In this document: positions 1 to 64,000 of the stretch, in pieces | How the letters are laid out: each line of letters starts with the position of its first letter | How positions within the stretch are numbered: position 1 is the first letter of the stretch | The notes under the pieces: generated by a model | Told to the model about the DNA's origin: nothing | Database searches by the model: none | The model's input: the letters and a program-made list of their open reading frames with translations, nothing else | Source: Candidatus Moraniibacteriota bacterium | GTDB lineage: Bacteria; Patescibacteriota; Minisyncoccia; Moranbacterales; GWC2-37-73 | Direction: 5' to 3' | DNA length: 64,000 nt | Assembly: GCA_028715015.1 (NCBI GenBank) | Contig: JAQTLF010000001.1 | Span: 29,243-93,242 of the forward strand | Program-made: the position numbers and the translations under genes

Positions 1-1
1 A

Positions 2-538
2 CTCAACAACGAACCTTCCCGCTACTATTATATAAATTCCGAGCACAAAGAGCGTTGGAAAGAACCGACAGCCATAAAAAACAAAGGAGAGCAATTCTAT
101 CATAGCTTCTTCATCGAAAGCGCCTATTTCGACGCTTTCAGTTTCCAATCAGCTGACAGCGACCAACAAGAAGCTTTGATTGCCGGCACCCGCTCCGACG
201 CTCAATTCAAATTTCTGCGCAAAAAATTGGCCAACATTTTGCGCATCAAAAGAAGGCCATTTTTAAAGGGGTTTGCTGAGCAACTCTTGCTTGACTATGA
301 ACAGAAAAACATCTTGCCAACAGATGCCAAAGACAATCTCAAGCAGACCATAAAAATTCTCTATGAAATGCAGCCCAAAATCTTCACTTCATTGAATCTG
401 GAACAGAAAAAAATTCTAGTGGGATTGCTTGGTATTTTGCTTGAAAGCAACAAAACTGAAAACGTGGCCGGACTGCTTGGCGGAATAATCGAACTGACCC
501 CCGACGAACAATCCGAACTCACTCAGCTTTTTTTATAA
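2..538 (+). CDS. hypothetical protein, 5'-partial (reading frame open to window start)
   Basis: frame 2 has no stop from nt 2 to the TAA at 536-538, and the ORF track gives only its internal-Met part (176-538); an intrinsic terminator follows. Confidence 0.5.
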   Translation, partial: LNNEPSRYYYINSEHKERWKEPTAIKNKGEQFYHSFFIESAYFDAFSFQSADSDQQEALIAGTRSDAQFKFLRKKLANILRIKRRPFLKGFAEQLLLDYEQKNILPTDAKDNLKQTIKILYEMQPKIFTSLNLEQKKILVGLLGILLESNKTENVAGLLGGIIELTPDEQSELTQLFL

Positions 539-541
539 AAC

Positions 542-570
542 AAAAAAGACTCCCGAAGGAGTCTTTTTTA
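542..570 (+). terminator. rho-independent terminator
   Basis: A-run, GACTCC-cgaa-GGAGTC hairpin, T6 run. Confidence 0.7.
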
Positions 571-644
571 AGATAGAAGTGAAAAGTAAAACTATTTCAA
601 AACTACAGTTGCACCAGCTTTTCCTTGTTTTTCCAAATTTTTAA

Positions 645-686
645 TTTGGCAAAAAACAAGAGAACCCCGTCGTATGACGGGGCTCT
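645..686 (-). terminator. rho-independent terminator downstream of rplL
   Basis: minus-strand hairpin GAGCCCCGTCATACGACGGGGTTCTC followed by a T-rich run. Confidence 0.65.
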
Positions 687-713
687 CAATCAAGCTATAT
701 TTTTTGAAACAAC

Positions 714-1112
714 TTATTTCAAAACTACAGTTGCACCAGCTTCTTCAAGTTTCTTTTGAACTTCTTCAGCTTGCGCTTTGGCAATCTTTTCTTTGATCAC
801 TTTTGGAGCTGCATCAACCAAGTCTTTTGCTTCCTTAAGTCCAAGACCGGTGATTTCACGAACAGCTTTAATAACATTGATTTTCTGTGCTCCAGCTGAA
901 GTCAATTCAACATCGAACTCAGATTTTTCTTCAGCAGCTTCAGCAGCAGCAGGTGCCACGCCCATCATCATTGGAGCAGCAGCAGACACACCGAATTTTT
1001 CTTCAAGAACTTTCACAAGTTCAGAAAGATCCAAAACACTCATCTTTTCGATTTCTGCAACAAGTTTTTCAAATTTTGCAGGCACGATAACCTCTTTTTT
1101 ATCCTCTGTCAT
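714..1112 (-). CDS. rplL: 50S ribosomal protein L7/L12
   Basis: 132 aa with the conserved L7/L12 architecture: N-terminal dimerisation region, Ala/Glu-rich hinge, and a C-terminal domain ([24 protein letters not shown]). Confidence 0.95.
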
Positions 1113-1243
1113 AATAATTATCCTGCAAATCTACAAATCTTTTACAAATCTACAAATAAAATGCATTTCATTTGTATATTTGTGACCAATTTATATATTT
1201 GTGGGTTATAAATTTACTTTATTTAATAAAACCTACTTAAACT

Positions 1244-1765
1244 CTATGCTTTTTGCTCTTTAACAGCATTGAGTACCTGAACCAAACCTCTCAAATTGCC
1301 AGCCAACACATTGACGAAACCAGAGATCGGAGCATTCAATGTTCCAACCAATTGTCCCAAAAGTTGTTCCTTTGAAGGAATCTTTGCCAATGCTTTGACT
1401 TCAGCTGCGCTCATGACCTGTGTTCCAAGAACTCCGCCAAGCAATTTGATGTTTTCGTTGGTTTTAGCAAAAGTATCGATGATCTTAGCTGCAGCGACCT
1501 CATCATTGTTTGAGAGTGATATTGCAACCTGACCTTCCATACCTTTGATGCTTACTCCTTCGATTCCCGCATTTTTAAGTGCGATGTCGAGAAGAGTTTT
1601 GCGAACCACGAAATATCCGACACCTTCCGCTCTCAAGGATTTCTTGAGTTCGGTCAGATCTTTCACTTTGAGTCCTTTGAAATCAACAAAAACCAATGAT
1701 TTGGCAACTTTGATTTTCTCTGACAACTCTTTTACGAGTTCTATTTTCTGATTTTTTGTAAGCAT
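1244..1765 (-). CDS. rplJ: 50S ribosomal protein L10 (start refined to the internal ATG MLTKNQK)
   Basis: L10-family sequence directly upstream of rplL; the ORF-track N-terminal extension reads through leader sequence. Confidence 0.9.
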   Translation of the reverse strand: MLTKNQKIELVKELSEKIKVAKSLVFVDFKGLKVKDLTELKKSLRAEGVGYFVVRKTLLDIALKNAGIEGVSIKGMEGQVAISLSNNDEVAAAKIIDTFAKTNENIKLLGGVLGTQVMSAAEVKALAKIPSKEQLLGQLVGTLNAPISGFVNVLAGNLRGLVQVLNAVKEQKA

Positions 1766-1995
1766 TTGCTTTTTTCTACTTGTCACAAAACAATGTTTTA
1801 TGATTTTGCAGCAATTAAAAAATCTGCGTTTCCGCAGATCGACCTTTGAAACCACGACGACACACTTAGCAAGTGTCATCGAGCTCCTCGACAGGTCTTA
1901 AGCTTTTTCAAGCTGCCTGCTGTCTGCGGATACTGTGTCGCGTGATTAAATGTAATCATTTAATTTTACGCGATTCTATTAAAATTTCCCAAAAT
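1766..1995 (-). promoter_or_regulatory. candidate L10 (rplJ) autoregulatory leader / long 5'UTR
   Basis: ~230-nt non-coding leader that is GC-richer than its surroundings and has long-range complementary arms (CCGCAGA...TCTGCGG), at the position where L10-leader structures occur in bacteria. Confidence 0.35.
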
Positions 1996-2000
1996 TCTAT

Positions 2001-2342
2001 TTAAGCTTCTTTTACTTCTTCAACTGGAGCAGCTTCTTCAGCTTTTGCTTCCTCAACTGGAGCTTCTGGAGCAACCGGTTTTTCCATTTTCACAGCTCTT
2101 TTCTTTCCTTCAATCACACCTTCTTTGACAAAAAGGTTGTAGGCGCTGTCAGAAACTTGTGCTCCTTTGGCAATCCATTCTTTGATCTTATCTGCCTTCA
2201 GAACAGCCACTTTTGAATGTGGGTCATAACTGCCCAAAACTGCCACATGGCCGCCTGTAGGGGCTGCTGTGTGCTGCTGAAGCACTACTCTGAATTGAGC
2301 TCTATTTTTTCGTCCAACACGTGAGAATCTAATGGTCAACAT
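2001..2342 (-). CDS. rpsP: 30S ribosomal protein S16 with an Ala/Glu/Pro/Val-rich C-terminal tail
   Basis: N-terminal MLTIRFSRVGRKNRAQFRVV matches S16. Confidence 0.9.
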   Translation of the reverse strand: MLTIRFSRVGRKNRAQFRVVLQQHTAAPTGGHVAVLGSYDPHSKVAVLKADKIKEWIAKGAQVSDSAYNLFVKEGVIEGKKRAVKMEKPVAPEAPVEEAKAEEAAPVEEVKEA

Positions 2343-2427
2343 AATTTCCTTTTCTTTACGAATAAATTAGCAGGTAACATTTTTACCCTTGTTTAAGCCT
2401 CCATTTGGCTGTTTTTAGTACTTATCC

Positions 2428-2456
2428 AATATACTAGCTTGTTGACATTTTGTCAA
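2428..2456 (-). promoter_or_regulatory. sigma70-type promoter for rpsP
   Basis: minus-strand TTGACA (complement of 2451-2456), 17-bp spacer, TATATT (complement of 2428-2433); the -35 lies in the palindrome TTGACAAAATGTCAA. Confidence 0.55.
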
Positions 2457-2489
2457 GCGTTTGCCCACATATAAGCCATTTTGGCATAG

Positions 2490-3335
2490 TTATTTCAATA
2501 ATTTATTGTTTTTATTTGATGCTAAAAAATTTTGTCCGGTCACCACACTTTTTCCGGTTTTTTCTTCAAGTGCAAGTCTGGCATCTTTGGCAATTTTCCC
2601 ACCTTTTTTGGCTGGAATTTTGTTTTCTTCCAAACCTTTTGATTCCATGGTTTCAGCAATCTGACGCGTGGAAAGTTCAGCCAGTGCTGTGAAAACCAAT
2701 TCTGCATCTGACATGTGATCACGCAAATTCTGCGTTTTGAGATTTTTCAAATCTTTGTGTTCTCTGACTGACAAATCACTCCATTCTTCATGAATGATGT
2801 TTGTCAAAATTGCAAACTCATCTTGCTCTTTAACTTCATTGTTTTTCCAATAATCAGTCAACTTGTTTCTGATTTCCTGCCCCATCATTCTTTGCTGAAT
2901 CCATTTTTCACTTCTTCCCATTTTTTGCCAATATCCCCTTGAGCGATTCACGCCCTTTTCCGGATCAGACATGTCCTGAATTCTTTCATATCCAACTTTT
3001 GCCAGCCATAATTTGATTGGTTCCGCTTTCCTAGATGGGACAGATTGAACAAGACGCAAAATTGTTTCCACGTCTGCCACATCAGTTAAATATTTTTTAC
3101 CATCAGCAGCTTCCAATTTCAGTTTGTCACATTTTGTGACAGACTCATTGCCTTCTTTTCTTAAACGATTTTTTAGTGTTGTCCAATAACTTTGCGCTTT
3201 TTTAAAATCTGCCTGATCTATTAAGGCAGCAACAATATCAATCACTGAAAAATACCAAGTCTCAGTTTTTTCGTCGTAGTGCCGACGAATTTTGAAATTC
3301 TCAAAAATTGCCAGCGAATCTTTTTTATTTTGCAT
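2490..3335 (-). CDS. DinD / Bro-N-domain (phage antirepressor-like, RhuM-like) protein
   Basis: 281 aa; N-terminal Bro-N-like region ([10 protein letters not shown]) and a DinD-like C-terminal region ([22 protein letters not shown]). Confidence 0.6.
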
Positions 3336-3374
3336 CTGATTTGTTTTTATTACTTATTGTCTAGCAAAGTGAGC

Positions 3375-3453
3375 GAAATGAAAATAAATTTTCATTTCCG
3401 AACAAGCGACGACAACAAGTGACTTTTTGTCACTTATAGTGATATTTTATCAC
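3375..3453. promoter_or_regulatory. three palindromic operator-like sites upstream of the DinD-like gene
   Basis: GAAATGAAAAT-aa-ATTTTCATTTC (3375-3398), AAGTGAC-ttttt-GTCACTT (3417-3435), GTGATA-ttt-TATCAC (3439-3453). Confidence 0.45.
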
Positions 3454-3489
3454 CATGTCAAAAAGCCGTCAACTTGGCTGCAAAATCGA

Positions 3490-5283
3490 TCAATCCACAT
3501 CTCCCATTTGTTGCAGATCAAGAAGTTTTTTGTAGAGTCCGTCATTGACTTTGGAAAGTTCACTGTGCGATCCGGTTTCCACCACCATGCCTTTTTCCAA
3601 AACCACGATCTTATCAGCTTTTTTGATGGTGCTCAGGCGATGAGCAATGATGATGACGGTGCGATTTTTGGAAATTTTGTCCATGGCATCCTGGATGAGT
3701 CTTTCGCTTTGGGAATCAAGATTGCTGGTCGCCTCATCAAAAATGAGCACCTTAGGATTAGCCAAAATGGCGCGTGCAATTCCGATGCGCTGCCTTTGTC
3801 CTCCTGACAATTTTATGCCGCGTTCCCCCACAATCGTGTCGTAGCCATCGTTCAATTGCATCACAAACTCTTCTGCATTGGCAATCCTGGCTGCGGCCTC
3901 AATTTCCTTTTTGCTGGCAGATGGTTTGGCATAGGCGATGTTTTCACTGATACTGGCATTGAAAATTTCCACATCTTGCGGAACAATGGCAAAAAATTTG
4001 CGAAAACCATAGAGGTCATATTTTCTCAAATCCGTTCCATCCAAAAGAACAGCTCCTTGGGTGGGATCATAATGACGATAAATCATTCTGGCCAAAGTTG
4101 TTTTGCCTCCGCCTGACGGACCGATGAGCGCTGTTGTTGCACCTTCAGGAATAACCAGATTCACATTTTTGAGAGCTTTCATCTTGCTGTCCGCATAGGC
4201 AAAACTCATTTTTCTGAATTCCAAATTTCCTCTGACATTCTTGGGCACGATTCCGCCAATTGGATTTTTAATGTCAGGTTGCTCTTTGGACAGTTCATAA
4301 ATTCTTTCCACAGCCTCGGAACTTTCCATGATGCGATCATAGAGGCGCGAGATGCGATACAATGAAATCAACGCTTTTTCAGAAATCGTGAACACGAAAA
4401 CCAATGTTCCCACTGTGATGTTGCCTTTCCAAACAAGCCAGGCGCCGAAAAGCAGAATAAAAAGTCTGCCTGAATCAATCACAAAATTACGTTTCAGATT
4501 CTGGTTCAAAATGTTGCCAAATTCTGAAAGCACAGTGGTTCTCAATTCTTCACGCAACTTTCCAAAACGGGTGCACTCCCGTTTTTCCTGGGTAAATGAT
4601 TTGACAGTGTTAATGTTCACCACTGATTGGGTCATCAAGCCTGCTGCTTTTTCATAGATGTCAAAACGATTTTTTCTAAGTGGAAAAACTCTGCGATTGA
4701 CACGGATTGTCAAAAATACAAAGATGGGCACGAAAAAGAGAACCACCATGCCGAATCGCCAATCAACCCAAAAAAGAACCACGGTGGTGAAAATTATTTG
4801 CAAAATTGTCGGAGCAACTTCCCATGACAAATTGCTGAGCAAATCAATGATCTTATCAATTCCGCGCTGAACCTTGCTTATTTTGCTGCCAGTGTTTTCT
4901 TTTTCATGATAACCGAGTCCCAAATAGATGAGTTTTTTGTGCGCCTGCCCGGAAAGATTCGATTCCGTGTCAGCCAAAATCCTGAATATTCTCTTGTCAT
5001 TGGTGTATTGCAAAATGGAAACGATTTCATTGATGGCAAACATGGCAAAAATCAAAGCTGCGATTTGAGCAATTTTTTCCACCCTGAAATTCGTGATCAA
5101 ATCAATGATCAATTTGAGCGTATATGGACCCGCCAAACGCGTGATTTCAACCACCAACATCAAGGAAAAAACTTTTTTCATTCCGCCTTGCGCCGGCAAG
5201 AGCAATTTCCAAAGCCGCATCCAAAAACCTTTGATGTCAAAAGTTCTTTCAGTTTTATTGTTTTTTTGCTTTTTTTCTTTCAT
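3490..5283 (-). CDS. ABC transporter, fused permease/ATPase (exporter type)
   Basis: 597 aa; N-terminal 6-TM domain; Walker A GPSGGGKTT; ABC signature LSGGQRQRIGIARA; Walker B LIFDEATS. Confidence 0.9.
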   Translation of the reverse strand: MKEKKQKNNKTERTFDIKGFWMRLWKLLLPAQGGMKKVFSLMLVVEITRLAGPYTLKLIIDLITNFRVEKIAQIAALIFAMFAINEIVSILQYTNDKRIFRILADTESNLSGQAHKKLIYLGLGYHEKENTGSKISKVQRGIDKIIDLLSNLSWEVAPTILQIIFTTVVLFWVDWRFGMVVLFFVPIFVFLTIRVNRRVFPLRKNRFDIYEKAAGLMTQSVVNINTVKSFTQEKRECTRFGKLREELRTTVLSEFGNILNQNLKRNFVIDSGRLFILLFGAWLVWKGNITVGTLVFVFTISEKALISLYRISRLYDRIMESSEAVERIYELSKEQPDIKNPIGGIVPKNVRGNLEFRKMSFAYADSKMKALKNVNLVIPEGATTALIGPSGGGKTTLARMIYRHYDPTQGAVLLDGTDLRKYDLYGFRKFFAIVPQDVEIFNASISENIAYAKPSASKKEIEAAARIANAEEFVMQLNDGYDTIVGERGIKLSGGQRQRIGIARAILANPKVLIFDEATSNLDSQSERLIQDAMDKISKNRTVIIIAHRLSTIKKADKIVVLEKGMVVETGSHSELSKVNDGLYKKLLDLQQMGDVD

Positions 5284-5330
5284 ATAAACATCATATCACG
5301 ATTGATTTTACATATCAAAAAATAAACAAT

Positions 5331-5396
5331 GTCATTCCCGTGAAAACGGGAATGACAAAGCAAAATATCAAAAAACCCCGCCTAGGCGGGGTTTTG
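5331..5396 (-). terminator. tandem rho-independent terminators downstream of hup
   Basis: two hairpins, GTCATTCCCGtgaaaaCGGGAATGAC and CCCCGCCtaGGCGGGG, each flanked by A and T runs (bidirectional). Confidence 0.7.
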
Positions 5397-5418
5397 AGAA
5401 ATAGAAAAATCCTATCGA

Positions 5419-5715
5419 CTACAATACTGCTTCTTTGGCAGCTTTTGCAAGACGGAATTTAACCACAGTTTTTGCAGCAATTTTGATTTTTTCTCCAGTT
5501 GCTGGGTTCACTCCCATTCTTGCTTTTCTTTTTGCTTTAACCATTTTTCCGAAACCAGGAAGAACGAATTCTCCAGTCTTTTTCACTTCTTTGTATGCGA
5601 TTGTAACGAGTTCATCAAAAAACCCATTAACTTCCTTTTTTGCCAAGCCTGTTTTTTCAGACAAGACTGTCACCAATTGTGACTTTGTCATTTTTGCCAT
5701 AGTGCGTGTTTTCAT
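5419..5715 (-). CDS. hup: DNA-binding protein HU (true start probably MAKMTKSQL or MTKSQL)
   Basis: about 90-aa HU/IHF fold, with a GFGKF-like arm (GFGKMVKAKRKARMGVNPATGEKIKI). Confidence 0.85.
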   Translation of the reverse strand: MKTRTMAKMTKSQLVTVLSEKTGLAKKEVNGFFDELVTIAYKEVKKTGEFVLPGFGKMVKAKRKARMGVNPATGEKIKIAAKTVVKFRLAKAAKEAVL

Positions 5716-5880
5716 TTTTAGTCCGGTTTTATGCGGGCAAAAAACGAATTTTTATTTATTAATTTATTTCTTTTGCATGTTGGCTCATGCATGCTCCAAT
5801 TATACACCATTATTAAAAGCTTTGCTAGTGGCTTTTGAATTATTGTCAATAGTCATGGGGTCAATACCGATATTGGCATT

Positions 5881-6843
5881 CTATTTGTTGATAACTGGCG
5901 CAGCATCCGGTTTTTTCAGAGCAATTCTTTTAAAACAAAAATTGCCACCGTCATGCCTCCAATCGTTCAGATATGGGCCTTCTGACGATATTGCATCATT
6001 CAAACTTGAACGCATAAAATCGGCACATAACTGATATGAACTTTCATCCTCAATTTTATAGGTGACACCTTTTACGATCTGATTGCCAAAAGAAAATCTC
6101 GTCGCGCTAAGATCATCAAGTTTTTGTGGCAGCTTTTCTGTTTCGCCAAAGTAATTTTGAACGGAACTATCGATTGATTGCAAACTATTAACCATTTGTT
6201 GGTCGAGATTTTTCTGTCGTGATACTGTTGGCGAATCTATGATAAAAAATCCTGACACAAAAGTTGCAACAACCACCGCGATGCAAACAATCATAGTTAT
6301 TTTATTAATAGGAGAAGTTGTCTCGACTCTGCGCATGTCCCAAAAATAATATCCGAAAATTCCACCCGCAATCAAGAGAATCGCAAGAACTTTCAGCAAA
6401 AAACTGGATGTGAAATCGCCTCCAAGAAAATTAACCACCAGCGTAATGAGATCACCGATAATCGTTGCCGATGCAAAAAACAAAACAATGTATGTCAGCC
6501 ATTTTCTCACAACAGATTCTAGCAATATTTGCTGGTTATTGATTCTTTTTGTGATGATGCTCGAAACTACAAAGAAGATAGGAGCAGCAATAATAAGCGC
6601 TGCAATTCCAAATTTCACGCCACCCTGATTAAATGACGCATACGCAGAGGCCGACTCCCTGTCAGTGACAAATTTATCAACAAAACCGAACAAAATTGAA
6701 CCCTCCCCAAAGGAAACAAAAGTCAGCGACAAAAAAGTCACCAGATACAAAAAGAAATCTTGTGCGCCACCATTATTATTTTGTGGCTGTGGAGTTGAAG
6801 CTTGAATTTCCATAGATTTAAAAACTAAAAAATTAATATGCAC
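5881..6843 (-). CDS. hypothetical multi-pass membrane protein
   Basis: 320 aa with several hydrophobic helices followed by a soluble C-terminal domain; no recognisable motif. Confidence 0.5.
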   Translation of the reverse strand: MHINFLVFKSMEIQASTPQPQNNNGGAQDFFLYLVTFLSLTFVSFGEGSILFGFVDKFVTDRESASAYASFNQGGVKFGIAALIIAAPIFFVVSSIITKRINNQQILLESVVRKWLTYIVLFFASATIIGDLITLVVNFLGGDFTSSFLLKVLAILLIAGGIFGYYFWDMRRVETTSPINKITMIVCIAVVVATFVSGFFIIDSPTVSRQKNLDQQMVNSLQSIDSSVQNYFGETEKLPQKLDDLSATRFSFGNQIVKGVTYKIEDESSYQLCADFMRSSLNDAISSEGPYLNDWRHDGGNFCFKRIALKKPDAAPVINK

Positions 6844-6897
6844 GCTTATGGATAAAAGTGATCAAAAAAACAGAATCGAAAGATCCTGTTTTTAACT

Positions 6898-9204
6898 CTA
6901 TTTTCCGATGATTTTTCCGCCTTGCCCCACCTGGTCAAGCTTCACGGAAAGAAGTTTGGAAATTCCATCATCGCCCATGGTCACACCATAGAGAAGTGAG
7001 GCTTGTCGCATGGTTTCGCGATTATGGGTGATGGCGATGAATTGGGTCGTGCCGGAAAGTTCCTGCAAAATCTTGCTGAAACGTCGCGAGTTGGCTTCAT
7101 CAAGAGCCGCCTCCACTTCATCCAAAATCGCAAATGGCGGTGGGTTGTGAGAAATAATGGCAAAAAGAAGCGCCAAGGAAGTGAGCGATCTTTCGCCGCC
7201 AGAAAGCATGGAAAGATTGGCAATCTTTTTTCCCGGAGGACACGCAAAGATTTCCACTCCGATTTCATCGCGCTTTTCGTCTTCCGATTCCTGATTTTCA
7301 TCTTCCTGCTCATCAATTTCTGTTCCATCCTCAGCAACTTTCGCTTTGCGATTTTTTATTTTCAATTTGATCAGATGCGCATTTCCTCCGCCAAAAATGA
7401 TTCTGAAATATTTGGTGAATTCCTTGTTGATTTTTTCGAAAGCTTCCTCAAATTCAACCTTGATGCGTTGGTCCATTTCTTTGATGATGGCTTCCAAGGA
7501 AACAAGGGCATCAGCCAAATCTTTCAATTCCTGAGTGAGAAAATCAAAACGTGCGTTTGTCTCGCTGTATTCTTCAACGATCATCGGGTCAATTCCGCCG
7601 ATTTGTTCCATCTGAAGTTTCAGGCGTGAAATTTCCCTCTCCAGCATTTCCCTGTTGATCTCTTCACCATCAAATTTGAGCGCGGCAACTTCGCATTTAA
7701 GTTCGCTTCTGATTTCGTTGGTCAGATCTTCTTCGCGCACTTCCACGCGAGCCAGTTTTATTTTGGCATCATTGAATTGGTCTTTCAAAGTGTTGAGCTG
7801 TTCTTGTCTTACTCTGGATTCACGTTCCAATTGGAAAAAACGTTCGCGAAGCTGTCTGATTCTTTGATTTTCAGCCGTGATTTCTTTTTCAATTTTTTCA
7901 AGCTCGTCTCTGAGCTGGGTTTCTTTGAGTTGGAATCCTTTTTTCTTATTTTCAAGTTCTTCAATTTTTTTGTTGATCTCTCCGACTTCTTTGGAGTTGT
8001 CTTTCTTGATGGAAACTTCGCCTTTGCCAGATTCTTCATACAGATCAAAAAGTTGTTGTTGGATGGCCCGGGCAGATTCTTTGATGTCCTGCAAATCATC
8101 CATGTTTTCTGCTTCTTCCACTCGAAGAATCAATCTTTCCTGCGCCATGCGGATGTTGGAAAGCTTGGCTTGCACATATTTCAAATCAACAGGAATGATC
8201 TCGATGACTTTCTGATTGGCAAGTTTTTCTTTCTCAACAACGATGCGTCCTTCGGAAATTATCAGCTCGCGTTCAACATCATTGAGCTGCTGTCTTATTT
8301 GTGTTTTTTTTCTTTCCAACTCCTGTTCAGCTCCGCTATCTTGGGCTTTGCCTGATTCCTGATTGAGTTCATCTGTCATTTTGTCCACTTCGCGTTGCAT
8401 GTTCATCATGCCTGCTCCCAACGATTCTTTTTCTTGGGAAAATTTTTCACGTTCGCTTTGGAATTGATGCCACAAAAAAGAAAACAATTTTGTTTGTTTT
8501 TCTTTGAGTTCTTCGGCCACCACTTTTCCTTGCTGCGCTTTCTCAGCTTGGCGTTTGAGCATTTTCAAATGCGGCTCGATTTCACGGATCAACCCTGAAG
8601 TGCGCTGCATGTTTTCTCTGGTCGAATCGAGTTTTTTGACTGCCCTGTCTTTTTTGATCTGATATTGCTTCACTCCGGCAGCATCTTCCAAAACGCTGCG
8701 GCGATCCGCAGGAGTCGAATTTAGCAATGAGTCAGACATTCCCTGGTTGATAACGCAATAGCTTTCTTTTCCCACTCCAGCTTTGGCCAACAAATCCATG
8801 ACATCCAATAAACGTGAACGATTGCCATTGATCAGATATTCCGACTCTCCGGAACGATACAGTTTTCTAGTGATGATGACCTCCGTGAATTCAAGCGGGA
8901 TTCTTTTGTCGGCATTGTCAAAATGAAGAGAAACTTGGGCGCTGGAAAGACGCGCCTTTGTCCCAGACCCTGCAAAAATGATGTCCTCGGCTTTTTTTCC
9001 GCGCAGTGTTTTCATCGATTGCTCTCCCATCGCCCATTTGATCGCATCAGAGGTGTTGGATTTTCCTGATCCATTTGGTCCCACAATGGCCGTTATTCCG
9101 CGTGCTTCACTATCAACATTAAAATTCCCCGCTGGCAAAAATTCCAGCGTGGTTTTATTGGCAAACGATTTGAATCCTGATATTTCAACTTTTTTTAGAT
9201 ACAT
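6898..9204 (-). CDS. smc: chromosome partition protein SMC (short form, 768 aa)
   Basis: N-terminal Walker A GPNGSGKSN; coiled-coil middle; C-terminal signature LSGGERSLTSLALLFAI and Walker B ILDEVEAALD. Confidence 0.85.
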   Translation of the reverse strand: MYLKKVEISGFKSFANKTTLEFLPAGNFNVDSEARGITAIVGPNGSGKSNTSDAIKWAMGEQSMKTLRGKKAEDIIFAGSGTKARLSSAQVSLHFDNADKRIPLEFTEVIITRKLYRSGESEYLINGNRSRLLDVMDLLAKAGVGKESYCVINQGMSDSLLNSTPADRRSVLEDAAGVKQYQIKKDRAVKKLDSTRENMQRTSGLIREIEPHLKMLKRQAEKAQQGKVVAEELKEKQTKLFSFLWHQFQSEREKFSQEKESLGAGMMNMQREVDKMTDELNQESGKAQDSGAEQELERKKTQIRQQLNDVERELIISEGRIVVEKEKLANQKVIEIIPVDLKYVQAKLSNIRMAQERLILRVEEAENMDDLQDIKESARAIQQQLFDLYEESGKGEVSIKKDNSKEVGEINKKIEELENKKKGFQLKETQLRDELEKIEKEITAENQRIRQLRERFFQLERESRVRQEQLNTLKDQFNDAKIKLARVEVREEDLTNEIRSELKCEVAALKFDGEEINREMLEREISRLKLQMEQIGGIDPMIVEEYSETNARFDFLTQELKDLADALVSLEAIIKEMDQRIKVEFEEAFEKINKEFTKYFRIIFGGGNAHLIKLKIKNRKAKVAEDGTEIDEQEDENQESEDEKRDEIGVEIFACPPGKKIANLSMLSGGERSLTSLALLFAIISHNPPPFAILDEVEAALDEANSRRFSKILQELSGTTQFIAITHNRETMRQASLLYGVTMGDDGISKLLSVKLDQVGQGGKIIGK

Positions 9205-9250
9205 TATTCATGGAGCATGGAGCATGGAGCATGGAGCATAAATCATGAAT
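9205..9250 (-). repeat. heptamer CATGGAG x4 tandem repeat abutting the smc start codon
   Basis: catggagcatggagcatggagcatggagca directly 5' of the smc ATG; it creates clustered upstream AUGs, including a mini-ORF ending in UAAUG that overlaps the start. Confidence 0.8.
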
Positions 9251-9367
9251 GTTGGTGACATCTATATTTGTGCCAGATGTTCCACATTATAAGATTTATG
9301 AATATTGTTCTATGTTCTATGTTTTATGTTCTATGACATTGTACTACACTTTTTTATTTTGGGAAAG

Positions 9368-9408
9368 AAAAAAGGCTACAAAGAAATATCTTGTAGCGCT
9401 TTTGGGTG
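9368..9408. terminator. bidirectional intrinsic terminator
   Basis: A-run, GGCTACAAagaaatatCTTGTAGC hairpin, T-run. Confidence 0.55.
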
Positions 9409-9644
9409 GTTTTGGTCTGGGTACATTCGGGATCGAATTGTGCTTTTTGTGAACAAAAATCCACCGAACGCACCCAGCTTTGAGGTTCGCAAAATTTCAT
9501 CGAACCAAAATAGATAAAAAGGGCTTGTGCAGAGGGTTGGGGATGTGTAATGATTTCGTAAGTTTACGCATTACAATATACCCCAATCCCTCTGACACCT
9601 TCATCATATACCCACAGTGATCATTGTCAAGCAAAAATACATAG

Positions 9645-9690
9645 AAAAAAGCCCCGAGCAGAACGCGTCTGTCGGGGCATTTGGTTTTTG
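9645..9690. terminator. bidirectional intrinsic terminator
   Basis: AAAAAA, GCCCCGAGCAGAACGCGTCTGTCGGGGC hairpin, TTTGGTTTTT; adjacent to a perfect 7-bp GC hairpin at 9696-9720. Confidence 0.6.
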
Positions 9691-10165
9691 GGCGACCCGC
9701 GGGGAACTTTCTCCCGCGGGCGCATTATTATAGCACATTTTTTTCAAAATTTTGCGGAGGCAGGGGATTTTCATCCGCTAGCCTTTCCGCGGTCAGATAT
9801 CAGTTATTGGATAGCATCCGCTTACGAAGTCCTCAGCCTCGTGCTGATGCATTCGCCGGCGACGGTTCTTGTCCCGCAGCAGGTTTCCATTTACCGGGCT
9901 GGCAATACAAGTTTGCCAGATTGGATTCAGGAACATCCAGGCGGGAAAGAGAAAATGAATTAGCATCATTCCTCCTCTTTGGCGAAAACAACTTCACTCT
10001 GAGGCGGCCCATTTTTTAGGGCGGCCGAGACCGGGGCGCTACTCGCGCTGGGTTATCCCAGGGATGTGGCCGGCGCCGGCAGGTCGGGCGATCAGGTCGT
10101 TCTTCTTGAAGTCGTCTATGTTTGTATCAAGGGTGTTACGGCTCCACGGCGGACTGTGATTCGAC
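9691..10165. ncRNA. GC-rich (~58% GC) non-coding island of unknown class; candidate structured RNA, strand unresolved
   Basis: ~475 bp with no credible ORF on either strand, embedded in a ~35% GC genome; many short GC helices; an intrinsic terminator is immediately adjacent at its low-coordinate end; the segment GGCGGACUGUGAUUCGACAUG resembles a tmRNA 5' end but no tRNA-like 3' domain was found. Confidence 0.3.
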
Positions 10166-10394
10166 ATGTTACACCTCCAGATTTAAAGTCACCATTCCAT
10201 TTTATTGGAAGGCGCTAACAGAAAAGTATTTACATTGTCTTTCAAAAAATTTCTTACAAAAATACCTTTCCCGTTAGTGCCTTCCAAACATATTGTCTTT
10301 TCCAAAGAGCTGTACACTATTTCAGTGTAAATTTGAGTATAGCGCACTTTTGCAATCCTGTCAAGGGTTAAAAGCTAAAATACCAATTTTTGGC

Positions 10395-10520
10395 TCAAAT
10401 AAAGTAAAATTTTAGCATAAATCTTAATATCAAAATCCAAATGTCAAATAAAATTCAAAAACCAAAATTTTTAAAAAGTATTTTAGAAATTGAGTCATTT
10501 ATTTAACATTTGTCATTGAG
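10395..10520. repeat. degenerate copy of the AT-rich inverted-repeat family (TTTGGATTTTGTCATTTGG motifs)
   Basis: shares the motifs aaaatccaaatgtcaaataaaat, gagtcatttatt and gtcattgagattttggattt with the repeats at 19606-19746 and 21381-21590. Confidence 0.5.
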
Positions 10521-10529
10521 ATTTTGGAT

Positions 10530-11522
10530 TTAGCGCATTATATACGCTGCCATTTCCACCAAGCGATTAGAATATCCCCACTCATTGTCATACCATCCCA
10601 CAATTTTGACTTGATTTCCCATGCTCATGGTCAAAGGCAGATCAACAATGGAAGAATGTGGATTCATTTTGTAGTCCATGGAAACCAGCTCTTTGGTGGT
10701 CGCATCCAAAATGCCATGCAGGCTTCCCTGAGACGCTTTGACAAAAGCCGCATTGATTTCTTCCACGCTTTTCGGAGTTTTCACTGACGCGATGAAATCA
10801 ACAATTGAAACAACCGGGGTTGGCACACGCAATGCGATTCCGTCCAGCTTGCCGTTGAGATGCGGCATCACCTTTCCCACTGTCTTGGCTGCACCTGTGG
10901 TGGTTGGAATGATTGAAAGAGCAGCAGCGCGAGCGCGACGCAAATCACGATGCGGCAAATCCAAAAGGTTTTGATCGTTGGTATATGAATGTGTGGTGGT
11001 CATGAACCCTTGCTCAACATCACAAAGATCATCCAAAACTTTGATCATCGGAGCCAAACAATTGGTAGTGCAAGATCCATTGGAAACAACCGCCTCGCCC
11101 TTGTACTCTTTTTCATTGACACCCAACAAATATACCGGCACGTCATCTTTTGGCGGCGCGGAAAGAACAACTTTTTTTGCTCCGGCAATGAGATGTTTTC
11201 CAGCCGAAACATTGTCCAAAAAAATTCCCGTGCAATCCAAAACAACATCCACCCCGAGTTTGGCCCAAGGCAAATTCGCAGGATCCTTTTCGGAAAAATA
11301 TTTCACCGGTTTTCCGTCAATGATGATCTCATTGTTTTCTTTGTCAACGACAACTTCCCTGCCATACACTCCATAGGAAGAATCGTATTTGAGCAGATGC
11401 GCACTTGTCTCGATATCAGTCAAATCATTGACCGCCACGATTTCCATCTCTTCTTTTTCAAAAACTATTTTCAGTGATGGTCTGCCAATGCGACCAAAAC
11501 CATTGATTGCAACTTTAAGCAT
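10530..11522 (-). CDS. gap: glyceraldehyde-3-phosphate dehydrogenase (start refined to MLKVAINGFGRIGR)
   Basis: NAD-binding GFGRIGR motif and catalytic SNGSCTTNCLAP motif. Confidence 0.95.
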   Translation of the reverse strand: MLKVAINGFGRIGRPSLKIVFEKEEMEIVAVNDLTDIETSAHLLKYDSSYGVYGREVVVDKENNEIIIDGKPVKYFSEKDPANLPWAKLGVDVVLDCTGIFLDNVSAGKHLIAGAKKVVLSAPPKDDVPVYLLGVNEKEYKGEAVVSNGSCTTNCLAPMIKVLDDLCDVEQGFMTTTHSYTNDQNLLDLPHRDLRRARAAALSIIPTTTGAAKTVGKVMPHLNGKLDGIALRVPTPVVSIVDFIASVKTPKSVEEINAAFVKASQGSLHGILDATTKELVSMDYKMNPHSSIVDLPLTMSMGNQVKIVGWYDNEWGYSNRLVEMAAYIMR

Positions 11523-11567
11523 GCATGTAGCATGTATCATGTAGCATGTATCATGTATAAATGCACT
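11523..11567 (-). repeat. heptamer CATGTAG/CATGTAT tandem repeat abutting the gap start codon
   Basis: catgtagcatgtatcatgtagcatgtatcatg, period 7. Confidence 0.8.
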
Positions 11568-11622
11568 TAATGCGCCATCCTATACATAATACTTGATACA
11601 AGAATACTTTATACTTAATTTA

Positions 11623-11898
11623 TTAATTTCCTTCAATTTCCGTCAGATGCCAATGATTGCCTTGGATGGTTTTGATGTTGAATTTTGTTTTTTCCAAAAT
11701 GGTTCCCTTGGCGATGTTTTTGATTCCGAATTTCAAATTTTCAATGCTGATGTCTTCGACATGTTCATCAAGTCCGTCGTGCGCCAATGCGATCTGTCCG
11801 ATTTCAAGATTGACATGTTCGATCTGTGAAAGTTTCTCGCTCTTCACAATTTTCATGATGTCATCAACAATTTCCTTGGCCAACATAAAATCATGCAT
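11623..11898 (-). CDS. HypA-like hydrogenase maturation protein lacking the Zn-finger cysteines (tentative)
   Basis: about 92 aa; N-terminal MHDFMLAKEIVDDI and C-terminal IQGNHWHLTEIEG resemble HypA, but it has no CxxC pairs; adjacent to the [NiFe]-hydrogenase genes. Confidence 0.35.
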   Translation of the reverse strand: MHDFMLAKEIVDDIMKIVKSEKLSQIEHVNLEIGQIALAHDGLDEHVEDISIENLKFGIKNIAKGTILEKTKFNIKTIQGNHWHLTEIEGN

Positions 11899-11945
11899 GA
11901 GTTCATGTAACATGTAGCATATAGCATGTAGCATTTGAGACACGA
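11899..11945 (-). repeat. heptamer CATGTAA/CATGTAG/CATATAG repeat abutting the hypA-like start
   Basis: catgtaacatgtagcatatagcatgtagca, period 7. Confidence 0.75.
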
Positions 11946-11994
11946 AGTTCCCATCCGCATTTTTGTTATATGTTATATGTTGTATGTTATATGA

Positions 11995-13257
11995 TTAGTG
12001 TACCGCACAACTGATGCACGGATCATAGGCACGGATGAAAGCGCGCATTTTTCTTTCCATAGCTTTTTCATCTTTGCTCAGAATTCCTGGAATAAATGCC
12101 GCGATATCATCTTCCAAATGTGTCAAAAATTGGGCAGTCGGAGTGATGATGTTCACATTTTTGATATATCCTTTTTCGTCGATGTCAACCCAATAATACA
12201 AAGTTCCGCGTGGCGCCTCGACGGCGGCGGCTGCAGATCCTTCACGAACGACATATTCCTTAGTGATGGCATTTTCCAAATTTGCATGCGTCAACTCTTT
12301 CAATAATTGCAATGAATCCTCAACGCAATGGATCACCTCTGTCATTTGATACAGCACGTTGTGGAATGGATTGTAGTCAGGCATGTTGAAATTCAAGCTT
12401 TTCAAAAATTCCCGTGCGCCGTGACTGAGTTTTTCATGGTTGTTATTGACTCGTGCAATGGCTCCAACCATGTAGCTTGTTTTTCCATCATGCATGACGC
12501 GTTTGATGATTTCTTTCGGCCGTTGGAATTCATGGAAGTTTTCTTCGAATTTTTGCACATCCACATGCAATCCCTTGTTGGAAACGACATCTCCATCATA
12601 GATGGCATATTCCCCTTTTGTTTTCAGACAGACATATTCCGTGGGACGACTGAAATCAGGAGTTTTGATCGTGCGGAAAAAGGCCGCCAATTCCAAAGTG
12701 ATCGGAAGTGTTTCTTGAGCCTTTAAAATCAAACTTTTCAATTCATCTTGGGTGGGAACTTTTTTGAATCCTCCAACTTCATTGGTGAGCGGATGCACCA
12801 CGCGACCGCCAATGACCTTGATGATTTCCATGCCATATTCACGAATCTTCACCGCCATCTTTGTCTGTTCCGGATAGGCTTTCACCAGATCCATGTCATT
12901 TTCAATGTCCAAAAAATCTGCCAACGACAAAAAGAAAAGATGCAGCGCGTGTGAATGGATGAACTGGGCATGCTCCATGACCTTCCTGAGTTTTTCAGTT
13001 TCCGGACTTACCTCAATTTTCATGGCATTTTCAATGGCTTTGATTGCAGTCAGGTTGTGCACCACCGGACAAATGCCGCAAATTCTTTGCGCGATTGTCG
13101 GCATGTCTTTGTAGTGCCTTCCCACCAAGACGCCCTCGATAAGTCTGATTCCTTCCTGCACTTCAAATTTGGCAGATTTCACATCTCCCTTAATAACACT
13201 GGCCATAAAACCAGTGTGTCCTTCAATTTTTGCAATGTGATTTATTTTTATATTCAT
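11995..13257 (-). CDS. [NiFe]-hydrogenase large subunit (cytoplasmic group 3-like; start refined to MNIKINH)
   Basis: N-terminal RICGICPVVH (RxCGxCxxxH) and C-terminal DPCISCAVH (DPCxxCxxH) Ni-Fe ligand motifs. Confidence 0.9.
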   Translation of the reverse strand: MNIKINHIAKIEGHTGFMASVIKGDVKSAKFEVQEGIRLIEGVLVGRHYKDMPTIAQRICGICPVVHNLTAIKAIENAMKIEVSPETEKLRKVMEHAQFIHSHALHLFFLSLADFLDIENDMDLVKAYPEQTKMAVKIREYGMEIIKVIGGRVVHPLTNEVGGFKKVPTQDELKSLILKAQETLPITLELAAFFRTIKTPDFSRPTEYVCLKTKGEYAIYDGDVVSNKGLHVDVQKFEENFHEFQRPKEIIKRVMHDGKTSYMVGAIARVNNNHEKLSHGAREFLKSLNFNMPDYNPFHNVLYQMTEVIHCVEDSLQLLKELTHANLENAITKEYVVREGSAAAAVEAPRGTLYYWVDIDEKGYIKNVNIITPTAQFLTHLEDDIAAFIPGILSKDEKAMERKMRAFIRAYDPCISCAVH

Positions 13258-13292
13258 AATTTCATGTAGCATGCAACATGTATCATGTAACA
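13258..13292 (-). repeat. heptamer CATG repeat abutting the hydrogenase large-subunit start
   Basis: catgtagcatgcaacatgtatcatgtaac; creates a mini-ORF whose UGA overlaps the start (AUGA). Confidence 0.75.
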
Positions 13293-13337
13293 AGCACGGT
13301 TTTTTGAATTTTTGTTTTATGCTATATGTTATACGCT

Positions 13338-14129
13338 TTATGCAGCGTGGTCTTTTTCCCAATCTTCAACATCATCTTTTAATCCAAAAATTTCAGTCGT
13401 GTTTTCAAATTCGTCATCTGTCATCATTTGTTTCAAAGTCATTTTCATGGCTTTGACATTTCCTGTCGGACGGAGTCCTCGGCATCCTTGGCAGCCCATG
13501 CGCGCACTTGGGCACACAGCATCGCAACCTCCCAAAATCATCGGACCAAAACAAGGTTTTTTGTCCAACAACAAGCAGCGATTGCCTTTTTTCTTGCATT
13601 CCAAACAAACCGGACTGTCAGGAATTTCCGGAAGTTCGGTTCCCATCTTCACATTTGCCAGCAATATCGGAAAATATTTCAAAAATTCTTCTCCCGTGAT
13701 CGGACATCCAGGGAAAGTGAAATCAACTTTCACGAAATTGTCCACTTCCTGAATTTCCTCGTTTTCAATTCCTTGGATATATTTGTACACGTGCTTGATC
13801 GTCTGTTTTTGTTGTTGATAATTTTTGATCTCAGGAATTCCACCCATGGCTGCGCAGTTTCCAATCACCACCAAAAGCTTGCTTCTTCTGCGAAGTTCAA
13901 GCAAAGTTTTTTTATTGGCATCGGTGGCAGGATTTCCTTCCACAAAAGCGATGTCGATGCTTTCTCCGGCATCTTCTTCATCTTCCAAAAGCCTAAAATC
14001 AACCATTTCAACCTGACCCATCGCCTCCAGAAATCTTTCCCCCAAATCAAGCAAAGCAAACTGACAACCCTCACAGGAAGTCAAACTAACAATGGCAATT
14101 TTTGGTTTTTTTATTTCCAATTTTTCCAT
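13338..14129 (-). CDS. [NiFe]-hydrogenase small subunit (group 3 type, FeS-cluster protein)
   Basis: N-terminal IAIVSLTSCEGCQ proximal-cluster motif; C-terminal Cys clusters (CPITGEE; CLECKKKGNRC...CFGPMILGGCDAVCP). Confidence 0.85.
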   Translation of the reverse strand: MEKLEIKKPKIAIVSLTSCEGCQFALLDLGERFLEAMGQVEMVDFRLLEDEEDAGESIDIAFVEGNPATDANKKTLLELRRRSKLLVVIGNCAAMGGIPEIKNYQQQKQTIKHVYKYIQGIENEEIQEVDNFVKVDFTFPGCPITGEEFLKYFPILLANVKMGTELPEIPDSPVCLECKKKGNRCLLLDKKPCFGPMILGGCDAVCPSARMGCQGCRGLRPTGNVKAMKMTLKQMMTDDEFENTTEIFGLKDDVEDWEKDHAA

Positions 14130-14192
14130 AACTTTTAAATACTTTTATTTTTATTTTCACATCAATAAGGCTATTGTAACATATTTTTTGGA

Positions 14193-14224
14193 AATAAAAA
14201 ACAGGAATCTTTTCAGATTCCTGT
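14193..14224 (-). terminator. rho-independent terminator
   Basis: CAGGAATCttttcaGATTCCTG hairpin followed by T6 on the minus strand. Confidence 0.6.
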
Positions 14225-14227
14225 CTG

Positions 14228-14941
14228 TCATATTTCTCCCTTGGCAATTTTTAATGACCGCGGAAAATAATGCATGTCTTCAAAATCAATTCCGTTATCA
14301 CGGATCAATTTGCGTGTTTCGGAAAAAAGGCCTGAATGAAAATTTCCTCGCAACGTGTTTTCACTTTCTTTTTTTGAAGCTTTTTTCAAGACAAACCCAT
14401 AATGCACAAGCACCACATCATGAGGCTGCAAGTCATCCGAAAATGACAAGACATTGCGCATAGTAATAATGTTTTCGCCATCTTCATACACACCATGGAC
14501 ACGATCACCTTCGATACTCTCAATGCGCATAACCACAAGCATATGAGCAAAAAGAACTTTGCGAGCATAAATCATTCCCCAATCCTTACCATGTTCATTC
14601 AAAATTTCTGCCCATATTTTTTCCGCATGATGCTGACCGGAAAAAAAATGTATGATAGAGATTCCATCCACTGTCAGCCCGGAAACTTCCTTGATATGAG
14701 CATACACATCATACAAGGCATCTAATAAGCAAGAATCAGCATGTTCGGCATATTTCTTCTTCCATGCATTCATGGATTCAGAAAAACGAGCAAAATCAAT
14801 ATCGGTTTTCATTTCAGAAAACTTCTTCAAAATCAATTTGGCTTCCCGTCCACCATTGGTGGGAGAATCGGGACAACTACACATAACCAGATGAAGTATT
14901 TCCAGTCCGTCTGAGGTTATGAATTCTTTTTTAGTTAACAT
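14228..14941 (-). CDS. hypothetical protein with a C-terminal HypC-like domain that lacks the N-terminal Cys (novel fusion)
   Basis: residues ~140-200 (MRIESIEGDRV...DVVLVHYGFVL) resemble the HypC/HupF fold; the N-terminal ~135 aa are unassigned. Confidence 0.4.
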   Translation of the reverse strand: MLTKKEFITSDGLEILHLVMCSCPDSPTNGGREAKLILKKFSEMKTDIDFARFSESMNAWKKKYAEHADSCLLDALYDVYAHIKEVSGLTVDGISIIHFFSGQHHAEKIWAEILNEHGKDWGMIYARKVLFAHMLVVMRIESIEGDRVHGVYEDGENIITMRNVLSFSDDLQPHDVVLVHYGFVLKKASKKESENTLRGNFHSGLFSETRKLIRDNGIDFEDMHYFPRSLKIAKGEI

Positions 14942-14962
14942 AATTACGATCCCCCCTCTCTT

Positions 14963-15169
14963 TTAGTGATTTTTATCAAGCAAAGAAATAATTTCCATGG
15001 CTTCATCTTCTTCAAGTTTTTCCAAGATAATATTCTGTTGTGAAATAACAAAATCTCCGACAGCCAATTCTATCAGGGTTTTCAATTCTTGTCTATTGCC
15101 ATCATGATTCTCAACAACAACAGAATTTTCTTTTATTTCAATGACTTTTTTTGGCAAAGTTAGACACAT
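14963..15169 (-). CDS. hypC: hydrogenase assembly chaperone HypC/HupF
   Basis: 68 aa, MCLTLPKKVIEI N-terminus (MC[LI]xxP) and C-terminal VGDFVI. Confidence 0.8.
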   Translation of the reverse strand: MCLTLPKKVIEIKENSVVVENHDGNRQELKTLIELAVGDFVISQQNIILEKLEEDEAMEIISLLDKNH

Positions 15170-15259
15170 ACTTGCTTCGCAAAGTCTAAAGTTTCAAGTC
15201 TAAAGCTAAAAGCAACCTAAACTTTATAAACATTGCAACATTATAAACCTTATAACTAT

Positions 15260-16126
15260 CTAAATCCTTCCGGCACTGCCGAAACTTTGCATTTTTTGGA
15301 TGATTGCAAGCTTGGCAGCCTCGCGGGCATCGCCCAAGACCTTGCGGATGTCAAAAGTCACGCTTGTGCCATTGTTGCAAGCGGTTTTCATGAGATTGTT
15401 CATAAAAGCAACACGGGTGGCTGTGTCGACATTGAAACAGCATATTCCGCGCTTGATGACTTCTTGAACGCGATCATTTTCCCAGTCAGAAGCGCCATGC
15501 AAAACCAAAGGCACACTCACCACTTTTCTGATTTCCTCTAGGCGGGCATAATCAGGCACACTGCGTTCTTTGAAAAATCCATGCGCGTTGCCGATGGCCA
15601 CAGCCAAAGTGTCTATGCCTGTCTGCTCAACAAAAATTTTCGCTTCGGATGGCACTGTCATATATTTATCCCAAATAATGTCAGTCATGTCAGTCTCTCC
15701 GATGTATGGCACACTTCCCAACTCTCCTTGCACGGTGATGTTTTTGTCTTTGCAATATTCCACAACTTGCTTGGTCAACATGGTGTTGTCTTCAAGACTT
15801 TTGCGAGAACCGTCATACATGACAGAATTGAAACCGATGTTCACACAGCGCTGCACAGCCTCAATGCTTTTGCCATGATCCAAATGAATTCCCACTGGAA
15901 CTTCCGGAGCATAAAATTCGGCAATGTTTTTCACAATATTATACAAAGCTCGTCCTCCTGCGTATTCCATACTTTTTTCCGTGATCTGGACAATGACAGG
16001 CGACCGTGTTTCCTTGGCTGCTTCCAGAATTGCCTGGGTCATTTCCAAATTGAGGGTGTTGAAAGCACCGACAGCATAACCGCCCTCCTGAGCTTTGAGC
16101 ATAATTTCTTTGACTGATGTAACCAT
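15260..16126 (-). CDS. fba: fructose-bisphosphate aldolase, class II
   Basis: GYAVGAFN, HLDHG and VMYDGS motifs of class II FBA/tagatose-bisphosphate aldolase. Confidence 0.9.
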   Translation of the reverse strand: MVTSVKEIMLKAQEGGYAVGAFNTLNLEMTQAILEAAKETRSPVIVQITEKSMEYAGGRALYNIVKNIAEFYAPEVPVGIHLDHGKSIEAVQRCVNIGFNSVMYDGSRKSLEDNTMLTKQVVEYCKDKNITVQGELGSVPYIGETDMTDIIWDKYMTVPSEAKIFVEQTGIDTLAVAIGNAHGFFKERSVPDYARLEEIRKVVSVPLVLHGASDWENDRVQEVIKRGICCFNVDTATRVAFMNNLMKTACNNGTSVTFDIRKVLGDAREAAKLAIIQKMQSFGSAGRI

Positions 16127-16225
16127 AAAATTTTAAATTCTAAGTTATAAATTTTAAATCAATTTCAAATGATTCAATTTTAAATTTAGTAATTTTAATT
16201 TGATTTAAAATTAAAAATTTAAAAC

Positions 16226-16999
16226 TTAAAATTGATTTGCGTTTATTATTTCTGCGATTTTGATAAATTCATTGGGAATCAGACTCTCACGACCGACCAA
16301 GACTCCATCCATGCCTGCATCAGTGCAAACCTGTTTGGCACTGGCAGCTTTCACGCTTCCGCCATACAAAACTTTTATTTTTTCCGCCACGGTTATGCCA
16401 TAGGCATCAGCAAAGATTCTTTTCAGCAAAATCTTGACCTGCATGATTTCGTCACTTTTGGGAATCACATCGCTGCCGACAGCCCAAACCGGTTCATAGG
16501 CCACCACGATCGAAGCCGCCTTGGCTGATGAAATGTCAGCAAAACCCTCCACGATTTGTTCCGCAATCACCTGCGATTCATTTCCGGCTTCCCTGTCTTC
16601 TTTTGTTTCGCCAACGCAATAAATCGGAACCAAACCATTTTTCAAAGCATTTTTTATTTTTGCATTCGCATCAACATTTGTTTCGCTAAAATATTTTCTT
16701 CTTTCACTGTGACCCACGATCACATATTGCGCTCCCAAATTTTTCAACATCGCAGCTGAAATTTCCCCAGTGTAAGATCCCCTGTCTTCCCAAAAAATGT
16801 TTTGTCCGCCAATGGCGACATTCTTGGTTTTGTTTTTTTTGACAAAATTTTCCACATGCACTGCGGGCGGACAAAGCACGACATCCAGATCGGAAATCTT
16901 TGACTTTTTCAATTCTTTTTTGAAGGATTCAAGATATTGGTCACGTTCAGCAATCGTTAGCAGGTTCATTTTAAGATTGCCGATGATTATTTTTTGCAT
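16226..16999 (-). CDS. tpiA: triosephosphate isomerase
   Basis: IIGNLKMN, YVIVGHSERR and AYEPVWAVGS motifs. Confidence 0.95.
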   Translation of the reverse strand: MQKIIIGNLKMNLLTIAERDQYLESFKKELKKSKISDLDVVLCPPAVHVENFVKKNKTKNVAIGGQNIFWEDRGSYTGEISAAMLKNLGAQYVIVGHSERRKYFSETNVDANAKIKNALKNGLVPIYCVGETKEDREAGNESQVIAEQIVEGFADISSAKAASIVVAYEPVWAVGSDVIPKSDEIMQVKILLKRIFADAYGITVAEKIKVLYGGSVKAASAKQVCTDAGMDGVLVGRESLIPNEFIKIAEIINANQF

Positions 17000-17019
17000 A
17001 ATATTTTTGTGATTCCTTC

Positions 17020-17652
17020 TTAAATTGCAGCAGCCTCATTTTTCTTGATGTTCAAATGTCTTTTCACAAACCAGACAACTCCAACAAACAAGATGGCGCC
17101 TATCACCAAATCAAATTTATGGAAATATACTCCCAAAGTGTCCCAATTGTCTCCCAATTTCAAGCCCAAATATCCCAAAGCATAGGTCCATGGCAAAGAA
17201 CCCAAAAACGAATAGACCACGAATTTTGCAAAATTCATTTTGGCAATCCCGGCAGGAAGCGAAATGAATGTTCTCACGACAGGCAACAACCTTGAAAAAA
17301 ACACTGCACCAGATCCATATTTAAGAAAAAAACGGTCAGCAATGTCCAGATCATGTTTGGTTATCAAGAAATATTTTCCATATTTTTCAATAAAAGTCCG
17401 ACCGCCATAAACACCGACCCAATAGGCCAGCACGCTGCCGATGACACATCCGATCGCACCTGCCAATGCAATCCCCCAAAGAGTGAAACGCCCCTGAGAA
17501 ACCAAAAAGCCGGCAAAGGGCATGATTATTTCAGATGGAAGAGGAATACACATGCTTTCAATCGCCATCATGATGGCCACTCCGGCATATCCAAACATGG
17601 AAATCCCTCCGATAATAAACACTGCCAAAACACCAATAATTTGCGTAATCAT
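17020..17652 (-). CDS. DedA-family membrane protein
   Basis: 210 aa multi-TM protein with the DedA core (FFSRLLPVVRTFISLPAGIAKMNF). Confidence 0.8.
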   Translation of the reverse strand: MITQIIGVLAVFIIGGISMFGYAGVAIMMAIESMCIPLPSEIIMPFAGFLVSQGRFTLWGIALAGAIGCVIGSVLAYWVGVYGGRTFIEKYGKYFLITKHDLDIADRFFLKYGSGAVFFSRLLPVVRTFISLPAGIAKMNFAKFVVYSFLGSLPWTYALGYLGLKLGDNWDTLGVYFHKFDLVIGAILFVGVVWFVKRHLNIKKNEAAAI

Positions 17653-17679
17653 TTTTTTATCTTTACAGGTTAATGTTAT

Positions 17680-18729
17680 TTATAGCTGCTTTCTTAAAAA
17701 TTCGGCTGCCACTTCGGGTTGAAGAGTTGAGATTTCAATTCCAGTGTCCAATTCAAATCCTGCCCAATTCGCCGTATGCGGCAAAATTTCAATGTGCCAA
17801 TGAAAATTTTTATAATCCTGACCATCGCAAGGCGCCGTGTGGATGTAAAAATTGTAAGGCGGATCATTCAAGGCTTTATAAACCGATCCAAGCGCTTTAC
17901 TGAAAACTTCTGCCAGTGAAACTTTCTGCTCATCCGTGATGCGTTCAAAATATGGACTGTGGAATTTTGGCATCACATGCACTTCAAAGGCCGCTCTCGA
18001 AGCAAATGGGCAAAAGGCAATGAAATCATCATTTTCAAAAACGATTCTTTTCTTTTCCAAACTTTCATGTTCGATCACTGTGCAAAAAACACAATGCTTG
18101 TTGCTTTTGTGATATTTTTTTGCTCCATCCAATTCAAGTTGGATGTAGGGTGCAACCACAGGAATTGCCATCAATTGTGAATGTGGATGAGAAATCGATG
18201 CACCAGCTTCCTTGCCATGATTGTGAAAAATGGCGATATAATTCACATTTTTCTTGTTCATCAGATCAAGATATCTGTCCTGGTAAGCATCAAAAACTTC
18301 AGCAATTTCCATAACATCCATAATCGCCAATTGCCTGTAATGATCGCGCGTCACCACGATTTCATGATATCCCAAGCCGGCCATCGCCACATATGGTCCT
18401 TCGGAAACAGGATGCTCCAATTTTCCCTGGGAAAATGCCGGATATTTATTGGGAAAAACACGCAGCGTCCAATCTCCGTCAGCTTTGTGATAGATCAAAA
18501 CATCTTTTTCTTGTCCTGAAGCGACAGGATCTTCAAAAAGACATTCGTGGATTCCTTTGTCATCTTTGATTCTTTCAAAATTCGCAAAATCATCCGGCCG
18601 CTTGGCACGACCAGTGGCAATCACCACCCAATCACCAGAAACAATGTCCTGCCTCAATTCAGAAGCTGGAATTATTTTTGATTCTTCCTCATCTTTATTT
18701 TTTTCCAAATTGTTAATTGAGATGTTCAC
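17680..18729 (-). CDS. galactose-1-phosphate uridylyltransferase-like (GalT/HIT superfamily)
   Basis: 349 aa tandem HIT-like halves; active-site HPHSQ (HxHxQ). Confidence 0.7.
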   Translation of the reverse strand: MNISINNLEKNKDEEESKIIPASELRQDIVSGDWVVIATGRAKRPDDFANFERIKDDKGIHECLFEDPVASGQEKDVLIYHKADGDWTLRVFPNKYPAFSQGKLEHPVSEGPYVAMAGLGYHEIVVTRDHYRQLAIMDVMEIAEVFDAYQDRYLDLMNKKNVNYIAIFHNHGKEAGASISHPHSQLMAIPVVAPYIQLELDGAKKYHKSNKHCVFCTVIEHESLEKKRIVFENDDFIAFCPFASRAAFEVHVMPKFHSPYFERITDEQKVSLAEVFSKALGSVYKALNDPPYNFYIHTAPCDGQDYKNFHWHIEILPHTANWAGFELDTGIEISTLQPEVAAEFLRKQL

Positions 18730-18774
18730 AATTTTTATTTTTTTGTTTTTTTATTTTCTCCCGATTGCTGGTCA

Positions 18775-19524
18775 CTATTTTTTGATGTTGTATTTTCCAG
18801 TGATCAAGCGCAATTTTGTTTTGAACAAATCTATCAGCACTTGGATGAATCCATTAGGGCCAGTAAGGCTTACTGTTGAACCTTCTTCATTGAGCCATCG
18901 CACGGGCATCTGTTTTATTTTGAATCCCAGAGCTTTTGCCAAAATTATAAGTTCAAAATCGAATCCGAATCTGTCAACAACCATTCTGCTGGCAACCGCA
19001 TGGGCAGCCTCGCCTGTCAACATTTTGAAACCGCATTGCGTGTCTGGAAAACTCCAGAGTCCCAGCACGATTCTGATGAGCCAATTTCCGCCTTCGCCCA
19101 TGAATTCACGATACTTTGGTTGATGCACTTGCACGAAAGCTCCTTGGATTTTTCTTGAACCCACGATGACGTCATTCCCAGCTTCCAACTCCGGCAAAAA
19201 TTTTTCCACATGAGTGATCGAAGTTGATCCATCAGCATCCAAAAAGACAACATATTTTCCTTTGGTCTCAAGCAATCCTTGACGCACCACATATCCTTTG
19301 CCGTGGTTGACCTCATTATTTATCACACGCAAATTTTTGATCTGCTTGGCATAATTGCCAGCAACCTCAGCGGTATTGTCAGGCGAACCATCCACGACAA
19401 TGATGACTTCGTATTCAAATTCCTTTGTTGATAAAAATTTTTCAATTTCCAACAAATTGCTTCCGATGCGTTCTTTTTCCTTATAGGCCGGGATAACCAC
19501 CGACAAGTATGGTGTCTGCTCCAT
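18775..19524 (-). CDS. family-2 glycosyltransferase (polyprenyl-phosphate sugar transferase, DPM1-like)
   Basis: VVIPAYKE...VDGSPDNT...LDADGS GT-A motifs. Confidence 0.85.
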   Translation of the reverse strand: MEQTPYLSVVIPAYKEKERIGSNLLEIEKFLSTKEFEYEVIIVVDGSPDNTAEVAGNYAKQIKNLRVINNEVNHGKGYVVRQGLLETKGKYVVFLDADGSTSITHVEKFLPELEAGNDVIVGSRKIQGAFVQVHQPKYREFMGEGGNWLIRIVLGLWSFPDTQCGFKMLTGEAAHAVASRMVVDRFGFDFELIILAKALGFKIKQMPVRWLNEEGSTVSLTGPNGFIQVLIDLFKTKLRLITGKYNIKK

Positions 19525-19605
19525 TGTTTTGATTTTATTCTATTGATTAAATTATCTTATCTAAAGTATAGCATATTATGGCAAAAAGACCACACTACGT
19601 CCAAA

Positions 19606-19746
19606 GATACAATGACCAAAAAATCTCAAATCTCAATTTCCAATGTCAAATAAAATCCAAAATCTCAAATCCTAAAAATTTTTTAGACATTTTGGCTTGA
19701 GTCATTTATTGGAAATTTGGATTTTGTCATTTGGATTTTAGTTTGA
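19606..19746. repeat. left arm of a long inverted repeat flanking the ruvX-map segment
   Basis: 19649-19746 is the exact reverse complement of 21381-21479; 19606-19648 matches RC(21547-21590) with one mismatch. Confidence 0.9.
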
Positions 19747-19770
19747 TGTTTGTTTCTTGTATCTTGTTGT

Positions 19771-20178
19771 TTAAAGAATTTGATTGTCCAGCCAGCTTTG
19801 CAAAATGATCCGGGCCGCTTCTTGATCATCAAGATTGGCGATGTTTGTGCCGCCTCGCATCTTGATGTTTTCCTGGGCCATCTTGGTCGTGAACATCTCT
19901 TCTTGGAATTCAATCCTGATTCCAGTTTCTTTTTCAAGCATTTTGGCAAAATCCAATTTCTCCTGGACGCTTTGCTGGTCTTTGTCGTGCTTGGTCATGC
20001 CAAGAACGATCGTTTTGACATTCTCACACGCAACAATTTCTTTTAAGTTACTGCGAAAGTCTTTGTCATTTTTGAGCGTATCAAAAGCAAAGGCCATTTT
20101 GGTCTCCTCATCAGCAATGGCCAATCCAATCTTGCTTTGACCATAATCTATACCCAAAATTGTGCTTATTTGAGCCAT
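19771..20178 (-). CDS. ruvX: Holliday-junction resolvase-like YqgF/RuvX (start refined to MAQISTILGIDYG)
   Basis: ILGIDYGQSKIGLA N-terminal motif and RNase H-like fold pattern. Confidence 0.8.
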   Translation of the reverse strand: MAQISTILGIDYGQSKIGLAIADEETKMAFAFDTLKNDKDFRSNLKEIVACENVKTIVLGMTKHDKDQQSVQEKLDFAKMLEKETGIRIEFQEEMFTTKMAQENIKMRGGTNIANLDDQEAARIILQSWLDNQIL

Positions 20179-20204
20179 ATTTTTCATTTTCATGCTTATT
20201 TTGC

Positions 20205-20233
20205 TTGACATTTTCATTATATCATGCTAATAT
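20205..20233 (+). promoter_or_regulatory. strong sigma70-type promoter
   Basis: TTGACA (20205-20210), 17-bp spacer, TAATAT (20228-20233). Confidence 0.6.
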
Positions 20234-20283
20234 TATTAAAACAAAAAGCAGTAAAAATCCAATAACAAGCGGAGGTAGCACCA

Positions 20284-20520
20284 ATGGAACCAATGGTTAT
20301 CCTAGGTCTCGTCATCGTTGTGTATGGTTTTTACATTTCTCATAAGGATGACGACTTGTTCTGCATCCGAATGCTTAAAAAAGTAATGCGATTCAATTCA
20401 CCCAAGGTGGAAAAGATTCTAGCAAAAGAATCCAAACCGCCTATTGGTAGAGTTGTGAAAAGCAGCGAGAGTATTTCCTACGTGCAGGTCGGACATCAAC
20501 AAGTACGACTATACCACTAA
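20284..20520 (+). CDS. small membrane-anchored protein (78 aa), stand-alone plus-strand transcription unit
   Basis: GGAGGT SD 8 nt upstream of the ATG; single N-terminal TM helix (MEPMVILGLVIVVYGFYI); own promoter and terminator. Confidence 0.6.
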   Translation: MEPMVILGLVIVVYGFYISHKDDDLFCIRMLKKVMRFNSPKVEKILAKESKPPIGRVVKSSESISYVQVGHQQVRLYH

Positions 20521-20544
20521 GAAGCTATGCGCTGCGTCATCAAT

Positions 20545-20586
20545 TGTGCACATTTCGTCAAAGACGATTTTGTGCACTTTTTTTAT
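20545..20586 (+). terminator. rho-independent terminator
   Basis: GTGCAC...TCGTCaaaGACGA...GTGCAC nested hairpin followed by T8. Confidence 0.65.
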
Positions 20587-21347
20587 TGTGTCAAAACTTC
20601 AACTCCATTTTTTGTTATCAAAATAGTATTTTCATAATGGGCGGAAAGTTTTCGGTCGGCTGTTAAAAACACCCAACCATCTGGTCCGATAGAATTGAGA
20701 TGTGTGCCGACATTCACCATGGGCTCCAATGCCAAAGTCATTCCTTCCTGCAAAACCAGATCCCTGAAACCTTTTTCAAAATAGTTGGGAACTTGCGGAT
20801 CTTCGTGAAGATTCCTGCCGATGCCATGACCGACCAAATTTTTCACCACTGAAAAACCAGCTGATTCGATTGTTTGCTGGGCAGCCTTGGAATAGTCGCT
20901 GAGTTTTGCTCCGGCTTTCAGATTCTTGATGCCTTTCCAAAATGATTTTTCTGTGATTTCAATCAGTTTTTGAGCTTCATTGCTGATTTTTCCCACAGCG
21001 AATGTGCGTGCCATGTCAGAATAGAATCCTTCGATTTCGATGCCCAAATCAACTTTGAAAATATCCCCTTCTTCCAAAATCCTGTCGTCACTGGGAATGC
21101 CATGCACGATTTCATCATTGATTGACGCGCAGATTGTGGCTGGAAACGGATTGCTGCGGTCTCCATATCCCTTGAAAGCTGGCGTGCCTCCAGAGCGCAA
21201 AATCAGCTCTTCAGCGAGCTTGTCGATCTGCATCGTGCTCACACCCGGACACACTTCGGCTTCAATTTCACGCATAACTTCAGCCAAAGCTTTGCCAGCC
21301 CGACGCATGATATTCAACTCAAATTCACTTTTTATATGTATAGACAT
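20583..21347 (-). CDS. map: methionine aminopeptidase, type I
   Basis: MetAP pita-bread fold with the conserved metal-ligand Asp/His/Glu pattern. Confidence 0.95.
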   Translation of the reverse strand: MSIHIKSEFELNIMRRAGKALAEVMREIEAEVCPGVSTMQIDKLAEELILRSGGTPAFKGYGDRSNPFPATICASINDEIVHGIPSDDRILEEGDIFKVDLGIEIEGFYSDMARTFAVGKISNEAQKLIEITEKSFWKGIKNLKAGAKLSDYSKAAQQTIESAGFSVVKNLVGHGIGRNLHEDPQVPNYFEKGFRDLVLQEGMTLALEPMVNVGTHLNSIGPDGWVFLTADRKLSAHYENTILITKNGVEVLTQ

Positions 21348-21380
21348 ATTTTATCAATAATAAAGATACAAGAAGCAAAT

Positions 21381-21590
21381 ATCAAACTAAAATCCAAATG
21401 ACAAAATCCAAATTTCCAATAAATGACTCAAGCCAAAATGTCTAAAAAATTTTTAGGATTTGAGATTTTGGATTTTATTATCAAACGTAGCGAGTGTAAT
21501 AAAAAATTTTTTATTACCGAGCAAGTGCAGATAATATGGTAACCCATATTTGACATTGGAAATTGGGATTTGAGATTTTTTGGTTATTGT
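21381..21590. repeat. right arm of the long inverted repeat (carries a 67-bp internal insertion at 21480-21546)
   Basis: reverse complement of 19606-19746; the insertion contains the perfect palindrome GTAATAAAAAATTTTTTATTAC. Confidence 0.9.
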
Positions 21591-21604
21591 TTTTTGTTTC
21601 CTGA

Positions 21605-22246
21605 TTATTCTAATTCACTAACTATATCTCCAAAAACTTCTTCCACTCCCCTGTTTCCATCAACTTCAATCAGCATTCCTTTGTGGCGATAATGTTCAAT
21701 GACTGGAATGGTGATTTCATAGAAAGTGTCCAATCTTTTTTTGATTCCGTCTGGCGTGTCATCATTTCTTTGCATGATCGGTCCTCCGCATGTCGGACAA
21801 GGCTCTTCAGTGTTGTGGATATGTTTGCCAAGAACGAAATGGCGATAACAAACAGTGCATGCATAACGTTTGGTGATGCGCCTGACTGATTCGTCATAAG
21901 GCAAAGTGATGTATATGGCCTTATCTATTGGACGATTCATTTCTTGGAGCATCTTCTCCACTGGAACAATCTGACCAGATGTGCGTGGTGCGCTGTCCAG
22001 CAAGACGCCCCTTTCCGGGGAAACTTTTTCCAAACGATCTTCAAGAACTTCCAAAGTGATGTCATCCGGAATCATTTCTTTTTGATCCAAAATTTCCTTA
22101 ACATTTCTTCCGAGATCAGATTCTTCCCTGGAAATTTCCCTGAAAATAAGACCGGTTTCAATATGCGCCAAGTTGTATTTTTCACAGAGCAAATCAGCTT
22201 GTGTTCCCTTCCCGCTTCCCTGCGGACCAAAGATAATAATATTCAT
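21605..22246 (-). CDS. adk: adenylate kinase (zinc-lid type)
   Basis: P-loop GPQGSGKGT; lid CxxC...CxxC (CTVCYRH...CPTCGG). Confidence 0.95.
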   Translation of the reverse strand: MNIIIFGPQGSGKGTQADLLCEKYNLAHIETGLIFREISREESDLGRNVKEILDQKEMIPDDITLEVLEDRLEKVSPERGVLLDSAPRTSGQIVPVEKMLQEMNRPIDKAIYITLPYDESVRRITKRYACTVCYRHFVLGKHIHNTEEPCPTCGGPIMQRNDDTPDGIKKRLDTFYEITIPVIEHYRHKGMLIEVDGNRGVEEVFGDIVSELE

Positions 22247-22300
22247 GTTTTAGCTTTTTAGGCTTTAGCTTCTTAGCTTCTTAGCTTCTTGAAAAACTCA
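22247..22300 (-). repeat. octamer AAGAAGCU x3-5 repeat abutting the adk start
   Basis: minus-strand sense caAGAAGCTAAGAAGCTAAGAAGCTAAAGCCTAAAAAGCTAAAAC-ATG. Confidence 0.75.
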
Positions 22301-22348
22301 TTCAAATTCCTGAAAAGCTAATTGCCTAAAAAGCTATGAAGCTGTTAA

Positions 22349-23620
22349 TTAGAATCCTTCGTAATCTCTCATGACAAGTTGTCCTTCGATTTGTTTGATT
22401 GTTTCAATCACAACTGAAACAACAATAAGAATACTGGTGCCGCCAATCTTGAGAGACTGGATGTTTGTCATCCCTTGAATGACAAATGGCAGCACAGCAA
22501 TGGTTCCCAAGAAAATTGATCCGGTAAGTGTGATCCTATTCATGATCTTGTACAAAAAGTCGGCAGTTGTTTTTCCGGGTCTTATCCCTGGAATGTAGCC
22601 TCCTTGTTTTTGAAGATTTTCCGCAATTTTGACAGGATCAAAAACGACTGCGGTATAGAAATATGTGAACATGACAATCAAAATAAAATACAGACTGCTG
22701 TAAAAAACTTGGTTTTGGAAAAGGGTGTTCACGAATGCGGCCGCATGCGCAACCGCAGGATTTGAGGCTTTCATGAGGAAAGTAGCAATCATTCCAGGAA
22801 AAAGCATGATTGACATAGCGAAAATAATTGGAATAACTCCAGCTTGGTTGACTCGCAACGGCAAATGCGTTGTTGAACCGCCATAAGTCTTGTCGCCCCT
22901 CACTCTCTTGGCATATGAAACCGGAATGTTTCTTTGTCCTTCAGTCACCAACACAACACCGGCAATAGTGATCAGTGTGACAGCCAAAAGCGCAATGTAT
23001 GTAAAAATCTGGGTTGAATCCAAAGTCAAAAGAAGTTTGGAAATTCCGGAAGGAAGTCCGCTGACAATACCGGCAAAAATGATCAGGGACACGCCATTGC
23101 CTATGCCTTTTTCTGTGATAAGCTCGCCCAACCACATCAAAAATATAGTTCCAGCTGTGGCTATGATCACAATAACTGCAATATCAAAAGGTGCCGAGAC
23201 TGACAAAACCCCTTGTGAACGCAACAAGGTGATCAAACTGAAAGTCTGCAGAACTGCCAATGGCACAGTGAGCCATCTTGTCCACATGTTGAATTTTTGT
23301 CTTCCAGCTTCACCTTCCTCTTTATAGAGCTGCTCCACTCGCGGCACGATCATGGTCAAAAGCTGCATGATGATTGATGCGGTGATATATGGTCCGACGC
23401 CCAACATGACAATCGAAATGTTCGTCAATCCTCCGCCAGAAAAAACATTCAACATGCCCAAAAATTGATTGCCCTCAAAAAGACGTCTCAATTGTTCGAT
23501 ATTCACACCTGGAACCGGCACATTGGCAGCAATCCTGAAAACAACAAGAATCCCCAAAATGAAGAGGATCTTGTTGCGCAGTTCTGGTATTTTGAAGATT
23601 TGTGTTATTTTTTCAAGCAT
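22349..23620 (-). CDS. secY: preprotein translocase subunit SecY
   Basis: 423 aa, 10-TM SecY topology, in the conserved position after rplO. Confidence 0.95.
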   Translation of the reverse strand: MLEKITQIFKIPELRNKILFILGILVVFRIAANVPVPGVNIEQLRRLFEGNQFLGMLNVFSGGGLTNISIVMLGVGPYITASIIMQLLTMIVPRVEQLYKEEGEAGRQKFNMWTRWLTVPLAVLQTFSLITLLRSQGVLSVSAPFDIAVIVIIATAGTIFLMWLGELITEKGIGNGVSLIIFAGIVSGLPSGISKLLLTLDSTQIFTYIALLAVTLITIAGVVLVTEGQRNIPVSYAKRVRGDKTYGGSTTHLPLRVNQAGVIPIIFAMSIMLFPGMIATFLMKASNPAVAHAAAFVNTLFQNQVFYSSLYFILIVMFTYFYTAVVFDPVKIAENLQKQGGYIPGIRPGKTTADFLYKIMNRITLTGSIFLGTIAVLPFVIQGMTNIQSLKIGGTSILIVVSVVIETIKQIEGQLVMRDYEGF

Positions 23621-23624
23621 TTCA

Positions 23625-23720
23625 AATAGCTTCTCAGCTTCTTAGCCTTTCAGCTTCTTAGCTTTAAAGATAGCATTAGTTTTTTTAATTTCCTAAGAAG
23701 CTAACAAGCTAATGCCTCAG
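23625..23720 (-). repeat. octamer/nonamer GCTAAGAAG-type repeats upstream of secY
   Basis: sense ...AAGCTAAGAAGCTGAAAGGCTAAGAAGCTGAGAAGCTATTTGAA-ATG. Confidence 0.7.
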
Positions 23721-23723
23721 AAG

Positions 23724-24161
23724 CTACTCTAGGATTTTTCCACCTGCTTTGATTATAGCATCTTTGGCAGTTTGTGAAAGAAGTATTTCTGCTGAAATAG
23801 TAAGTTTTTTGGCAATTGTTCCGCTGGCAAGAATCTTTAGACCGTTTTTAACGTCAGCCTTGTCCACAATTTTTGCTCCAAGCAAAGTTTCAACCGAAAT
23901 GATGTCATTGTCTTTGAAAGCTTTTTCCAAAGTTTCCAATTTTATCACAGTTTTCTTGGCATTAAGAGATTTGAAACCTCGCACTTTTTTCAAGCGTTCA
24001 ACAAGTGAAGATCGTCCACCTTCAAACAACGGATCGATTGATGCTCCAGAGCGAGCTTTCTGACCTTTGTTTCCACGACCAGAATAAGTTCCGCGCTTTC
24101 CGCCACGACCAACTGTTTTTTTGTCCTTGCGTTTTTTTACTTTAAGTTGATGAATTTGCAT
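23724..24161 (-). CDS. rplO: 50S ribosomal protein L15
   Basis: Gly/Arg-rich N-terminus (GRGGKRGTYSGRG) and position between rpsE and secY. Confidence 0.9.
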   Translation of the reverse strand: MQIHQLKVKKRKDKKTVGRGGKRGTYSGRGNKGQKARSGASIDPLFEGGRSSLVERLKKVRGFKSLNAKKTVIKLETLEKAFKDNDIISVETLLGAKIVDKADVKNGLKILASGTIAKKLTISAEILLSQTAKDAIIKAGGKILE

Positions 24162-24241
24162 AAATTTAACTTATAACTTATAACTAACCACTTATAACGA
24201 ATTTTTACGTATTTCTGTTGTTTGTTATTTGTTATTGGTAA

Positions 24242-24760
24242 TTAGTTAGTCGCTGCTACTTCCTTGGCTGGCTCAACAACTTCCTTGATACGAGGTGCTT
24301 TCAAAGCTTTCAAAGCTTCAATTGTCACACGTGCCACATTAAGTTTGTTTGATGTCCCCAAAGATTTTGAAACGATGTCTCGAATACCAGCCAAGTCAAC
24401 AACTGCGCGTACAGCTCCTCCAGCAATAACTCCGCGTCCTTTTGAAGCAGGTTTCAATAAAACCTTAGCGCTTCCAAGTTTCATACTGATGTCGTGGGCG
24501 ATAGTGTTGTCAGACAATTTCACAGTGATCATCGATTTTTTGGCATCATTGTAAGCTTTGCCAATAGCATCAGAAACATCAGACCCTTTGGAAACTCCGA
24601 CTCCAACTCTTCCTTTGCGGTCACCAATAACCAATGTTGCGCGGAAACGAAATCTTCGTCCTCCTTTTACCACGCGGGTAACGCGAGCCAAGTCCAAAAG
24701 TTTTTGTTCAAACTCTGGTTTTTCTCTTCGTTGCTGTTTTTTTCCTGGTCTCTTATTCAT
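24242..24760 (-). CDS. rpsE: 30S ribosomal protein S5 (start MNKRP)
   Basis: S5 dsRBD-like and C-terminal domains; operon position. Confidence 0.95.
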   Translation of the reverse strand: MNKRPGKKQQRREKPEFEQKLLDLARVTRVVKGGRRFRFRATLVIGDRKGRVGVGVSKGSDVSDAIGKAYNDAKKSMITVKLSDNTIAHDISMKLGSAKVLLKPASKGRGVIAGGAVRAVVDLAGIRDIVSKSLGTSNKLNVARVTIEALKALKAPRIKEVVEPAKEVAATN

Positions 24761-24805
24761 AATTATCATTAATCATGGAACATGGAGCATGGAACAAAAA
24801 TTCCA
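24761..24805 (-). repeat. heptamer CATGGAA/CATGGAG repeat abutting the rpsE start
   Basis: aatcatggaacatggagcatggaac. Confidence 0.8.
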
Positions 24806-24852
24806 ATCTGCCACACAATGTTCTATGTTTTATGCTCTATGTTATGTGTTAT

Positions 24853-25203
24853 TTAAAACTGCAATCCACCTTCTCTGGCACCCTCAGCCAAAGCCTTAAC
24901 TTTTCCATGATATCTATATCCGGCTCTATCATAGGTAGCTGTGGTTATTTTAGCTGCAATGCATTTCTCAGCAAGCAACTTTCCCACTTCCTTGGAGCCT
25001 TCAACTGTGTTTTTGGCATTTTTAATCTCAGTAAGATTGGCGCTTGCAAGAGTTTTTCCTGCCACGTCATCAATTGCCTGGACATAAATTCCACGCAAAC
25101 TCTTGAAAACAGCCAAACGTGGTTTTTCTTGAGTTCCAGAAATTTTTGCTCGAACTCTGCGCTTTCGCTGCAGTCGTCCACTATTGCTACTTATTTTTTT
25201 CAT
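24853..25203 (-). CDS. rplR: 50S ribosomal protein L18
   Basis: L18 family sequence; operon position. Confidence 0.9.
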   Translation of the reverse strand: MKKISSNSGRLQRKRRVRAKISGTQEKPRLAVFKSLRGIYVQAIDDVAGKTLASANLTEIKNAKNTVEGSKEVGKLLAEKCIAAKITTATYDRAGYRYHGKVKALAEGAREGGLQF

Positions 25204-25245
25204 AATTTATAATGAATCATGGAACATGGAGCATGGAACATATTT
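25204..25245 (-). repeat. heptamer CATGGAA/CATGGAG repeat abutting the rplR start
   Basis: aatcatggaacatggagcatggaaca; a mini-ORF stop (UGA) overlaps the start (AUGA). Confidence 0.8.
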
Positions 25246-25287
25246 TTTATTATCTTGCTCTATGCTTTATGCTCTATGTTATGTGAT

Positions 25288-25824
25288 TTACTTGGATGAT
25301 TTCTTTCCTTCTTTTCTACGTACATGTTCTCCGACATATTTAAATCCTTTTCCCTTATACGGTTCGACTGGCTTAAGAGCTCTAATATTGGCAGAAAACT
25401 GTCCGACTGCATGCTTGTCTATTCCACTTACTGTCATGGTGTTACCTTCAATGACAACATCCAATCCAGCAGGCACTTCAACAATAACGGGATGTGAAAA
25501 TCCGAGTGCAAGAGTAATGGTCTTTCCTGCGATAGCCATACGAAAACCAACTCCATTGAGTTCGAGTTGTTTTTTGAAACCACTCACCACTCCTTCAATC
25601 ATATTTTCAATTCTACGAGCAGTTGTTCCCCAAATAGCTGGGACATGTTTTCCCTTGCTTTCCTTTTCAACTGTGAATTCATTTTCCCCAAATTTAATCG
25701 AAACATCAACATGATGTTCAAATGTCATTTCACCCTTTGGTCCTTTTACGGTAACAATGTTTTTGTCAGTTGTTACAGTTACACCCGCTGGGATAGCTAC
25801 TGGTTTTTTTCCAATTCTACTCAT
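25288..25824 (-). CDS. rplF: 50S ribosomal protein L6
   Basis: two-domain L6 sequence; operon position. Confidence 0.95.
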   Translation of the reverse strand: MSRIGKKPVAIPAGVTVTTDKNIVTVKGPKGEMTFEHHVDVSIKFGENEFTVEKESKGKHVPAIWGTTARRIENMIEGVVSGFKKQLELNGVGFRMAIAGKTITLALGFSHPVIVEVPAGLDVVIEGNTMTVSGIDKHAVGQFSANIRALKPVEPYKGKGFKYVGEHVRRKEGKKSSK

Positions 25825-25919
25825 ACTATTTTATCGTTCTAATTGTTATAATTGTTCTATGCGTTCTAGTTGTTTTTTCAATTACAACAGTTACAACATT
25901 TAGAACACTAGCACATCTA

Positions 25920-26324
25920 TTACCAAACTTCGCAAATTATTTCTCCACCAAGTCCCATTTTTCTTGCCTTATCACCAGTCATCATACCCTTAGATGTTGA
26001 CACGATCGAAATTCCATATCCATTCTTCACGCGTTTGATGTCAGTCTTTTTAACATAGATTCTCTGACCTTGGCGACTTACGCGTTTGATTTCTCGAATT
26101 GCAGGATTTTTTTCAGTATTTGAAACAACATCATACTTCAAAACAATCTTAAGTATCGGGAATGATTCACCCATTTCTTTCTTAACTGATTCGATAAAAT
26201 TTCTTTGCTCTAAAATTTTAGCGATAGACAGCTTTAGCTTCGAAAAAGGCACTGACACCTCGCGGTGTTTTACCATTTGCGCATTTCGAATTCTTGTAAG
26301 CATGTCTGCTATTGGATCTAACAT
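25920..26324 (-). CDS. rpsH: 30S ribosomal protein S8
   Basis: S8 family sequence; operon position. Confidence 0.95.
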   Translation of the reverse strand: MLDPIADMLTRIRNAQMVKHREVSVPFSKLKLSIAKILEQRNFIESVKKEMGESFPILKIVLKYDVVSNTEKNPAIREIKRVSRQGQRIYVKKTDIKRVKNGYGISIVSTSKGMMTGDKARKMGLGGEIICEVW

Positions 26325-26405
26325 ATACGAATTTCTTATACTAATTATTTTCTAATTACAATACAACTTTTTATAAAAATAAATTCTGTCGGAATCAATT
26401 TTGAT

Positions 26406-26591
26406 TTACCAACTGCTCTTGGTTACTCCCGGCAATTCTCCCTTACTTGCCAACTCCCGGAAACAAATCCTGCAGATATCGTAGGCGCGAAGGTATCCAT
26501 GCTTTCGACCACATCGCCAACAGCGGCGCACAATGCGGGTTGAAAACTTGGGTTTCTTCTCTGCTCTAGCTTCTGTAGATGTTTTTGCCAT
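26406..26591 (-). CDS. rpsZ: 30S ribosomal protein S14 type Z (zinc-binding)
   Basis: 61 aa with CxxC...CxxC ([10 protein letters not shown]...CRIC). Confidence 0.95.
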
Positions 26592-26677
26592 AATTTATCG
26601 TGAAACGTGGGGCGCGTAGCGTGGAGCGTTTGCATTCCTACGTTATGCGTTTTACGTTATGCGTTTTACCCTTTTAC

Positions 26678-27226
26678 TTATTCGCTTTTTAGCGGAAATC
26701 CTAATAATTTAAATAATTCCAGTCCTTCTTTTTGAGAATGCGCATTGGTTGAAACCGTGATCTGCATTCCAAAGGCATGTCGCACTTTTTCAGGAGATAT
26801 TTCAGGAAAAATCAGATGCTCTTTGATACCGATGTTCAAATTTCCTCCCATATCAACAGCTTTACGGTTAATTCCTTGGAAATCCCTTGTTCGTGGAAGT
26901 GTTGCACCAACAACCCTGTCAATGAACTGCCACATGCGAACTCCTCGCAAAGTAACTTTCACACCGATTTCCATTCCTTCGCGAATCTTGAATCCAGAAA
27001 TAGCTTTTTTGGCTTTGGTTTTTACTGGTTTTTGTCCAGTAATTGCAGTCAAGGCGCTCACGATTTCTTCAATCTTGTCATTTTCTTTGACAATTTTTCC
27101 AATTCCGACATTAACCACAACCTTCTGGATGCGAGGCACTGCCATGACGCTTTTGTAGCTGAATTTTTTCATCATCTCAGCTGCCGCCACCTTGGTATAT
27201 TTCTCTTTTGCTGGAGTTATATTCAT
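26678..27226 (-). CDS. rplE: 50S ribosomal protein L5
   Basis: L5 family sequence; operon position. Confidence 0.95.
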   Translation of the reverse strand: MNITPAKEKYTKVAAAEMMKKFSYKSVMAVPRIQKVVVNVGIGKIVKENDKIEEIVSALTAITGQKPVKTKAKKAISGFKIREGMEIGVKVTLRGVRMWQFIDRVVGATLPRTRDFQGINRKAVDMGGNLNIGIKEHLIFPEISPEKVRHAFGMQITVSTNAHSQKEGLELFKLLGFPLKSE

Positions 27227-27276
27227 ACGATTCGCTCTTAAAACAAATAAAATAATATTAATCTATATTTCTAAAT

Positions 27277-27582
27277 TTATAATTCTTTACCACATTTCTT
27301 ACAAAGTCTGACTTTTTTGTCACCAACCTTGGAATATGATACGCGAGTTGCTTTGGCACACGCCGGGCAAATGATCATAGCATTTGAAGCATCAAACGGG
27401 GCAGCGATTTCCACGCGTTGTCCGCGTTGTCCTTCTCTGCGAGCCTTTTGGTGTTTCTTCACAATATTCATTTTTTCCACCACTATCTTTCCCTCGCTAG
27501 GCACAGTTCTAAGAACCTTTCCTTGCTTACCTTTATCTTTGCCTGCTATTTTTTTTACGAGGTCTCCTTTTTTAATTCTCAT
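27277..27582 (-). CDS. rplX: 50S ribosomal protein L24
   Basis: KOW motif (MRIKKGDLVKKIAGKDKGKQGKV). Confidence 0.95.
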   Translation of the reverse strand: MRIKKGDLVKKIAGKDKGKQGKVLRTVPSEGKIVVEKMNIVKKHQKARREGQRGQRVEIAAPFDASNAMIICPACAKATRVSYSKVGDKKVRLCKKCGKEL

Positions 27583-27682
27583 ATATTTTAGTCAAAAGTC
27601 TTTCAAGTCTTTCAAGTCTTTCAAGCCAATGCATTTCTGCTTTATGGACTTTATGGACTTTCGACTTTATGGACTGCAATTA
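27583..27682 (-). repeat. ~95-bp composite repeat element, copy A (AAGTCTTTC x3 + aatgcatttctgc + TTTATGGAC x3)
   Basis: fills the rplN-rplX intergenic spacer; nearly identical to copies at 28049-28149 and 30483-30585. Confidence 0.9.
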
Positions 27683-28048
27683 TTATAATACTTCAGGTGC
27701 CAATGATACGATTTTTGCAAATCCCTTCTCTCTAAGCTCTCTGGCAATCGGTCCGAAAATTCGAGTTCCCTTTGGCTCCTTGTCATTCAAAACCACAGCA
27801 GCATTCTCATCAAAACGGATATAAGAACCGTCTTTGCGACGAATAGCTTTTTTTGTTCTAACCACAACTGCGCGAATCTTATCACCTTTCTTTACCAATC
27901 CTCGCGGTTCAGCTGATTTTACTGAGCAAACAATAATATCACCAACAGAAGCATAGCGTCTGCGAGATCCACCGAGAACTTTGAAGCACTCAATGATTTT
28001 TGCGCCTGAATTATCGGCTGCTCTTAACTTTGTTTCTGCTTGAATCAT
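27683..28048 (-). CDS. rplN: 50S ribosomal protein L14
   Basis: [18 protein letters not shown]-terminus. Confidence 0.95.
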
Positions 28049-28149
28049 ATATTTTAGTCAAAAGTCTATCAAGTCTATCAAGTCTATCAAGCTAATGCAT
28101 TTCTGCTTTATGGACTTTATGGACTTTCGACTTTATGGACTGCTATTAT
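28049..28149 (-). repeat. ~95-bp composite repeat element, copy B (AAGTCTATC x3 variant)
   Basis: the same substitution is present in all three tandem units of this copy (concerted variant). Confidence 0.9.
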
Positions 28150-28392
28150 TTATGCTATTACTGTGTGACTTTTGTCTTTGCTGATAGGTCGGCATTGGAT
28201 AAATTCAACCTTGTCACCTTTCTTGAATTTATTTTCCGCATCATGAACCTTGTATTTCTTGGTTGAGCGGTATTTTTTCAAATATTTCGGATGAGTTTTC
28301 AATGATTCAACGGCCACAACGATTGTTTTGTCCATCTTATCACTAACAACAACACCTTTCTTCTTTGCTAAATTTTTGATTATGTTTGCCAT
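28150..28392 (-). CDS. rpsQ: 30S ribosomal protein S17
   Basis: S17 OB-fold family sequence; operon position. Confidence 0.95.
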   Translation of the reverse strand: MANIIKNLAKKKGVVVSDKMDKTIVVAVESLKTHPKYLKKYRSTKKYKVHDAENKFKKGDKVEFIQCRPISKDKSHTVIA

Positions 28393-28421
28393 ATGTATAT
28401 TAATGCCCTTTCTAAAAATAA

Positions 28422-28616
28422 TTATTTTTGCTCGATGCGCTGATTCAATATGGTCAGTGCTCTTGCAATATCAGTCTTCAAAACTCGATACTGCCGGTGA
28501 TTTTTCACTTGTCTGGCAGCTATGTCAAATCTGAGCTTGACCGCCTGAGTTTGTTTCTCAGCAATCAGCTTTTTCAACTGCTCATTATTCATATCCTTAA
28601 TTTCCTGAATTTTCAT
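28422..28616 (-). CDS. rpmC: 50S ribosomal protein L29
   Basis: 64-aa helical L29; operon position. Confidence 0.9.
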   Translation of the reverse strand: MKIQEIKDMNNEQLKKLIAEKQTQAVKLRFDIAARQVKNHRQYRVLKTDIARALTILNQRIEQK

Positions 28617-28716
28617 AGGAGTATCGTTTTTTCAACTAAATTATTATCGAGCGTAACGGGTGAAATGATTCGCCAGCAGGTGAACATTTCCGAGTGAGCG
28701 ACGATATCAAAAATCT

Positions 28717-29130
28717 TTATTTTTCCTTAACCACAAACTTCGTTTTAACATTAAGCTTATGTGAGGCCAAGCGCATTGCTTCTTTGGCAATTGCTTCAGT
28801 GATGCCATCCATTTCAAACAAAACTCTTCCTTGCTTGGTCTTTGCCACGAAATGGTCAACACTTCCTTTTCCTTTACCCATAGGTGTTTCATCACCTTTT
28901 TTGGTCATAGGTTTGTCAGGAAAAATTCTGATCCAAATCTTACCACCACGCTTGACATATCTTGTCATTGCGCGACGTGCAGCTTCAATCTGACGAGCAG
29001 AAATAAGTCCGGATGTCATGGCTTTCAAACCATAGGTTCCAAAACTAACCGTATTGCCCTTAGTTGCAACTCCACGGATCTCTCCGCCTCGGTGAATCTT
29101 TCTGTGTTTAACTTTTTTCGGCATCAACAT
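28717..29130 (-). CDS. rplP: 50S ribosomal protein L16
   Basis: [16 protein letters not shown]-terminus. Confidence 0.95.
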
Positions 29131-29209
29131 ATGCGTATCTTTTAATTCAAAATGTAAACTTCGATTTGTTTATTATTATCGAGCGAGTGATGATAACAAG
29201 CTCTGCTTA

Positions 29210-29857
29210 CTATTGTTTGTCAAACACTTCTCCCTTATAGAGCCAAGTCTTGACTCCGATTGCTCCATAAGTTGTAAACGCGGTTGCTTTGGCAAAATCA
29301 ATATCAGCGCGAAGTGTGTGCAAAGGAACTGTTCCTCTGGAAAGCCACTCTCTGCGAGACATCTCTGCTCCACCCAAACGTCCAGAAACTTCAATTTTCA
29401 CTCCTTTGATATTCTTGTTCTTTTCGACTTGATCCAACATTGATTTCAGAATTCTGCGGAATGGAACACGTTTTTCCAGCTGTTCAGCCACATTTTGAGC
29501 AACCAAGGAAGCATTTTCCTCAAATTGTCTGACTTCCTGCGCTTCAATCTTGATATCGATCTTCTTTCCTGCAAAAAACTTTTTCTTGATAACCACAACC
29601 ATATCACCAATCCCTGTGCCGCCTCTTCCGATCAGAACTCCTGGACGAGATGTTTTGATGATCAATTTCAAAATGTTTGCGCTTCGTTCAATTTCCACAT
29701 CAGCAATTGCTGCAGATTTCCATTTCTTCATGACGAAATCACGAACCTGAACATCTTCCTTGAGTTTTTTAGTATAATCCTTACCTGCAAACCAGCGTGA
29801 TTTCCAAGTTGTAGTGATTCCTAGGCGCAGCCCTGTTGGATTGACTTTATGTCCCAT
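29210..29857 (-). CDS. rpsC: 30S ribosomal protein S3
   Basis: KH-domain S3 (MGHKVNPTGLRLG). Confidence 0.95.
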   Translation of the reverse strand: MGHKVNPTGLRLGITTTWKSRWFAGKDYTKKLKEDVQVRDFVMKKWKSAAIADVEIERSANILKLIIKTSRPGVLIGRGGTGIGDMVVVIKKKFFAGKKIDIKIEAQEVRQFEENASLVAQNVAEQLEKRVPFRRILKSMLDQVEKNKNIKGVKIEVSGRLGGAEMSRREWLSRGTVPLHTLRADIDFAKATAFTTYGAIGVKTWLYKGEVFDKQ

Positions 29858-29912
29858 AATTTTATAAATCTCTAATTAACTGTATTTTTTAGCTTTTATT
29901 ATTTCTAATATC

Positions 29913-30482
29913 CTATGCTCCTGATTTTCTTTGGAAAACTTTTTTCAAAAATCCACTGTCTTGACCCTTCTTTATTGTCTCTTTTTTTGCAGCCACTTTT
30001 TTGACAGATGTTTTTTCAGAAACTATTTCTTCTTCTTTTTCCTCTTTTTCGAATTCAGCCAAATGTTCCTTCATCATTTTTTCACGAGCAGCTTCCCTGT
30101 CAGCTCTTTCTTTTTCCAATTCTTTCTTTGATTTCCTGTTTTTTCCTTCAACTTTTTCTTCGAGTTCCAATTTGATATGAGAAGTTCTTTTCAAAATCAA
30201 TGTTGCACGTCCTTGTGCTCTTGGAAGCCATCTTTTCAGTTTAGCTCCTTCACCCACCAAAATGCTGCTCACGAACAAATTGTCCGCATCCAAACCGAAA
30301 TTGTTTTCAGCATTAGCAATGGCGCTTTTTAATAATTTTTCAAGTGGCTCGCTTGTTTTCTTCACAACATGCTGAAGTTGCACAAGAGCGGCACTGGCAT
30401 TCATCCCAACAATACTGTCTGTTACCAAACGGACTTTTCGTGGAGATGTTCTTAAATTGTTGAGTGATGCTATAACTTTCAT
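29913..30482 (-). CDS. rplV: 50S ribosomal protein L22 with a ~75-aa K/E-rich C-terminal extension
   Basis: L22 core followed by a low-complexity tail EEKVEGKNRKSKKELEKERADREAAREKMMKE... Confidence 0.9.
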   Translation of the reverse strand: MKVIASLNNLRTSPRKVRLVTDSIVGMNASAALVQLQHVVKKTSEPLEKLLKSAIANAENNFGLDADNLFVSSILVGEGAKLKRWLPRAQGRATLILKRTSHIKLELEEKVEGKNRKSKKELEKERADREAAREKMMKEHLAEFEKEEKEEEIVSEKTSVKKVAAKKETIKKGQDSGFLKKVFQRKSGA

Positions 30483-30585
30483 AAATGTTAGTCAAAAGTC
30501 TTTCAAGTCTTTCAAGTCTTTCAAGTCAATGCATTTCTGCTTTATAGACCTTATGAACTTTATAACTTTATGGACTGGATATTAC
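30483..30585 (-). repeat. ~95-bp composite repeat element, copy C (more diverged 3' half)
   Basis: AAGTCTTTC x3 + aatgcatttctgc + TTTATAGAC/TTATGAACT/TTTATGGAC. Confidence 0.85.
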
Positions 30586-30927
30586 TTATTTTTTCTTTGC
30601 CGGGGTATCATTTTTTGCAGCCTTCATAGCATCTTGCTGCTTTTGTTTTGCAGCTTGTTCCATTTCTTTCTGCATCTTACCTCCATGTCTGTTGAATTTG
30701 CGAGTTGGAGCAAATTCTCCAAATCTGTGTCCAACCATTTCTTCAGTTACATACACAGCGGTGTGCTCTCTTCCATTGTGAACTCCGAATGTAAAACCGA
30801 TCATTTCAGGTGCGATTGTGCAAGCTCTGGACCAAGTCTTGATTGTTCCTTCGCCAGGCTTAGCATTGATAACTTTTTTCATCACACGTGGGTCCACATA
30901 CAACCCTTTCTTTAAACTTCTTGACAT
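30586..30927 (-). CDS. rpsS: 30S ribosomal protein S19 with a basic C-terminal extension
   Basis: [13 protein letters not shown]-terminus; [13 protein letters not shown] core. Confidence 0.95.
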
Positions 30928-30983
30928 AATTTTAATTGAGTAGTTGATTAGCTAATTGATGTTCAACCAATTAACCATTTTAA

Positions 30984-31814
30984 CTATTTCTTAATCCTTC
31001 GTTTTACAATAAATTTATCACTATATCTGTTCTTCTTTCTTGTTTTCTTTCCAAGTGCTGGTTTTCCCCAAGGAGTTTTCGGATATTTCAAACCGATTCC
31101 TTGTCGTCCTTCTCCTCCTCCATGTGGATGATCAACAGGATTCATGGCTGATCCGCGAACTTCCGGTCTCTTTCCCTTCCATCTGTTTCTTCCAGCCTTT
31201 CCGAGTTTTTCTGCACTATGTTCAAAATTGCTAACTCTTCCGATTGTGGCATAGCATTCTTTGCTTACCAATCTGATCTCACCTGATGACATCTTAAGTT
31301 GTGCCATTTTGTCATCGATAGCCATCAATGTTGCTCCGCTTCCGGCGCTGCGAGTGATCTGTCCACCTTTTCCAGCAATCAATTCGATGTTTGAAACAAC
31401 TGTTCCTGATGGAATGTTTTTAAGAACTGTGCGGTTTCCTTTTTTGATCGGCGCATCAACTCCTGTCATAATTTCCATCCCGGCTTTCATACCTTCAGTC
31501 GCAAGCACATATTTTTTGTCCCCATCAATATATGAAATAAGACAGATAAGGGCGCTTCTGTTTGGATCCTTTTCCACAGAAACGATACGTCCAAGGACAC
31601 CAAATTTCTGTTGCTTGAAATCAACCAAGCGATATCGACGCTTGTGACCTCCACCTTGATGACGAGTTGAGATTTTTCCATGAGATCTTCCTGCTTTCTG
31701 TGTCATTGGTGCAAGCAAGGATTTTTCAGGTTTTTTGTCTGTCAAATTGTCAGGTTTAACAATAGACATGTTTCGCCTTCCTGCTGTATTTTTCTTGTAT
31801 ACTTTAATTGCCAT
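30984..31814 (-). CDS. rplB: 50S ribosomal protein L2
   Basis: GRNRWKGKRPEVRGSAMNPVDHPHGGGEG motif. Confidence 0.95.
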   Translation of the reverse strand: MAIKVYKKNTAGRRNMSIVKPDNLTDKKPEKSLLAPMTQKAGRSHGKISTRHQGGGHKRRYRLVDFKQQKFGVLGRIVSVEKDPNRSALICLISYIDGDKKYVLATEGMKAGMEIMTGVDAPIKKGNRTVLKNIPSGTVVSNIELIAGKGGQITRSAGSGATLMAIDDKMAQLKMSSGEIRLVSKECYATIGRVSNFEHSAEKLGKAGRNRWKGKRPEVRGSAMNPVDHPHGGGEGRQGIGLKYPKTPWGKPALGKKTRKKNRYSDKFIVKRRIKK

Positions 31815-31898
31815 AATATTTTTTAGGTTTTAGCTTTTTAGCCTTTAGCTTTTCAGGAAAAACCTGAGAAGCTTAGAAGCTAATGCCTGAACAGCTAT
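31815..31898 (-). repeat. octamer AAAAAGCU-type repeats abutting the rplB start
   Basis: sense GAAAAGCTAAAGGCTAAAAAGCTAAAACCTAAAAAATATT-ATG. Confidence 0.7.
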
Positions 31899-32291
31899 TT
31901 ATGCTCCTTGGAATAATTCGATCTTATCTCCTTGTTTCAATGTCACGGTTGCTTTTTTGAATCCTGATTTCGTTCCTTCATGGCGTCCATAAGCCTTTTT
32001 CTTTGGCTGAATGTTCACAACAGTGATTTTTTCAACTTTTACAGCATATATACCTTCGATGGCTAGTTTCACCTGTTTTTTGGTGGCACTGTTGATAACT
32101 TTGAAAGTATATTTATTGTGAGCCATCGCAGCATGAGTCTTTTCAGTAATCCAGGGTTCCACAAGAATCTTATATGCGATCCCGGAATTCTGCGCAGCCA
32201 CAACTGGCTTAGCTTCCGCCTTCTTGGCAACTTTTTTTGCTGCCACCTTTGGCTTATCAACTATTTCTTTTTTCTCTTCAATTGCTGCCAT
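31899..32291 (-). CDS. rplW: 50S ribosomal protein L23 with a ~35-aa Ala/Lys-rich N-terminal extension
   Basis: L23 core (AYKILVEPWITEKT...) preceded by AAKKVAKKAEAKPVVAA. Confidence 0.9.
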   Translation of the reverse strand: MAAIEEKKEIVDKPKVAAKKVAKKAEAKPVVAAQNSGIAYKILVEPWITEKTHAAMAHNKYTFKVINSATKKQVKLAIEGIYAVKVEKITVVNIQPKKKAYGRHEGTKSGFKKATVTLKQGDKIELFQGA

Positions 32292-32334
32292 ATGCTTTTC
32301 ACTTAATTCAAAATTTAAATTTCAATATTCAAAA

Positions 32335-32964
32335 TTATTTTGCGAATTTTTCTTCCAAAAATGCGATTGATGTCTTGCTCAAAAGCAAATATTTGTTGTT
32401 CAACAGATCCATCACATTCAAATCTTTTGTCTCAATATTGCTGATGTTTTTAAGGTTTCTGCTGATCACGGATGTTTTCTTTTCTTGTTCAGACAAGGAA
32501 ACCAAAACTTTTCCAGTAAGTTTTAGGTTTTTGATCACAGCAGCAAATTCCTTGGTCTTTGATTTCTCAACAAGCAATGAATCAAGCGCTACCAATGTTC
32601 CCTGACGAAGCTTTTCACTGATCGCAATCACGACAGCCTTTTGCTTCATTTTTTTGTTCAAATCTCTCTTGAAATTTCTTTCATTAGTAGGACCAAAAGC
32701 GACACCTCCGCCTTTCATCACAGGATTTCTTTTCTGTCCTTGTCTGGCTGATCCAGTTCCCTTTTGTTTGAAAGGTTTCTTTCCTGATCCGGCAACCTCA
32801 CTTTTATCCTTGGTGTGAGCAATCGGATTTCTTTGATTTCCAGCAATAACCATAAAAACCTGATGCAAGAGCTCGTCATTTGCTTTGGCAGCAAAAACAG
32901 CATCTGATACGGTCAAGTCTTCTATTTTTTTTCCTTCTTGATTGTGAACAGCAATTGTAGCCAT
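32335..32964 (-). CDS. rplD: 50S ribosomal protein L4
   Basis: L4 family sequence; operon position. Confidence 0.95.
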   Translation of the reverse strand: MATIAVHNQEGKKIEDLTVSDAVFAAKANDELLHQVFMVIAGNQRNPIAHTKDKSEVAGSGKKPFKQKGTGSARQGQKRNPVMKGGGVAFGPTNERNFKRDLNKKMKQKAVVIAISEKLRQGTLVALDSLLVEKSKTKEFAAVIKNLKLTGKVLVSLSEQEKKTSVISRNLKNISNIETKDLNVMDLLNNKYLLLSKTSIAFLEEKFAK

Positions 32965-33021
32965 AATGTTTCAAATATCTAATTTCTAATTTCTAATGCC
33001 CAATCTCTAAAAAAATTTAAA

Positions 33022-33582
33022 TTATCCTCTCACTTCAACAATTCTACCAACAACTCCCGGTACAGCTCCCAACACTCCCATAATATTCTTTTCACTGTCG
33101 ATATATACAACTTTGATTCCCTTGGTTGTTGATCTCTTGCCTCCCATGCGTCCAGCCATTCTTTTTCCTTTGATGACATGCTGTGGTTGCTGAGCACCAA
33201 TTGAACCAGGAGCTCTGTGGTCATGCTTGTGTCCATGAGTCGCAGGAGAACCTTTGAATCCATGGCGCTTCACAACTCCTTGGAATCCTTTTCCTTTGGT
33301 TATTCCACTGATTTGTACTTCATCGCCCAATTGGAAACTTTCAATTGTAAGTTTGTCGCCAACTGTCACAGTTGCAGCTTCTTCTAAACGGAATTCCTTG
33401 CGGTGAGTGACATTCTTTGTTTTGGCAAGCTCCAATTGAACTGCATCATAACCATTCTTTTCCTGTGTGCGAACAACAGAAACAGTGTTCTCAGGACATT
33501 CAATCAATGTCACATTCAAAGCACCCTGCAACTTGTCGTACAGTGTTGTCATTCCGATTTTTTTTCCTAAAATGTATTTCAT
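33022..33582 (-). CDS. rplC: 50S ribosomal protein L3 (start refined to MKYILGKKIGMT)
   Basis: GKKIGMT N-terminus typical of L3. Confidence 0.95.
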   Translation of the reverse strand: MKYILGKKIGMTTLYDKLQGALNVTLIECPENTVSVVRTQEKNGYDAVQLELAKTKNVTHRKEFRLEEAATVTVGDKLTIESFQLGDEVQISGITKGKGFQGVVKRHGFKGSPATHGHKHDHRAPGSIGAQQPQHVIKGKRMAGRMGGKRSTTKGIKVVYIDSEKNIMGVLGAVPGVVGRIVEVRG

Positions 33583-33767
33583 ATATGTGTAAATATTCGT
33601 TGATTTCGCTTTTTGCTTAAAAAAAATCTGGCGTTCAGCCAGCATAATCCAGGAAAATTCCTGATTCAGCTAGTTGAGTATCCCGAATATTCAGGACTTT
33701 AACTAGAATTTTTTCTTTTTTCTAACTTATCTATATTAAACCACTTCTCAAAATAATGCAAGACCTT

Positions 33768-34100
33768 TTACATCTTTATTTCCACATCAACTCCAGCTGG
33801 CAAATCAAGACTGGTGAGGTTCTCAATTGTCTTGGCGGTTGGATCCCAGATATCAATCAGGCGTTTGTGAATTCGCATTTCGTACTGGTCTCTTGCATCC
33901 TTATATACGAAAGTCGATTTATTCACAGTAACCTTATGGATTTCTGTTGGAAGCGGTACAGGTCCAGTGAATTTTGATCCGCTACGTTCAACAGTTTCCA
34001 CTATTTTACGTGCAGATTGATCAATCACTTTGCTGTCATAAGCTTTGATCTTGATCCTTATTCTTGTAGCTTGTTCGTTTTCTGTTTTTTTCGCAGCCAT
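33768..34100 (-). CDS. rpsJ: 30S ribosomal protein S10
   Basis: IRIKIKAYD...PTAKTIENL motifs. Confidence 0.95.
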
Positions 34101-34191
34101 CTGAGTCTTTTAAATAAACGATTAAAATTATTGTTCAGGTTAACAGTCGCAAGCATGAGATGAATCTCATGCCTGCTCAATTATCTGAAAA

Positions 34192-35385
34192 CTATTTGAT
34201 GATTTTTGTTGTAACACCAGCTCCGACAGTCTTGCCACCTTCGCGGATAGCGAAGCGCATTCCTTCTGCCATAGCTACAGGAGCAATCAATTTGATAACC
34301 AAGTTGATTGTATCTCCAGGCATAACCATTTCAGTTCCTTCTGGAAGGATAACTTCTCCAGTCACATCGGTTGTACGGATGTAGAATTGAGGTTTGTATC
34401 CTTTGAAGAATGGAGTGTGACGTCCGCCTTCTTCCTTGGTCAAAATGTAAATCTCACCTTCAAATTCAGTATGAGGAGTGATTGAACCTGGTTTAGCCAA
34501 AACTTGTCCGCGTTCAACATCTTCCTTTTTGATTCCACGAATCAAAAGTCCGGCGTTGTCTCCAGCCATACCACTGCTCAATGATTTGTTGAACATTTCG
34601 ATTCCAGTCACAACTGTTTTTGCAGTTGGGCGAAGACCAACGATTTCAACTTCTTCATTGATGTTGATTTGTCCTGATTCGATTCTTCCTGTTACCACTG
34701 TTCCGCGACCTTCAATTGAGAAGATGTCTTCGATAGGCATAAGGAAAGGTTTGTCAGTTTCACGCACAGGTTCCGGGATTTGTGCATCCAAAGCGTCCAT
34801 CAAGTCATAGATTGGTTTCAGAGCAGCGTCATCAGCAGATGCAGCTTCAAGAGCCTTGGTGGCTGATCCACGGATAACAGCAGCGTTGTCACCATCAAAT
34901 TCATATTTTGAAAGAAGTTCACGAACTTCAGCTTCAACCAAATCAACAAGTTCAGCATCATCAACTGCATCAACCTTGTTAATGAAAACAACGATTGCAG
35001 GCACACCGATCTGGCGAGCAAGCAAAATGTGTTCGCGAGTCTGTGGCATAGGACCATCAGTAGCAGAAACAACCAAGATTGCTCCATCCATCTGAGCAGC
35101 ACCAGTGATCATGTTCTTGATGTAGTCAGCATGACCTGGACAATCAACATGAGCGTAGTGACGAGTATCAGTTTCATATTCACAATGAGAAGTAGCAATG
35201 GTAATTCCGCGTTCTCTTTCTTCTGGAGCGTTGTCGATTTCACCAACTCCTCTTTCTTTTGCAAATCCTTTCTTGGATTGTCCGTGCAAAATAGCCGCGG
35301 TCAAAGTTGTTTTGCCGTGGTCAACGTGTCCGATTGTTCCAACATTTACATGTGGTTTTGTTCGCTCAAATGTTCCTACTGCCAT
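34192..35385 (-). CDS. tuf: elongation factor Tu (probable start [13 protein letters not shown]; an alternative upstream ATG lies at 35424)
   Basis: [11 protein letters not shown]-loop; DCPGHADY; NKVD. Confidence 0.97.
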
Positions 35386-35645
35386 AGTGTTTTTTTCGCA
35401 TTTCTCTTCAAGCTTTTTGCCCAAGAGTGCGATTGTTTAGGATAATTATTTATTTATCTTAACATGAATTTACTTCAATGAGCAAATTCAAAAATTCCTT
35501 ATGTGGAAATTAGATACTTAATTATTTTACACGAATGAGAATATATGTCAAGGGTCAAAAATCAATCTTTAACATTTTATTATTAATATGCGGTTTTTAA
35601 GGATATTTTGGCTTAAACAATGGATGTTGCCCTATAAATATCCAA

Positions 35646-35674
35646 ATGCAAAAACAGCCCTTTTCAAGGCTGTT
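35646..35674 (-). terminator. rho-independent terminator
   Basis: ACAGCC-cttttcaa-GGCTGT hairpin followed by a T-run on the minus strand. Confidence 0.6.
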
Positions 35675-35693
35675 TTAGAAAGTGTGTTTTTTT

Positions 35694-36026
35694 TCAAGAC
35701 TGATGCGACAAAGAAAGGTTTTCCAACTTGACGACACGTTTTTCCAATCTTTCAAATTCTTCAGCATCAACTTTTCGTTTCAGCTCAAATTTCACCTCCA
35801 CCATGTCGTCTTGAAGCCTGTCTATCTTTGTTTCAACAAGATCAAGCCTGTTATCTATACCATCAAGCCTAACATCAATGCCATCAAATCGAGCATTAAC
35901 ATTTTCAAATTTGATTTCCATAACTTCCGCAAGTGTTTCGATCTTTCCGTCCATTTTTTCCAAAATGGCCCCGATCTCATTTACTGTGAAAGTTTTTTCT
36001 GTTGTTGTTTGTGATGCGTTTTTCAT
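35694..36026 (-). CDS. hypothetical coiled-coil protein
   Basis: 110 aa, heptad-like DxxRLDGIDxRLD repeats; no known domain recognised. Confidence 0.5.
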   Translation of the reverse strand: MKNASQTTTEKTFTVNEIGAILEKMDGKIETLAEVMEIKFENVNARFDGIDVRLDGIDNRLDLVETKIDRLQDDMVEVKFELKRKVDAEEFERLEKRVVKLENLSLSHQS

Positions 36027-36062
36027 GTTCGTATTTTATAACTATAAATTGAGGCGGTCAAA

Positions 36063-36290
36063 TCATTTCAGATAAGTTTTTGCTTCCTCTATTGTAGCAA
36101 TGAAATTTGCAACATGATCTTTGAATATCAGTGTCCTATTGGTGACATTTTCACCTTTTTGATTTTTGTAGGAGTCAGTGATGGTCAGATAGTTGCTGCC
36201 ATTACTGGCTTTTTTCACATCAAAAAAATAGTTTTTACTCCCGGCACGAAGCATTTTGGAGAATACGCTCTCTCTTGAATTGTTTTCCAT
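36063..36290 (-). CDS. DUF3276 / PUR-alpha-like nucleic-acid-binding protein
   Basis: VFSKMLRAGSKNYFFDVKKASNGSNYLTITDS matches the DUF3276 (PurA-like) repeat signature. Confidence 0.65.
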   Translation of the reverse strand: MENNSRESVFSKMLRAGSKNYFFDVKKASNGSNYLTITDSYKNQKGENVTNRTLIFKDHVANFIATIEEAKTYLK

Positions 36291-36462
36291 GTGTTTTTGT
36301 CTTTTGTCTTGCCAAATCCTGTCACTGACAGAAAATTTAACAAGGATTTTAATTTTTATATTGTTTGCTGAGCGTGGCCATCGCTCGCAGTGTCATCTTA
36401 TCACTGATTCAATATCACTGCAAGTATCAACGGCTGTGGATAACTTTATTCCCCAACAAGTC

Positions 36463-36495
36463 AAAAAAGCAATCTGGATCAAGATTGCTTTTTTG
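36463..36495 (-). terminator. bidirectional intrinsic terminator downstream of the pfkB-family gene
   Basis: A6, GCAATCtggatcaaGATTGC, T6. Confidence 0.7.
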
Positions 36496-36522
36496 AAATT
36501 TGCCAATATTAAATAATGAAAG

Positions 36523-37506
36523 TTATAGTAGCTTATTCGTGATGTCATCTTCATTCAGCAAGCCTTTTTGTCCGCCATATTCCATCACACAGCTACTACT
36601 GTTGGCATTGCCCCATTTCAAGGATTCAAACAAATTTTTCCCTTTGAGGTGGGCTGCAAAAAAGCCGCTAGTGAAGGCGTCGCCAGCGCCGGTGCTGTCG
36701 ACAGCCTTGAGCATTTTGGCATCAACATGCACGACATCGATTCCATCATAGGCCCAAGAACCCCTGGCGCCATCAGTGATCACCACAATTTTCGCACCAA
36801 GATTGTGAAGTTGCTTGAGAAGAAATTCTTCTTCTTCCAGCAATTCCTGCAGAATTTCCCGTTGGAATCCATTCACAATCTCCATGGCCTCATCTTTGTT
36901 CAGAAAAAGCATCTCACATTTTGAAATCGCATAAATCACTTCTACGGGACCCGTTTTGATATTTTTTTGTCCTGGATTAAAAGCAAGACGAATTTTTTTC
37001 TCTTTAGCTATGGACAATATTTCTTTCAAATGTTTTTGCCAATCCCCATTGAGCGAGCTTATGAAGATCCATTCAGCAAAACTCAATTTTTCCGGAATTA
37101 TGGTGAGCTTGTCATTTGCTTCCCTGTCGGAAAATATCGTTCGCTCACCAGAGGATGCGTCCACAATTATCAACGAAAGGTCACTCTTGCAATTATTTTC
37201 GATTTCCAAAGCTTCCATGCCGACATTCGCATTGCTGAAAGTTTTTTTTATCCAACGTCCAAGTTCATCATCGCCGATCTTGGAATAGCAGGCTGATTGT
37301 TCGCCAAGCTTGGCCAAGCCGACAGCCACGTTGGCAGCGCAACCACCCAAGGCTTCAAATCTTTCTTTGACTTGATATTTCGCTCCCAATTCAAAAGCGA
37401 TTTTTTTTTGCGCAAGAATGTCTTCAGGAGTTTCCAAAACAATTCCTTCCTTGGTTGGAAAAAAAATATCTTTGGATGTTGATCCTATGCAAATTATTTT
37501 TACCAT
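36523..37506 (-). CDS. PfkB-family carbohydrate/nucleoside kinase
   Basis: C-terminal DTTGAGD-type motif (VDSTGAGDAFTSGF) and N-terminal GG dipeptide region. Confidence 0.85.
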   Translation of the reverse strand: MVKIICIGSTSKDIFFPTKEGIVLETPEDILAQKKIAFELGAKYQVKERFEALGGCAANVAVGLAKLGEQSACYSKIGDDELGRWIKKTFSNANVGMEALEIENNCKSDLSLIIVDASSGERTIFSDREANDKLTIIPEKLSFAEWIFISSLNGDWQKHLKEILSIAKEKKIRLAFNPGQKNIKTGPVEVIYAISKCEMLFLNKDEAMEIVNGFQREILQELLEEEEFLLKQLHNLGAKIVVITDGARGSWAYDGIDVVHVDAKMLKAVDSTGAGDAFTSGFFAAHLKGKNLFESLKWGNANSSSCVMEYGGQKGLLNEDDITNKLL

Positions 37507-37512
37507 ATAAAT

Positions 37513-38808
37513 TTATTTCAGTTCTTGCTCAATTTTCATAAGTCTGTTGTATTTGCAAAGACGCTCACCACGGGAAAGCGATCCTGATTTCATAAATTCA
37601 GCTGCCGTTCCAACTGCCAAATCGGCAATGAAATCGTCAGTGGTTTCTCCTGATCGGTGCGAGATCGTTATTTTCAACTTGTTGGCTTTTGCCAAACGTA
37701 TGCACTCAAGCGTTTCTGAAAGACTTCCGATCTGATTGACCTTGATCAGCACCGCGTTGCAAGCTTTTTCCTTGATTGCTCGCTGAACCCTTTTCACATT
37801 GGTCACCAAAAGATCATCGCCGATCAATAAGTTTTCATTCAAAACATTTTTGGGGATGCCTGGCAGAATCGGTTTTTTGGCAATTTTTTCAGTCATGATG
37901 GCCCAGCCTTCCCAATCATCCTCAGTCAATCCGTCCTCAATGGACACAACGTGATATTTATCAATCCATTCTTTGTACATATTGATCAAACGTTCCCGTT
38001 CCAAAAGAACTCCTTCGGGCTTGAAAACATAGTGATTTTCTTCTTCATCATAAAAATTGCTGGCTGCCGCATCCACACCGAGATTAAGTTCGCTGCCAAG
38101 TTCATAGCCGCTTTGAGTGATTGCTTGGTTGATAAGTTCCAAAGCTTGCGTGTTGCTTTCCAATTTCGGTGAAAAACCGCCTTCATCGCCAACCCCGCTG
38201 CTGTGGTGGGCGGCTTCAAGAATTTTTTTGAGCTTATGAAAAATTTCACTACCAGCTCTCAATTGCTCGGCAAAACTTTTAATTCCTGTAGGAATTATTT
38301 TGAATTCCTGAATGCTCAAGCCACTGTCGCTGTGCATTCCTCCGTTAAGCACATTGAACATGGGCACCGGAAGTTTCGGTTTGACATTTAAATTTGAAAT
38401 TTCATTGATGTATTGATAGAGCGGGATTTTTTTAGCATTGGCCACGGCGCGACAAACAGCCAGTGAAACACCCAGAATAGCATTGGCACCCAGATGCGAT
38501 TTGTTCTCACTGCCATCAAGCTCGAGCATTGCTTCATCAATGGCCAACTGGTTACTGGCGTCCTTTCCCAAAAGCGCATCTTTGATCAGAGTGTTCACAT
38601 TTTTCACTGCATTTCTGACGCCGAGTCCGCCATAACGATTTTCGTCGCCATCCCTAAGTTCCAAGGCTTCAAAAGTTCCAGTTGAGGCTCCGGACGGAAC
38701 TGCAGCCACAGCGGAATTTCCGCCACTCAAAAAAACTTCCACTTCCACAGTAGGATTTCCTCGTGAATCCAAAATTTCCCTTGCTGCAATATCGGTTATT
38801 TTAAACAT
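37513..38808 (-). CDS. eno: enolase
   Basis: SHRSGETTDDFIADLAV and metal-binding DD/E motifs. Confidence 0.97.
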   Translation of the reverse strand: MFKITDIAAREILDSRGNPTVEVEVFLSGGNSAVAAVPSGASTGTFEALELRDGDENRYGGLGVRNAVKNVNTLIKDALLGKDASNQLAIDEAMLELDGSENKSHLGANAILGVSLAVCRAVANAKKIPLYQYINEISNLNVKPKLPVPMFNVLNGGMHSDSGLSIQEFKIIPTGIKSFAEQLRAGSEIFHKLKKILEAAHHSSGVGDEGGFSPKLESNTQALELINQAITQSGYELGSELNLGVDAAASNFYDEEENHYVFKPEGVLLERERLINMYKEWIDKYHVVSIEDGLTEDDWEGWAIMTEKIAKKPILPGIPKNVLNENLLIGDDLLVTNVKRVQRAIKEKACNAVLIKVNQIGSLSETLECIRLAKANKLKITISHRSGETTDDFIADLAVGTAAEFMKSGSLSRGERLCKYNRLMKIEQELK

Positions 38809-38829
38809 ATTTTTTTTATTTTAAGCTTG

Positions 38830-39441
38830 TTATTTGAAATTTATCCAATCGAACAAATTTTGAAATGGATTGTAGAAAATCAAGGAAACCAAAAGAATCA
38901 GATAATATGCGCTCAGATATTTGAGAGTCAAAAAATATTGCCCGTGACAATCAAGCGATGTTTCAACATTTTGCAAAAAAATCTTTCTGGCTTCCAAGAA
39001 AAATTTCACATGCACGAACATTATCACCATTATCGACAATATCACCAAAGCAATGACCATGGACACTTGGCTGTTGTACAGAAAAAACGTTCCGAAAAAA
39101 AACAGTGGCAAAATCCAAAAAGTTTCCCTGTCCCAAAAATCAATATCTCTTTTGAAGTTGTTGAAACTTGAAAAATACAAAAATGGAATGAAGATAAAAT
39201 TAATCAAAAGTCCGATAAAAAAGACGGATATCGTCAGCCAATTAAGCGTTGTCCCAAAATAGTTTCCAGGCTCGACGATGTCGAAGTTATTGAACAATAT
39301 CAGTAGAATTCCCAGTAGCAGCAATGTCTGAGATGTGTAGAGTGCGATCCAGGATCGCAAATCAACCATTCTCAATTCATCCAAAATAACTTTCTTGTTG
39401 AACACAGCTGTCCCGCCTACTTTGAATTTAAGACTGCCCAT
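38830..39441 (-). CDS. hypothetical multi-pass membrane protein
   Basis: 203 aa, 5-6 hydrophobic helices, Phe-rich; no motif. Confidence 0.5.
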   Translation of the reverse strand: MGSLKFKVGGTAVFNKKVILDELRMVDLRSWIALYTSQTLLLLGILLILFNNFDIVEPGNYFGTTLNWLTISVFFIGLLINFIFIPFLYFSSFNNFKRDIDFWDRETFWILPLFFFGTFFLYNSQVSMVIALVILSIMVIMFVHVKFFLEARKIFLQNVETSLDCHGQYFLTLKYLSAYYLILLVSLIFYNPFQNLFDWINFK

Positions 39442-39531
39442 AATTTTATTTATTTTTGTATCTTATTGTAATGCATCCATGCTTATTATATCACGGCACA
39501 TGGACTTTTCAAAAAATGCCTCGATTTTGTT

Positions 39532-40581
39532 TTATTCATTCTTTTTGAGCGCCTCGATGCCAGGCATAATGTTGCCGCTCAAATATTCCAACATGGCGCC
39601 GCCGCCAGTGGAGACAAAAGATATCTTGTCCATCAATCCCCCTTCTTCCAAAACTTGCACTGATTCTCCACCACCAATCAAAGTGAAAGCATTACTGGAA
39701 ATTACGGCCTCCAAAATTTCCCGCGTTCCCCGGTCATAAGGCGTCTGCTCGAATTTTCCCATCGGACCGTTCCAAACAATCACCTTCGCTTCGGAAATTA
39801 TTTGTTTGAATTTTTCAATCGTTTTTTCCCCGATGTCCAACCGATCATCGGCAAAATCAAGAGGCAGAATGACTTTTGCTGAAAAAGTCATGCCCTGGTC
39901 ATTAGCCTCATTAGCAATCTTTCCGCCAACCAAAATGTTGGCATATTTGTTTTCAAAAACTTTTATCAACGGCAATTTGGTTTCAATTTTGGCACCTCCG
40001 ATGATGGCCACTGCCGGCTGGGAAGGTTGATTCATAACCTTGTCCAGATTTTCCATTTCTTTTTGCAGCCAAAATCCGCCAAAGCCCGGAATAAAATTGG
40101 TCACGCCTGTCACTGAAGATTGGTCGCGATGACAGACACTGAAAGCTTCATTGACAAAGACATTGAAATTTTCAGCCAACTGTTTTGCAAATGATTCGTC
40201 ATTTTTTTCTTCACCTTCATGGAAACGCACGTTTTCCAACAAAAGAATTTCCCCAGCTTTAATTTCCTCAAGCGCCTTGGCAACATTTTTCCCCACACAA
40301 TCATCCACAAAAACAATTTTTTTTGCCAAAATTGTTTCGAGCTCGTCTTTGATTTGCCTGAGTGAGAATTCCGCATTGACCTTTCCGTCAGGACGACCGA
40401 GATGCGAAATCAAAGCAATTTTTGCGCCCTCTTGTGCCGAAAGAAACTCAATGGTTTTTTTGCAGGCTTCCAGTTTGAATTTTTCCTGTATTTTTCCATC
40501 AACAATGCCCACATTGAAATCAGCCCTCACCAATATTTTTTTATTTTCAAAATTTCCATCTCGTATTTTTTTTATTTCCAT
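39532..40581 (-). CDS. pgk: phosphoglycerate kinase (compact, 349 aa)
   Basis: KKILVRADFNV N-terminus; GGGAMLEYLSG; hinge and nucleotide-site motifs. Confidence 0.9.
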   Translation of the reverse strand: MEIKKIRDGNFENKKILVRADFNVGIVDGKIQEKFKLEACKKTIEFLSAQEGAKIALISHLGRPDGKVNAEFSLRQIKDELETILAKKIVFVDDCVGKNVAKALEEIKAGEILLLENVRFHEGEEKNDESFAKQLAENFNVFVNEAFSVCHRDQSSVTGVTNFIPGFGGFWLQKEMENLDKVMNQPSQPAVAIIGGAKIETKLPLIKVFENKYANILVGGKIANEANDQGMTFSAKVILPLDFADDRLDIGEKTIEKFKQIISEAKVIVWNGPMGKFEQTPYDRGTREILEAVISSNAFTLIGGGESVQVLEEGGLMDKISFVSTGGGAMLEYLSGNIMPGIEALKKNE

Positions 40582-40610
40582 TGTTTTATATTTGCAAAAT
40601 ATTTTTTAAT

Positions 40611-41723
40611 CTAATTTCCAAAATGTTTGCCCATGCCGAAGATGGCGATGAGCACACCTATTAGAGCTGTCATCATGGTGAAGATCCAAACACGCATGGT
40701 CACTTTCGTTTCCGGCCAACCTTTGGCTTCGAAATGATGATGGAGAGGCGCCGAAAGAAAAACTTTTTTGTGAAAAAGTTTTTTGCTGGTGAGCTGGATG
40801 ACCACACTGCCAGATTCCAGCACATACCAAAAGACAATCACAAAAAGAATCAAAACTGAATTGGTCAGCATGGCCACCACGCCCAAAGTTGTGCCCAGCG
40901 CCATAGCACCAGTGTCGCCCATAAAAAATCTGGCCGGATATATATTGAACCAAAGGAATGCCATTATGGCTCCGGCCATGGCAGCGCAAAAAGCGGAGAG
41001 ATCAACTTTGTTTTGCATGAAAGCAATGATGGAAAAAGAGAAAAAGGCCATCAAAAGGACTCCTCCATTAAGACCATCCAGTCCGTCAGTTTCATTGGAT
41101 GAGATGGCAGCAAAAAGAATCACAAAAATAAAAAGAGGAATGTACCACCAACCGATGGAAAAATCACCCACTGCCGGAATATGCAAACGATCCCAGCCAA
41201 GTTTTTCATAAAACCACCATGATCCTGCACTGGCAATAACAACCAGCCACCAAAAACGCATAGCGAAACGCATGCCTCCTCCTTTGTTTTTGCCGCAACC
41301 TTTAATGCTCATATAGTCATCAAAAAGCCCCAAAATTCCGGCAGTCACCAGCACAAAAAGAGGCAGCCATACTTGTTTGCGACTCAGAAAATCCAAACGG
41401 GCCACAAAATTGATATTAAAAAGTCCAGCAAGCAAAGGGAAAATGTAATGTGAAGCAAAAACCAAAATCAAAATCGTGACCCACACGATCACCCCTCCCA
41501 TAGTCGGAGTGCCTGATTTGTGAGCATGAAGCTGATTGACATAGCTCAATTTTTCACCATTGACATCATTGCATTTGATCTTGATGCCTATTTTGTATTT
41601 GTATAAGATGTGCGTCCAAAGAGGCGTAATGGCAAAAGCCAAAATAAAAGCGATGACGCCTGTCAGCATCACTTTCAAAACTTCGACCAGCACTGGGATT
41701 GTTTGTATTTGAGCAAATTGCAT
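40611..41723 (-). CDS. mraY: phospho-N-acetylmuramoyl-pentapeptide transferase
   Basis: SNETDGLDGLNGG and PLHHHFE motifs; about 10 TM helices. Confidence 0.9.
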   Translation of the reverse strand: MQFAQIQTIPVLVEVLKVMLTGVIAFILAFAITPLWTHILYKYKIGIKIKCNDVNGEKLSYVNQLHAHKSGTPTMGGVIVWVTILILVFASHYIFPLLAGLFNINFVARLDFLSRKQVWLPLFVLVTAGILGLFDDYMSIKGCGKNKGGGMRFAMRFWWLVVIASAGSWWFYEKLGWDRLHIPAVGDFSIGWWYIPLFIFVILFAAISSNETDGLDGLNGGVLLMAFFSFSIIAFMQNKVDLSAFCAAMAGAIMAFLWFNIYPARFFMGDTGAMALGTTLGVVAMLTNSVLILFVIVFWYVLESGSVVIQLTSKKLFHKKVFLSAPLHHHFEAKGWPETKVTMRVWIFTMMTALIGVLIAIFGMGKHFGN

Positions 41724-41752
41724 AAAAATAAATCAATTACAAGGTTATGATC

Positions 41753-42784
41753 TTATTGCCACGTGTATGAACTGAAGGCCCAATTTGCCATGGTTTTTAT
41801 GTCGGCCCATCTGGTGTTGTCATCCAAAACAACTGCGACAATGCGATGCTTCTTGGTTGGATCAGCCACCGTCATCACCAAAGAATATCCAGCCATAGGT
41901 GTGAATCCTGTTTTTGATCCGATTATGTTAGGCATCTGATCAAGCAGTTGATCCGTGTTCAAGATTGTGTGTTGCAACTTTCCATCAATCGAAGTAACGA
42001 TCGTGTTGCTTGGTTGTCTGGCAATTTTCCAAATTGTGTCATAGCGCAGTGAATAGGCGGCGATGCGCGCGATGTCATAGGCTGAAGAATAACATCCGGC
42101 TGCAGCACTTTCATCATCCAGATCGAGTCCTGAGGCTGTGCAAAAATGGGTGTCATTGAGCCCCAATTCTTTGGCTTTGGCATTCATGACATCCACGAAA
42201 GCATCCTGCGTGCCGGCAATATGTTTTCCTAAAGCGATGGCGCTGTCATTAGCACTGTTCATCAGCATGGCTTGCAACAAACTTCTGGCAGAAATTTCCT
42301 CGCCGACTTTCAGGCGCTGCGAAATGCAATAACCGCTGCGAGGACATCCTACCTTGGTGCCATCAGCATACACCGGTTCTTCATCAATCGTCACAGCCTC
42401 ATCAAGATTTGGAATTTTTTCCATCACCAAAATGGCTGTCATGAGTTTTGTGAGTGAGGCAATCTGTCTGTGGGTGCGACCCTCACTGTAGTGCAAAATT
42501 GTGCCAGTGTCAGCATCAATAATGACTGAAGCATGAGCCCCAGGCACGACAAGGTCTTTGATACCGCTCTTGCGCACCGGTTGATACTGCGGATCGTCCG
42601 TGGCCTGAGCTTTCAATGTTTCAATTTTTTTTGTTTCAACTCCAGCCACCAAACCTTGAATGCTTTTTTCATTGGAAACAACATCGGCTTGCACCTGATT
42701 GGGAGCCGCCAAATTTTCACGCAAAAACAAAAAAGAGTTCAGTGGAAAAAGCACTATCATCAAAATGGTTACCCCTATACCCAT
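41753..42784 (-). CDS. D-alanyl-D-alanine carboxypeptidase (serine type, PBP5/6 family)
   Basis: SLTKLMT (SxxK), SANDSA (SxN) and KTGFT (KTG) motifs; N-terminal signal/anchor. Confidence 0.85.
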   Translation of the reverse strand: MGIGVTILMIVLFPLNSFLFLRENLAAPNQVQADVVSNEKSIQGLVAGVETKKIETLKAQATDDPQYQPVRKSGIKDLVVPGAHASVIIDADTGTILHYSEGRTHRQIASLTKLMTAILVMEKIPNLDEAVTIDEEPVYADGTKVGCPRSGYCISQRLKVGEEISARSLLQAMLMNSANDSAIALGKHIAGTQDAFVDVMNAKAKELGLNDTHFCTASGLDLDDESAAAGCYSSAYDIARIAAYSLRYDTIWKIARQPSNTIVTSIDGKLQHTILNTDQLLDQMPNIIGSKTGFTPMAGYSLVMTVADPTKKHRIVAVVLDDNTRWADIKTMANWAFSSYTWQ

Positions 42785-43332
42785 TATTCTTGTGGAATTA
42801 TAGAATTAATTCTTTCATCTACTGACAGTATATCATATTCAGGAAGTTTTTTCACTGATTCCACTCCCAACTTTTTCAAAAAATCAAAGGAAATTACATA
42901 GACATATCCTCTGGAGTCACGCGGATTGTCCCCGCGCTCAATGAGACCACGCAAAAGCAAATTGCGCAAGGTGTAGGAACAATTGACACCGCGAATGGCT
43001 TCAATTTCTGTTTTGGAAATGGGACCACGATATGCGATGATGGAAACCACTTCCATGGCTGCAGTTGAAAGTGCGTCTTGCAACTCGTTTTTCACCAATT
43101 TTTCCACAAAATCTCCATTCTCGGCTTTGGTGACAAGCTGCAATTCATCGCCTTTCACCAGCAGACTCAGACCGCTGCCAACAAGATCGTAGCGCTGCCT
43201 CAAAGCTTCAATTGCCAGATCCAATTTTTCAACTTCAACCGCTGCCACCTTTGCCAATTTGCCGCGTTTCACTGGCTCGCCACTGACAAACAAAACACTT
43301 TCTATGATGGCCATCAATTTTTCCTGTTCCAT
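42784..43332 (-). CDS. scpB: segregation and condensation protein B
   Basis: tandem winged-helix ScpB (IIESVLFVSGEPV...). Confidence 0.85.
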   Translation of the reverse strand: MEQEKLMAIIESVLFVSGEPVKRGKLAKVAAVEVEKLDLAIEALRQRYDLVGSGLSLLVKGDELQLVTKAENGDFVEKLVKNELQDALSTAAMEVVSIIAYRGPISKTEIEAIRGVNCSYTLRNLLLRGLIERGDNPRDSRGYVYVISFDFLKKLGVESVKKLPEYDILSVDERINSIIPQE

Positions 43333-43356
43333 ATTTCAATATTATTAATTCAAAAA

Positions 43357-44082
43357 TTATTTTTCCCTGTGTTTCAATTGGATTTCTGAAAACAGTTCGC
43401 CTTGCTCAACATGGATCATCCTTTGCTTCACCAGTTCCAGCATGGCCAAAAATGAAACCACCACTTCAACTTTGTCTTTCGCATTTGCCACCAATTCGGA
43501 AAAAGATGTTTGGATTTTTTCGCGCAATGTTTCTTGCAGATGGACAATCCTGTCTTCCAAGGTGAGAATTTCTTTAACCATATCCTCTTCCAATTTTTCC
43601 ACCACTGGAATTTCTCCCAAAACCTTATTGAAAGCTTTCAACAGATCATCGGCGGTGATGTTTTCCGGAGGATAAAAAACTGTGCCCAGTCCTGAAAAGC
43701 CTTCGCGTGAAAAACTTGTCTGGGTTGAGTCGAACAGTGAAGCCAGATTTTTGCTGGCTTCTTTGAATTTTTTGTATTCCGCCAATTGATGTTCCAGATC
43801 TTTGATTTCTTCCTCCTCTTCTTCAGTAAATTCCAGCATCGGCAAAAGAGCTTTTGATTTTATCAAAATAAGCCTGGCAGCCACCGACAAAAAATCAGCC
43901 AGGTGTGCCAAAGTTATATCCTTGGCCTGCGCTATGTATTCCAAATATTGATCCGCGATTTGTGCCAGACTCACCCTGGTGATGTCCAGCTTCTCCTGTT
44001 CAGTGAGCTGCAACAGCAAATCAAGCGGACCTTCGAATTGTTCAAGTTTTATGTGATATGCCATAAATATTTCAATAATCAA
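43357..44082 (-). CDS. scpA: segregation and condensation protein A (kleisin)
   Basis: LEQFEGPLDLLLQLTEQEKLDITRVSLAQI N-terminal motif. Confidence 0.85.
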   Translation of the reverse strand: MIIEIFMAYHIKLEQFEGPLDLLLQLTEQEKLDITRVSLAQIADQYLEYIAQAKDITLAHLADFLSVAARLILIKSKALLPMLEFTEEEEEEIKDLEHQLAEYKKFKEASKNLASLFDSTQTSFSREGFSGLGTVFYPPENITADDLLKAFNKVLGEIPVVEKLEEDMVKEILTLEDRIVHLQETLREKIQTSFSELVANAKDKVEVVVSFLAMLELVKQRMIHVEQGELFSEIQLKHREK

Positions 44083-45338
44083 TCAGCCAGCTCATATTCC
44101 AAATCAAGTTCAGCTTCACTTTTGTTGTCAACCAATCTTATTGCAGGATAAAGTCCGATCAAAACCAAGCCAGCCACCAACAAAAATATGTACTTCATCG
44201 GAGCGATGATGAGCAGCATCGCTGAAACTCCAGTGGCCACCATATAGGCAACCGCTCTGGTGGTGCGAAAAAAACTTATAAGATCGACATCGCGTCCATC
44301 GATTTTTTTGTAAAAATATGAATCTCTCAGTGTTTCGACCGTAGCAGCCCCGATGCGTGTGGACAAAAGCACCAATGACCAAACAACGATTGAAACGGAA
44401 TGGATGAAAAAAATGGAAGCGGATGATACGCCCATCAAGAGCAAGCCCATGATGATCATTTCCTTTTCCCCGAATTTTTTGTCAGCCAAAAACCCTATCG
44501 GATATTCCAAAACGACAAACGGAATCAGCATCACCGTGAAAACGACACCGATTTGTTGCCATGAAAGTCCCAGATCAAGCAGGTACAAAGGCGTGTAGAC
44601 AATCATCAAGGCATAGAAAGCTTCCAATGCGAGTGAAATCACATAGATGTTCAGCACATCTTTGTTGGTCAGAATTTTCAAACCGACATCTTTGATGGTG
44701 AGCTGACCGCGAAATTTTCCACTGACATCACTGAGTCCGATCAAACCGATCACAAACATGACAACATTGAGCACCAATGTTGCAACAAACAGACCATCAA
44801 AACCGAAGTCGGAAAGAATTTTTGTCGAAAGAAACGGCCCCAGCAAAACTCCCGCACTCAAAATCATCAAATGAAATCCGCGTATTCTGCCGGATTTTTT
44901 ATCCTCTGAATATTCCTCAATGATGACATCCAGAATGACCCAGACGAAATAGTTGGCGACGATGTAGAGCATCAAAAAAATTATGCCCAAAAGCGACGGC
45001 TTGATGAAAATCAAACCGACCAAAAAACATATCTGCGCGAAAAAAAACAAGAAAAATGACATGGCCTTGCCTATTTTTTTGACAACCTTGTGCATGTTAA
45101 GCAAACCGATCAAAGCAATCACATAAGTTATGAAATAGAAGGAGCTGACATTTTCATTGCCAAGAGCATTTCGGAAATAATCCGAAGTGACATAGAGCAG
45201 CAATGCTTGCGCAAATCCGAACAAAAAAGAAATCAGACCCAAAAGTTCCAATTTCTTTTTCCCGTTTTTCTTGCTTTTTACTTGTTTTTTGTTGGCCATT
45301 TTTTTATTTTTATTCACCAATAATGAGGTCATGCACAA
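44079..45338 (-). CDS. MFS transporter (track start is TTG; ATG candidates at ~45332 or MANKKQ)
   Basis: 12-TM major-facilitator topology. Confidence 0.75.
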   Translation of the reverse strand: MCMTSLLVNKNKKMANKKQVKSKKNGKKKLELLGLISFLFGFAQALLLYVTSDYFRNALGNENVSSFYFITYVIALIGLLNMHKVVKKIGKAMSFFLFFFAQICFLVGLIFIKPSLLGIIFLMLYIVANYFVWVILDVIIEEYSEDKKSGRIRGFHLMILSAGVLLGPFLSTKILSDFGFDGLFVATLVLNVVMFVIGLIGLSDVSGKFRGQLTIKDVGLKILTNKDVLNIYVISLALEAFYALMIVYTPLYLLDLGLSWQQIGVVFTVMLIPFVVLEYPIGFLADKKFGEKEMIIMGLLLMGVSSASIFFIHSVSIVVWSLVLLSTRIGAATVETLRDSYFYKKIDGRDVDLISFFRTTRAVAYMVATGVSAMLLIIAPMKYIFLLVAGLVLIGLYPAIRLVDNKSEAELDLEYELAD

Positions 45339-45508
45339 TATATGGTTTCAAATATTAACTTTTGTTTTTTGCTTTGCCTGTTTTCTTTTGAGGCCATCCG
45401 CAGCGAGAGCAAGGACGAGCGAGCAATCATAGTTCTTCGATTGCGAAGCGTGCCGAAAAAGGAAATAGGCAAAGCAAAAAAAGTCAGAGAAAACTATATA
45501 TTGCGCAT
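45332..45508. mobile_element. MITE-like element copy 1 (~177 bp, imperfect 15-17-bp TIRs, GC-richer core)
   Basis: about 90% identical, in inverse orientation, to 59965-60144; the TIR resembles TGCACAATATATGG ... CTATATATTGCGCA. Confidence 0.75.
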
Positions 45509-45583
45509 TAACCCAATAATGCTGTTTTATAAGTTGTCACTGAAGAATCAAATCTGAGAAATGATTCTTCAGTGACACAAGTT

Positions 45584-46999
45584 CTAGACGATCTTCTTTT
45601 TCTTGGTGACAATTTTGATGCCAGCTTCAACAAGTTGCTTTTCATCCAGAACGCTTGGCGCTTCCATCATCGGATCTTCCGCTTCCCCGGTCTTGGCAAA
45701 AGCGATGACTTCACGGATGTTCGGTTCATTTTGCAAAATCATCACCAAGCGGTCGATTCCTGGTGCAATTCCTCCGTGCGGTGGAGCGCCATATTTGAAA
45801 GATTCAAGCATGTGTCCATAGTCACGTTGCACATTTTCTTCGGAAATTCCCATGATTTCCAAAACCTTGCGCAAAGCTTTGGGCTCATGATTCCTGATGC
45901 TTCCTCCGCCTGCTTCATATCCATTGAGCACGATGTCATATTGGGTCGTCAAAATGTCAGCGATGTTTTCCTTGTTCATAAGTTGCTCCATGAATTCAGG
46001 CTTCGGACGTGAAAACGGATTGTGTGTGAATGTCCAACCAGTCGATGATTCCTCATCTTTTTCAAAAAATGGAAAATCAACCACCCAACAGAATGCCAAA
46101 AGATTCGGATCATTCTTGTCTTCCCTGATGTCAGGTTTGTCATTGCCATATTTTTCCATCGATTCTTTATATGACAAACGCGGGAATGGTATTTCCTGGA
46201 TTCTTTTTTCCGGAAATTGTGTCTGCACCAGTTTGATCAACATTTCTTCCACCACATTCATCACGTCTTCCTGCTCCACAAAACTCATCTCCATATCCAA
46301 TTGAGTGAACTCCGGTTGACGATCACCGCGAGTGTCTTCGTCTCTGAAACATCTGGCGATTTGAAAATATTTTTCAATTCCAGCCACCATCAGCAACTGT
46401 TTGTATTGTTGAGGAGATTGTGGCAAAGCATAGAATTTTCCTTTGTAAATTCGTGATGGCACAACATAATCCCTTGATCCCTCGGCCGTGGTCTTTCCTA
46501 AAATCGGAGTTTCAACTTCGATGAAACCTTGTTCTCCCAAGAAATCCCTGAAGAATTTGACCACTTTGTATCTGGTCAAAATGTTGTTTTTCATTCTCTC
46601 CGATCTGAGATCAAGATAACGATATTTCAAGCGCAATTTTTCATCAACTTCCTTGGTGTCTTTGGTTATTTCAAACGGTGTGGTTTTGGCTTCATTCAAA
46701 ATTTCTATGGAAGTAACTTCCAATTCGACTCCGCCTGTGGGAGATTTTTCATTCTTGGCGCTCATCGGACGCTCCTTCACGATTCCCTCCATTTCAATCA
46801 CAAACTCGTTTCTGAGTCTTTTGGCGTTGTCATGAGCTTCAACATGATCGGGAATAATGACAGTCTGGATGATTCCGCTGCGATCACGCAAATCAACAAA
46901 AATCAATTTTCCATGATCTCTGCGGATGTGGACCCAACCGGCCAATTTGACGGTCTTTCCAATAAACTTAGGTGTGTCGATAATGTTTGTTCGTTGCAT
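45584..46999 (-). CDS. aspS: aspartyl-tRNA synthetase (compact, 471 aa, non-bacterial-type length)
   Basis: N-terminal OB domain; class II motifs; FRDEDTRGDRQPEFTQLDMEMSF; GAPPHGGIAPGIDRLVM. Confidence 0.9.
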   Translation of the reverse strand: MQRTNIIDTPKFIGKTVKLAGWVHIRRDHGKLIFVDLRDRSGIIQTVIIPDHVEAHDNAKRLRNEFVIEMEGIVKERPMSAKNEKSPTGGVELEVTSIEILNEAKTTPFEITKDTKEVDEKLRLKYRYLDLRSERMKNNILTRYKVVKFFRDFLGEQGFIEVETPILGKTTAEGSRDYVVPSRIYKGKFYALPQSPQQYKQLLMVAGIEKYFQIARCFRDEDTRGDRQPEFTQLDMEMSFVEQEDVMNVVEEMLIKLVQTQFPEKRIQEIPFPRLSYKESMEKYGNDKPDIREDKNDPNLLAFCWVVDFPFFEKDEESSTGWTFTHNPFSRPKPEFMEQLMNKENIADILTTQYDIVLNGYEAGGGSIRNHEPKALRKVLEIMGISEENVQRDYGHMLESFKYGAPPHGGIAPGIDRLVMILQNEPNIREVIAFAKTGEAEDPMMEAPSVLDEKQLVEAGIKIVTKKKKIV

Positions 47000-47014
47000 A
47001 TGTTTAAACTTAGA

Positions 47015-47812
47015 TTAATTCAGCAATTCCTTCACACGCCGGGCAAGATCACTGGGAACCAATTGGGTTTTTTCATAAAACTCACTTATTCCCAAATCCC
47101 GCACCGGCTTGATATCCTCTTCGATCAATGAGGCGGAAAGCACGATGATCGGAATATTGTTTTTTGTCTCATCCAACCTTATACGTTTAATGATCTCATC
47201 GCCGCCCATAGCCGGCATGACCATGTCGGTAATGATCAGATCAAAATCTTTTTCTGCTGCCAATTTGCTTCCCCAGGCACCATTCTTGGCATATTCAACA
47301 ACATAGCCTTCGCTTTCAAGTTTTTTTCCAAACATCTCCAGAAAAATTTCCTCGTCTTCAATAAAAAGAATCTTTTTGCCAGTCGAGGCATTGTCTTCAG
47401 ATGAAATGTTGAGTCGCGCTTTGTTTTTTTTCTGTTCTTCATATTCATTCAAAAGTCGCTGCACCACCCCGACCAATTCGGAAGGACTATATTCTGTTTT
47501 GCCGATAAAATCATTGGCGCCATTTTTTCTGGCCTCAACTTCATGTTCGGTCTTGTTCAAGTTGCTGAAAACAACAACTTTCAAATCGCTTTTATATTCC
47601 GTGTTGCCTCGCAATTCTTTCAAAACATCCATCCCGCTCATTTCAGGCAGCACCATATCCAACAGAATTAGGTCAAAATTGCCTTCTAGTGCATATTTCA
47701 AAACTTCTTTTCCTGTGACAGCATTAACAACCTCAAAGCCAGCCGCTTCAAATTTCTTCGTATATATCTCAGCAATCATCTGGTCATCCTCAACCAGCAT
47801 TATTTTGGCCAT
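47015..47812 (-). CDS. response regulator with two tandem receiver domains and no output domain (start refined to MAKIMLVEDD)
   Basis: two REC domains with phospho-acceptor Asp contexts (LILLDMVLPEMSG; LIITDMVMPAMGG). Confidence 0.85.
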   Translation of the reverse strand: MAKIMLVEDDQMIAEIYTKKFEAAGFEVVNAVTGKEVLKYALEGNFDLILLDMVLPEMSGMDVLKELRGNTEYKSDLKVVVFSNLNKTEHEVEARKNGANDFIGKTEYSPSELVGVVQRLLNEYEEQKKNKARLNISSEDNASTGKKILFIEDEEIFLEMFGKKLESEGYVVEYAKNGAWGSKLAAEKDFDLIITDMVMPAMGGDEIIKRIRLDETKNNIPIIVLSASLIEEDIKPVRDLGISEFYEKTQLVPSDLARRVKELLN

Positions 47813-47883
47813 AATAGTCATTTTTTGTTTAAATATACCACATAACAAGTATACCGAGAGCAAAGAAAAAAAGCAATAATTTC

Positions 47884-47914
47884 AAAAAAAAATACCAATT
47901 TTAAAAAATTGGTA
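47884..47914 (-). terminator. hairpin / terminator-like element
   Basis: TACCAATTttaaaaAATTGGTA followed by a T-run on the minus strand. Confidence 0.35.
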
Positions 47915-48087
47915 TGAATATGGTTATTTCTACAATGCTTAATTCTAAATTTACCATCTTATAAAGATTTCTTTGTAAATCAGACTAAAATTCGCCTAAC
48001 TACATTTGACTTATATTTAAGCTTTATGTTTAAATACAATACTGGAATCAAAGTATTCCAAATATCCCAAAATGGAGGTTCTTTAAA

Positions 48088-48387
48088 ATGAAAAGTATGC
48101 TAATAGTTATTGTTTCGTTTTCTCTCTTTGCGTGTACAAACATATTTGATCGCACTACTAAAGGTTTAGTTCAGGCGATTGGCAAAAACAGTGTCACTTT
48201 ATCTACAGAAAAAGAATTAGTATCCATAGAAAATATTGAAAACTTGGAAGCATATCAGACTGAACTTGCAAATTTCAAAAAATCAAATCGACAAATTGTA
48301 ATTTATTACTACGAGCAACGAACTCGTAAAATTTCAACAGGAGATGATACATGGTACAAAACAATAACAAAAATTGTTAAAAAATAA
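48088..48387 (+). CDS. small predicted lipoprotein
   Basis: GGAGG SD; signal peptide with lipobox LFAC; 99 aa. Confidence 0.55.
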   Translation: MKSMLIVIVSFSLFACTNIFDRTTKGLVQAIGKNSVTLSTEKELVSIENIENLEAYQTELANFKKSNRQIVIYYYEQRTRKISTGDDTWYKTITKIVKK

Positions 48388-48497
48388 TCAGTATCAATTG
48401 AATTGGCCATTCCTAGCTTTGGGGTGGCCTTTTTACTTAAAAATTTCAAAAAGACCATACGACTAAATAAGCATTTGAGCCATTAAGCCAAAAAAAA

Positions 48498-48821
48498 TTA
48501 TTTTTTAAACAACTTTCCAAAAAAAATTGTTATTTCTCCAACTAGACGTGGTGAGAAAAATGCCAAAAATAACCATACCAGGACAAAAAGGATGTTTATT
48601 TTAATAATTCCATATAGACCAATTAAAAACAACACTAGCATCATAACCTTGCGACTTGAGTCGACTGGTAACCACGAACTAAGTATAGCCCCAGCAAGTT
48701 GAGATTTTAATTGTTCAAATTTAGCCTTCTCTTGGTCTGTTAAATTCAAATCTTTGTTTTTTAATGCTTCATCAATTTTAAGAAATGTTGTCTTTAATTG
48801 GTCGTGTTGATTTTTATTCAT
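48498..48821 (-). CDS. hypothetical small membrane protein
   Basis: 107 aa; soluble N-terminus plus two TM helices. Confidence 0.45.
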   Translation of the reverse strand: MNKNQHDQLKTTFLKIDEALKNKDLNLTDQEKAKFEQLKSQLAGAILSSWLPVDSSRKVMMLVLFLIGLYGIIKINILFVLVWLFLAFFSPRLVGEITIFFGKLFKK

Positions 48822-48973
48822 ATCATTTGTTTAAAAATAATCTTGCTTAACTTATGAGTTGCATATTTCTTGCTTTACAATATGCTAAATACATTATCAC
48901 ATTCTAATGCATAAATAACATAACAAAAGTTATCCATTATCAAAACTTTGTGCAAAATTGCGGGTTTGTATTT

Positions 48974-49846
48974 TCAGTATTTTTTAATTTTTTCCAAAAC
49001 CTCATCAATGATCCATTTCGGTGTTGATGCTCCGGCGGTTATGGCTACCTTTTTGCAGCCAGCAAACCACTGGCTTTTGAGCTCGGAAGCCCTTTGGATA
49101 AAGTAAGAGGCAGGATTGACCCTTTGAGAAATTTCCCAAAGACGTGTTGAATTGGCGCTTTCAGGAGATCCAATAGCAATGATGACATCATTTTTTTCAG
49201 CCAATTGTTTTATTTCCGTTTGGCGATGATGAGTGGTCAGACAGATCGAATCAATAACTTCAGCCTGCGGATATTTTTTGGAAATCTGCGCAGCCGCGCG
49301 ATCAACAAATTCTTGATCCTGCGTAGTTTGCGAAATGACCGCAATTTTTTTGCCAGGATCAACATCAAAACCGCACAGATCCTCATCTGTTTCAATAAAA
49401 ATGGCTTTTTTGTTGGCCCATTCATAAATGCCTTTTACTTCCTTATGATTTTTTTCACCGATAATCACGATCTGCGTGTTTCTGTCAAAAAAAGCCTTGG
49501 CCAACCTCTGGACTTTGATCACGCGTGGACAAGTCGTGTCCACCAAATCAACTTTGTGTTTCTTGGCAAGCTCATAGATCTTTGGCCCGATGCCGTGGGC
49601 AGTGATGACCAATGTTCCCACTTCGTTTTTTATTTTTTCGAAAAAGTCTTCCAGCGGACCTTCCACGTGGATTTTTTGCACTCCCATCTTTTCAATTTTT
49701 GCCACCACGTCGTCATTGTGCACTAAAGAACCCAACACAAAAATCGGCCGCTTCACCAGCGGATCTTTGGCGATTTTTTCCACAATGTCATATGCCCTTT
49801 CCACACCTTCGCAGAAGCCCGCATACTGGCTTAATGTAATTTCCAT
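48974..49846 (-). CDS. ispH: 4-hydroxy-3-methylbut-2-enyl diphosphate reductase
   Basis: AGFCEGVERA N-terminal Cys motif; three-Cys LytB architecture. Confidence 0.9.
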   Translation of the reverse strand: MEITLSQYAGFCEGVERAYDIVEKIAKDPLVKRPIFVLGSLVHNDDVVAKIEKMGVQKIHVEGPLEDFFEKIKNEVGTLVITAHGIGPKIYELAKKHKVDLVDTTCPRVIKVQRLAKAFFDRNTQIVIIGEKNHKEVKGIYEWANKKAIFIETDEDLCGFDVDPGKKIAVISQTTQDQEFVDRAAAQISKKYPQAEVIDSICLTTHHRQTEIKQLAEKNDVIIAIGSPESANSTRLWEISQRVNPASYFIQRASELKSQWFAGCKKVAITAGASTPKWIIDEVLEKIKKY

Positions 49847-49859
49847 TTGGCAATTATAG

Positions 49860-51101
49860 CTATTTGTTCAACATTTGCAATAGAGCTTCAACTGTCATGA
49901 TTTTGCTTTCGTTTTCGCTGCGTTTTTTCACTTCAATTCCGCCAGCCGCCAAAGATTTTTTGCTCACCACAATGCGCCATGGGATTCCGATCAGGTCACT
50001 GTCGGCAAATTTTTCTCCGGCGCTTACCTCGCGATCATCAAGCAAAACTTCAATTCCTTTGCTTTTTAGTTCAGCATAAATCTTTTCCGCTTCCTCGTTT
50101 TCACCAAGATTCAAAAGATGCACTGCAAACGGAGCAATGTTTTCAGGCCACACCAGACCTTTGTCATCAGCAAACAGCTCCGCAACAACACCCATCAGAC
50201 GACTGACACCGATTCCATAACAACCCATCACAATTGATTGCTTTTCGCCATTCTCATCACTGTAATACAAATCCAATGCATTCGTATATTTGGATTCCAA
50301 ATGAAAGGTGTTTCCAACTTCAACACCTTTTTTCTGCACCAATTCATCTCGCTTAAGATCAAGCTTTTCCAAATTTTCATCAGTCAATATTTCTTCATTG
50401 ATGGCAACTCGTTTTTTTTCATCAACATAAATCGTGTCCTCACCAACTTCACTCAACGTTTGAAATTCATCACTAAAGCGAGGCGTAAAAATTCCACCAT
50501 CAGCATAAGTCCGATATGTTATATCACCCAGTCCCAATCTGTCGTAAACCTTATAATATGCTGCCACAATCTTTTCATATTCTTGCTCATGCTGAGCTTG
50601 ATCGCGACAAAATGTGTACATGTCTTTCATTAAAAATTCGCGACCGCGCAGCAATCCACTTTTGGCACGTTTTTCATTTCTGAATTTATTTTGAATCTGA
50701 TATACCGCAAATGGCATATCCTTATATGAATTCAGATAGTTGCTGACCGCATCAACAATCGGTTCTTCATGAGTGAGTCCCACTCCCAGTTCCGCACCGT
50801 TGGCAAGCTTGGTTTTGAACCAATTGTCGACTTTGGCATCATCCCAACGATCTGTCTTTTCCCAGATCTCTTTTGGCTGCAAAGTTGTCATCATGAGCTC
50901 TTGCCCACCGACAGCATTCATTTCTTCGCGCACAATTTTTTTGATATTTTCCAATACACGCAAGCCTAGTGGCATGTAAGCATATACGCCCGCCATTTCC
51001 TTGTGAATAAAACCAGCCCTAATCAAGAGCTGCGCATTTTTGGCAACCTCATCAGATGGCGCTTCTTTTTTAGTCCTGGTGAATAATTGTGATTGTTTCA
51101 T
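49860..51101 (-). CDS. proS: prolyl-tRNA synthetase (compact, 413 aa, no editing domain)
   Basis: LLIRAGFIHKEMAGVYAYMPLGLRVLENIKKIVREEMN class II ProRS N-terminus. Confidence 0.8.
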   Translation of the reverse strand: MKQSQLFTRTKKEAPSDEVAKNAQLLIRAGFIHKEMAGVYAYMPLGLRVLENIKKIVREEMNAVGGQELMMTTLQPKEIWEKTDRWDDAKVDNWFKTKLANGAELGVGLTHEEPIVDAVSNYLNSYKDMPFAVYQIQNKFRNEKRAKSGLLRGREFLMKDMYTFCRDQAQHEQEYEKIVAAYYKVYDRLGLGDITYRTYADGGIFTPRFSDEFQTLSEVGEDTIYVDEKKRVAINEEILTDENLEKLDLKRDELVQKKGVEVGNTFHLESKYTNALDLYYSDENGEKQSIVMGCYGIGVSRLMGVVAELFADDKGLVWPENIAPFAVHLLNLGENEEAEKIYAELKSKGIEVLLDDREVSAGEKFADSDLIGIPWRIVVSKKSLAAGGIEVKKRSENESKIMTVEALLQMLNK

Positions 51102-51179
51102 AAAAAAAGTTTATAAAGTTATAAAGTTCGTAAAGTTTATCAAGCAATAGCAACAAATTCAAGTCTTATTGCAAACAAA

Positions 51180-51632
51180 CTAATTTTTGATTTTTTCAGC
51201 CAATTTGGCAAGCTCTGCGTCGTCAGCTCTTTGGGAATCGTGCGTCGAGATGTAACCGGGATATTTTTCAAAATATGTCTCGATGTCGGACCCTATGGCT
51301 TGCCAGTTGTCCATTTTTGTTCCATGCATCGGAAAAAGTTTGGCATGCACATGGTCAACTCCGAAACCTTCAAAAACCAACGCTGTCCTGCCCACATCTT
51401 CCAATTTTTCATCCAAAATCTTGGCCACCTCACGAGCTGCTTCCACCAATTCAACTCTAACCTCTTTGGACAAATCAAAAACATAACTTGAATAATGCTC
51501 TTTAGGAATGACAACTGTCACACCTTCAGTGTTGGGAAAAATGGAAAGAAAAGCCAAGAATTTTTCATTTTCCCAAACCTTGTGACTTGGAATTTCACCC
51601 TCGACAATTTTGCAAAAAATACAGTCCGACAT
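51180..51632 (-). CDS. HIT-family (histidine triad) hydrolase
   Basis: HVHAKLFPMHG (HxHxHxx) motif. Confidence 0.85.
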   Translation of the reverse strand: MSDCIFCKIVEGEIPSHKVWENEKFLAFLSIFPNTEGVTVVIPKEHYSSYVFDLSKEVRVELVEAAREVAKILDEKLEDVGRTALVFEGFGVDHVHAKLFPMHGTKMDNWQAIGSDIETYFEKYPGYISTHDSQRADDAELAKLAEKIKN

Positions 51633-51642
51633 AGGTTTTGTC

Positions 51643-52896
51643 TTATTTGAGAAATTTTAGTTTTACAAAGCCAAGCTTTCCTATCTTGAAAACTTTTCCG
51701 TCATGTGAAGAATCGATCATCGCATTTGTGTCAGTGATTTTCTCGCCATCAACACTGACTCCTCCTTGTTCAACCTTGCGACGCGCATCGCCCATGCTGG
51801 TTGCGTTTTTCGATTCAACCAATAATTCCAACAATTTTATTTCTTTGCCATCAATTTCAAACTCAGCAACTTCATCAGGAATTTCCTTATTGGAAATGGT
51901 TTTGACAAAATATTCTTTGGCTTTTTCCGCCACATCTTCGCCATGGTAGATCTTCACAATTTCTTTGGCCAAATCCAGTTTCGCATCGCGAGGATTCAAA
52001 ATCCCGCCAGCCATGTCAGCTTCAACTTTTTTCACAATTTCCATCGGCACGCGGGTGCAATGGATGTAATATTTCACAATCAGATCATCCCCCATGCTCA
52101 TGACTTTTCCAAACATGTCATTCGGCTGATCCATAATCTTGATCACATTTCCCCAACTGGAACTCATCTTTCTTCCATCAAGACCTTCGATCAGATTCAA
52201 CATCAACACGTCTTGCGGTTTTTGCTGATAGCGTCTTTGCAATTCGCGCCCTGCCAAAAGATTGAAACGTTGGTCGGTTCCGCCAATTTCCAAATCGGCT
52301 TTCAGCACCACGCTGTCATAACCCTGCATCAAAGGATACAAAAGTTCGCGAAGTGAAATCCTTTTTCCTTCATCCAATCTTTTTTTGATGTTTTCACGCG
52401 CAATAAATTCAGCCAAAGAAAAAACATCGGCTTGCTCGGAAATTTCTCCATAGGTCAATTTTCCCAGCCACTGCGAGTTTCTCACCACTTCCACCTTACT
52501 CATGTCCAAAATCTTTCCAGCCTGATCCATGTATGTCTTCATGTTCTCGTCCACAACTTTCTGTTCCAACATCGGACGCTCACTGTCTTTGTCTGAAGTA
52601 TCTCCAATGACACCAGTGAAATCACCGATCAAAAAAACAATTTGGTGACCCAAGTCTTGCAAGTCACGCAGTTTGAGCAGTGCCACGGCGCGACCCAAAT
52701 GTATGCTTGGGCTTGTCGGATCAGTGCCGAATTTGATGCGCAATTTCTCACCAGAAAGAAGTTTTTTTCGCAAACTCTCACAATCAATAACCTCCGCAAC
52801 ACCGCGACTCAAGATTTCATCCACAATTTGCTCTTTGGTTTTCATATTTTTAATCATTGCTTTTAGTTTAATATGGTCATATTCAAAAGAAAACAC
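51643..52896 (-). CDS. tyrS: tyrosyl-tRNA synthetase
   Basis: HIGH-like PTSPSIHLGRAV; KMSSS; C-terminal S4 domain. Confidence 0.9.
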   Translation of the reverse strand: MFSFEYDHIKLKAMIKNMKTKEQIVDEILSRGVAEVIDCESLRKKLLSGEKLRIKFGTDPTSPSIHLGRAVALLKLRDLQDLGHQIVFLIGDFTGVIGDTSDKDSERPMLEQKVVDENMKTYMDQAGKILDMSKVEVVRNSQWLGKLTYGEISEQADVFSLAEFIARENIKKRLDEGKRISLRELLYPLMQGYDSVVLKADLEIGGTDQRFNLLAGRELQRRYQQKPQDVLMLNLIEGLDGRKMSSSWGNVIKIMDQPNDMFGKVMSMGDDLIVKYYIHCTRVPMEIVKKVEADMAGGILNPRDAKLDLAKEIVKIYHGEDVAEKAKEYFVKTISNKEIPDEVAEFEIDGKEIKLLELLVESKNATSMGDARRKVEQGGVSVDGEKITDTNAMIDSSHDGKVFKIGKLGFVKLKFLK

Positions 52897-52954
52897 AAAT
52901 CGAACATAACCCGTTTAATATAGCCATAATAGCAAATTTTTGCCTTTTTGCAAA

Positions 52955-52984
52955 CCAAAACAGCCTTGATTGGCTGTTTTGGTT
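52955..52984 (-). terminator. bidirectional intrinsic terminator downstream of the histidine kinase
   Basis: AAAACAGCCttgattGGCTGTTTT. Confidence 0.65.
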
Positions 52985-53006
52985 GTTTCAAATTCATTTT
53001 TTATTT

Positions 53007-54731
53007 TCATGCCACATGCACAACTGGAATTTCAATCATAAATTTTGAACCCTGTCCGGCGCCGTCTGACTCAACCCAGATCTGACCGTGGTGGGCTTCA
53101 GCAATGGCTTTGCCCACAAAAAGACCCAGACCGGTGCCACCAACATGCAAGCGCGACACGTCTTTGCCGCGTGAAAACTTTTTGAAAAGATATGGAATTT
53201 CTTCTTTGGGAATTCCGATGCCAGTGTCGGAAACCGTGATGCGGACAACTTTTCCAAATTCTGATTTCTTTTCAGGAATCACAAATCCGTTTTCATCAAC
53301 AACAACGCCTTCATTTCTGATTTCGACGCGAACAGTCACTCCGCCTTTCTCTGTGTATTTCAAAGCGTTGTCAATGAAATTGGAAACGAGCTCGCGGATT
53401 TTAGCACCGTCCATCACGATTTCAGGAAGCGGTGTTTCGGGCAATTTCAAATCCAGATAGAATTGTTTGTTTTTGGCAATCAAAAGAAAATTGTCACGAA
53501 GTTCGCCAAGCAATTCTTTTATGCTTGCAGCCTTGAAAGAAAAAGTCATGCGACCTGACTCGATACGCGAAACATTCAGCAGATCTTCAATCAGATTTGT
53601 CAGGCGTTCGGTGGAAATGTATATTTTGTTCAAAGCTCCATGCACGCTCTCGCTGACCTCTCCATATGAACCTTCCAAAAGAAGCGAGGAAAAACCTTTG
53701 ATGGCAGTGATCGGAGTCCTGAGCTGATGAGAAGCGATCGAAATGAATTCCGTCTTAGCATTGTCCAATTTTCTCAGCGAATCATTGGCCTGCGCCAATT
53801 TGCTTGCCATAAGCTGAAGCTCTTCTTTTCTTTCAACTTCCTGTTTGACACTTCGAATAAGCGCAATTCCGATGCCGCCAACCAAAACCAAAGTGACACC
53901 AGTCAAAACATTGCTGGTCATGTTTTGCGCAAAGAAAAATTGGGAACCAACCAAAGCAACCAACGACACAACCAACGCTTGGGCACCGATAAGTTTTATC
54001 TTGAATGCGTGATATTGGACAATCAGATATGCAAGAAAACTCATGAATATTGTCATGCCGAAAAGACCATACACCTCCAAATTAAAATTATCAATCGCAC
54101 TAGACAAATAGCCAGTAATAAAAAAGGAAAACAAAAACAATTCAACCCCGACAGCCAACAACAATATCTGCTTTCTATTCCCCTTCGGTGCTTTTTTATA
54201 TCTGTCTATTATTACAGCCAAAATCCAAAAGAATATACCCAGACCCACAAGATAATAATAATTGGTAAAATATTGACCTTCTTTTGCTTCACAATTAGCG
54301 ACATCGAATCCCGACAGATTCAAATGTGATGGCGTCAATACCACCAAAGGAAGAAAAAGCAAAATGAACACGATTTTTTTGCCAACAGATATATCCTTCT
54401 TATCAATATAGACATACACAAAATACAGGCACAGCGTGAAAATCAACAAATCCAAGATTCCCAACAGGGACCAGGAAAACATAAGCACCCTGCTGTCATA
54501 TCTTGTCCAGATGGCAAGATCAAAAAAAGACCAAAGAGAGAATGCGATTGTTATTGCAAATAAAATCTTAGCAACCAGGTCTTTTTTGTTTTTAAAATAG
54601 ACAAAAAAGCCGATCAGCAATGACAAAATCGCTGTTGGCACATGTGAATAATAAACAAATTTAAGAAAATCAGCATTTTGACTTACGAAAGTAAAGCATG
54701 ATTCCAATTTTGTCACAAGGTTAAAATCCAT
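53007..54731 (-). CDS. sensor histidine kinase with an N-terminal ~7-TM sensing domain
   Basis: H-box SHQLRTPITAIKGF; N, G1 and G2 boxes (GGTGLGLFVGKAIAEAHHGQI). Confidence 0.9.
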   Translation of the reverse strand: MDFNLVTKLESCFTFVSQNADFLKFVYYSHVPTAILSLLIGFFVYFKNKKDLVAKILFAITIAFSLWSFFDLAIWTRYDSRVLMFSWSLLGILDLLIFTLCLYFVYVYIDKKDISVGKKIVFILLFLPLVVLTPSHLNLSGFDVANCEAKEGQYFTNYYYLVGLGIFFWILAVIIDRYKKAPKGNRKQILLLAVGVELFLFSFFITGYLSSAIDNFNLEVYGLFGMTIFMSFLAYLIVQYHAFKIKLIGAQALVVSLVALVGSQFFFAQNMTSNVLTGVTLVLVGGIGIALIRSVKQEVERKEELQLMASKLAQANDSLRKLDNAKTEFISIASHQLRTPITAIKGFSSLLLEGSYGEVSESVHGALNKIYISTERLTNLIEDLLNVSRIESGRMTFSFKAASIKELLGELRDNFLLIAKNKQFYLDLKLPETPLPEIVMDGAKIRELVSNFIDNALKYTEKGGVTVRVEIRNEGVVVDENGFVIPEKKSEFGKVVRITVSDTGIGIPKEEIPYLFKKFSRGKDVSRLHVGGTGLGLFVGKAIAEAHHGQIWVESDGAGQGSKFMIEIPVVHVA

Positions 54732-54748
54732 ATTTTTTATGTTTATTT

Positions 54749-55621
54749 TTATTTCTTATCAATAACGGCTAATATTTTTTCATCATATGCCCTGGCCTTC
54801 AATATGTTTTCATTGCCATCACCGTGCAATCTCACAATTATTGGCTTCAAATTGAATTCTTTGAAAACGGCGGAGAAACTTGGCAGAACTATTTCGTGAG
54901 TAAATTTGTTTTCATTTTTATTTTCCAAATAATCTTCAAACAAAATCCCAAAACAAACAAACAAGGCGAAAAATCGCTCATAATACAGCGAGGGTTTTTT
55001 ACCGTTACTTTTTATCCATTCTGATGCGTCAATTATTTGACAATCACCATCTTTCAAGAAAAAATTCAGCAATCTATGATGGAAATCTATAAAATTTTCT
55101 CCGCTCAATGTTTTCATTTCATGCAAAAAAGCGCCTTCCGATAAATTAAAATCGATAATATTTTTATTGCTCCTATTCTCACAAACATTCTTATTGCCTG
55201 ATTTGCAAAAAAAGACCATTTTGCCTAAATAATATTTATCCTCATTTTCAGCCCTGAATTTATCACTCAAATATTCCAAACAAACAGGATTCAGTCCCGC
55301 ATCCTTGGCCAAATCCAAATATCTGATTAATTCATTGTTGGGGCTTGCAATATGACGAGCCAAAACTGCTTTTGGACCATCGTGAAAACATCCAGGGATG
55401 TTCCCATTTAAATATTTTTCAACCTTTTTTCTCAATTCCTTATCATTCCATCTTTTCCAAACTTCCTCCTTTGCATCTGGCAATGCCATATACAAAGCAT
55501 CGACTGACAAAACATCCTCACTGTTGTTAATTTCATCCTTAACATCTTTTGATTCGGCAACACCGCAAGAAAAAAGTGACCTTATGGGTTTTAATAATAT
55601 ATCAATCATACAAAACATCAT
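54749..55621 (-). CDS. hypothetical protein (290 aa, no recognisable domain)
   Basis: ORF only; its start abuts the stop of the upstream gene. Confidence 0.45.
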   Translation of the reverse strand: MMFCMIDILLKPIRSLFSCGVAESKDVKDEINNSEDVLSVDALYMALPDAKEEVWKRWNDKELRKKVEKYLNGNIPGCFHDGPKAVLARHIASPNNELIRYLDLAKDAGLNPVCLEYLSDKFRAENEDKYYLGKMVFFCKSGNKNVCENRSNKNIIDFNLSEGAFLHEMKTLSGENFIDFHHRLLNFFLKDGDCQIIDASEWIKSNGKKPSLYYERFFALFVCFGILFEDYLENKNENKFTHEIVLPSFSAVFKEFNLKPIIVRLHGDGNENILKARAYDEKILAVIDKK

Positions 55622-56173
55622 TTAGAAAAATTTTATTACAGTTTCTTTCAATGTCGACACAGCGACAAATGCGATGCCCGTCCACCAAACATTTGAAACT
55701 ATGGTACTTCCCAAAAATATTTTCCAATCTCTCCTGGTCAGCCCATTGTACAAATGATATCCCGGCCTCATATATATTGAGGTTATGAGCGGATCAAAAT
55801 GAATAGAAAGAAAAAGAAACTGACCGATCTTATTTTTGTGAAAAAGCCAATACATCATCCTTTTTCCAGTTCTTCGCCAACTTTTTTTGGCAATATCTTC
55901 CTCTTGTTTGAAAAAATTCTCCACCAATTCCTTTACTGCCTCAATACCCAGCCAGTCTTTTTCCAGAAGATCATAAACCCACAAAATAAAAAGACAAATT
56001 ACAGTTGCAAGAATTCCCATCACGATCCCACCCAAAAGCGGACCATATTTATATATAACAAACGGATATAAAACATAGTCGAACGCATAGTCAAAAGAAT
56101 TGAACACAACCAACCCGATTGCCAATATTTTCAGATTAAACTTTCTTATCCATTCAAACTTCATAAGTTTCAA
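55622..56173 (-). CDS. hypothetical 4-5-TM membrane protein
   Basis: ORF only; tightly coupled to its neighbours. Confidence 0.45.
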   Translation of the reverse strand: MKLMKFEWIRKFNLKILAIGLVVFNSFDYAFDYVLYPFVIYKYGPLLGGIVMGILATVICLFILWVYDLLEKDWLGIEAVKELVENFFKQEEDIAKKSWRRTGKRMMYWLFHKNKIGQFLFLSIHFDPLITSIYMRPGYHLYNGLTRRDWKIFLGSTIVSNVWWTGIAFVAVSTLKETVIKFF

Positions 56174-56644
56174 TCATTCATTTGGGTTATTGCCACCATC
56201 CTGGGCAGCCACACATTCAGCATCATCCTCTTGGCAAGTTGCAGTTTCATCGGCAGCTGGGTGATCGATATTGTATTGCTCGGGATCGCTGCATTCCCCA
56301 TCTTTTCCGACCGTCTTTTCGTCGCAAAAAGTGGTGGCGCATTCTTTTTCTCCTTCAGGGCAAACCAGGGCCTTACAATTTTCATCAGCCGGGTCGCAAA
56401 GCGGGATGTTAGCTGCGTTTCTTTGGATAAGTTTATAGTATGAAGTGTCTTGCTCGGCGTCGCCTGTGCATGTTTCAGTGGCGGAATCACAATAATAGAT
56501 GAAACATTTTTCCGTGGTCGGATCACAATCAGCCTGTGCTTCGACCAAATAATCTTTCTTGATCATGATCCGCCAATATGTCACCCCGATAGAACCGACA
56601 ATCAAAATTCCCAAAACCCACAGCAGCAATTTGTTTTTGTTCAT
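56174..56644 (-). CDS. membrane-anchored, acidic, cysteine-rich extracytoplasmic protein
   Basis: N-terminal TM anchor; 16 Cys and high Asp/Glu content in ~125 aa. Confidence 0.5.
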   Translation of the reverse strand: MNKNKLLLWVLGILIVGSIGVTYWRIMIKKDYLVEAQADCDPTTEKCFIYYCDSATETCTGDAEQDTSYYKLIQRNAANIPLCDPADENCKALVCPEGEKECATTFCDEKTVGKDGECSDPEQYNIDHPAADETATCQEDDAECVAAQDGGNNPNE

Positions 56645-56732
56645 GCAAAAAAGTTTTAATGTTTGCTTCCATTATATCACAAAAAACATCCGCACTGAAT
56701 GGCGGATGTTTTTTGGCTGTTTTTGAAAATTT

Positions 56733-58178
56733 TTATTTCAATTTTTCAGCGAAGAATGTTGGCAGGTCGGCAATTTTCACACGCTCCTGCTGCATCGTGT
56801 CGCGGTCGCGGACTGTCACGGCACCATCTTCCAGCGAATCAAAATCCACAGTCACGCAATATGGTGTTCCGATCTCATCCTGGCGGCGATATCTTTTTCC
56901 CACATTTCCATTGTCATCAAACTCACACATGAAATCCATTTTCAATGTGTCAAAAATTTCCTTTGCTTTGGCAACCAATTCTGGCTTGTTTTTCATCAGC
57001 GGAAAGATTGCAACTTTGATCGGTGCCAGACGTTTGTCCAATTTCAACACAGTACGGACATCGCCATCATTTTCTTCTTGAGTGTACGCCTTATCAAGAA
57101 ACATCAAAAAGAGACGCGCCAATCCTGCGGAAGTTTCCATGATGTGCGGAATAAATCTCTCGCCAGTTTTTTCATCGAAGTATGAAAGATCAACTCCTGA
57201 AAATTTTGAATGTTGCGAAAGATCCCAATCGCCACGAGCATGAATTCCTTCAACCTCTTTAAAACCACCCAATGACTTGAAATTATATTCAACGTCATAA
57301 GCTTCGGATGCATAATGTGCCAATTTTTCATGCTCATACCAACGAATGTCTTCTTTTGCAATTCCATATTCCAAATACCAATTCCAACGAACCTGTTTCC
57401 AATCGTCATATTTTTCCTTCATGATGCTTGGATGCAAAAAGTATTGCATTTCCATTTGTTCAAATTCACGAGTGCGAAAAACAAATTGGCGAGCCACAAT
57501 CTCATTGCGAAATGCTTTTCCAACTTGCGCAATACCGAATGGCAATTTCACACGAGTGGAATCAACAGTGTTCTTATATTCCAAATAAATTCCTCCGCAT
57601 GTTTCAGGACGAAGATATACGACATTTTCCTCACTAAGCGCATCAGTGGGACTGCCAAGATTTGATTTTACCATCAAGGAAAATCTTTTCGCTTCGGTCA
57701 CATCGGTCGAACCGCAATTCTGACATTTCAATTTTCCAAGTTCACGAAGTTTATCAAGTTCAATGTTTATAAAATCAAGCGGTTGCTTGTCAGCATTTAT
57801 CCCAAAAAGTTCCAGCACATGATCTGCACGCATTCTGGCGTTACATTTTTTGCAATCAATTTGTGGATCATCAAAACTATCGATATGTCCGGAAGCTTTC
57901 CAGGTTGTCGGATGCATAAAGATGGCACTATCCAGACCCACGATATCATCGCGATATTGAACCATGTGCTTCCACCAAGCATCACGAATATTATTCTTCA
58001 AAAGCGTTCCATAATGACCATAGTCATAAATGGCAGCAAACCCTCCATAAATTTCCGATGACGGAAACACGAATCCGCGTCTTTTTGCTAATGAAACGAT
58101 TTCCTCCATTGCAGTCTGTTTTTTTTCTTCAGCCATAGTTTTTACTGGAGCGAGGATATTTTTTCTTTTTTCACTCAA
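56733..58178 (-). CDS. glyQS: glycyl-tRNA synthetase (homodimeric alpha2 type)
   Basis: class II motifs; GFAAIYDYGHYG; C-terminal anticodon-binding domain. Confidence 0.9.
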   Translation of the reverse strand: MSEKRKNILAPVKTMAEEKKQTAMEEIVSLAKRRGFVFPSSEIYGGFAAIYDYGHYGTLLKNNIRDAWWKHMVQYRDDIVGLDSAIFMHPTTWKASGHIDSFDDPQIDCKKCNARMRADHVLELFGINADKQPLDFINIELDKLRELGKLKCQNCGSTDVTEAKRFSLMVKSNLGSPTDALSEENVVYLRPETCGGIYLEYKNTVDSTRVKLPFGIAQVGKAFRNEIVARQFVFRTREFEQMEMQYFLHPSIMKEKYDDWKQVRWNWYLEYGIAKEDIRWYEHEKLAHYASEAYDVEYNFKSLGGFKEVEGIHARGDWDLSQHSKFSGVDLSYFDEKTGERFIPHIMETSAGLARLFLMFLDKAYTQEENDGDVRTVLKLDKRLAPIKVAIFPLMKNKPELVAKAKEIFDTLKMDFMCEFDDNGNVGKRYRRQDEIGTPYCVTVDFDSLEDGAVTVRDRDTMQQERVKIADLPTFFAEKLK

Positions 58179-58518
58179 AACAAGTCACCTTGGTGTTATG
58201 TCAAAAGTTGCAATTGTTTTGCCGTGACAAAAAGAAAAATGTATCCGAGCGGTTTAAAATATAAATTTATAAATAATTAAAAAAAGACCCATCCTGCACA
58301 AACCAAAAATTAATTTGATATGCACGGGACGAGCCTTGAAACTTATTCATCTAGAGCTAGGAAGCTAAAGTCTGATAAGCTGTTTTGGTTCGCGGTTCCA
58401 CCCGACTTCCCCGACGAAAACATCGGGACCACTCTTTTCACGCAAATTCGATTTTCCTTTATACAAGGGAAAAGGTGCCACCCTCTTCATCTCATTCACA
58501 TACATATATTATACTCCT

Positions 58519-58547
58519 ATTGACAAAAAATGTCAAACGTATTACAA
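58519..58547 (+). promoter_or_regulatory. sigma70-type promoter of the helicase gene
   Basis: TTGACA (58519-58524), 17-bp spacer, TACAAT (58542-58547); the -35 lies in the palindrome TTGACAAAAAATGTCAA. Confidence 0.5.
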
Positions 58548-58657
58548 TAGCTTTTTATGTTAATACCTTCGGTTGTTTAGTCATCAAGTGTATATATGCA
58601 TAAAAAGATTTAATTTTTTATGCAATAAGAAAAGCTTCTGAAAATCTTTCAGCAGTT

Positions 58658-59899
58658 TTGATTATAATATACATGCATAGCAGAAACTTTAAGGCGGGCA
58701 GTTCACGCCCTCCGCGCTCAAGAGCGCCATTCCAAGGTGGACGAAAAAATCCTTTCAATAATGGCGGTGGAAGTGGACGCAAAAAGCGCTTCACTGGAAA
58801 CTACATCGACGTCAGCAGATTCATCAACAAGGCGGTTCCGCAAGTTGCTGAAGAAAAATATGTTCCTGATACGATTTTTGCTGATTTCAAAATAGAAGAG
58901 TCCATCAAAAAAAATATTGCTGCTCGCGGATTTGAACATCCGACTCCGATCCAAGACAAGACCATTCCTCACATTCTGGCTGGAAAAGATCTGATCGGAC
59001 TTGCCAACACAGGAACCGGAAAAACAGGAGCTTTCCTGCTTCCGATGCTTGATAAGATCATTAAAAATCCCAACGAGAAATTGTTGGTGGTTGTGCCGAC
59101 ACGAGAATTGGCAATCCAGATCCAGGAAGAATTCCGCGCTTTTGCCGCCGGTCTTCGAATCGGCAGCGTGGTGGTTGTCGGTGGAGCCAACATCCGCACC
59201 CAGATCGAGTGTCTGCGCTCACGCTACAATGTTGTCATCGGAACACCAGGACGTTTGAAAGATCTAATCCAACGCAAAAATCTTCATCTCAATTCTTTTG
59301 CCAATGTGGTGCTTGATGAGGCTGACAGAATGTTGGACATGGGATTCATGCCTGACGTGCGATATCTGCTTTCACTCATTGCTCCAAAAAGACAGACTTT
59401 GTTTTTCTCAGCCACCCTTGCTCCGGAAATTGAAAAATTGATCCAGGAATTCTTGAATGACCCGGTTAAAATTTCCATCAAGACCCGCGAAACATCTTCC
59501 AACATCGATCAAGATGTGGTGAGAGTGAAACCAGGCGAAGACAAGATCGAAGTTTTGCAAGACCTTCTCAGAAAAGCGAATTTTTCCAAAGTTCTGATTT
59601 TTTCCCGCACCAAACACGGAGCAGAAAAACTTTCAGTGATTTTGAGCAAAAACGGATTCAAAGCACAATCGATCCATGGAGACAAATCCCATGCCAAACG
59701 TCAGAAAGCTTTGAAATTGTTCAAGGAAAACTATGTCGAAATTTTGGTTGCCACTGATGTGGCCGCCCGAGGATTGGACATCCCTGATGTTTCCCATGTG
59801 ATCAACTTCGATGTTCCTGCCACCTATGATGACTATGTCCACCGCATCGGACGAACCGGACGAGCCGGCAAAACTGGAACGGCGCTGACATTTGTCTAA
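58658..59899 (+). CDS. DEAD-box ATP-dependent RNA helicase with an RG-rich N-terminal tail (track start is TTG; the ATG for MHSRNF lies 15 nt downstream)
   Basis: Q-motif; GLANTGTGKT; DEAD (VLDEADRMLDMGF); SAT; HRIGRTGRAG. Confidence 0.9.
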   Translation: MIIIYMHSRNFKAGSSRPPRSRAPFQGGRKNPFNNGGGSGRKKRFTGNYIDVSRFINKAVPQVAEEKYVPDTIFADFKIEESIKKNIAARGFEHPTPIQDKTIPHILAGKDLIGLANTGTGKTGAFLLPMLDKIIKNPNEKLLVVVPTRELAIQIQEEFRAFAAGLRIGSVVVVGGANIRTQIECLRSRYNVVIGTPGRLKDLIQRKNLHLNSFANVVLDEADRMLDMGFMPDVRYLLSLIAPKRQTLFFSATLAPEIEKLIQEFLNDPVKISIKTRETSSNIDQDVVRVKPGEDKIEVLQDLLRKANFSKVLIFSRTKHGAEKLSVILSKNGFKAQSIHGDKSHAKRQKALKLFKENYVEILVATDVAARGLDIPDVSHVINFDVPATYDDYVHRIGRTGRAGKTGTALTFV

Positions 59900-59913
59900 A
59901 AAATTTGCACAAA

Positions 59914-59948
59914 CAAAAAAAGAAGTCTCGCTCGAGACTTCTTTTTTG
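59914..59948 (+). terminator. rho-independent terminator
   Basis: A-run, GAAGTCTCGCTCGAGACTTC, T6. Confidence 0.7.
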
Positions 59949-59964
59949 TTGAAATTTATTGGTT

Positions 59965-60144
59965 CATACGCAATATATGGTTCTCTCTGACTTTTTTGCT
60001 TAGCCTATTTCCTTTTTCGGCACGCTTCGCAGTCGCAAGACCATGACTACTCGCTCGTCCTCGCTGTCGCTGCGGATGGCCTCAAAAGAAAACAGGCAAA
60101 GCAAAAAAACAAAAGTTAATATTTGAAATCATATATTGCGTATG
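59965..60144. mobile_element. MITE-like element copy 2 (180 bp, perfect 15-bp TIRs CATACGCAATATATG)
   Basis: TIRs at 59965-59979 and 60130-60144; sub-terminal inverted motifs TTTTTTGCTTAGCC / GGCAAAGCAAAAAAA; GC-rich core. Confidence 0.8.
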
Positions 60145-60151
60145 AGCCAAA

Positions 60152-61321
60152 TTATTTTCCTGAAAGAATCTTGTTTATGACATTTTCATCCTGGCAAGAA
60201 TAGGAATTGTCAGGCGAATAGAATTTCTTTTTGGGCCCCCTGCAACCATTGTTTTCATTGTTGATGACACCGAACATGGGCATCATGAAGCCGGTTTTTC
60301 TGGTTGAAAACTTTTTGTACAAATTTTTGAGAGTTTGGGCTCTTGTCGACTGATCCATTCTGGCGAATATGTCCAGATCGTCACTCAAGATGCCAGTCCA
60401 ATCCAAATTCAAAAGCACATTGTTGGCTTTGCTGGAAAATTGGTCATTCCAAAGGAGCGCCCAACAACTTCCCCTGGTTGAAAGGCAAGCTCCGTCTTCC
60501 ACATTTCCTTGCGAATCAATGCCGACTCCGCCTTCGACATAGTCAAAAAGTTTGAGATATTTTTCATCGGTGATGTCGCCTGTCTGCGCCCCGATGATGA
60601 TGTCCACGCCTTGCTGACTGGCATAGTCGCGCATCTCCTGCACAATTTTGGGAGCAAAATCTTTGCTACCGCCACCCTCCTGCATATATATCTGTCCGAA
60701 AGTGAAACTCTGAACGCCAAGATCGATGGCTTTTCGTGTTATGTATTGCAAATATCTGCGATATTCCTTGCTGGAAAAAGTCGGTTTGCAAGTTCCCTCT
60801 CCCCAAGCATTGTTGCTGCCATCGCGACACATGGCTTTGAAATCAAATTCGTGACCGCTGTCAGCATCAGCATAATCACTTCTGACATTGATGGCTTCAG
60901 CGATGAACATGCCGAAGACCACATCTTTTTTGGTGATTTTATTCATGATATATTCCGCCTTCAAAAAATCTGGCGGAGTGAGCCATGTTTCGATGGATCT
61001 GTGCAAATAATAACAATTGGATCTGTTTATCAGATCGATGAATTTGTCATTTTCAGGATTGTATTCACTCAAAAGTCCGTCAGCCACACAGCCTTGGGAT
61101 TTTACTCTGTCCATGGAAACCGGCAAAGGTTTTGGTTTTTGCAAGATTTCAAATCTGGCCGCGATTGCTGCCTGATCATCAACTGGAACCGGTTGGGCAG
61201 CCTGGGCATTGTCGATGTTGATACTCTTAGTGCTTTCCTTGCCAAAGAAAAACCAGCCCGCAACAGAAATTGCCAGCAAAGAAAAAAACGAAACAAAAAA
61301 GATTATTTTTCCTTTTTTCAA
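60152..61321 (-). CDS. hypothetical secreted protein (possible TIM-barrel glycoside-hydrolase-like fold)
   Basis: signal peptide / TM at the N-terminus; 389 aa; no motif recognised (track start is TTG). Confidence 0.5.
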   Translation of the reverse strand: MKKGKIIFFVSFFSLLAISVAGWFFFGKESTKSINIDNAQAAQPVPVDDQAAIAARFEILQKPKPLPVSMDRVKSQGCVADGLLSEYNPENDKFIDLINRSNCYYLHRSIETWLTPPDFLKAEYIMNKITKKDVVFGMFIAEAINVRSDYADADSGHEFDFKAMCRDGSNNAWGEGTCKPTFSSKEYRRYLQYITRKAIDLGVQSFTFGQIYMQEGGGSKDFAPKIVQEMRDYASQQGVDIIIGAQTGDITDEKYLKLFDYVEGGVGIDSQGNVEDGACLSTRGSCWALLWNDQFSSKANNVLLNLDWTGILSDDLDIFARMDQSTRAQTLKNLYKKFSTRKTGFMMPMFGVINNENNGCRGPKKKFYSPDNSYSCQDENVINKILSGK

Positions 61322-61392
61322 GACTTTTTTGGTTATGTCTTAGACCATACAATTTAATACGCTTTCAGATCAAACATAATTTCTTTTCATAT

Positions 61393-61425
61393 AAAAAAGG
61401 CACCCAAATTTGGATGCCCATTTTA
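61393..61425 (-). terminator. terminator / attenuator-like hairpin
   Basis: GGGCATCCAAATTTGGGTGCC followed by CTTTTTT on the minus strand. Confidence 0.45.
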
Positions 61426-61631
61426 AGGAAGCTTAATTCTGCACTGTTTCAGATATACATGTATAAATCCCAGTTTGGTTGTACATCATTGTCTGATGTT
61501 TGCAGATTAGCACCTTTCTTCATCTTTTCTTTTTTTGCACGTTTTTTTGATTTCTCGTTTTTCATCTGCGCATCCTCCTTTTATGGAATGGCCTGCTTGA
61601 TAAAATCAATGATATCAAAAAATATTTTAGA

Positions 61632-61747
61632 ACTTACGCATTTGCCCTCGACCAAACATCAAAGTTCATCATAAGCGGGTTTTTATGAAACAAAAATAAT
61701 CTTTGGGCTGACCTCACCTGATGTTTGGCTCGGACAAACGCGTAAGT
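61632..61747. repeat. ~115-bp long imperfect inverted repeat (hairpin)
   Basis: ACTTACGCATTTGCCCTCGACCAAACATC ... GATGTTTGGCTCGGACAAACGCGTAAGT. Confidence 0.6.
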
Positions 61748-61810
61748 CATATATTTATTATTTTAAACAACCATCAATATCACCAAATTTAAAACAAATC
61801 CAAATAAAAA

Positions 61811-63931
61811 TCAAATTCTGGGTTTGATGTCGGATTGCTCGCCGGCATTGAAAACGTTTTGGAAAAGTTCTTTGATTTGGTCATAGTTGTCGCCTTGAGG
61901 AAGCAAGATGTAGCCTGTTTCGGGGGTTGATTTCGGCGCATACAGCAATCCTTGTTTTGAATCTTCCAACACTTTCTGATAGATCTTGGGATTTTTCATG
62001 CCATTATACAGATCGAAAATCTTTCTCATTTCCCAAAGCTGCATGTCGGTCTGCACATTGTTTCCCAAATTGTCCAAAATGGCATTCACTTTTCCGAATT
62101 CGTTGAAATTGAGTTGGGTGACTTTTTGTTTGAGTTGTTGCAACAAAAGCTGTTGTCTTTTGGCTCTTTCAAAATCACTGGTCAGATAGCGTGAACGCAC
62201 AAAACAAAGCGCTTGCTGTCCGCCAAGCGTGTTTTTTCCGGCAGGCAGATGGAAGTCGCCTCCACATTCAGGATTTTTGTTTTTGCAAAGCGGATATTCA
62301 GCCGTGACTTTACCTTTCTTGTTTTTCTTGGTTTGAAATTCTCCAGTGGGAATGGTGTAGACATCCGGATCGCAAACATTGACATCAGCAAATTGGGCAC
62401 TTTCATCGAATGGTTTGGAAAGATCGATTTCAACTCCGCCAACAGTGTCGACCAATTGTGAAAAACCTTGAGTGCTGACAACCGCAGCATAGTCAATGGA
62501 AAGTCCGGAAATGTCACCAACCATTTTTTCCATGTCTGCAATTCCTTGTCCGGCGCCTTTTTCTTCGCCATATTCATAGACTGCATTGATTTTGCTTTTG
62601 GTGTTTTTGCCAGGATCAATGACCCACAAGTCTCGAGGGATTGAAACCAAGGAAATTTTGTTGGCTTTGGGAGAAATGCTGGCCACCATGATCGTGTCGG
62701 TGTTTAGTCCTCCTCCTGGATGATTAGCACCAAGAATTCCCAACAGAAGGATATTGATCCTGTCATCAGCCTCACCTTTCACTTGTCCCTGATTTGGCAG
62801 ACTTGCCTGCACGATGCTGCCGACAGATTCTCCTTTGGTGGAAATTTTATTCAAAGTGTTTTCAATTTTCCAAAAAAACATGGTTCCCGCAACAACAAAA
62901 AATGTCGCGATGACCCCGAAAGTGATCCACCATTTTCTGCTTTTGTTTTTCAGTTTACTGGCATGTTTTTTGGCATGGGCATGCACGTGATGGAGCCACA
63001 TTTTCTTGCCAACCGCAATCAAAATTCCGCGAACTCTTTTCCGAGAAAAAAATCTTACGATTTTTATAAGATATTTCCTGACAAAAATTAACACCAAAAG
63101 AAGTGTTCCACTTAAAATCAACAGCATGCCTTGTAATTGATGATTTGTTTTCAGTTTGCTCCAAAAAGTTTCAGTCTCCACTGTTTTTTTCTGAACGATA
63201 TTTTTGGGAAAATCAACAACAGTCGTCATGCTCTGTCCTGCCACCAATCCCTTGTATGAATAATCAGCCACCATATCCTTTTTACCCTCAAGCCGATCAA
63301 TGCAATCCATGGTGGCTTTGTGCAATCCGACAAAACATTGCTTGGTCACGTTTTCGCTGTCGATTTTTTGCGGAAGAGTCACTTTGATCTCCGGATATTT
63401 CACATAGACAGGCCATCTGTCACCGGTTATGTCCCAAAAAAATTCATCGTGGCCATTCAGAAATCTGATTGCTCCATTGGCGACATAGTGGATGATATAT
63501 GTCTTTGCGCCTGTCACAGATTCGCTTTGGTTTCCAAGGGCAATTCCCAGATACAATTTTTTCGAGTCGGCGCTCAAAACCCGCGATGTCGCAAAAACAT
63601 ATGGATTGTTGTTTTCATCAGTGACTGAAACATTGGAAACTTCCACTGAAAAATTCGATCCGTTCAGATCCTGATAATTCAAAGGCACATATCTGATCGG
63701 TCCAGGATTGGACTGCATCCCATTGTCATAACTTATTTTTTCCGTCACGGAAACTGTGGCATCCTGATTCACAACCATGTCCACCGCATATGACTCGATG
63801 TGTTCCACACCATCAGGAACAATGCTTTCGGCCTTGGCCTGAAAAGCAAAAATTTGCGCCCACAAAAAAAGACTGATTGAAAACAAAAATATTTTTTTCA
63901 TTTGGAATATATTATCTGGCAAAATCCTCAA
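61811..63931 (-). CDS. LytR-CpsA-Psr (LCP)-family protein with a large N-terminal extracytoplasmic/membrane domain
   Basis: C-terminal LCP core (RINILLLGILGANHPGGGLNTDTIMVASI...VSIPRDLWV); N-terminal signal peptide and TM segments. Confidence 0.7.
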   Translation of the reverse strand: MRILPDNIFQMKKIFLFSISLFLWAQIFAFQAKAESIVPDGVEHIESYAVDMVVNQDATVSVTEKISYDNGMQSNPGPIRYVPLNYQDLNGSNFSVEVSNVSVTDENNNPYVFATSRVLSADSKKLYLGIALGNQSESVTGAKTYIIHYVANGAIRFLNGHDEFFWDITGDRWPVYVKYPEIKVTLPQKIDSENVTKQCFVGLHKATMDCIDRLEGKKDMVADYSYKGLVAGQSMTTVVDFPKNIVQKKTVETETFWSKLKTNHQLQGMLLILSGTLLLVLIFVRKYLIKIVRFFSRKRVRGILIAVGKKMWLHHVHAHAKKHASKLKNKSRKWWITFGVIATFFVVAGTMFFWKIENTLNKISTKGESVGSIVQASLPNQGQVKGEADDRINILLLGILGANHPGGGLNTDTIMVASISPKANKISLVSIPRDLWVIDPGKNTKSKINAVYEYGEEKGAGQGIADMEKMVGDISGLSIDYAAVVSTQGFSQLVDTVGGVEIDLSKPFDESAQFADVNVCDPDVYTIPTGEFQTKKNKKGKVTAEYPLCKNKNPECGGDFHLPAGKNTLGGQQALCFVRSRYLTSDFERAKRQQLLLQQLKQKVTQLNFNEFGKVNAILDNLGNNVQTDMQLWEMRKIFDLYNGMKNPKIYQKVLEDSKQGLLYAPKSTPETGYILLPQGDNYDQIKELFQNVFNAGEQSDIKPRI

Positions 63932-64000
63932 ATAACACAGAAATCCAGGTCACCAGACCGGATTTTTGGACTACTTCAACAACTGATTCAGTGTAGCATA

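What the first reader, a model, noticed from the sequence alone, without database searches (positions are those of the whole stretch)
19606..21590. The ruvX - small ORF - map segment is bracketed by ~140-bp near-perfect inverted repeats
19649-19746 is the exact reverse complement of 21381-21479, and the match continues with one mismatch to 19606 and 21590, interrupted on the right by a 67-bp insertion carrying a perfect 22-bp palindrome. A degenerate third copy lies at 10395-10520. The repeats are AT-rich (TTTGGATTTTGTCATTTGG motifs, embedded TTGACA). The canonical secY-adk-map-infA order is broken exactly here, where map is followed by ruvX and the GT2 gene. Possible explanations are a foldback or MITE pair that mediated a rearrangement, an invertible segment, or a duplicated bidirectional promoter/terminator module.
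Basis: seen in the sequence. Interest (0 to 1): 0.58.

Follow-up and report, generated by a model that had tools for sequence, protein, structure and literature searches.

The report
Foldback spacer repeats flanking map–ruvX
The inverted repeats are real, but they are two copies of a small hairpin-forming repeat that comes and goes in the gaps between genes of these uncultured Moranbacteria. They are not the scar of a gene rearrangement, and nothing suggests a genetic switch.

Summary
19649-19765 pairs with 21363-21479 (117 nt, 98%), and 19604-19652 pairs with 21547-21595 (49 nt, 92%). The right copy is split by 67 bp that carry a perfect 22-bp palindrome. A third, diverged copy lies at about 10402-10535.

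The window comes from a Candidatus Moranbacteria MAG. The order secY-adk-map-ruvX-GT2-GalT is the same in every relative fetched, down to 59% Map identity, and most of those lack this repeat pair. The "broken" gene order is therefore ancestral.

Each repeat arm is a whole ~162-bp self-complementary element ("family A") that fills one intergenic spacer. Family A copies sit in different spacers in different relatives, in either orientation. The orthologous sites are empty in other relatives: adk-map is only 13 bp in L095.

The 67-bp "insertion" is 63 bp plus a 4-bp AATA duplication. It belongs to a second dispersed stem-loop module: 11 copies, 98% Watson-Crick paired, 19 compensatory changes and no G:U pairs.

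No recombinase or transposase was found in the window. Best reading: recently duplicated or gene-converted copies of a MITE/ERIC-like foldback repeat, one with a nested module. Function is inferred, not shown.

The parts
19600..19767 (.). Left copy (L): short form of the family A foldback element. It fills the ruvX-GT2 spacer between the ruvX stop (19771) and the conserved GT2 promoter. Its termini are CCAAAGATACAA...TTGTATCTTG.
   Evidence: nhmmer E=5e-43
21363..21479 (.). Right copy (R), b-arm: 117 nt, 98% reverse-complementary to 19649-19765. It ends 15 nt upstream of the map start codon.
21477..21549 (-). The 22-bp palindrome 21496-21517 is its apical stem.
   Evidence: (76 bits, E=5e-18)
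21547..21600 (.). Right copy (R), a-arm: 49 nt, 92% reverse-complementary to 19604-19652. Its outer ~11 nt are degenerate. It starts about 10 nt after the adk stop.
10402..10535 (.). Third, diverged family A copy (short form), directly after the GAPDH stop codon.
   Evidence: E=2e-23
3356..3430 (-). Stand-alone copy of the core stem-loop module, in the 5' leader of ORF 2490-3335, downstream of a TTGACA-17-TATAAG promoter (3433-3461, minus strand).
   Evidence: (93 bits)
28643..28722 (-). Stand-alone copy of the core module between rplP (L16) and rpmC (L29). The same position is occupied in relative L095.
20583..21347 (-). map (type I methionine aminopeptidase), inside the bracketed segment.
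20284..20520 (+). orf78, a small predicted membrane protein on the opposite strand. It has its own promoter (TTGACA-17-TAATAT, 20205-20233), a GGAGG ribosome-binding site, and a hairpin plus T-run (20546-20588). Its only homologue is an 84-aa ORF at the same place in L008.
19771..20217 (-). ruvX (YqgF). The true start is probably the ATG at 20178.
19565..19583 (-). Extended -10 promoter candidates for GT2 (TGCCATAAT / TGCTATACT), conserved as TGTGNTATAAT in relatives. They lie between L and the GT2 start.

Best explanation
L (19600-19767) and R (21363-21600) are two copies of a non-coding, self-complementary ~162-bp repeat, here called family A. It is a MITE/ERIC-like foldback element that lives in intergenic spacers of a Moranbacteria clade. 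R is the long form: it carries a nested copy of a second, independently dispersed 63-75-nt stem-loop module. L is the short form without that module. The two copies lie in opposite orientation in two neighbouring spacers, so together they look like inverted repeats bracketing map-orf78-ruvX.

Their 98% identity reflects a recent copy event or a gene-conversion patch between two spacers. It does not reflect a rearrangement, because the gene order is ancestral for the clade.

Shown: the family exists; its copies occupy different spacers in different genomes, in either orientation; orthologous sites can be empty; both families keep their hairpins through compensatory changes.

Inferred: (i) copies spread by transposition in trans or by recombination among hairpin spacers. 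(ii) Because R ends only 15 nt before the map start codon and begins about 10 nt after the adk stop, it is co-transcribed. It would form a long AT-rich intercistronic RNA hairpin that could affect mRNA processing or stability, as reported for ERIC and Correia elements. (iii) The pair could occasionally support RecA-mediated inversion, but inverted products would uncouple essential map from its operon and be selected against.
For: 1. Each arm is a complete foldback filling a spacer (MFE z from -2.1 to -3.6).
2. Family membership by nhmmer: window 19603-19765, 21363-21482 and 10402-10535; L004 ruvX-GT2, L18-S5 and secY-adk spacers; L012 adk-map; L091 GT2-GalT.
3. Filled versus empty sites. L091 carries an 85%-identical copy (135 nt) in the GT2-GalT spacer, where the window has 45 bp without an element. 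The ruvX-GT2 spacer is empty in L001 (58 bp), L091 (90 bp) and L095 (78 bp, promoter only). adk-map is 13 bp in L095.
4. Both orientations occur relative to transcription: window R and L004 one way, window L, L012 and L091 the other.
5. The 85% identity between element copies is at least as high as that of flanking essential genes (69-81% DNA identity), whereas other orthologous spacers are unalignable.
6. Synteny is conserved in every relative whose contig covers the genes.
7. The 63-bp module is a separate family: 11 copies, 98.4% paired, 9 of 18 pairs with double changes, 0 of 500 shuffles as good.
8. Other foldback families in the same window also occupy neighbouring spacers, at 27573/28045/30473, 45319/59956 and 22247/23621/31815.
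9. Of 68 spacers in the clade, 53-60% have MFE z below -2, against 0 of 41 coding controls.
10. No recombinase or transposase was found in the window.
Against: No convincing target-site duplication at L, R or the L091 copy; only AT-rich short repeats that could be chance. No parent insertion sequence or transposase with matching ends was found, and the rest of the source genome could not be searched. Mismatches between L and R are concentrated in R's outer 11 nt (3 of 11 against 3 of 154, Fisher p=0.004). That fits patchy gene conversion between older resident copies better than a clean transposition. Only three family A copies are seen in 64 kb, so genome-wide copy number is unknown. The mechanism of spread and any RNA-level effect are inference; no expression data were available.
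Confidence: 0.72

Rival explanations
1. The hairpins are selected, functional intercistronic signals (RNA processing or stability sites, weak terminators or insulators) that every spacer needs. L and R resemble each other only because neighbouring functional spacers are homogenised by gene conversion, not because the element is mobile or selfish.
For: Hairpin-forming potential is widespread in orthologous spacers even when the sequences are unrelated. Elements start within 0-20 nt of stop codons, and R and the L091 copy leave no room for a promoter before the next gene, so they must be transcribed. The core module is positionally conserved at L16-L29 and L5-S14 even in the compact genome L095. 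The mismatch heterogeneity between L and R fits a conversion tract.
Against: The same spacers are short and hairpin-free in L095 (adk-map 13 bp) and in L014. The window's own GT2-GalT spacer (45 bp) has no hairpin, so the hairpins are dispensable. Family A occurs in both orientations, and antisense strands fold at least as well as sense strands (median z -2.7 against -2.0). Family copies sit at non-orthologous sites in different genomes.
Confidence: 0.2
2. The 1.6-kb map-orf78-ruvX segment is an invertible (phase-variable) segment, with L and R as the recombination sites.
For: About 154 bp of 98%-identical inverted repeat 1.6 kb apart is a possible substrate for homologous inversion.
Against: No invertase or recombinase Pfam hit in the 64-kb window. 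The segment carries essential map in operon orientation, and all relatives have the same orientation. The repeats are whole copies of a dispersed family that also occurs singly. Known invertible switches use short repeats around a promoter; this last point rests on general knowledge.
Confidence: 0.03
3. The repeats are the scar of, or the agent for, the rearrangement that put ruvX and GT2 after map in place of infA-rpmJ.
Against: The map-ruvX-GT2-GalT order holds in every relative whose contig reaches those genes, down to 59% Map identity, including L014 where map and ruvX are 11 bp apart with no repeats. Most relatives lack family A at one or both spacers.
Confidence: 0.01
4. The near-identity of the two spacers is an assembly artefact of the MAG.
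For: The source is a metagenome-assembled genome held only at NCBI. The reads could not be examined, and repeats of about 100 exact bases can confuse short-read assemblers.
Against: The resulting gene order and orientation match all relatives. The two copies differ in structured ways: a nested module in one, a different terminus in the other, and 6 substitutions. Independent assemblies of relatives show the same kind of element at the same spacers.
Confidence: 0.03

Closest known systems
ERIC / IRU elements of Enterobacteriaceae (about 127-bp imperfect palindromes, classed as MITEs)
   Same: Similar size; an imperfect palindrome along the whole length; located in intergenic regions near gene 3' ends where it is co-transcribed (PMC3184786).
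   Different: No sequence relationship: no Rfam hit and no plasmid or phage hits. The phylum is different (CPR/Patescibacteria). The arms here are built of 7-8-nt AT-rich periodic units. The TA flanks and target duplications reported for ERIC-type elements were not seen.
Correia elements (NEMIS/CREE) of Neisseria; RUP and BOX elements of Streptococcus pneumoniae
   Same: Non-autonomous intergenic repeats of 100-160 bp with inverted termini, co-transcribed with neighbouring genes. Their mobility was shown by differing locations in related strains (PMC3184786). From recollection: BOX elements are modular, like family A plus the core module here.
   Different: Those families have defined terminal inverted repeats, TA duplication and hundreds of copies. 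Here only the ends AAGATACAA/TTGTATCTT are defined, no duplication is evident, and the copy number is unknown.
REP / BIME / REPIN elements with RAYT transposases
   Same: Extragenic hairpins, often paired in inverted orientation (REPINs), mosaic arrangements (BIMEs), and effects on mRNA stability (PMC3184786; PMC3116915 listed).
   Different: REPs are short (20-40 nt), G+C-rich and tied to a RAYT gene. Family A is about 162 bp and 26% G+C, and no Y1/HUH transposase was found in the window.
Site-specific invertible DNA segments (Hin/Gin-type or tyrosine-recombinase switches)
   Same: A segment bracketed by inverted repeats.
   Different: No recombinase nearby. The repeats are long copies of a dispersed family. 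The enclosed genes are housekeeping genes in operon orientation. There is no evidence of a second orientation.

Membership tests
MITE (miniature inverted-repeat transposable element) | Small (about 50-500 bp) and non-coding | tested here: met
   162 bp (L) and about 233 bp (R). The only ORFs of 40 aa or more that overlap the elements are 40-88 aa, with no support as genes.
MITE (miniature inverted-repeat transposable element) | Terminal inverted repeats | tested here: met
   The whole element is a foldback. The termini AAGATACAA / TTGTATCTT are shared by L and the L012 copy, but are degenerate at one end of R.
MITE (miniature inverted-repeat transposable element) | Several copies per genome at unrelated sites | tested here: met
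   3 copies in the 64-kb window. At least 3 copies in 12.7 kb of GW2011_GWD2_38_11 (L004). Genome-wide numbers could not be obtained.
MITE (miniature inverted-repeat transposable element) | Presence/absence polymorphism at orthologous sites (evidence of mobility) | tested here: met
   GT2-GalT is filled in L091 and empty in the window. ruvX-GT2 is filled in the window and L004, and empty in L001, L091 and L095. adk-map is 13 bp in L095.
MITE (miniature inverted-repeat transposable element) | Target-site duplication flanking each copy | tested here: inconclusive
   No consistent duplication at L, R, L012 or L091. Only short AT-rich repeats, such as ATATAAA at L091 and AATA around the nested module, which may be chance or microhomology.
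MITE (miniature inverted-repeat transposable element) | A parent insertion sequence or transposase with matching ends in the genome or clade | not testable with these tools
   No transposase Pfam hit in the window. The rest of the source genome is not in the searchable collections.
REP/REPIN-RAYT system | Short G+C-rich hairpins associated with a RAYT (Y1 transposase) gene | tested here: not met
   The elements are 162-233 bp in spacers of 26% G+C. No Y1_Tnp hit among the window ORFs.
Site-specific invertible switch | A dedicated recombinase gene next to the inverted repeats | tested here: not met
   No recombinase, invertase or integrase domain in any window ORF of 90 aa or more.
Site-specific invertible switch | Both orientations present in the population | not testable with these tools
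   No reads available, and the source population is absent from the other collections. All relatives show one orientation.
Intrinsic (Rho-independent) terminator | G+C-rich stem followed by a U-tract | tested here: not met
   The consensus scan finds no terminator-like site in L or R. The only convincing one in the region is the hairpin plus T-run after orf78, 20546-20588.
Known RNA families (Rfam 15) | Match at the gathering score | tested here: not met
   0 hits in the window at the gathering score. Only a chance-level hit (E=2.6) in 19500-21700.
TIGR arrays (TIGR-Tas systems, reported in CPR bacteria) | A long tandem array of dual-spacer units next to a Nop-domain tas gene | tested here: not met
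   The hairpins are single, lie between housekeeping genes, and no Nop-domain gene is present in the window. The array definition is taken from PMC12045711.

The most novel reading that the evidence does not exclude
The repeat pair may be one visible piece of a clade-wide, undescribed system. In this Moranbacteria subclade most intergenic spacers, including those inside the S10/spc ribosomal-protein operons, are occupied by interchangeable, modular foldback cassettes. These are families built of 7-9-nt periodic units, plus a conserved stem-loop module that pairs only by Watson-Crick pairs. The cassettes are gained, lost, nested and copied between neighbouring spacers. The strict Watson-Crick covariation with no G:U pairs, the independence from orientation, and element sequences that are better conserved than the flanking essential genes would fit DNA-level hairpins recognised by a dedicated but unidentified enzyme (a hairpin-specific transposase or nuclease). 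They would also fit a CPR-specific way of punctuating operons.
Probability: 0.15. Interest if true: 0.6.

Novelty: new member of a known kind. Interest (0 to 1): 0.3.

Why it matters
For the finding itself, a suggestive inverted-repeat bracket around essential genes turns out to be ordinary repeat biology. There is no rearrangement scar, and nothing points to a switch.

The context has some value. Small mobile foldback repeats do not appear to have been described for CPR/Patescibacteria: four literature searches found nothing, and a 2024 survey of MITEs in 183,232 genomes does not mention the group. These roughly 1-Mb genomes are usually regarded as streamlined. Here, repeats of 100-250 bp sit even inside ribosomal-protein operons in some lineages, while close relatives such as L095 keep spacers of 13-60 bp.

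The elements could serve as strain markers. They could cause mis-assembly in MAGs. They offer a handle on mRNA processing or DNA-hairpin enzymology in organisms that cannot be cultured.

Tried and rejected
1. The exact 31-mer of the repeat found nothing in genome contigs. The 25-nt core pattern hit only GW2011_GWD2_38_11. The source genome is not in that collection, so no genome-wide census was possible.
2. The look-up of encoding contigs for the window's own Map and LytR proteins found nothing on record, so the source contig could not be extended.
3. I looked for RNA-level selection by counting G:T against A:C mismatches in spacer hairpins. The counts were too few (4 against 8). Comparing folding energies between strands gave mixed results: within the window the sense strand folded better in 18 of 25 spacers (p=0.04), but across the clade the antisense strand is at least as stable. 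I treat this as inconclusive.
4. Viral contigs, the phage collection and the plasmid collection gave no match to family A or to the core module.
5. Rfam gave nothing at the gathering score or at relaxed thresholds.
6. TIGR arrays, known from CPR bacteria, were considered and rejected.
7. orf78 was searched against 5.8 billion proteins with no homologue found. Its only relative is an ORF at the same place in L008.
8. I tried to derive the window's orientation pattern from that of L012 and L004 by one or two inversions. Inversions cannot swap the pattern. In-place flips, direct-register conversion or independent insertions are needed, so the exact history is left open.
9. The embedded TTGACA motifs were checked as promoters. 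They are not supported by the scan, apart from a hybrid TTGATA-17-TATTAT site at the map-proximal end of R.
Full report
**1. Observation**

The inverted repeat is real and far beyond chance.
- The repeat finder reports arms 19649-19765 / 21363-21479 (117 nt, 98%) and 19604-19652 / 21547-21595 (49 nt, 92%).
- A 49-mer from the repeat occurs exactly twice in the window, against 0.00 expected in 100 shuffles.
- The right copy (R) holds 67 extra bases (21480-21546), including the perfect 22-bp palindrome at 21496-21517.
- Base-by-base, this is a 63-bp insert flanked by a duplicated AATA.
- The outer arm has four mismatches, three of them in its last 11 nt.
- A third copy at about 10402-10535 is ~73% identical and aligns in both orientations.

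**2. Genes and source**

All genes around the repeats lie on the minus strand:
- secY 22349-23620, adk 21605-22246, map 20583-21347
- ruvX 19771-20217 (likely true start at 20178)
- a GT2 glycosyltransferase 18775-19524
- then a GalT-like gene, a VTT-domain protein, TIM, FBA, hyp genes, a NiFe hydrogenase and GAPDH

Between map and ruvX, on the plus strand, lies a 78-codon ORF. It has a strong promoter (TTGACA-17-TAATAT), a GGAGG ribosome-binding site and a hairpin plus T-run.

The Map protein is 100% identical to one from a Candidatus Moranbacteria MAG held only at NCBI. The source genome is not in the other searchable collections.

**3. The gene order is ancestral**

Loci around Map homologues of 59-83% identity were fetched from JGI, ENA, NCBI and Logan assemblies. 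Every locus long enough to cover the genes carries secY-adk-map-(variable gap, usually with a small antisense ORF)-ruvX-GT2-GalT in the same orientation.
- In the most distant relative (L014), map and ruvX are 11 bp apart and no repeats are present.
- Most relatives lack family A at one or both of the two spacers.
- The departure from map-infA therefore predates the repeats and is unrelated to them.

**4. What each repeat arm is**

L (19600-19767) is a self-complementary element of about 162 bp. It begins 5 nt after the ruvX stop and ends before the conserved extended -10 promoter of GT2 (TGTGNTATAAT in relatives).

R is the same element in the opposite orientation. It begins about 10 nt after the adk stop and ends 15 nt before the map start, and it has the 63-bp insert in one arm.

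Because each element is a near-palindrome, any two copies register as both direct and inverted repeats. The orientation is fixed only by the asymmetric interior.

**5. A dispersed family with filled and empty sites**

An HMM built from the arms finds family A at these places:

| Genome | Spacer(s) holding family A | Notes |
|---|---|---|
| Window | ruvX-GT2, adk-map, after GAPDH | L, R and the third copy |
| GW2011_GWD2_38_11 (L004/L009/L090) | ruvX-GT2, L18-S5, secY-adk | ruvX-GT2 copy has the insert; 80% identical to R over 193 nt |
| L012 | adk-map | has the insert, opposite orientation to R, plus a further nested G+C-rich ~75-bp insertion |
| L091 | GT2-GalT | short form, 85% identical to L over 135 nt |

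The window's own GT2-GalT spacer is 45 bp with no element. The ruvX-GT2 spacer is empty in L001, L091 and L095. The adk-map spacer is 13 bp in L095.

Flanking essential genes are only 69-81% identical at the DNA level between these genomes, and other orthologous spacers cannot be aligned. A family that stays 80-85% identical while changing location is therefore either constrained, or recently moved, or both.

This is the behaviour of a MITE-like repeat. Two defining MITE features remain unmet or untested: no convincing target-site duplication, and no parent transposase (none in the window).

**6. The "67-bp insertion" is a second element**

The insert aligns with stand-alone copies elsewhere:
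- in the window at 3356-3430 (the 5' leader of ORF 2490-3335)
- in the window at 28643-28722 (between L16 and L29)
- in relatives at L5-S14 (L001, L011, L095), L16-L29 (L095), FBA-hypC (L001) and S3-L16 (L094, reverse orientation)

The consensus is an interrupted stem-loop of 18 pairs.
- Across 11 copies, 98.4% of cells pair.
- 9 pairs show changes on both sides, in 19 cells.
- No pair varies on one side only, so there are no G:U pairs.
- 0 of 500 shuffles reach these values, and slid registers collapse to about 40% paired. The 11-copy alignment was fitted to the model, which leans towards the structure; the 8-copy MAFFT alignment gave the same picture.

It differs in sequence from the other copies but still pairs.

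Nine of the 11 copies are in the sense orientation. Counted as independent positions this is 6 against 2, which is not significant.

There is no Rfam match.

**7. Relation between L and R**

Excluding the insert, 151 of 154 interior positions are identical, but 3 of the 11 terminal positions of R's outer end differ (Fisher p=0.004).

L keeps the terminus also seen in L012 (CCAAAGAYACAAT). R keeps the nested module also seen in L004 and L012. Each copy therefore retains a different ancestral feature, so neither is simply derived from the other's present form.

Two histories fit: a duplication followed by loss of the module in L and erosion of R's end, or a conversion patch between two older resident copies.

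The orientation pattern in the window is the reverse of that in L012 (adk-map) and L004 (ruvX-GT2). Inversions of the segment cannot produce this reversal. It needs in-place flips, conversion in the direct register, or independent insertions. I leave the history open.

**8. Context: a genome full of foldback spacers**

Other repeat families in the same window also occupy neighbouring spacers:
- three direct copies around rplN and after rplV (27573-27686, 28045-28153, 30473-30589; 86-95%)
- an inverted pair at 45319-45519 / 59956-60156 (89%, 204 bp)
- "AAGCTAAG" hairpins on both sides of secY and at 31815-31898

In relative L007, adk and ruvX are each bracketed by related hairpins.

Across 68 spacers in the window and eight relatives, 53% (sense strand) and 60% (antisense strand) fold with z below -2, against 0 of 41 coding controls. 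The arms are typically tandem 7-9-nt units.

The same spacer holds unrelated hairpins in different species. L095 and L014 have short, largely unstructured spacers. So the hairpins are common but dispensable, and bracketing of a gene by related repeats is a by-product of copies landing in neighbouring spacers.

**9. How it most likely works**

Shown: the family, its polymorphic occupancy of spacers, its foldback conservation (23 consensus pairs, 9 with compensatory changes), and its nested modular build.

Inferred:
- Spread is by trans-acting transposition or by recombination among hairpin spacers.
- R, and probably L, is co-transcribed and forms a long AT-rich stem-loop in the mRNA. For ERIC and Correia elements such hairpins change mRNA processing and stability (PMC3184786).

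Neither L nor R looks like an intrinsic terminator. A hybrid promoter-like site (TTGATA-17-TATTAT, 21385-21357, minus strand) spans R's end and the flank before map, and is untested.

The lack of any strand preference, and the absence of G:U pairs in the core module, leave DNA-level hairpins as a live alternative.

**10. Comparison with known systems and verdict**

The closest analogues are ERIC/IRU, Correia, RUP/BOX and REP/BIME elements. There is no sequence relationship to any of them, and no hits in phage, plasmid or viral collections. TIGR arrays, which occur in CPR bacteria, do not fit. I found no paper describing such repeats in CPR bacteria.

Verdict:
- The rearrangement reading is rejected.
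- The switch reading has no support, though without reads it cannot be formally excluded.
- The foldback/MITE reading is supported, with open points on mechanism.

The pair is a new member of a known kind of element in an unusual host. Interest is modest for the pair itself, and somewhat higher for the clade-wide pattern.

Noticed in passing
window 22247-22348, 23621-23723, 31815-31898; L015 904-970; L094 11929-12125: A separate hairpin family built of AAGCTAAG / CTTAGCTT units sits on both sides of secY and between rplB and rplW in the window. It also appears in other spacers in relatives: adk-map in L015 and ruvX-GT2 in L094.
   Followed up: partly
window 27573-27686, 28045-28153, 30473-30589: Three direct copies (86-95% identical) of a ~110-bp element whose arms are 9-nt tandem units (AGTCTTTCA / CTTTATGGA). 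They flank rplN on both sides and follow rplV, inside the S10/spc ribosomal-protein operon.
   Followed up: partly
window 45319-45519 and 59956-60156: A second inverted-repeat pair (204 bp, 89%) of a G+C-richer foldback element with TATATA-like ends, 14 kb apart. One copy lies after the MFS transporter gene, the other after the DEAD-box helicase gene.
   Followed up: no
window 3356-3430 and 28643-28722 (minus strand); relatives L001, L011, L094, L095: The conserved stem-loop module (covariance model R1) has purely Watson-Crick covariation and no Rfam match. It is positionally conserved at L16-L29 and L5-S14 even in a relative with compact spacers, so it may be an undescribed structured element in its own right.
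   Followed up: partly
window 20284-20520 (+), with promoter 20205-20233 and hairpin plus T-run 20546-20588: An orphan 78-aa predicted membrane protein is encoded antisense between map and ruvX. Most relatives carry a different small ORF with hydrophobic stretches on the antisense strand in the same gap (58-126 aa), and only the L008 one is detectably homologous. The gap ranges from 11 bp (L014) to about 970 bp (L013).
   Followed up: partly
window 9205-10529: A 1.3-kb stretch without a confident gene that folds very stably (-447 kcal/mol on the plus strand). It contains heptamer-repeat hairpins (CATGGAG x4 pairing with GTTCTAT x4 through G:T pairs on the plus strand only). Only chance-level Rfam hits to hairpin precursors.
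   Followed up: partly
window 11510-11568, 11904-11993, 13263-13342: Related heptamer-repeat sequences (CATGTAG / GTTATAT units) lie in the spacers around hypA and the NiFe hydrogenase large-subunit gene. This is another family shared by neighbouring spacers.
   Followed up: no
window 16129-16233: The FBA-TIM spacer is 9% G+C and forms a hairpin with 52-nt arms (81% complementary) and a 1-nt loop.
   Followed up: no
window 590-623 and 711-746: The last ~36 nt of rplL (714-1112, minus strand) are duplicated 120 bp downstream (94% identical). The duplicates flank an ~87-bp insert that carries a G+C-rich hairpin plus T-run. It looks like an insertion into the gene's 3' end that regenerated the reading-frame end.
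   Followed up: partly
L012 3950-4030: The family A copy in L012 carries a further nested G+C-rich insertion of about 75 bp (CCTCAAGGCTTGCCTCGTGAGCCCGCAGGC...) next to the core module, so elements are nested three deep.
   Followed up: no
L095 (whole locus) compared with the window: A relative with 77% Map identity has spacers of mostly 13-60 bp through the same 20-kb syntenic block, whereas the window and several other relatives have 80-260 bp. Spacer inflation by foldback repeats is therefore lineage-specific within the clade.
   Followed up: partly

What the first reader, a model, noticed from the sequence alone, without database searches (positions are those of the whole stretch)
20195..20586. 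A self-contained plus-strand unit encoding a 78-aa single-TM protein sits between ruvX and map
This is the only clear plus-strand gene in a 30-kb minus-strand region. It has a near-consensus promoter (TTGACA-17-TAATAT), one of the few canonical GGAGG SD sequences in the window, a 78-aa ORF with an N-terminal TM helix followed by a charged tail, and a strong terminator whose hairpin overlaps the map stop codon. The architecture (strong promoter, small hydrophobic protein, convergent with essential genes) resembles type I toxin or small regulatory membrane proteins.
Basis: partly seen in the sequence, partly recalled or inferred. Interest (0 to 1): 0.5.

Follow-up and report, generated by a model that had tools for sequence, protein, structure and literature searches.

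The report
Orphan small membrane-protein gene slot
Between the housekeeping genes map and ruvX of this Moranbacteria (candidate phyla radiation) genome sits a probably real, separately promoted and terminated gene for a 78-residue membrane-anchored protein; it occupies a conserved expression slot whose control signals persist across relatives while the encoded small membrane proteins change almost beyond recognition.

Summary
On the + strand at 20205-20584 there is an extended -10 promoter, a GGAGG Shine-Dalgarno that is rare in this genome, a 78-aa ORF with one N-terminal TM helix and a basic tail, and an intrinsic terminator. The terminator's T-tract, not its hairpin, overlaps map's stop codon. 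The ORF alone is weak evidence: its length occurs by chance in 14% of simulations, its codon usage is atypical, and exhaustive protein searches found nothing. Synteny settles it. All 13 Moranbacteria loci with a map-ruvX gap carry the same antisense unit (promoter with 17-nt spacer, small TM ORF, hairpin plus T-run; AGGAG-type SD in 11). The window ORF's first 17 residues are significantly similar to P0006 (z 6.5), and 7 of the 10 identical residues use different codons. P0006 and its relative in L083 are under purifying selection (dN/dS 0.21, p 6e-7). The window's 59-residue tail matches nothing. The slot ORFs fold more stably than ordinary genes (p 2e-4). The promoter survives in two relatives that lack any ORF. 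Type I toxin membership is not supported: size, spacing and copy-number criteria fail, and no separate sRNA gene is seen. The function is unknown. Verdict: a probably real, lineage-restricted small membrane-protein gene of moderate interest.

The parts
20205..20233 (+). Sigma-70-type promoter: -35 TTGACA (20205-20210), 17-nt spacer, TG extension (20225-20226) and -10 TAATAT (20228-20233). The predicted transcription start is near 20240.
   Evidence: Both hexamers and the TG are conserved in position, with an exact 17-nt spacer, in L083 and L099. All 12 other gap-containing loci have an equivalent promoter.
20240..20283 (+). Predicted 5' leader of about 44 nt. It contains the conserved block AAACAAAAA at the predicted start site and the Shine-Dalgarno GGAGG (20271-20275), 8 nt upstream of the ATG.
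   Evidence: A canonical SD is exceptional in this window.
20284..20520 (+). ORF of 78 aa (stop TAA at 20518-20520). Residues 1-19 form the N-terminal TM helix (nt 20284-20340). Residues 20-78 form a basic hydrophilic tail with no detectable relative.
   Evidence: The head is homologous to P0006. The tail has no match in any frame. AF2 gives H3-19, H24-38, H40-48 and three short strands at 56-77, with mean pLDDT 63.
20546..20584 (+). Intrinsic terminator: a hairpin at 20546-20577 (a 7-bp and a 5-bp stem separated by an internal loop) followed by T7 at 20578-20584. It works in one direction only, because the minus-strand reading has no U-run after the hairpin.
   Evidence: Every gap-containing relative has an equivalent GC-rich hairpin plus T-run at the same place.
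19771..20178 (-). ruvX, the divergent neighbour. Its probable start is the ATG at 20176-20178, 27 nt from the -35 hexamer of the small gene's promoter.
   Evidence: Pfam PF03652. The start is inferred from where conservation ends.
20583..21347 (-). map (methionine aminopeptidase), the convergent neighbour. Its stop codon (20583-20585) overlaps the end of the small gene's T-tract. No minus-strand intrinsic terminator follows it.
   Evidence: Pfam PF00557.

Best explanation
This is a real, independently transcribed gene for a lineage-restricted small bitopic membrane protein. It sits in an old expression slot between map and ruvX.

The extended -10 promoter abuts ruvX's start and fires away from it. 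A strong SD, which is unusual for this genome, drives translation of a 78-aa product. Residues 3-19 of that product insert as a membrane anchor. The basic 59-residue tail most likely stays in the cytoplasm, by the positive-inside rule (inference). The terminator stops the roughly 345-nt transcript exactly at map's stop codon.

Across Moranbacteria the promoter, SD, open frame, N-terminal TM segment and terminator are maintained, while the protein bodies diverge fast or are replaced. In the window's own lineage the TM head is conserved and the tail has been remodelled.

The biochemical role is unknown. My best guess is an accessory membrane-anchored peptide that acts at the cytoplasmic face of the membrane.

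A likely side effect, inferred and not shown, follows from the layout. In relatives that lack the unit, ruvX follows map directly, and no terminator follows map on its own strand. Transcription of the small gene therefore runs convergent and antisense to any map-to-ruvX read-through and should dampen it.
For: **Signals.** Searches show the promoter, SD and terminator. One search shows that an SD is rare in this genome.

**Conserved architecture.** The synteny adk-map-gap-ruvX-GT2 is shared. The same antisense architecture is found in all 13 gap-containing loci, counting the window. The naive combined probability of open frames that long is about 1e-29.

**Where conservation falls.** DNA alignments show it on the -35, the -10, the start-site block, the SD and the ATGGAA start, but not on the ORF body.

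**Homology of the head.** Window versus P0006 gives SW 52, z 6.5, 0 of 5000 shuffles. A shuffle that keeps the hydrophobic segment together gives z 5.4, 1 of 5000. Of the 10 identical residues in the first 17, 7 use different codons.

**Selection in the slot.** L083 versus L099 gives dN/dS 0.21, Fisher p 5.6e-7, against 0.06 for Map. L002 versus L003 gives 0.49.

**Other support.** Gene callers call the relatives' ORFs (P0001-P0006). GC and AT skew switch sign across 20200-20600.
Against: - No homologue was found by word-indexed search of 5.8e9 proteins or by exhaustive phmmer of 1.84e9 representatives. The metagenome contigs gave none either.
- Codon usage is below every real-gene window (-0.03 against 0.38 +/- 0.11). 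The selected relatives score just as low, however.
- An ORF of this length is not rare by chance (14%).
- The 59-residue tail has no relative and could be a recent, unselected extension. The probability that it stays open by chance is about 0.02.
- The promoter persists in L081 and L017 without any ORF, so the promoter may have a role independent of the protein.
- There are no expression data.
Confidence: 0.6

Rival explanations
1. The unit works mainly at the RNA or transcription level. A conserved strong promoter next to ruvX fires against the map operon and terminates at map's stop. This insulates or tunes ruvX and GT2 expression through polymerase collision and antisense pairing. The ORFs are secondary passengers, kept open mainly so that translation stabilises the transcript.
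For: - The promoter is retained next to ruvX in L081 (11/12 plus TG) and in distant L017 (11/12 plus TG), with no ORF downstream.
- Conservation falls on the signals and not on the ORF body.
- There is excess RNA structure: the full window transcript has z -4.3 to -4.9, and 12 slot ORF bodies average -2.4 against -0.47 for ordinary windows, Mann-Whitney p 1.9e-4.
- No minus-strand terminator follows map.
- ruvX abuts map in L007.
Against: - A strong SD and an ATG are kept in 11 of 13 loci, in a genome that rarely uses an SD.
- Every product has an N-terminal TM segment.
- Purifying selection acts on amino acids in L083/L099 (dN/dS 0.21).
- There is synonymous divergence under conserved residues in the window's head.
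- The two roles are not mutually exclusive.
Confidence: 0.17
2. It is a type I toxin-like module. The small membrane peptide is harmful when made. Its highly structured mRNA is held in check by a cis-antisense RNA, here the read-through transcript from map toward ruvX instead of a dedicated sRNA.
For: - A TM helix plus a polar and aromatic C-terminus (VGHQQVRLYH).
- A strongly structured mRNA.
- A patchy, accessory distribution: the unit is absent in L081, L007 and L062.
- Rapid sequence turnover.
- Full-length antisense overlap with any map-to-ruvX read-through (inference).
Against: - The unit fails criteria from Fozo et al. 2010: 78 aa against under 60-70; 105 and 62 nt from its neighbours against >400 and >250; no tandem copies.
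- No separate antisense promoter plus terminator was found.
- Pairing of the SD appears only in the MFE structure and not in the centroid.
- Slot proteins in relatives reach 111-125 aa with two TM helices or a soluble domain.
- The tail is under purifying selection in L083/L099, which suggests a specific interaction and not mere membrane damage.
- There is no match to PADLOC or Pfam toxin models.
Confidence: 0.12
3. The window's 78-codon frame is a decaying or accidental ORF. The ancestral L083/L099-type gene lost its tail through indels, and what remains is an expressed but functionless remnant.
For: - Only residues 1-17 are alignable.
- The tail's codon score is -0.08.
- An ORF of this length arises by chance in 14% of simulations.
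- The L083-L099 rate predicts about 60% identity to the window, but the tail shows none.
Against: - All the expression signals are intact and near consensus.
- The chance that 58 further codons stay open is about 0.02.
- The length (78 against 75-76 aa), the basic charge and the terminal ...L-Y/S-H are preserved.
- The excess mRNA structure is as strong as in relatives.
Confidence: 0.11

Closest known systems
Type I toxin-antitoxin toxins (Hok, Ldr/Fst, TisB, Ibs, TxpA and others; search criteria of Fozo et al. 2010, PMC2887945)
   Same: A small protein with one TM helix and a polar and aromatic C-terminus. It is encoded in an intergenic gap with its own strong promoter. The mRNA is highly structured. 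Sequence conservation is poor and the distribution is patchy. There is potential for cis-antisense pairing.
   Different: At 78 aa it is longer than the 60-70 aa limit and has a 59-residue hydrophilic tail. It lies 105 and 62 nt from its neighbours instead of >400 and >250. It is single-copy. No dedicated sRNA gene was found. There is no sequence match to any toxin family. Toxicity is untested.
Bacterial small membrane proteins that modulate larger membrane proteins (for example AcrZ, MgtS, KdpF; from general knowledge)
   Same: A single N-terminal TM helix, fewer than 100 aa, and its own SD-led ORF.
   Different: Those proteins are usually conserved with, or encoded next to, their partner. 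Here the neighbours (map, ruvX) are cytoplasmic housekeeping enzymes and no partner is evident. Sequence turnover is also far faster.
Orphan or de novo small membrane-protein genes arising in transcribed intergenic DNA (a concept from the yeast and bacterial orphan-gene literature; recalled, not read here)
   Same: No homologues outside a narrow clade, atypical codon usage, a TM-rich product, and a location in a constitutively transcribed intergenic slot. The window's tail appears lineage-specific.
   Different: The head of the protein and the whole expression apparatus are old and conserved. AT skew over the ORF is about zero, so a thymine-rich origin of the TM segment is not indicated. De novo origin was not demonstrated.
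Slot-mate families in relatives: the two-TM 'P-x-L/W-W' family (L001, L002, L003, L082 = P0001-P0004) and the one-TM basic-tail family (L083 = P0005, L099 = P0006)
   Same: Identical genomic position, strand, promoter type, SD, terminator, excess mRNA structure and atypical codon usage. The window's residues 1-17 are homologous to P0006.
   Different: There is no detectable similarity to the two-TM family (hhalign probability 0.2%). The window's tail does not align with the P0005/P0006 tail in any frame.

Membership tests
Type I toxin (operational criteria of Fozo et al. 2010, PMC2887945) | Protein shorter than about 60-70 aa | tested here: not met
   78 aa. The criteria were read.
Type I toxin (operational criteria of Fozo et al. 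2010, PMC2887945) | At least one predicted transmembrane region (at least 10 of 15 residues from I, V, L, F, C, M, A) | tested here: met
   11 of 15 from residue 4, and KD19 of 1.85.
Type I toxin (operational criteria of Fozo et al. 2010, PMC2887945) | C-terminus rich in polar, charged or aromatic residues | tested here: met
   The last 10 residues are VGHQQVRLYH, of which 7 are non-hydrophobic.
Type I toxin (operational criteria of Fozo et al. 2010, PMC2887945) | [quoted passage not shown] | tested here: not met
   105 nt to ruvX's start and 62 nt to map's stop.
Type I toxin (operational criteria of Fozo et al. 2010, PMC2887945) | Tandem or multiple copies of the locus | tested here: not met
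   No repeat of the ORF in the region or the window. No second SD-led unit of this design was found.
Type I toxin (operational criteria of Fozo et al. 2010, PMC2887945) | A dedicated antisense sRNA antitoxin that pairs with the toxin mRNA | tested here: inconclusive
   The only minus-strand promoter-like site (20594-20567) lies in map coding sequence and is not conserved in L083. No minus-strand terminator was found. Read-through from map could supply antisense RNA, but that is inference and needs RNA-seq.
Type I toxin (operational criteria of Fozo et al. 2010, PMC2887945) | Toxicity on overexpression | not testable with these tools
   Requires an experiment.
Any curated protein family (Pfam-A, NCBIfam, PHROGs, PADLOC) | Profile match above the curated or significance threshold | tested here: not met
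   Pfam gave no hits. The best NCBIfam hit had E 0.16. PHROGs gave none. The best PADLOC hit was Cas1b at E 0.012 and 12.9 bits, which is spurious.
Known structured RNA gene (Rfam 15, tRNA, tmRNA) | Covariance-model or ARAGORN match in 20195-20586 | tested here: not met
   No match in the interval even at E up to 10. No tRNA or tmRNA in the window.
One-TM basic-tail slot family (P0005/L083, P0006/L099) | Homologous N-terminal TM segment at the same locus with the same promoter, leader and start | tested here: met
   SW z 6.5 (0 of 5000 shuffles). 10 of 17 residues are identical, 7 of them through synonymous codons. The -35, -10, SD and ATGGAA are conserved.
One-TM basic-tail slot family (P0005/L083, P0006/L099) | Homologous C-terminal tail (FDLLPKNLFRP...KNLF+RK.FLKRK...YFVTLSH) | tested here: not met
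   No significant alignment in frame or out of frame (best off-frame E 0.9). Only the length, the basic charge and the terminal L-x-H are shared.
Two-TM 'P-x-L/W-W' slot family (P0001-P0004) | Profile similarity | tested here: not met
   hhalign probability 0.2%. Pairwise z scores are about 0.

The most novel reading that the evidence does not exclude
The map-ruvX gap of Moranbacteria is a permanently switched-on expression cassette. Its promoter, SD and terminator have been conserved over deep divergence, and the promoter even outlives the ORF. Inside it, the coding body is repeatedly remodelled or replaced. This would make it a natural cradle for the birth and turnover of small membrane proteins, with the window's 59-residue tail being a newly arisen sequence. 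The same unit would act as an antisense brake between the ribosomal-protein/secY/adk/map operon and ruvX.
Probability: 0.2. Interest if true: 0.65.

Novelty: new member of a known kind. Interest (0 to 1): 0.4.

Why it matters
Small membrane proteins are under-annotated everywhere, and in candidate phyla radiation bacteria they are almost entirely uncharacterised. This locus shows that synteny of the expression signals (promoter, SD, terminator) can validate an ORF that homology searches and codon statistics would reject. It also offers a compact natural system for comparing how fast a small protein's anchor and tail evolve while its control elements stay fixed. If the antisense-brake or toxin-like readings were confirmed, it would be a rare example of operon-internal regulation in these reduced genomes. 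As it stands, it is a useful annotation correction and a modest evolutionary curiosity, not a new mechanism.

Tried and rejected
1. **Hidden RNA gene.** I tested for tmRNA, RNase P, 6S, SRP RNA or a riboswitch under the strong promoter and terminator. There was no Rfam match at E up to 10 and no tRNA or tmRNA.
2. **Direct homology.** All searches came back empty: the word-indexed search, exhaustive phmmer, metagenome tblastn, Pfam, NCBIfam, PHROGs and PADLOC.
3. **Repeat element under the ORF.** The ORF contains 'KILAK', which resembles translations of a 100-126-nt element shared by the gaps of L001, L004, L006 and L014. An nhmmer profile of that element finds nothing in the window's gap. Rejected.
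4. **One family for all slot ORFs.** Only L002-L003 (z 13.9), L002-L082 (z 6.8) and L001-L082 (z 3.0) are related. The window matches none of these.
5. **Frameshifted tail.** The window's tail is not a frameshifted L083/L099 tail.
6. **SD sequestration in the leader.** It appears only in the MFE structure, not in the centroid, and the leader alone folds no better than shuffles (z -0.4).
7. **Bidirectional terminator.** The minus-strand reading has no U-run.
8. **Invertible segment.** A 117-nt, 98% inverted repeat brackets ruvX-ORF-map. The arms belong to a conserved intergenic repeat family that relatives carry at the same positions, and the gene order matches the relatives. I found no evidence of inversion.
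9. **Structure prediction.** The single-sequence AF2 model was too weak (pLDDT 63, pTM 0.28) to justify a fold search.
10. **Timed-out run.** The first attempt at the folding calibration timed out and was rerun.

Full report
**1. What is in the sequence**

- -35 TTGACA at 20205-20210, a 17-nt spacer, and -10 TAATAT at 20228-20233. A TG at 20225-20226 makes this an extended -10 promoter.
- GGAGG at 20271-20275, 8 nt before the ATG.
- A 78-codon ORF at 20284-20520.
- A hairpin at 20546-20577 (7 + 5 bp, centroid about -16 kcal/mol) followed by seven T at 20578-20584.

The neighbours are RuvX (PF03652) and methionine aminopeptidase (PF00557), both on the minus strand.

Two corrections are needed. 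The T-tract, not the hairpin, overlaps map's stop codon at 20583-20585. ruvX most likely starts at the ATG at 20176-20178 rather than 20217, because conservation with the closest relatives stops there.

The product has a hydrophobic segment at residues 3-19 (11 of 15 residues hydrophobic; KD19 1.85). Its 59-residue tail has 12 K/R and 6 D/E.

**2. Is it more than chance?**

Taken alone, the ORF is weak evidence:
- 14% of random 366-nt sequences of this composition hold an ORF of at least 78 aa.
- Its codon-usage score (-0.03) is below every 78-codon window of the genome's long genes (0.38 +/- 0.11).

The signals are not weak:
- Only three + strand sites in 64 kb reach this promoter quality.
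- GGAGG occurs five times on the + strand.
- Most housekeeping genes here have A/T-rich leaders without an SD.
- GC and AT skew turn neutral to positive across 20200-20600 only, as expected for a + strand gene among minus-strand genes.

**3. It is not a known RNA or protein**

No Rfam family, tRNA or tmRNA matches the interval. No Pfam, NCBIfam, PHROG or PADLOC family matches the protein. The word-indexed search of 5.8 billion proteins, an exhaustive phmmer of 1.84 billion representatives, and a tblastn-confirmed scan of metagenome contigs all returned nothing. The window's genome itself appears not to be in those collections, since its exact Map product is not on record.

**4. The decisive evidence is comparative**

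Map places the window in Candidatus Moranbacteria. The order adk-map-gap-ruvX-GT2 is shared.

Thirteen loci, counting the window, have a gap of more than about 300 nt between map and ruvX: the window, L001, L002, L003, L004, L006, L014, L034, L036, L082, L083, L085 and L099. In every one, the strand opposite to map and ruvX carries:
- a TTGAC(A/T)-17-TAnnAT promoter next to ruvX's start, usually with a TG extension;
- an AGGAG-type SD in 11 of the 13 (L002 and L003 have an A-rich leader instead);
- an ORF of 40-125 aa whose first 30 residues contain a TM segment;
- a GC-rich hairpin plus T-run just before map's stop.

The naive combined probability that frames this long stay open from the chosen ATG is about 1e-29.

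The proteins are mostly unrelated in sequence. One two-TM family links L001, L002, L003 and L082. In 5.8 billion proteins it has only four clusters, all annotated hypothetical at best.

**5. The window ORF has relatives after all**

The closest locus, L083 (Map 83%), has near-identical -10, start-site block, SD and ATGGAA start, and a 76-aa ORF. The ORF body aligns only at background level. That ORF is a called protein, P0005, with one homologue, P0006 (68% identity). P0006 sits on contig L099, again convergent with map and behind the same promoter and leader.

P0006 links the two. Window residues 1-17 match it at 10 of 17 positions. The Smith-Waterman score is 52, with z 6.5 and 0 of 5000 shuffles reaching it. 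When the hydrophobic head is shuffled only within itself, z is 5.4 and 1 of 5000 shuffles reaches it. Seven of the ten identical residues use different synonymous codons, and four of the seven replacements are conservative. The conservation is therefore at the protein level and is not carry-over from the conserved leader DNA.

Between L083 and L099 the small ORF is 69% identical with dN/dS 0.21 (30 synonymous and 35 non-synonymous differences over 52 and 173 sites; Fisher p 5.6e-7). Map in the same pair gives 0.06. L002 versus L003 gives 0.49. Proteins in this slot are thus selected as proteins, though weakly.

The window's tail (residues 20-78) aligns with the P0005/P0006 tail in no frame. 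Length, basic charge and the terminal L-Y/S-H are similar. At the L083-L099 rate I would expect about 60% identity, so the tail has been remodelled in the window's lineage. That last step is inference.

**6. Shared odd properties of the slot genes**

- All of them score low on the window's codon model (-0.30 to +0.12), including L083 and L099, which are under selection. The membrane protein SecY scores 0.36. Low codon adaptation therefore does not argue against coding.
- Their mRNAs are unusually structured. The full window transcript folds at -95.2 kcal/mol against -74.5 +/- 4.2 for shuffles, z -4.3 to -4.9. For the ORF body alone z is -3.1 to -4.0. The 12 slot ORFs tested (L099 was not included) average -2.4 against -0.47 +/- 1.3 for 40 ordinary windows (Mann-Whitney p 1.9e-4).
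- The promoter is older than any particular ORF. L081 (Map 80%, gap about 60 nt) and distant L017 (Map 48%, gap about 85 nt) keep an 11/12 TG-extended promoter beside ruvX pointing at map, with no ORF. L007 and L062 lack it.

**7. How it most likely works**

Shown by sequence and comparison:
- a self-contained unit of about 345 nt;
- a translated small protein whose N-terminal helix is under selection;
- an accessory, patchy distribution.

Inferred:
- The helix anchors the protein in the membrane with the basic tail in the cytoplasm, by the positive-inside rule.
- AF2 without an alignment gives helix 3-19, two further helices and a short C-terminal beta-meander at low confidence (pLDDT 63, pTM 0.28).
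- map has no terminator on its own strand, and ruvX directly follows map in relatives without the unit. ruvX transcription must therefore either cross the unit or start inside it. The small gene's strong convergent transcription should then interfere with ruvX transcription and pair with its RNA.

I give 0.6 to 'real small membrane-protein gene of unknown role'. The rivals get 0.17 for a primarily RNA or transcriptional role, 0.12 for a toxin-like role, and 0.11 for a functionless remnant.

**8. Comparison with type I toxins**

I used the criteria stated by Fozo et al. 2010 (PMC2887945).
- Passed: a TM segment and a polar and aromatic C-terminus.
- Failed: size (78 aa against under 60-70), spacing (105 and 62 nt against >400 and >250) and copy number.
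- Not found: a dedicated antisense sRNA gene.
- Also against: slot-mates of 111-125 aa with two TM helices or a soluble domain, and purifying selection on the L083/L099 tail, fit poorly with simple membrane-damaging peptides.

It should not be filed as a type I toxin. A toxin-like action is not excluded.

**9. Novelty and interest**

The protein family is new: three members, of which only the head is shared with the window. The kind, a lineage-restricted small membrane protein, is familiar. The more interesting point is the conserved expression slot with a changeable coding body and a promoter that outlasts it. That point rests on 13 loci and no expression data. Interest is 0.4.

Noticed in passing
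window 19604-19765 and 21363-21595 (third, diverged copy at 10402-10531): A 117-nt, 98% complementary inverted repeat, plus a second arm pair of 49 nt at 92%, brackets exactly the ruvX-smallORF-map segment. The element is itself a quasi-palindrome built from AAATCC/AAATCTC-like units. The copy upstream of map carries an extra insert of about 70 nt. Relatives carry copies at the same intergenic positions: adk-map in L001, L003 and L006, and ruvX-GT2 in L083 at about 80% identity over 193 nt. There is no Rfam match and the function is unknown.
   Followed up: partly
window 9189-9254, 11518-11569, 11898-11935, 13257-13294, 24761-24841, 25205-25285, 26593-26630; also 22251-22296, 23681-23726, 31863-31897: Many intergenic spacers, including those in the ribosomal-protein gene cluster, contain tandem heptamer-type repeats (CATGGAG/CATGTAG or AAGCTA/TAGCTT units). 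These are often arranged as imperfect long hairpins. This looks like a genome-wide family of intergenic repeat elements.
   Followed up: no
L001:4831-4956, L006:4980-5098, L004:4871-4972 (reverse orientation), partly L014:4863-4947: A conserved element of about 100-126 nt (GCCATATGAAGTACGTAGGCAAAGCGC...AAATTTTAGCCAAGA.CGTAGCACTTGCCCC) sits in the map-ruvX gaps of several relatives in either orientation. It has no Rfam match and is absent from the window.
   Followed up: partly
L081:1094-1175 and L017:1990-2045: Two relatives with almost no map-ruvX gap still carry an 11/12, TG-extended sigma-70 promoter beside ruvX's start that points into map's 3' end, with no ORF downstream. In L017 a T-run overlaps map's stop, which suggests a very short non-coding transcript.
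   Followed up: partly
window 20216-20225 (minus strand): The minus strand reads TGATATAAT here, a perfect extended -10 element, about 40 nt upstream of ruvX's probable start. It lies inside the spacer of the small gene's promoter, which suggests overlapping divergent promoters. It is not conserved in L083. (Read directly; compared.)
   Followed up: partly
window 48088-48387 (+): A second SD-led plus-strand small ORF of 99 aa, starting MKSMLIVIVSFSLFACTNIF..., with a lipobox-like LFAC. It is a possible lipoprotein and lies between minus-strand genes.
   Followed up: no
window, gene starts throughout (for example 17683-18732, 23727-24164, 33771-34103, 48501-48824): Most housekeeping genes have A/T-rich leaders with no Shine-Dalgarno motif at the first start codon. 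A canonical SD is the exception in this genome.
   Followed up: partly
window 45329-45520 and 59954-60145: Another long inverted repeat, with arms of 122 nt at 90% plus adjacent arms of 42-44 nt, separated by about 14.5 kb.
   Followed up: no
L062:1925-2065: The map-ruvX spacer of this distant relative is a long near-perfect palindrome (gtcattgcgaggagc...gccttctcgcaatgac) instead of a small gene.
   Followed up: no

What the first reader, a model, noticed from the sequence alone, without database searches (positions are those of the whole stretch)
22247..23723. Octamer purine-rich (AAGAAGCU / AAAAAGCU) repeat leaders upstream of adk, secY and rplB
A second leader-repeat family of period 8 (sense AAGAAGCU x3-5) directly precedes the starts of adk (22247-22300), secY (23625-23720) and rplB (31815-31898). 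A related AGTCTAAAG pair precedes hypC (15170-15259). The adk leader also encodes a 6-codon uORF (AUGAGUUUUUCAAGAAGCUAA). Together with the heptamer family, this points to a genome-wide use of short tandem repeats as 5' leader modules.
Basis: seen in the sequence. Interest (0 to 1): 0.5.

Follow-up and report, generated by a model that had tools for sequence, protein, structure and literature searches.

The report
Hairpin-forming tandem-repeat spacers between genes
The octamer "leaders" before adk, secY and rplB are only half of ~85-105-base palindromic spacers that fill the gaps between genes in this candidate-phyla-radiation bacterium; they resemble the repeat hairpins known from cyanobacteria, but here they are swapped whole between near-identical strains.

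Summary
The octamer arrays are real and non-random, and each ends 3-7 nt before its start codon. Every array has a complementary array just after the upstream stop codon, so each spacer (secY-adk, rplO-secY, rplW-rplB) is one long imperfect hairpin (-23 to -39 kcal/mol, z -3.2 to -4.8), about equally stable on both strands.

These three belong to a class of at least 16 such cassettes in the window, with periods of 7, 8 or 9. The organism is a Moranbacteria-like Patescibacterium that almost entirely lacks Shine-Dalgarno motifs.

The cassettes turn over quickly:
- A metagenome contig with 100% identical flanking genes carries a different cassette across one whole spacer.
- The closest genome lacks almost all of them.
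- One cassette is 95% identical to a copy at a different gene junction in a genome whose genes are only 67-79% identical.

Best reading: copy-and-paste palindromic spacer elements, akin to cyanobacterial STRR hairpins and REPINs, that fold into stem-loops in the operon mRNA. A pure "5' leader module" reading is only partly supported. What the cassettes do, and how they are exchanged, is inferred, not shown.

The parts
22247..22348 (-). secY-adk intercistronic cassette (whole spacer, 102 nt), AGCT-octamer family
   Evidence: Sense RNA -31.3 kcal/mol, z -3.50; antisense -30.3, z -3.83. The stem spans 22251-22336.
22250..22290 (-). Start-proximal (3') arm: AAGAAGCU x3 plus two degenerate units.
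   Evidence: TRF period 8, 5.2 copies. Ends 3 nt before the adk AUG at 22246.
22305..22343 (-). Stop-proximal (5') arm, complementary units (AGCUUUUU/AGGCAAUU/AGCUUUUC)
   Evidence: Inverted repeats I1-I5, 77-100% complementary to 22250-22290. TRF period 16 at 22305-22336.
22281..22301 (-). 6-codon uORF AUGAGUUUUUCAAGAAGCUAA in the loop and 3' arm; probably incidental
   Evidence: Read directly from the sequence. The L084 orthologous spacer has no AUG.
23621..23726 (-). rplO-secY intercistronic cassette, AGCT-octamer family. The rplO stop codon UAG (23724-23726) is the first three bases of the stem.
   Evidence: Sense -38.6 kcal/mol, z -4.84; antisense -31.7, z -4.32. The stem spans 23627-23726 and ends 6 nt before the secY start codon (AUG at 23618-23620); 9 unpaired nt to the end of the folded stretch, which includes that AUG.
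23627..23664 (-). Start-proximal (3') arm of the secY cassette (AAGAAGCU/GAAAGGCU/GAGAAGCU units)
   Evidence: TRF period 8, 4.6 copies; I1-I4.
23693..23726 (-). Stop-proximal (5') arm of the secY cassette
   Evidence: TRF 23693-23712, period 8; 85-89% complementary to 23627-23661.
31815..31898 (-). rplW-rplB intercistronic cassette, AGCT family with looser period 7/8. 3' arm 31824-31858, loop 31859-31863, 5' arm 31864-31897.
   Evidence: Sense -23.3 kcal/mol, z -3.17; antisense -31.2, z -4.83.
27583..27682 (-). Same class, nonamer family (rplN-rplX). This spacer is replaced by another cassette in contig L081.
28049..28149 (-). Same class, nonamer family (rpsQ-rplN); identical in L081
30483..30585 (-). 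Same class, nonamer family (rpsS-rplV)
25825..25919 (-). Same class, 9-mer GUUCUAA/UAGAACAAU family (rpsH-rplF). 94.9% identical to the L084 rpsE-rplO cassette and 91% to the L081 rplN-rplX cassette.
24770..24852 (-). Same class, CATG heptamer family (rplR-rpsE). Further members: 25204-25287, 9205-9340, 11523-11622, 11898-11994, 13257-13337, 26592-26677. Single-member families: 24162-24241 and 16127-16225.

Best explanation
The octamer 'leaders' are the start-proximal arms of palindromic intercistronic cassettes.

Anatomy. Each cassette has four parts:
- a stop-proximal arm of UUAGCUUN-type units, beginning 0-15 nt after the upstream stop codon;
- an A/U-rich apex, often with a small AGGAA...UUCCU stem;
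- a complementary arm of NAAGCUAA units;
- a short A/U-rich tail of 3-12 nt before the AUG.

Behaviour as DNA. The cassettes act as copy-and-paste elements. Families with a 7-, 8- or 9-nt unit are shared between genomes, sit at different gene junctions in different genomes, are gained and lost quickly, and can replace one another across a whole spacer. Slippage within arrays and copying between the two arms would keep the arms repetitive and complementary.

Behaviour as RNA. In the polycistronic mRNA each cassette folds into one long stem-loop that brackets the spacer and leaves the A/U-rich tail and the start codon outside the stem.

Most likely effect (inferred): intercistronic punctuation in a genome without Shine-Dalgarno motifs. 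The stem-loop would act as a 3' stability or processing hairpin for the upstream cistron and would bring stop and start codons close together. The cassettes are tolerated or mildly useful rather than essential.

Shown: the anatomy, the complementarity of the arms, the position, the family structure, the turnover and the conservation across genomes. Inferred: transcription as part of the operon mRNA, folding in vivo, any effect on stability or translation, and the mechanism of exchange.
For: - Arrays and positions.
- Complementary arms and significant folds on both strands.
- Arm-matching permutation test, 0 of 10,000.
- The organism is a Moranbacteria-like Patescibacterium.
- The same architecture with other unit sequences occurs in 34 related loci. 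Density falls from 17 per 100 kb in the window to 6.0, 2.7, 1.7 and 0.6 per 100 kb as SecY identity falls.
- The AGCT family has the same layout in L084 (both secY flanks), L056, L004, L032, L110 and L116.
- Whole-spacer replacement between contigs with 100% identical coding flanks.
- The closest genome, L056, has short cassette-free spacers at nearly all junctions.
- A cassette 94.9% identical sits at a non-orthologous junction in a genome whose genes are 67-79% identical.
- No overall bias towards sense-strand G.U pairs (66 against 94), and the AGCT family is about equally stable on both strands. This points to palindromy at the DNA level.
- Only 5 of 66 genes have an SD-like core.
- The cassettes are not terminator-like, promoter-like or in Rfam.
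Against: - No transposase, target-site duplication or terminal signature was found. The L081 swap replaces the spacer exactly from stop to start with no shared residual flank, which a simple insertion model does not explain.
- Strain-level variation rests on a single 1-kb contig.
- The heptamer superfamily pairs well only on the antisense strand, so 'sense mRNA stem-loop' cannot be the whole story for the class.
- Enrichment in ribosomal, glycolytic and hydrogenase operons, together with cross-genome conservation above that of the genes, could instead mean strong selection on function.
- There are no expression data.
Confidence: 0.55

Rival explanations
1. Selected RNA element. The hairpins are kept by selection on the operon mRNA. 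They would serve as RNase III or other processing sites and 3' stabilisers, or as devices that place the stop and start codons side by side, allowing termination-reinitiation without a Shine-Dalgarno motif. Their mobility would be secondary.
For: - The stems run from 0-15 nt after the stop to 3-12 nt before the AUG, and in the secY cassette the stop codon is inside the stem.
- The arms covary at family level.
- The cassettes are concentrated in highly expressed operons.
- The genome lacks SD motifs.
- Cyanobacterial STRR hairpins have been proposed to stabilise transcripts or couple translation (PMC2670836).
Against: - L056 manages without cassettes at the same junctions.
- There is no preference for sense-strand G.U pairs.
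- The heptamer superfamily barely folds in the sense strand (-8 to -15 kcal/mol against -27 to -45 antisense).
- Predicted pairing of the -12..-1 region is variable (0.23-0.90).
Confidence: 0.25
2. The tandem arrays are 5' leader modules read as repeats, for example as binding sites for S1, a cold-shock-type protein or another RNA-binding protein, like the TAACTGA heptamers of Beggiatoaceae. They would tune translation of the downstream gene, and the complementary arm would be incidental.
For: - The arrays end 1-14 nt before start codons, with no SD motif.
- The 3' half of one cassette family is identical over 43 nt between the window and L084 while the 5' half differs.
- All 8 AGCT cassettes found by a strict pattern have the A-rich arm next to the AUG and none has the reverse order.
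- (ACAAGCTA)n arrays sit directly upstream of SD-ATG in some viral contigs.
- TAACTGA precedent: PMC4679880.
Against: - A complementary partner is present in essentially every case, whereas TAACTGA sets are 169 direct to 1 indirect.
- Unit sequences differ completely between families, so no single binding protein fits.
- The start-proximal arm has no general composition rule.
- The cassettes are absent in the close relative L056.
Confidence: 0.1
3. Local mutational by-product. Replication slippage in A/T-rich spacers, combined with quasipalindrome template-switching, grows mirrored arrays in place. There would be no function and no movement between sites.
For: - Copy number and unit variants differ between arms and between orthologous spacers.
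- A unit change is the same in all three copies of one array (GAAAGACUU to GAUAGACUU).
Against: - Near-identical cassettes, including loops and tails, occur at several junctions in one genome (89-95%).
- Near-identical cassettes occur at non-orthologous junctions in genomes with 67-79% gene identity.
- A whole spacer is replaced by a member of another family.
Confidence: 0.07
4. Assembly artefact. Repeats in metagenome assemblies could have created the spacers or the swap.
For: The cassettes are repeated within 400 nt of each other, which can confuse assemblers.
Against: - Two independent contigs (L082, L083; sample SRR22315509), fetched from another public collection (Logan) by exact match to the window's own proteins, are 100% identical to the window over 7.5 kb, including all three octamer cassettes.
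- The junction sequences of both alleles are unique.
- The same architecture occurs in dozens of independent MAGs and contigs.
Confidence: 0.03

Closest known systems
Cyanobacterial STRR (short tandemly repeated repetitive) heptamer hairpins in intergenic spacers, e.g. hupS-hupL of Nostoc/Anabaena
   Same: Both are short tandem repeats in spacers between co-transcribed genes that can fold into a hairpin, with a proposed role in transcript stability or translational coupling (PMC2670836). This window even has one between the small and large NiFe-hydrogenase subunits (13257-13337).
   Different: - A different phylum (Patescibacteria) and different unit sequences.
- Periods of 7, 8 and 9 rather than 7.
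- The cassettes fill the spacer from stop to start and are dense in the ribosomal protein operon.
- Whole-cassette replacement between near-identical strains, and conservation across genomes above that of the genes, are shown here. I could not check the STRR literature for either property.
REP/REPIN elements mobilised by RAYT transposases (PMC3116915, PMC2817692)
   Same: Both are extragenic, hairpin-forming inverted pairs of short repeats, dispersed in many copies and evolving within genomes as miniature mobile DNA.
   Different: The arms here are tandem arrays of 7-9-nt units rather than one 20-40-nt imperfect palindrome. Many unrelated sequence families coexist. No RAYT or other transposase was seen in the DNA available. 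The elements occupy the whole spacer inside operons.
TAACTGA heptamer direct repeats upstream of start codons in Beggiatoaceae, cyanobacteria and Bacteroidetes (PMC4679880)
   Same: Both are tandem 7-nt units within a few nt of start codons that lack an SD motif, including inside ribosomal protein operons. Their distribution across lineages is patchy.
   Different: TAACTGA arrays have a single conserved unit and are direct only (169 direct sets, one indirect). Here each array has a complementary partner and the units are diverse.
MITEs and mycobacterial MIRUs (from my own knowledge of these families)
   Same: All are small non-coding dispersed repeats in intergenic or intercistronic positions, and MITEs fold into hairpins.
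   Different: No target-site duplication or parent IS was found. MIRU units are 40-100 bp and carry small ORFs that overlap the flanking stop and start codons, which is not the case here.

Membership tests
STRR-type intergenic tandem-repeat hairpins | Short (7-bp) units repeated in tandem in intergenic DNA | tested here: met
   Periods of 7, 8 and 9, with 2.3-5.2 copies per arm. 38 of 51 arrays are intergenic.
STRR-type intergenic tandem-repeat hairpins | The array can form a hairpin with a nearby complementary array | tested here: met
   (z -3.2 to -4.8; 0 of 10,000 permutations).
STRR-type intergenic tandem-repeat hairpins | Canonical STRR unit sequences and a filamentous cyanobacterial host | tested here: not met
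   The host is a Moranbacteria-like Patescibacterium. The units are AGCTTCTT, CATGGAG, AAGTCTTTC and others.
REP/REPIN | Two inverted copies of a conserved short palindromic repeat forming a hairpin, present in many extragenic copies | tested here: inconclusive
   Inverted arms and multiple copies per family are present (3 octamer, 3 nonamer, about 7 heptamer cassettes in 64 kb). However, the arms are tandem arrays, and the genome-wide copy number is unknown.
REP/REPIN | A cognate RAYT (Y1 transposase) gene in the genome | not testable with these tools
   Only 64 kb of the genome is available. The 30 ORFs scanned against Pfam gave no transposase.
MITE | Terminal inverted repeats flanked by a target-site duplication | tested here: not met
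   No duplicated flank appears at the three octamer or three nonamer cassettes. The L081 allele replaces the whole spacer with no shared residue.
TAACTGA-type direct-repeat leaders | Direct repeats of one conserved heptamer immediately upstream of start codons, without an inverted partner | tested here: not met
   The position criterion is met, but partners are always present and the units are diverse. Compare.
Intrinsic terminator / attenuator | A G+C-rich stem followed by a U tract | tested here: not met
   No terminator-like site lies in any of the three spacers. Counts are at shuffle level, 11 against 11.5.
Known ribosomal-protein leader RNAs or other Rfam families | A match to a curated covariance model | tested here: not met
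   No hit at gathering threshold anywhere in the window.

The most novel reading that the evidence does not exclude
Patescibacteria carry a previously undescribed class of exchangeable intercistronic cassettes. These are palindromes built from 7-9-nt tandem units that occupy the spacer exactly from stop codon to start codon. A dedicated, structure-directed mechanism (a hairpin-specific single-strand recombinase or nuclease, or an RNA-mediated route) would copy them between junctions and genomes faster than point mutations accumulate. In these SD-less genomes they would act as the signal that hands ribosomes from one cistron to the next, or that punctuates the operon mRNA. The antisense-only pairing of the heptamer superfamily would then reflect the strand on which the exchange machinery reads the hairpin.
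Probability: 0.2. Interest if true: 0.8.

Novelty: new variant of a known kind. Interest (0 to 1): 0.55.

Why it matters
Candidate-phyla-radiation genomes are small and compact. Even so, this one spends about 100 bases on a structured palindrome at most junctions of its ribosomal protein operon, where bacteria usually have almost no spacer.

If the cassettes are functional, they would show how operon genes are translated or processed in a lineage without Shine-Dalgarno sites. If they are selfish, they are a compact, fast-moving repeat class in organisms thought to carry little mobile DNA, and would make useful strain markers.

The one-contig evidence of a clean stop-to-start swap points to an exchange mechanism that is not yet described. 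The finding also warns annotators that AUG-containing units cause over-extended gene starts.

Tried and rejected
- **Rfam and tRNA scans.** The gathering-threshold scan of the window and the tRNA scan found nothing.
- **Terminator and promoter scans.** Counts were at chance level and no site lies in the octamer spacers.
- **Sense-strand G.U bias as a test for RNA-level selection.** No general bias was found: 66 against 94, and 19 cassettes favour sense, 22 antisense, 18 neither. This does not support sense-RNA selection, but it did expose the antisense-only heptamer superfamily.
- **'A-rich arm next to the AUG' as a general rule.** Rejected: the ratio is 26:48 the other way, although all 8 strict-pattern AGCT cassettes follow it.
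- **uORF as a conserved feature.** Rejected, because it is absent in L084.
- **hypC pair as a family member.** Rejected.
- **More strain-level alleles by exact-protein look-up.** The rplO, adk and rplW look-ups returned only contigs identical to the window. The rplX, rpsH and rpsS look-ups returned nothing.
- **Metagenome scan with SecY.** No relative above 90% identity other than the partial L143.
- **Viral contigs.** AGCT-octamer direct arrays exist in 29 contigs, generally without a matching complementary arm, and the 24-nt core of the 9-mer cassette is absent. This gives no evidence for a phage vector.
- **Literature.** Seven full-text searches found no description of such cassettes in Patescibacteria. 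Absence from this library does not prove absence from the literature.
- **Gene orientation context.** The cassettes my script placed between convergent or divergent genes were mostly artefacts of my crude ORF caller, so that test is uninformative.
Full report
**1. Observation**

All genes in this part of the window lie on the minus strand. Pfam confirms adk (21605-22246), secY (22349-23620), rplO (23724-24161), rplB (30984-31814), rplW (31899-32291) and a HypC-family gene (14963-15169).

Tandem Repeats Finder reports period-8 arrays at 22250-22290 (5.2 copies) and 23628-23664 (4.6 copies), and a looser period-7/15 array at 31820-31857. AAGAAGCT occurs 13 times against 3.4 expected. The pattern AGCT-N4-AGCT-N4-AGCT (up to 1 mismatch) occurs 6 times against 0.04 expected, and only in these three spacers. 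The arrays end 3, 7 and 6 nt before the start codons. The core observation is therefore real and not due to chance.

Two details do not hold:
- The hypC spacer holds two CTTTAGACTT copies and some GTTTATAA-like units. It is not the same family and its fold is not significant.
- The 6-codon uORF exists (22301 to 22281) but is not conserved in the orthologous spacer of L084.

**2.

Each of the three spacers contains a second set of units, right after the upstream stop codon, that is the reverse complement of the 'leader' array. The whole spacer is therefore one long imperfect hairpin.

| Spacer | Sense RNA (kcal/mol, z) | Antisense RNA (kcal/mol, z) |
|---|---|---|
| secY-adk | -31.3, -3.50 | -30.3, -3.83 |
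| rplO-secY | -38.6, -4.84 | -31.7, -4.32 |
| rplW-rplB | -23.3, -3.17 | -31.2, -4.83 |

In the rplO-secY spacer the stop codon UAG is the first three bases of the stem, and the stem ends 6 nt before the secY start codon. The three elements share a common layout: TAGCT..AGGCA.TTAGCTT.., then an apex, then AAGCTAA units, then an A/T tail. They are homologous copies of one element.

**3. The class within the window**

I curated 16 such cassettes in 64 kb:
- an octamer AGCT family of 3;
- a nonamer family of 3 (27583-27682, 28049-28149, 30483-30585), 89-95% identical to each other including loop and tail;
- a CATG/ACGC heptamer superfamily of about 7;
- three single-member families.

Arm complementarity is specific to each spacer. 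Own-arm duplexes average -26.8 kcal/mol against -11.5 for arms taken from different spacers, and 0 of 10,000 permutations reach the observed mean.

Of 51 arrays with period 6-12, 38 are intergenic although only 15.4% of the window is non-coding (p = 8e-21). Their positions are bimodal: one array ends 1-14 nt before the downstream AUG, and its partner starts 1-12 nt after the upstream stop.

The cassettes sit in the ribosomal protein operon and next to gap, fba, tim and the NiFe-hydrogenase genes. Operons at 36-48 kb have short spacers without cassettes.

**4. Organism and relatives**

SecY places the window in the Moranbacteria-like Patescibacteria, with best identities of 88% (L056), 84% (L084) and 73-74% (L001, L002).

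A TRF-plus-duplex screen finds the same architecture, with quite different unit sequences, in 34 of about 160 related loci. Density falls with distance from the window:

| Set (SecY identity to the window) | Cassettes per 100 kb |
|---|---|
| Window | 17 |
| At least 65% | 6.0 |
| 55-65% | 2.7 |
| 50-55% | 1.7 |
| Below 50% | 0.6 |

The AGCT family itself recurs with the same layout in several genomes, with SecY identity down to 57% and often with an apical AGGAA...TTCCT mini-stem:
- L084, at both secY flanks;
- L056, at rplO-secY, in degenerate form;
- L004, L032, L110 and L116.

**5. Dynamics**

- Contig L081 was found by an exact look-up of the L14 protein. Apart from one spacer it is 100% identical to the window across its 1013 nt (rpsQ, rplN, part of rplX and the rpsQ-rplN cassette). 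Its rplN-rplX spacer is replaced, from the base after the stop codon to the base before the start codon, by a cassette of another family. That cassette is 91% identical to the window's rpsH-rplF cassette.
- The closest genome, L056, has short spacers (1-61 nt) without cassettes at nearly every junction of the operon. The exception is rplO-secY.
- L084 has cassettes, but of different families at orthologous junctions, except around secY.
- The window's rpsH-rplF cassette is 94.9% identical over 78 nt to L084's rpsE-rplO cassette, while the coding sequences of the two genomes are only 67-79% identical.

Cassettes therefore move between junctions and are better conserved than the genes around them. 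Contigs L082 and L083, fetched from a different public collection (Logan, SRR22315509) by exact match to the window's own proteins, reproduce the window exactly over 7.5 kb, which argues against an assembly artefact.

**6. Tests of function**

- The genome is essentially free of Shine-Dalgarno motifs: 5 of 66 genes have a 4-nt SD-like core. The last 10 nt before start codons are A/T-rich.
- None of the octamer spacers looks like an intrinsic terminator or a promoter beyond chance, and Rfam has no match.
- Across 59 co-directional cassettes there is no preference for G.U pairs on the sense strand (66 against 94). Sense is more stable in 19, antisense in 22, and neither in 18. The AGCT family is balanced in the same way. 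This fits palindromy maintained at the DNA level better than selection on the sense RNA alone.
- One exception is unexplained. The CATG/ACGC heptamer superfamily pairs well only on the antisense strand, in this window and in L084, L085 and L103.
- The 'purine-rich leader' idea does not generalise. The stop-proximal arm is more often the A-rich one (48:26), although all 8 AGCT cassettes found by a strict pattern have the A-rich arm next to the AUG.

**7. Explanation**

The best-supported reading is that these are palindromic, copy-and-paste intercistronic cassettes whose arms are short tandem arrays. In the operon mRNA each would form a stem-loop bracketing the spacer, with an A/U-rich tail and the start codon left outside.

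I think the most likely effect is punctuation of the operon mRNA: 3' stabilisation or processing of the upstream cistron, and bringing the stop and start codons close together. The elements seem tolerated or mildly useful rather than essential, because a close relative lacks them.

- Shown: anatomy, position, arm complementarity, family structure, turnover and cross-genome conservation.
- Inferred: folding in vivo, any effect on RNA or translation, and the exchange mechanism.

The clean stop-to-start swap is not explained by simple insertion, and I leave it open.

**8. Comparison with known systems**

The nearest described phenomenon is the cyanobacterial STRR heptamer hairpin in spacers such as hupS-hupL, for which transcript stability or translational coupling has been proposed (PMC2670836). 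This window even has a heptamer hairpin between its own hydrogenase small and large subunit genes.

REPINs (PMC3116915) resemble these cassettes in being hairpin-forming inverted pairs that spread within genomes. The TAACTGA repeats (PMC4679880) resemble them in sitting directly upstream of SD-less start codons, including inside ribosomal protein operons. None of these fits as a family:
- the STRR unit sequences and host differ;
- no RAYT and no target-site duplication was found;
- TAACTGA arrays lack a complementary partner.

Seven full-text searches found no description of such cassettes in Patescibacteria.

**9. Verdict**

The feature is a new variant of a known kind (STRR- or REPIN-like intergenic hairpins), seen here in a new lineage, with periods of 7-9, whole-spacer architecture and very fast exchange.

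Interest is moderate (0.55). A specialist would be surprised by the density of cassettes in a streamlined genome's ribosomal protein operon, and by the swap between identical strains. Function and mechanism remain untested, and the swap rests on one short contig.

Noticed in passing
window 9205-9340, 11898-11994, 24770-24852, 25204-25287, 26592-26677; L084 76-148; L085 7688-7745; L103 1322-1408: The CATG/ACGC heptamer cassettes pair well only on the strand antisense to the genes, with two G.U pairs per 7-nt unit where the sense strand has C.A mismatches. Duplex energies are about -27 to -45 kcal/mol antisense against -8 to -15 sense. The asymmetry is conserved across genomes and is unexplained.
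   Followed up: partly
L081 766-862 versus window 27583-27682: A 1013-nt metagenome contig with 100% identical rpsQ, rplN and rplX coding sequence carries a cassette of a different family across the entire rplN-rplX spacer. The replacement runs exactly from stop to start.
   Followed up: yes
window 45339-45519 and 59956-60135: A 181-nt dispersed repeat is present in two copies in opposite orientation, 90% identical. Each folds into a very long hairpin (z -7.8 and -10.3). It is a MITE-like element unrelated to the tandem-repeat cassettes.
   Followed up: partly
window 9340-10529: A 1.2-kb stretch between smc and gap has no credible ORF and contains G+C-rich, strongly self-complementary segments. 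Rfam gives only chance-level miRNA hits at E up to 1. Its nature is unknown.
   Followed up: partly
window, all 66 gene starts: Only 5 of 66 genes have a 4-nt Shine-Dalgarno-like core at -20..-4, and the last 10 nt before start codons are A/T-rich. The genome appears to initiate translation without SD pairing.
   Followed up: yes
window 13257-13337, 11898-11994, 11523-11622: Heptamer units contain AUG, so mechanical ORF calls over-extend the starts of the hydrogenase large subunit (true start near 13256), hypA (near 11897) and gap (near 11522). The spacer between the small and large hydrogenase subunits carries a heptamer hairpin, as hupS-hupL does in cyanobacteria.
   Followed up: partly
window 19525-19770 and 21348-21604; L084 adk-map spacer: Two long spacers (246-257 nt) hold repeats of period 25-26 nt (AAATCCAAA/ATTTGGATTT motifs). 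Similar text occurs in the 303-nt adk-map spacer of L084. This is a different kind of structured spacer, and I did not analyse it.
   Followed up: no
L172, L179, L187, L188, L190 (viral contigs, about 52% G+C): (ACAAGCTA) x3-4 lies directly upstream of AAGGAGA-N6-ATG of a conserved phage gene, with no complementary arm. Octamer AGCT arrays therefore also occur as plain leaders outside Patescibacteria.
   Followed up: no
window 27596-27625 versus 28062-28091: All three units of one nonamer array differ from the sister cassette by the same base (GAAAGACUU against GAUAGACUU). This concerted change within an array improves pairing on the plus strand (-31.1 against -23.9 kcal/mol).
   Followed up: partly
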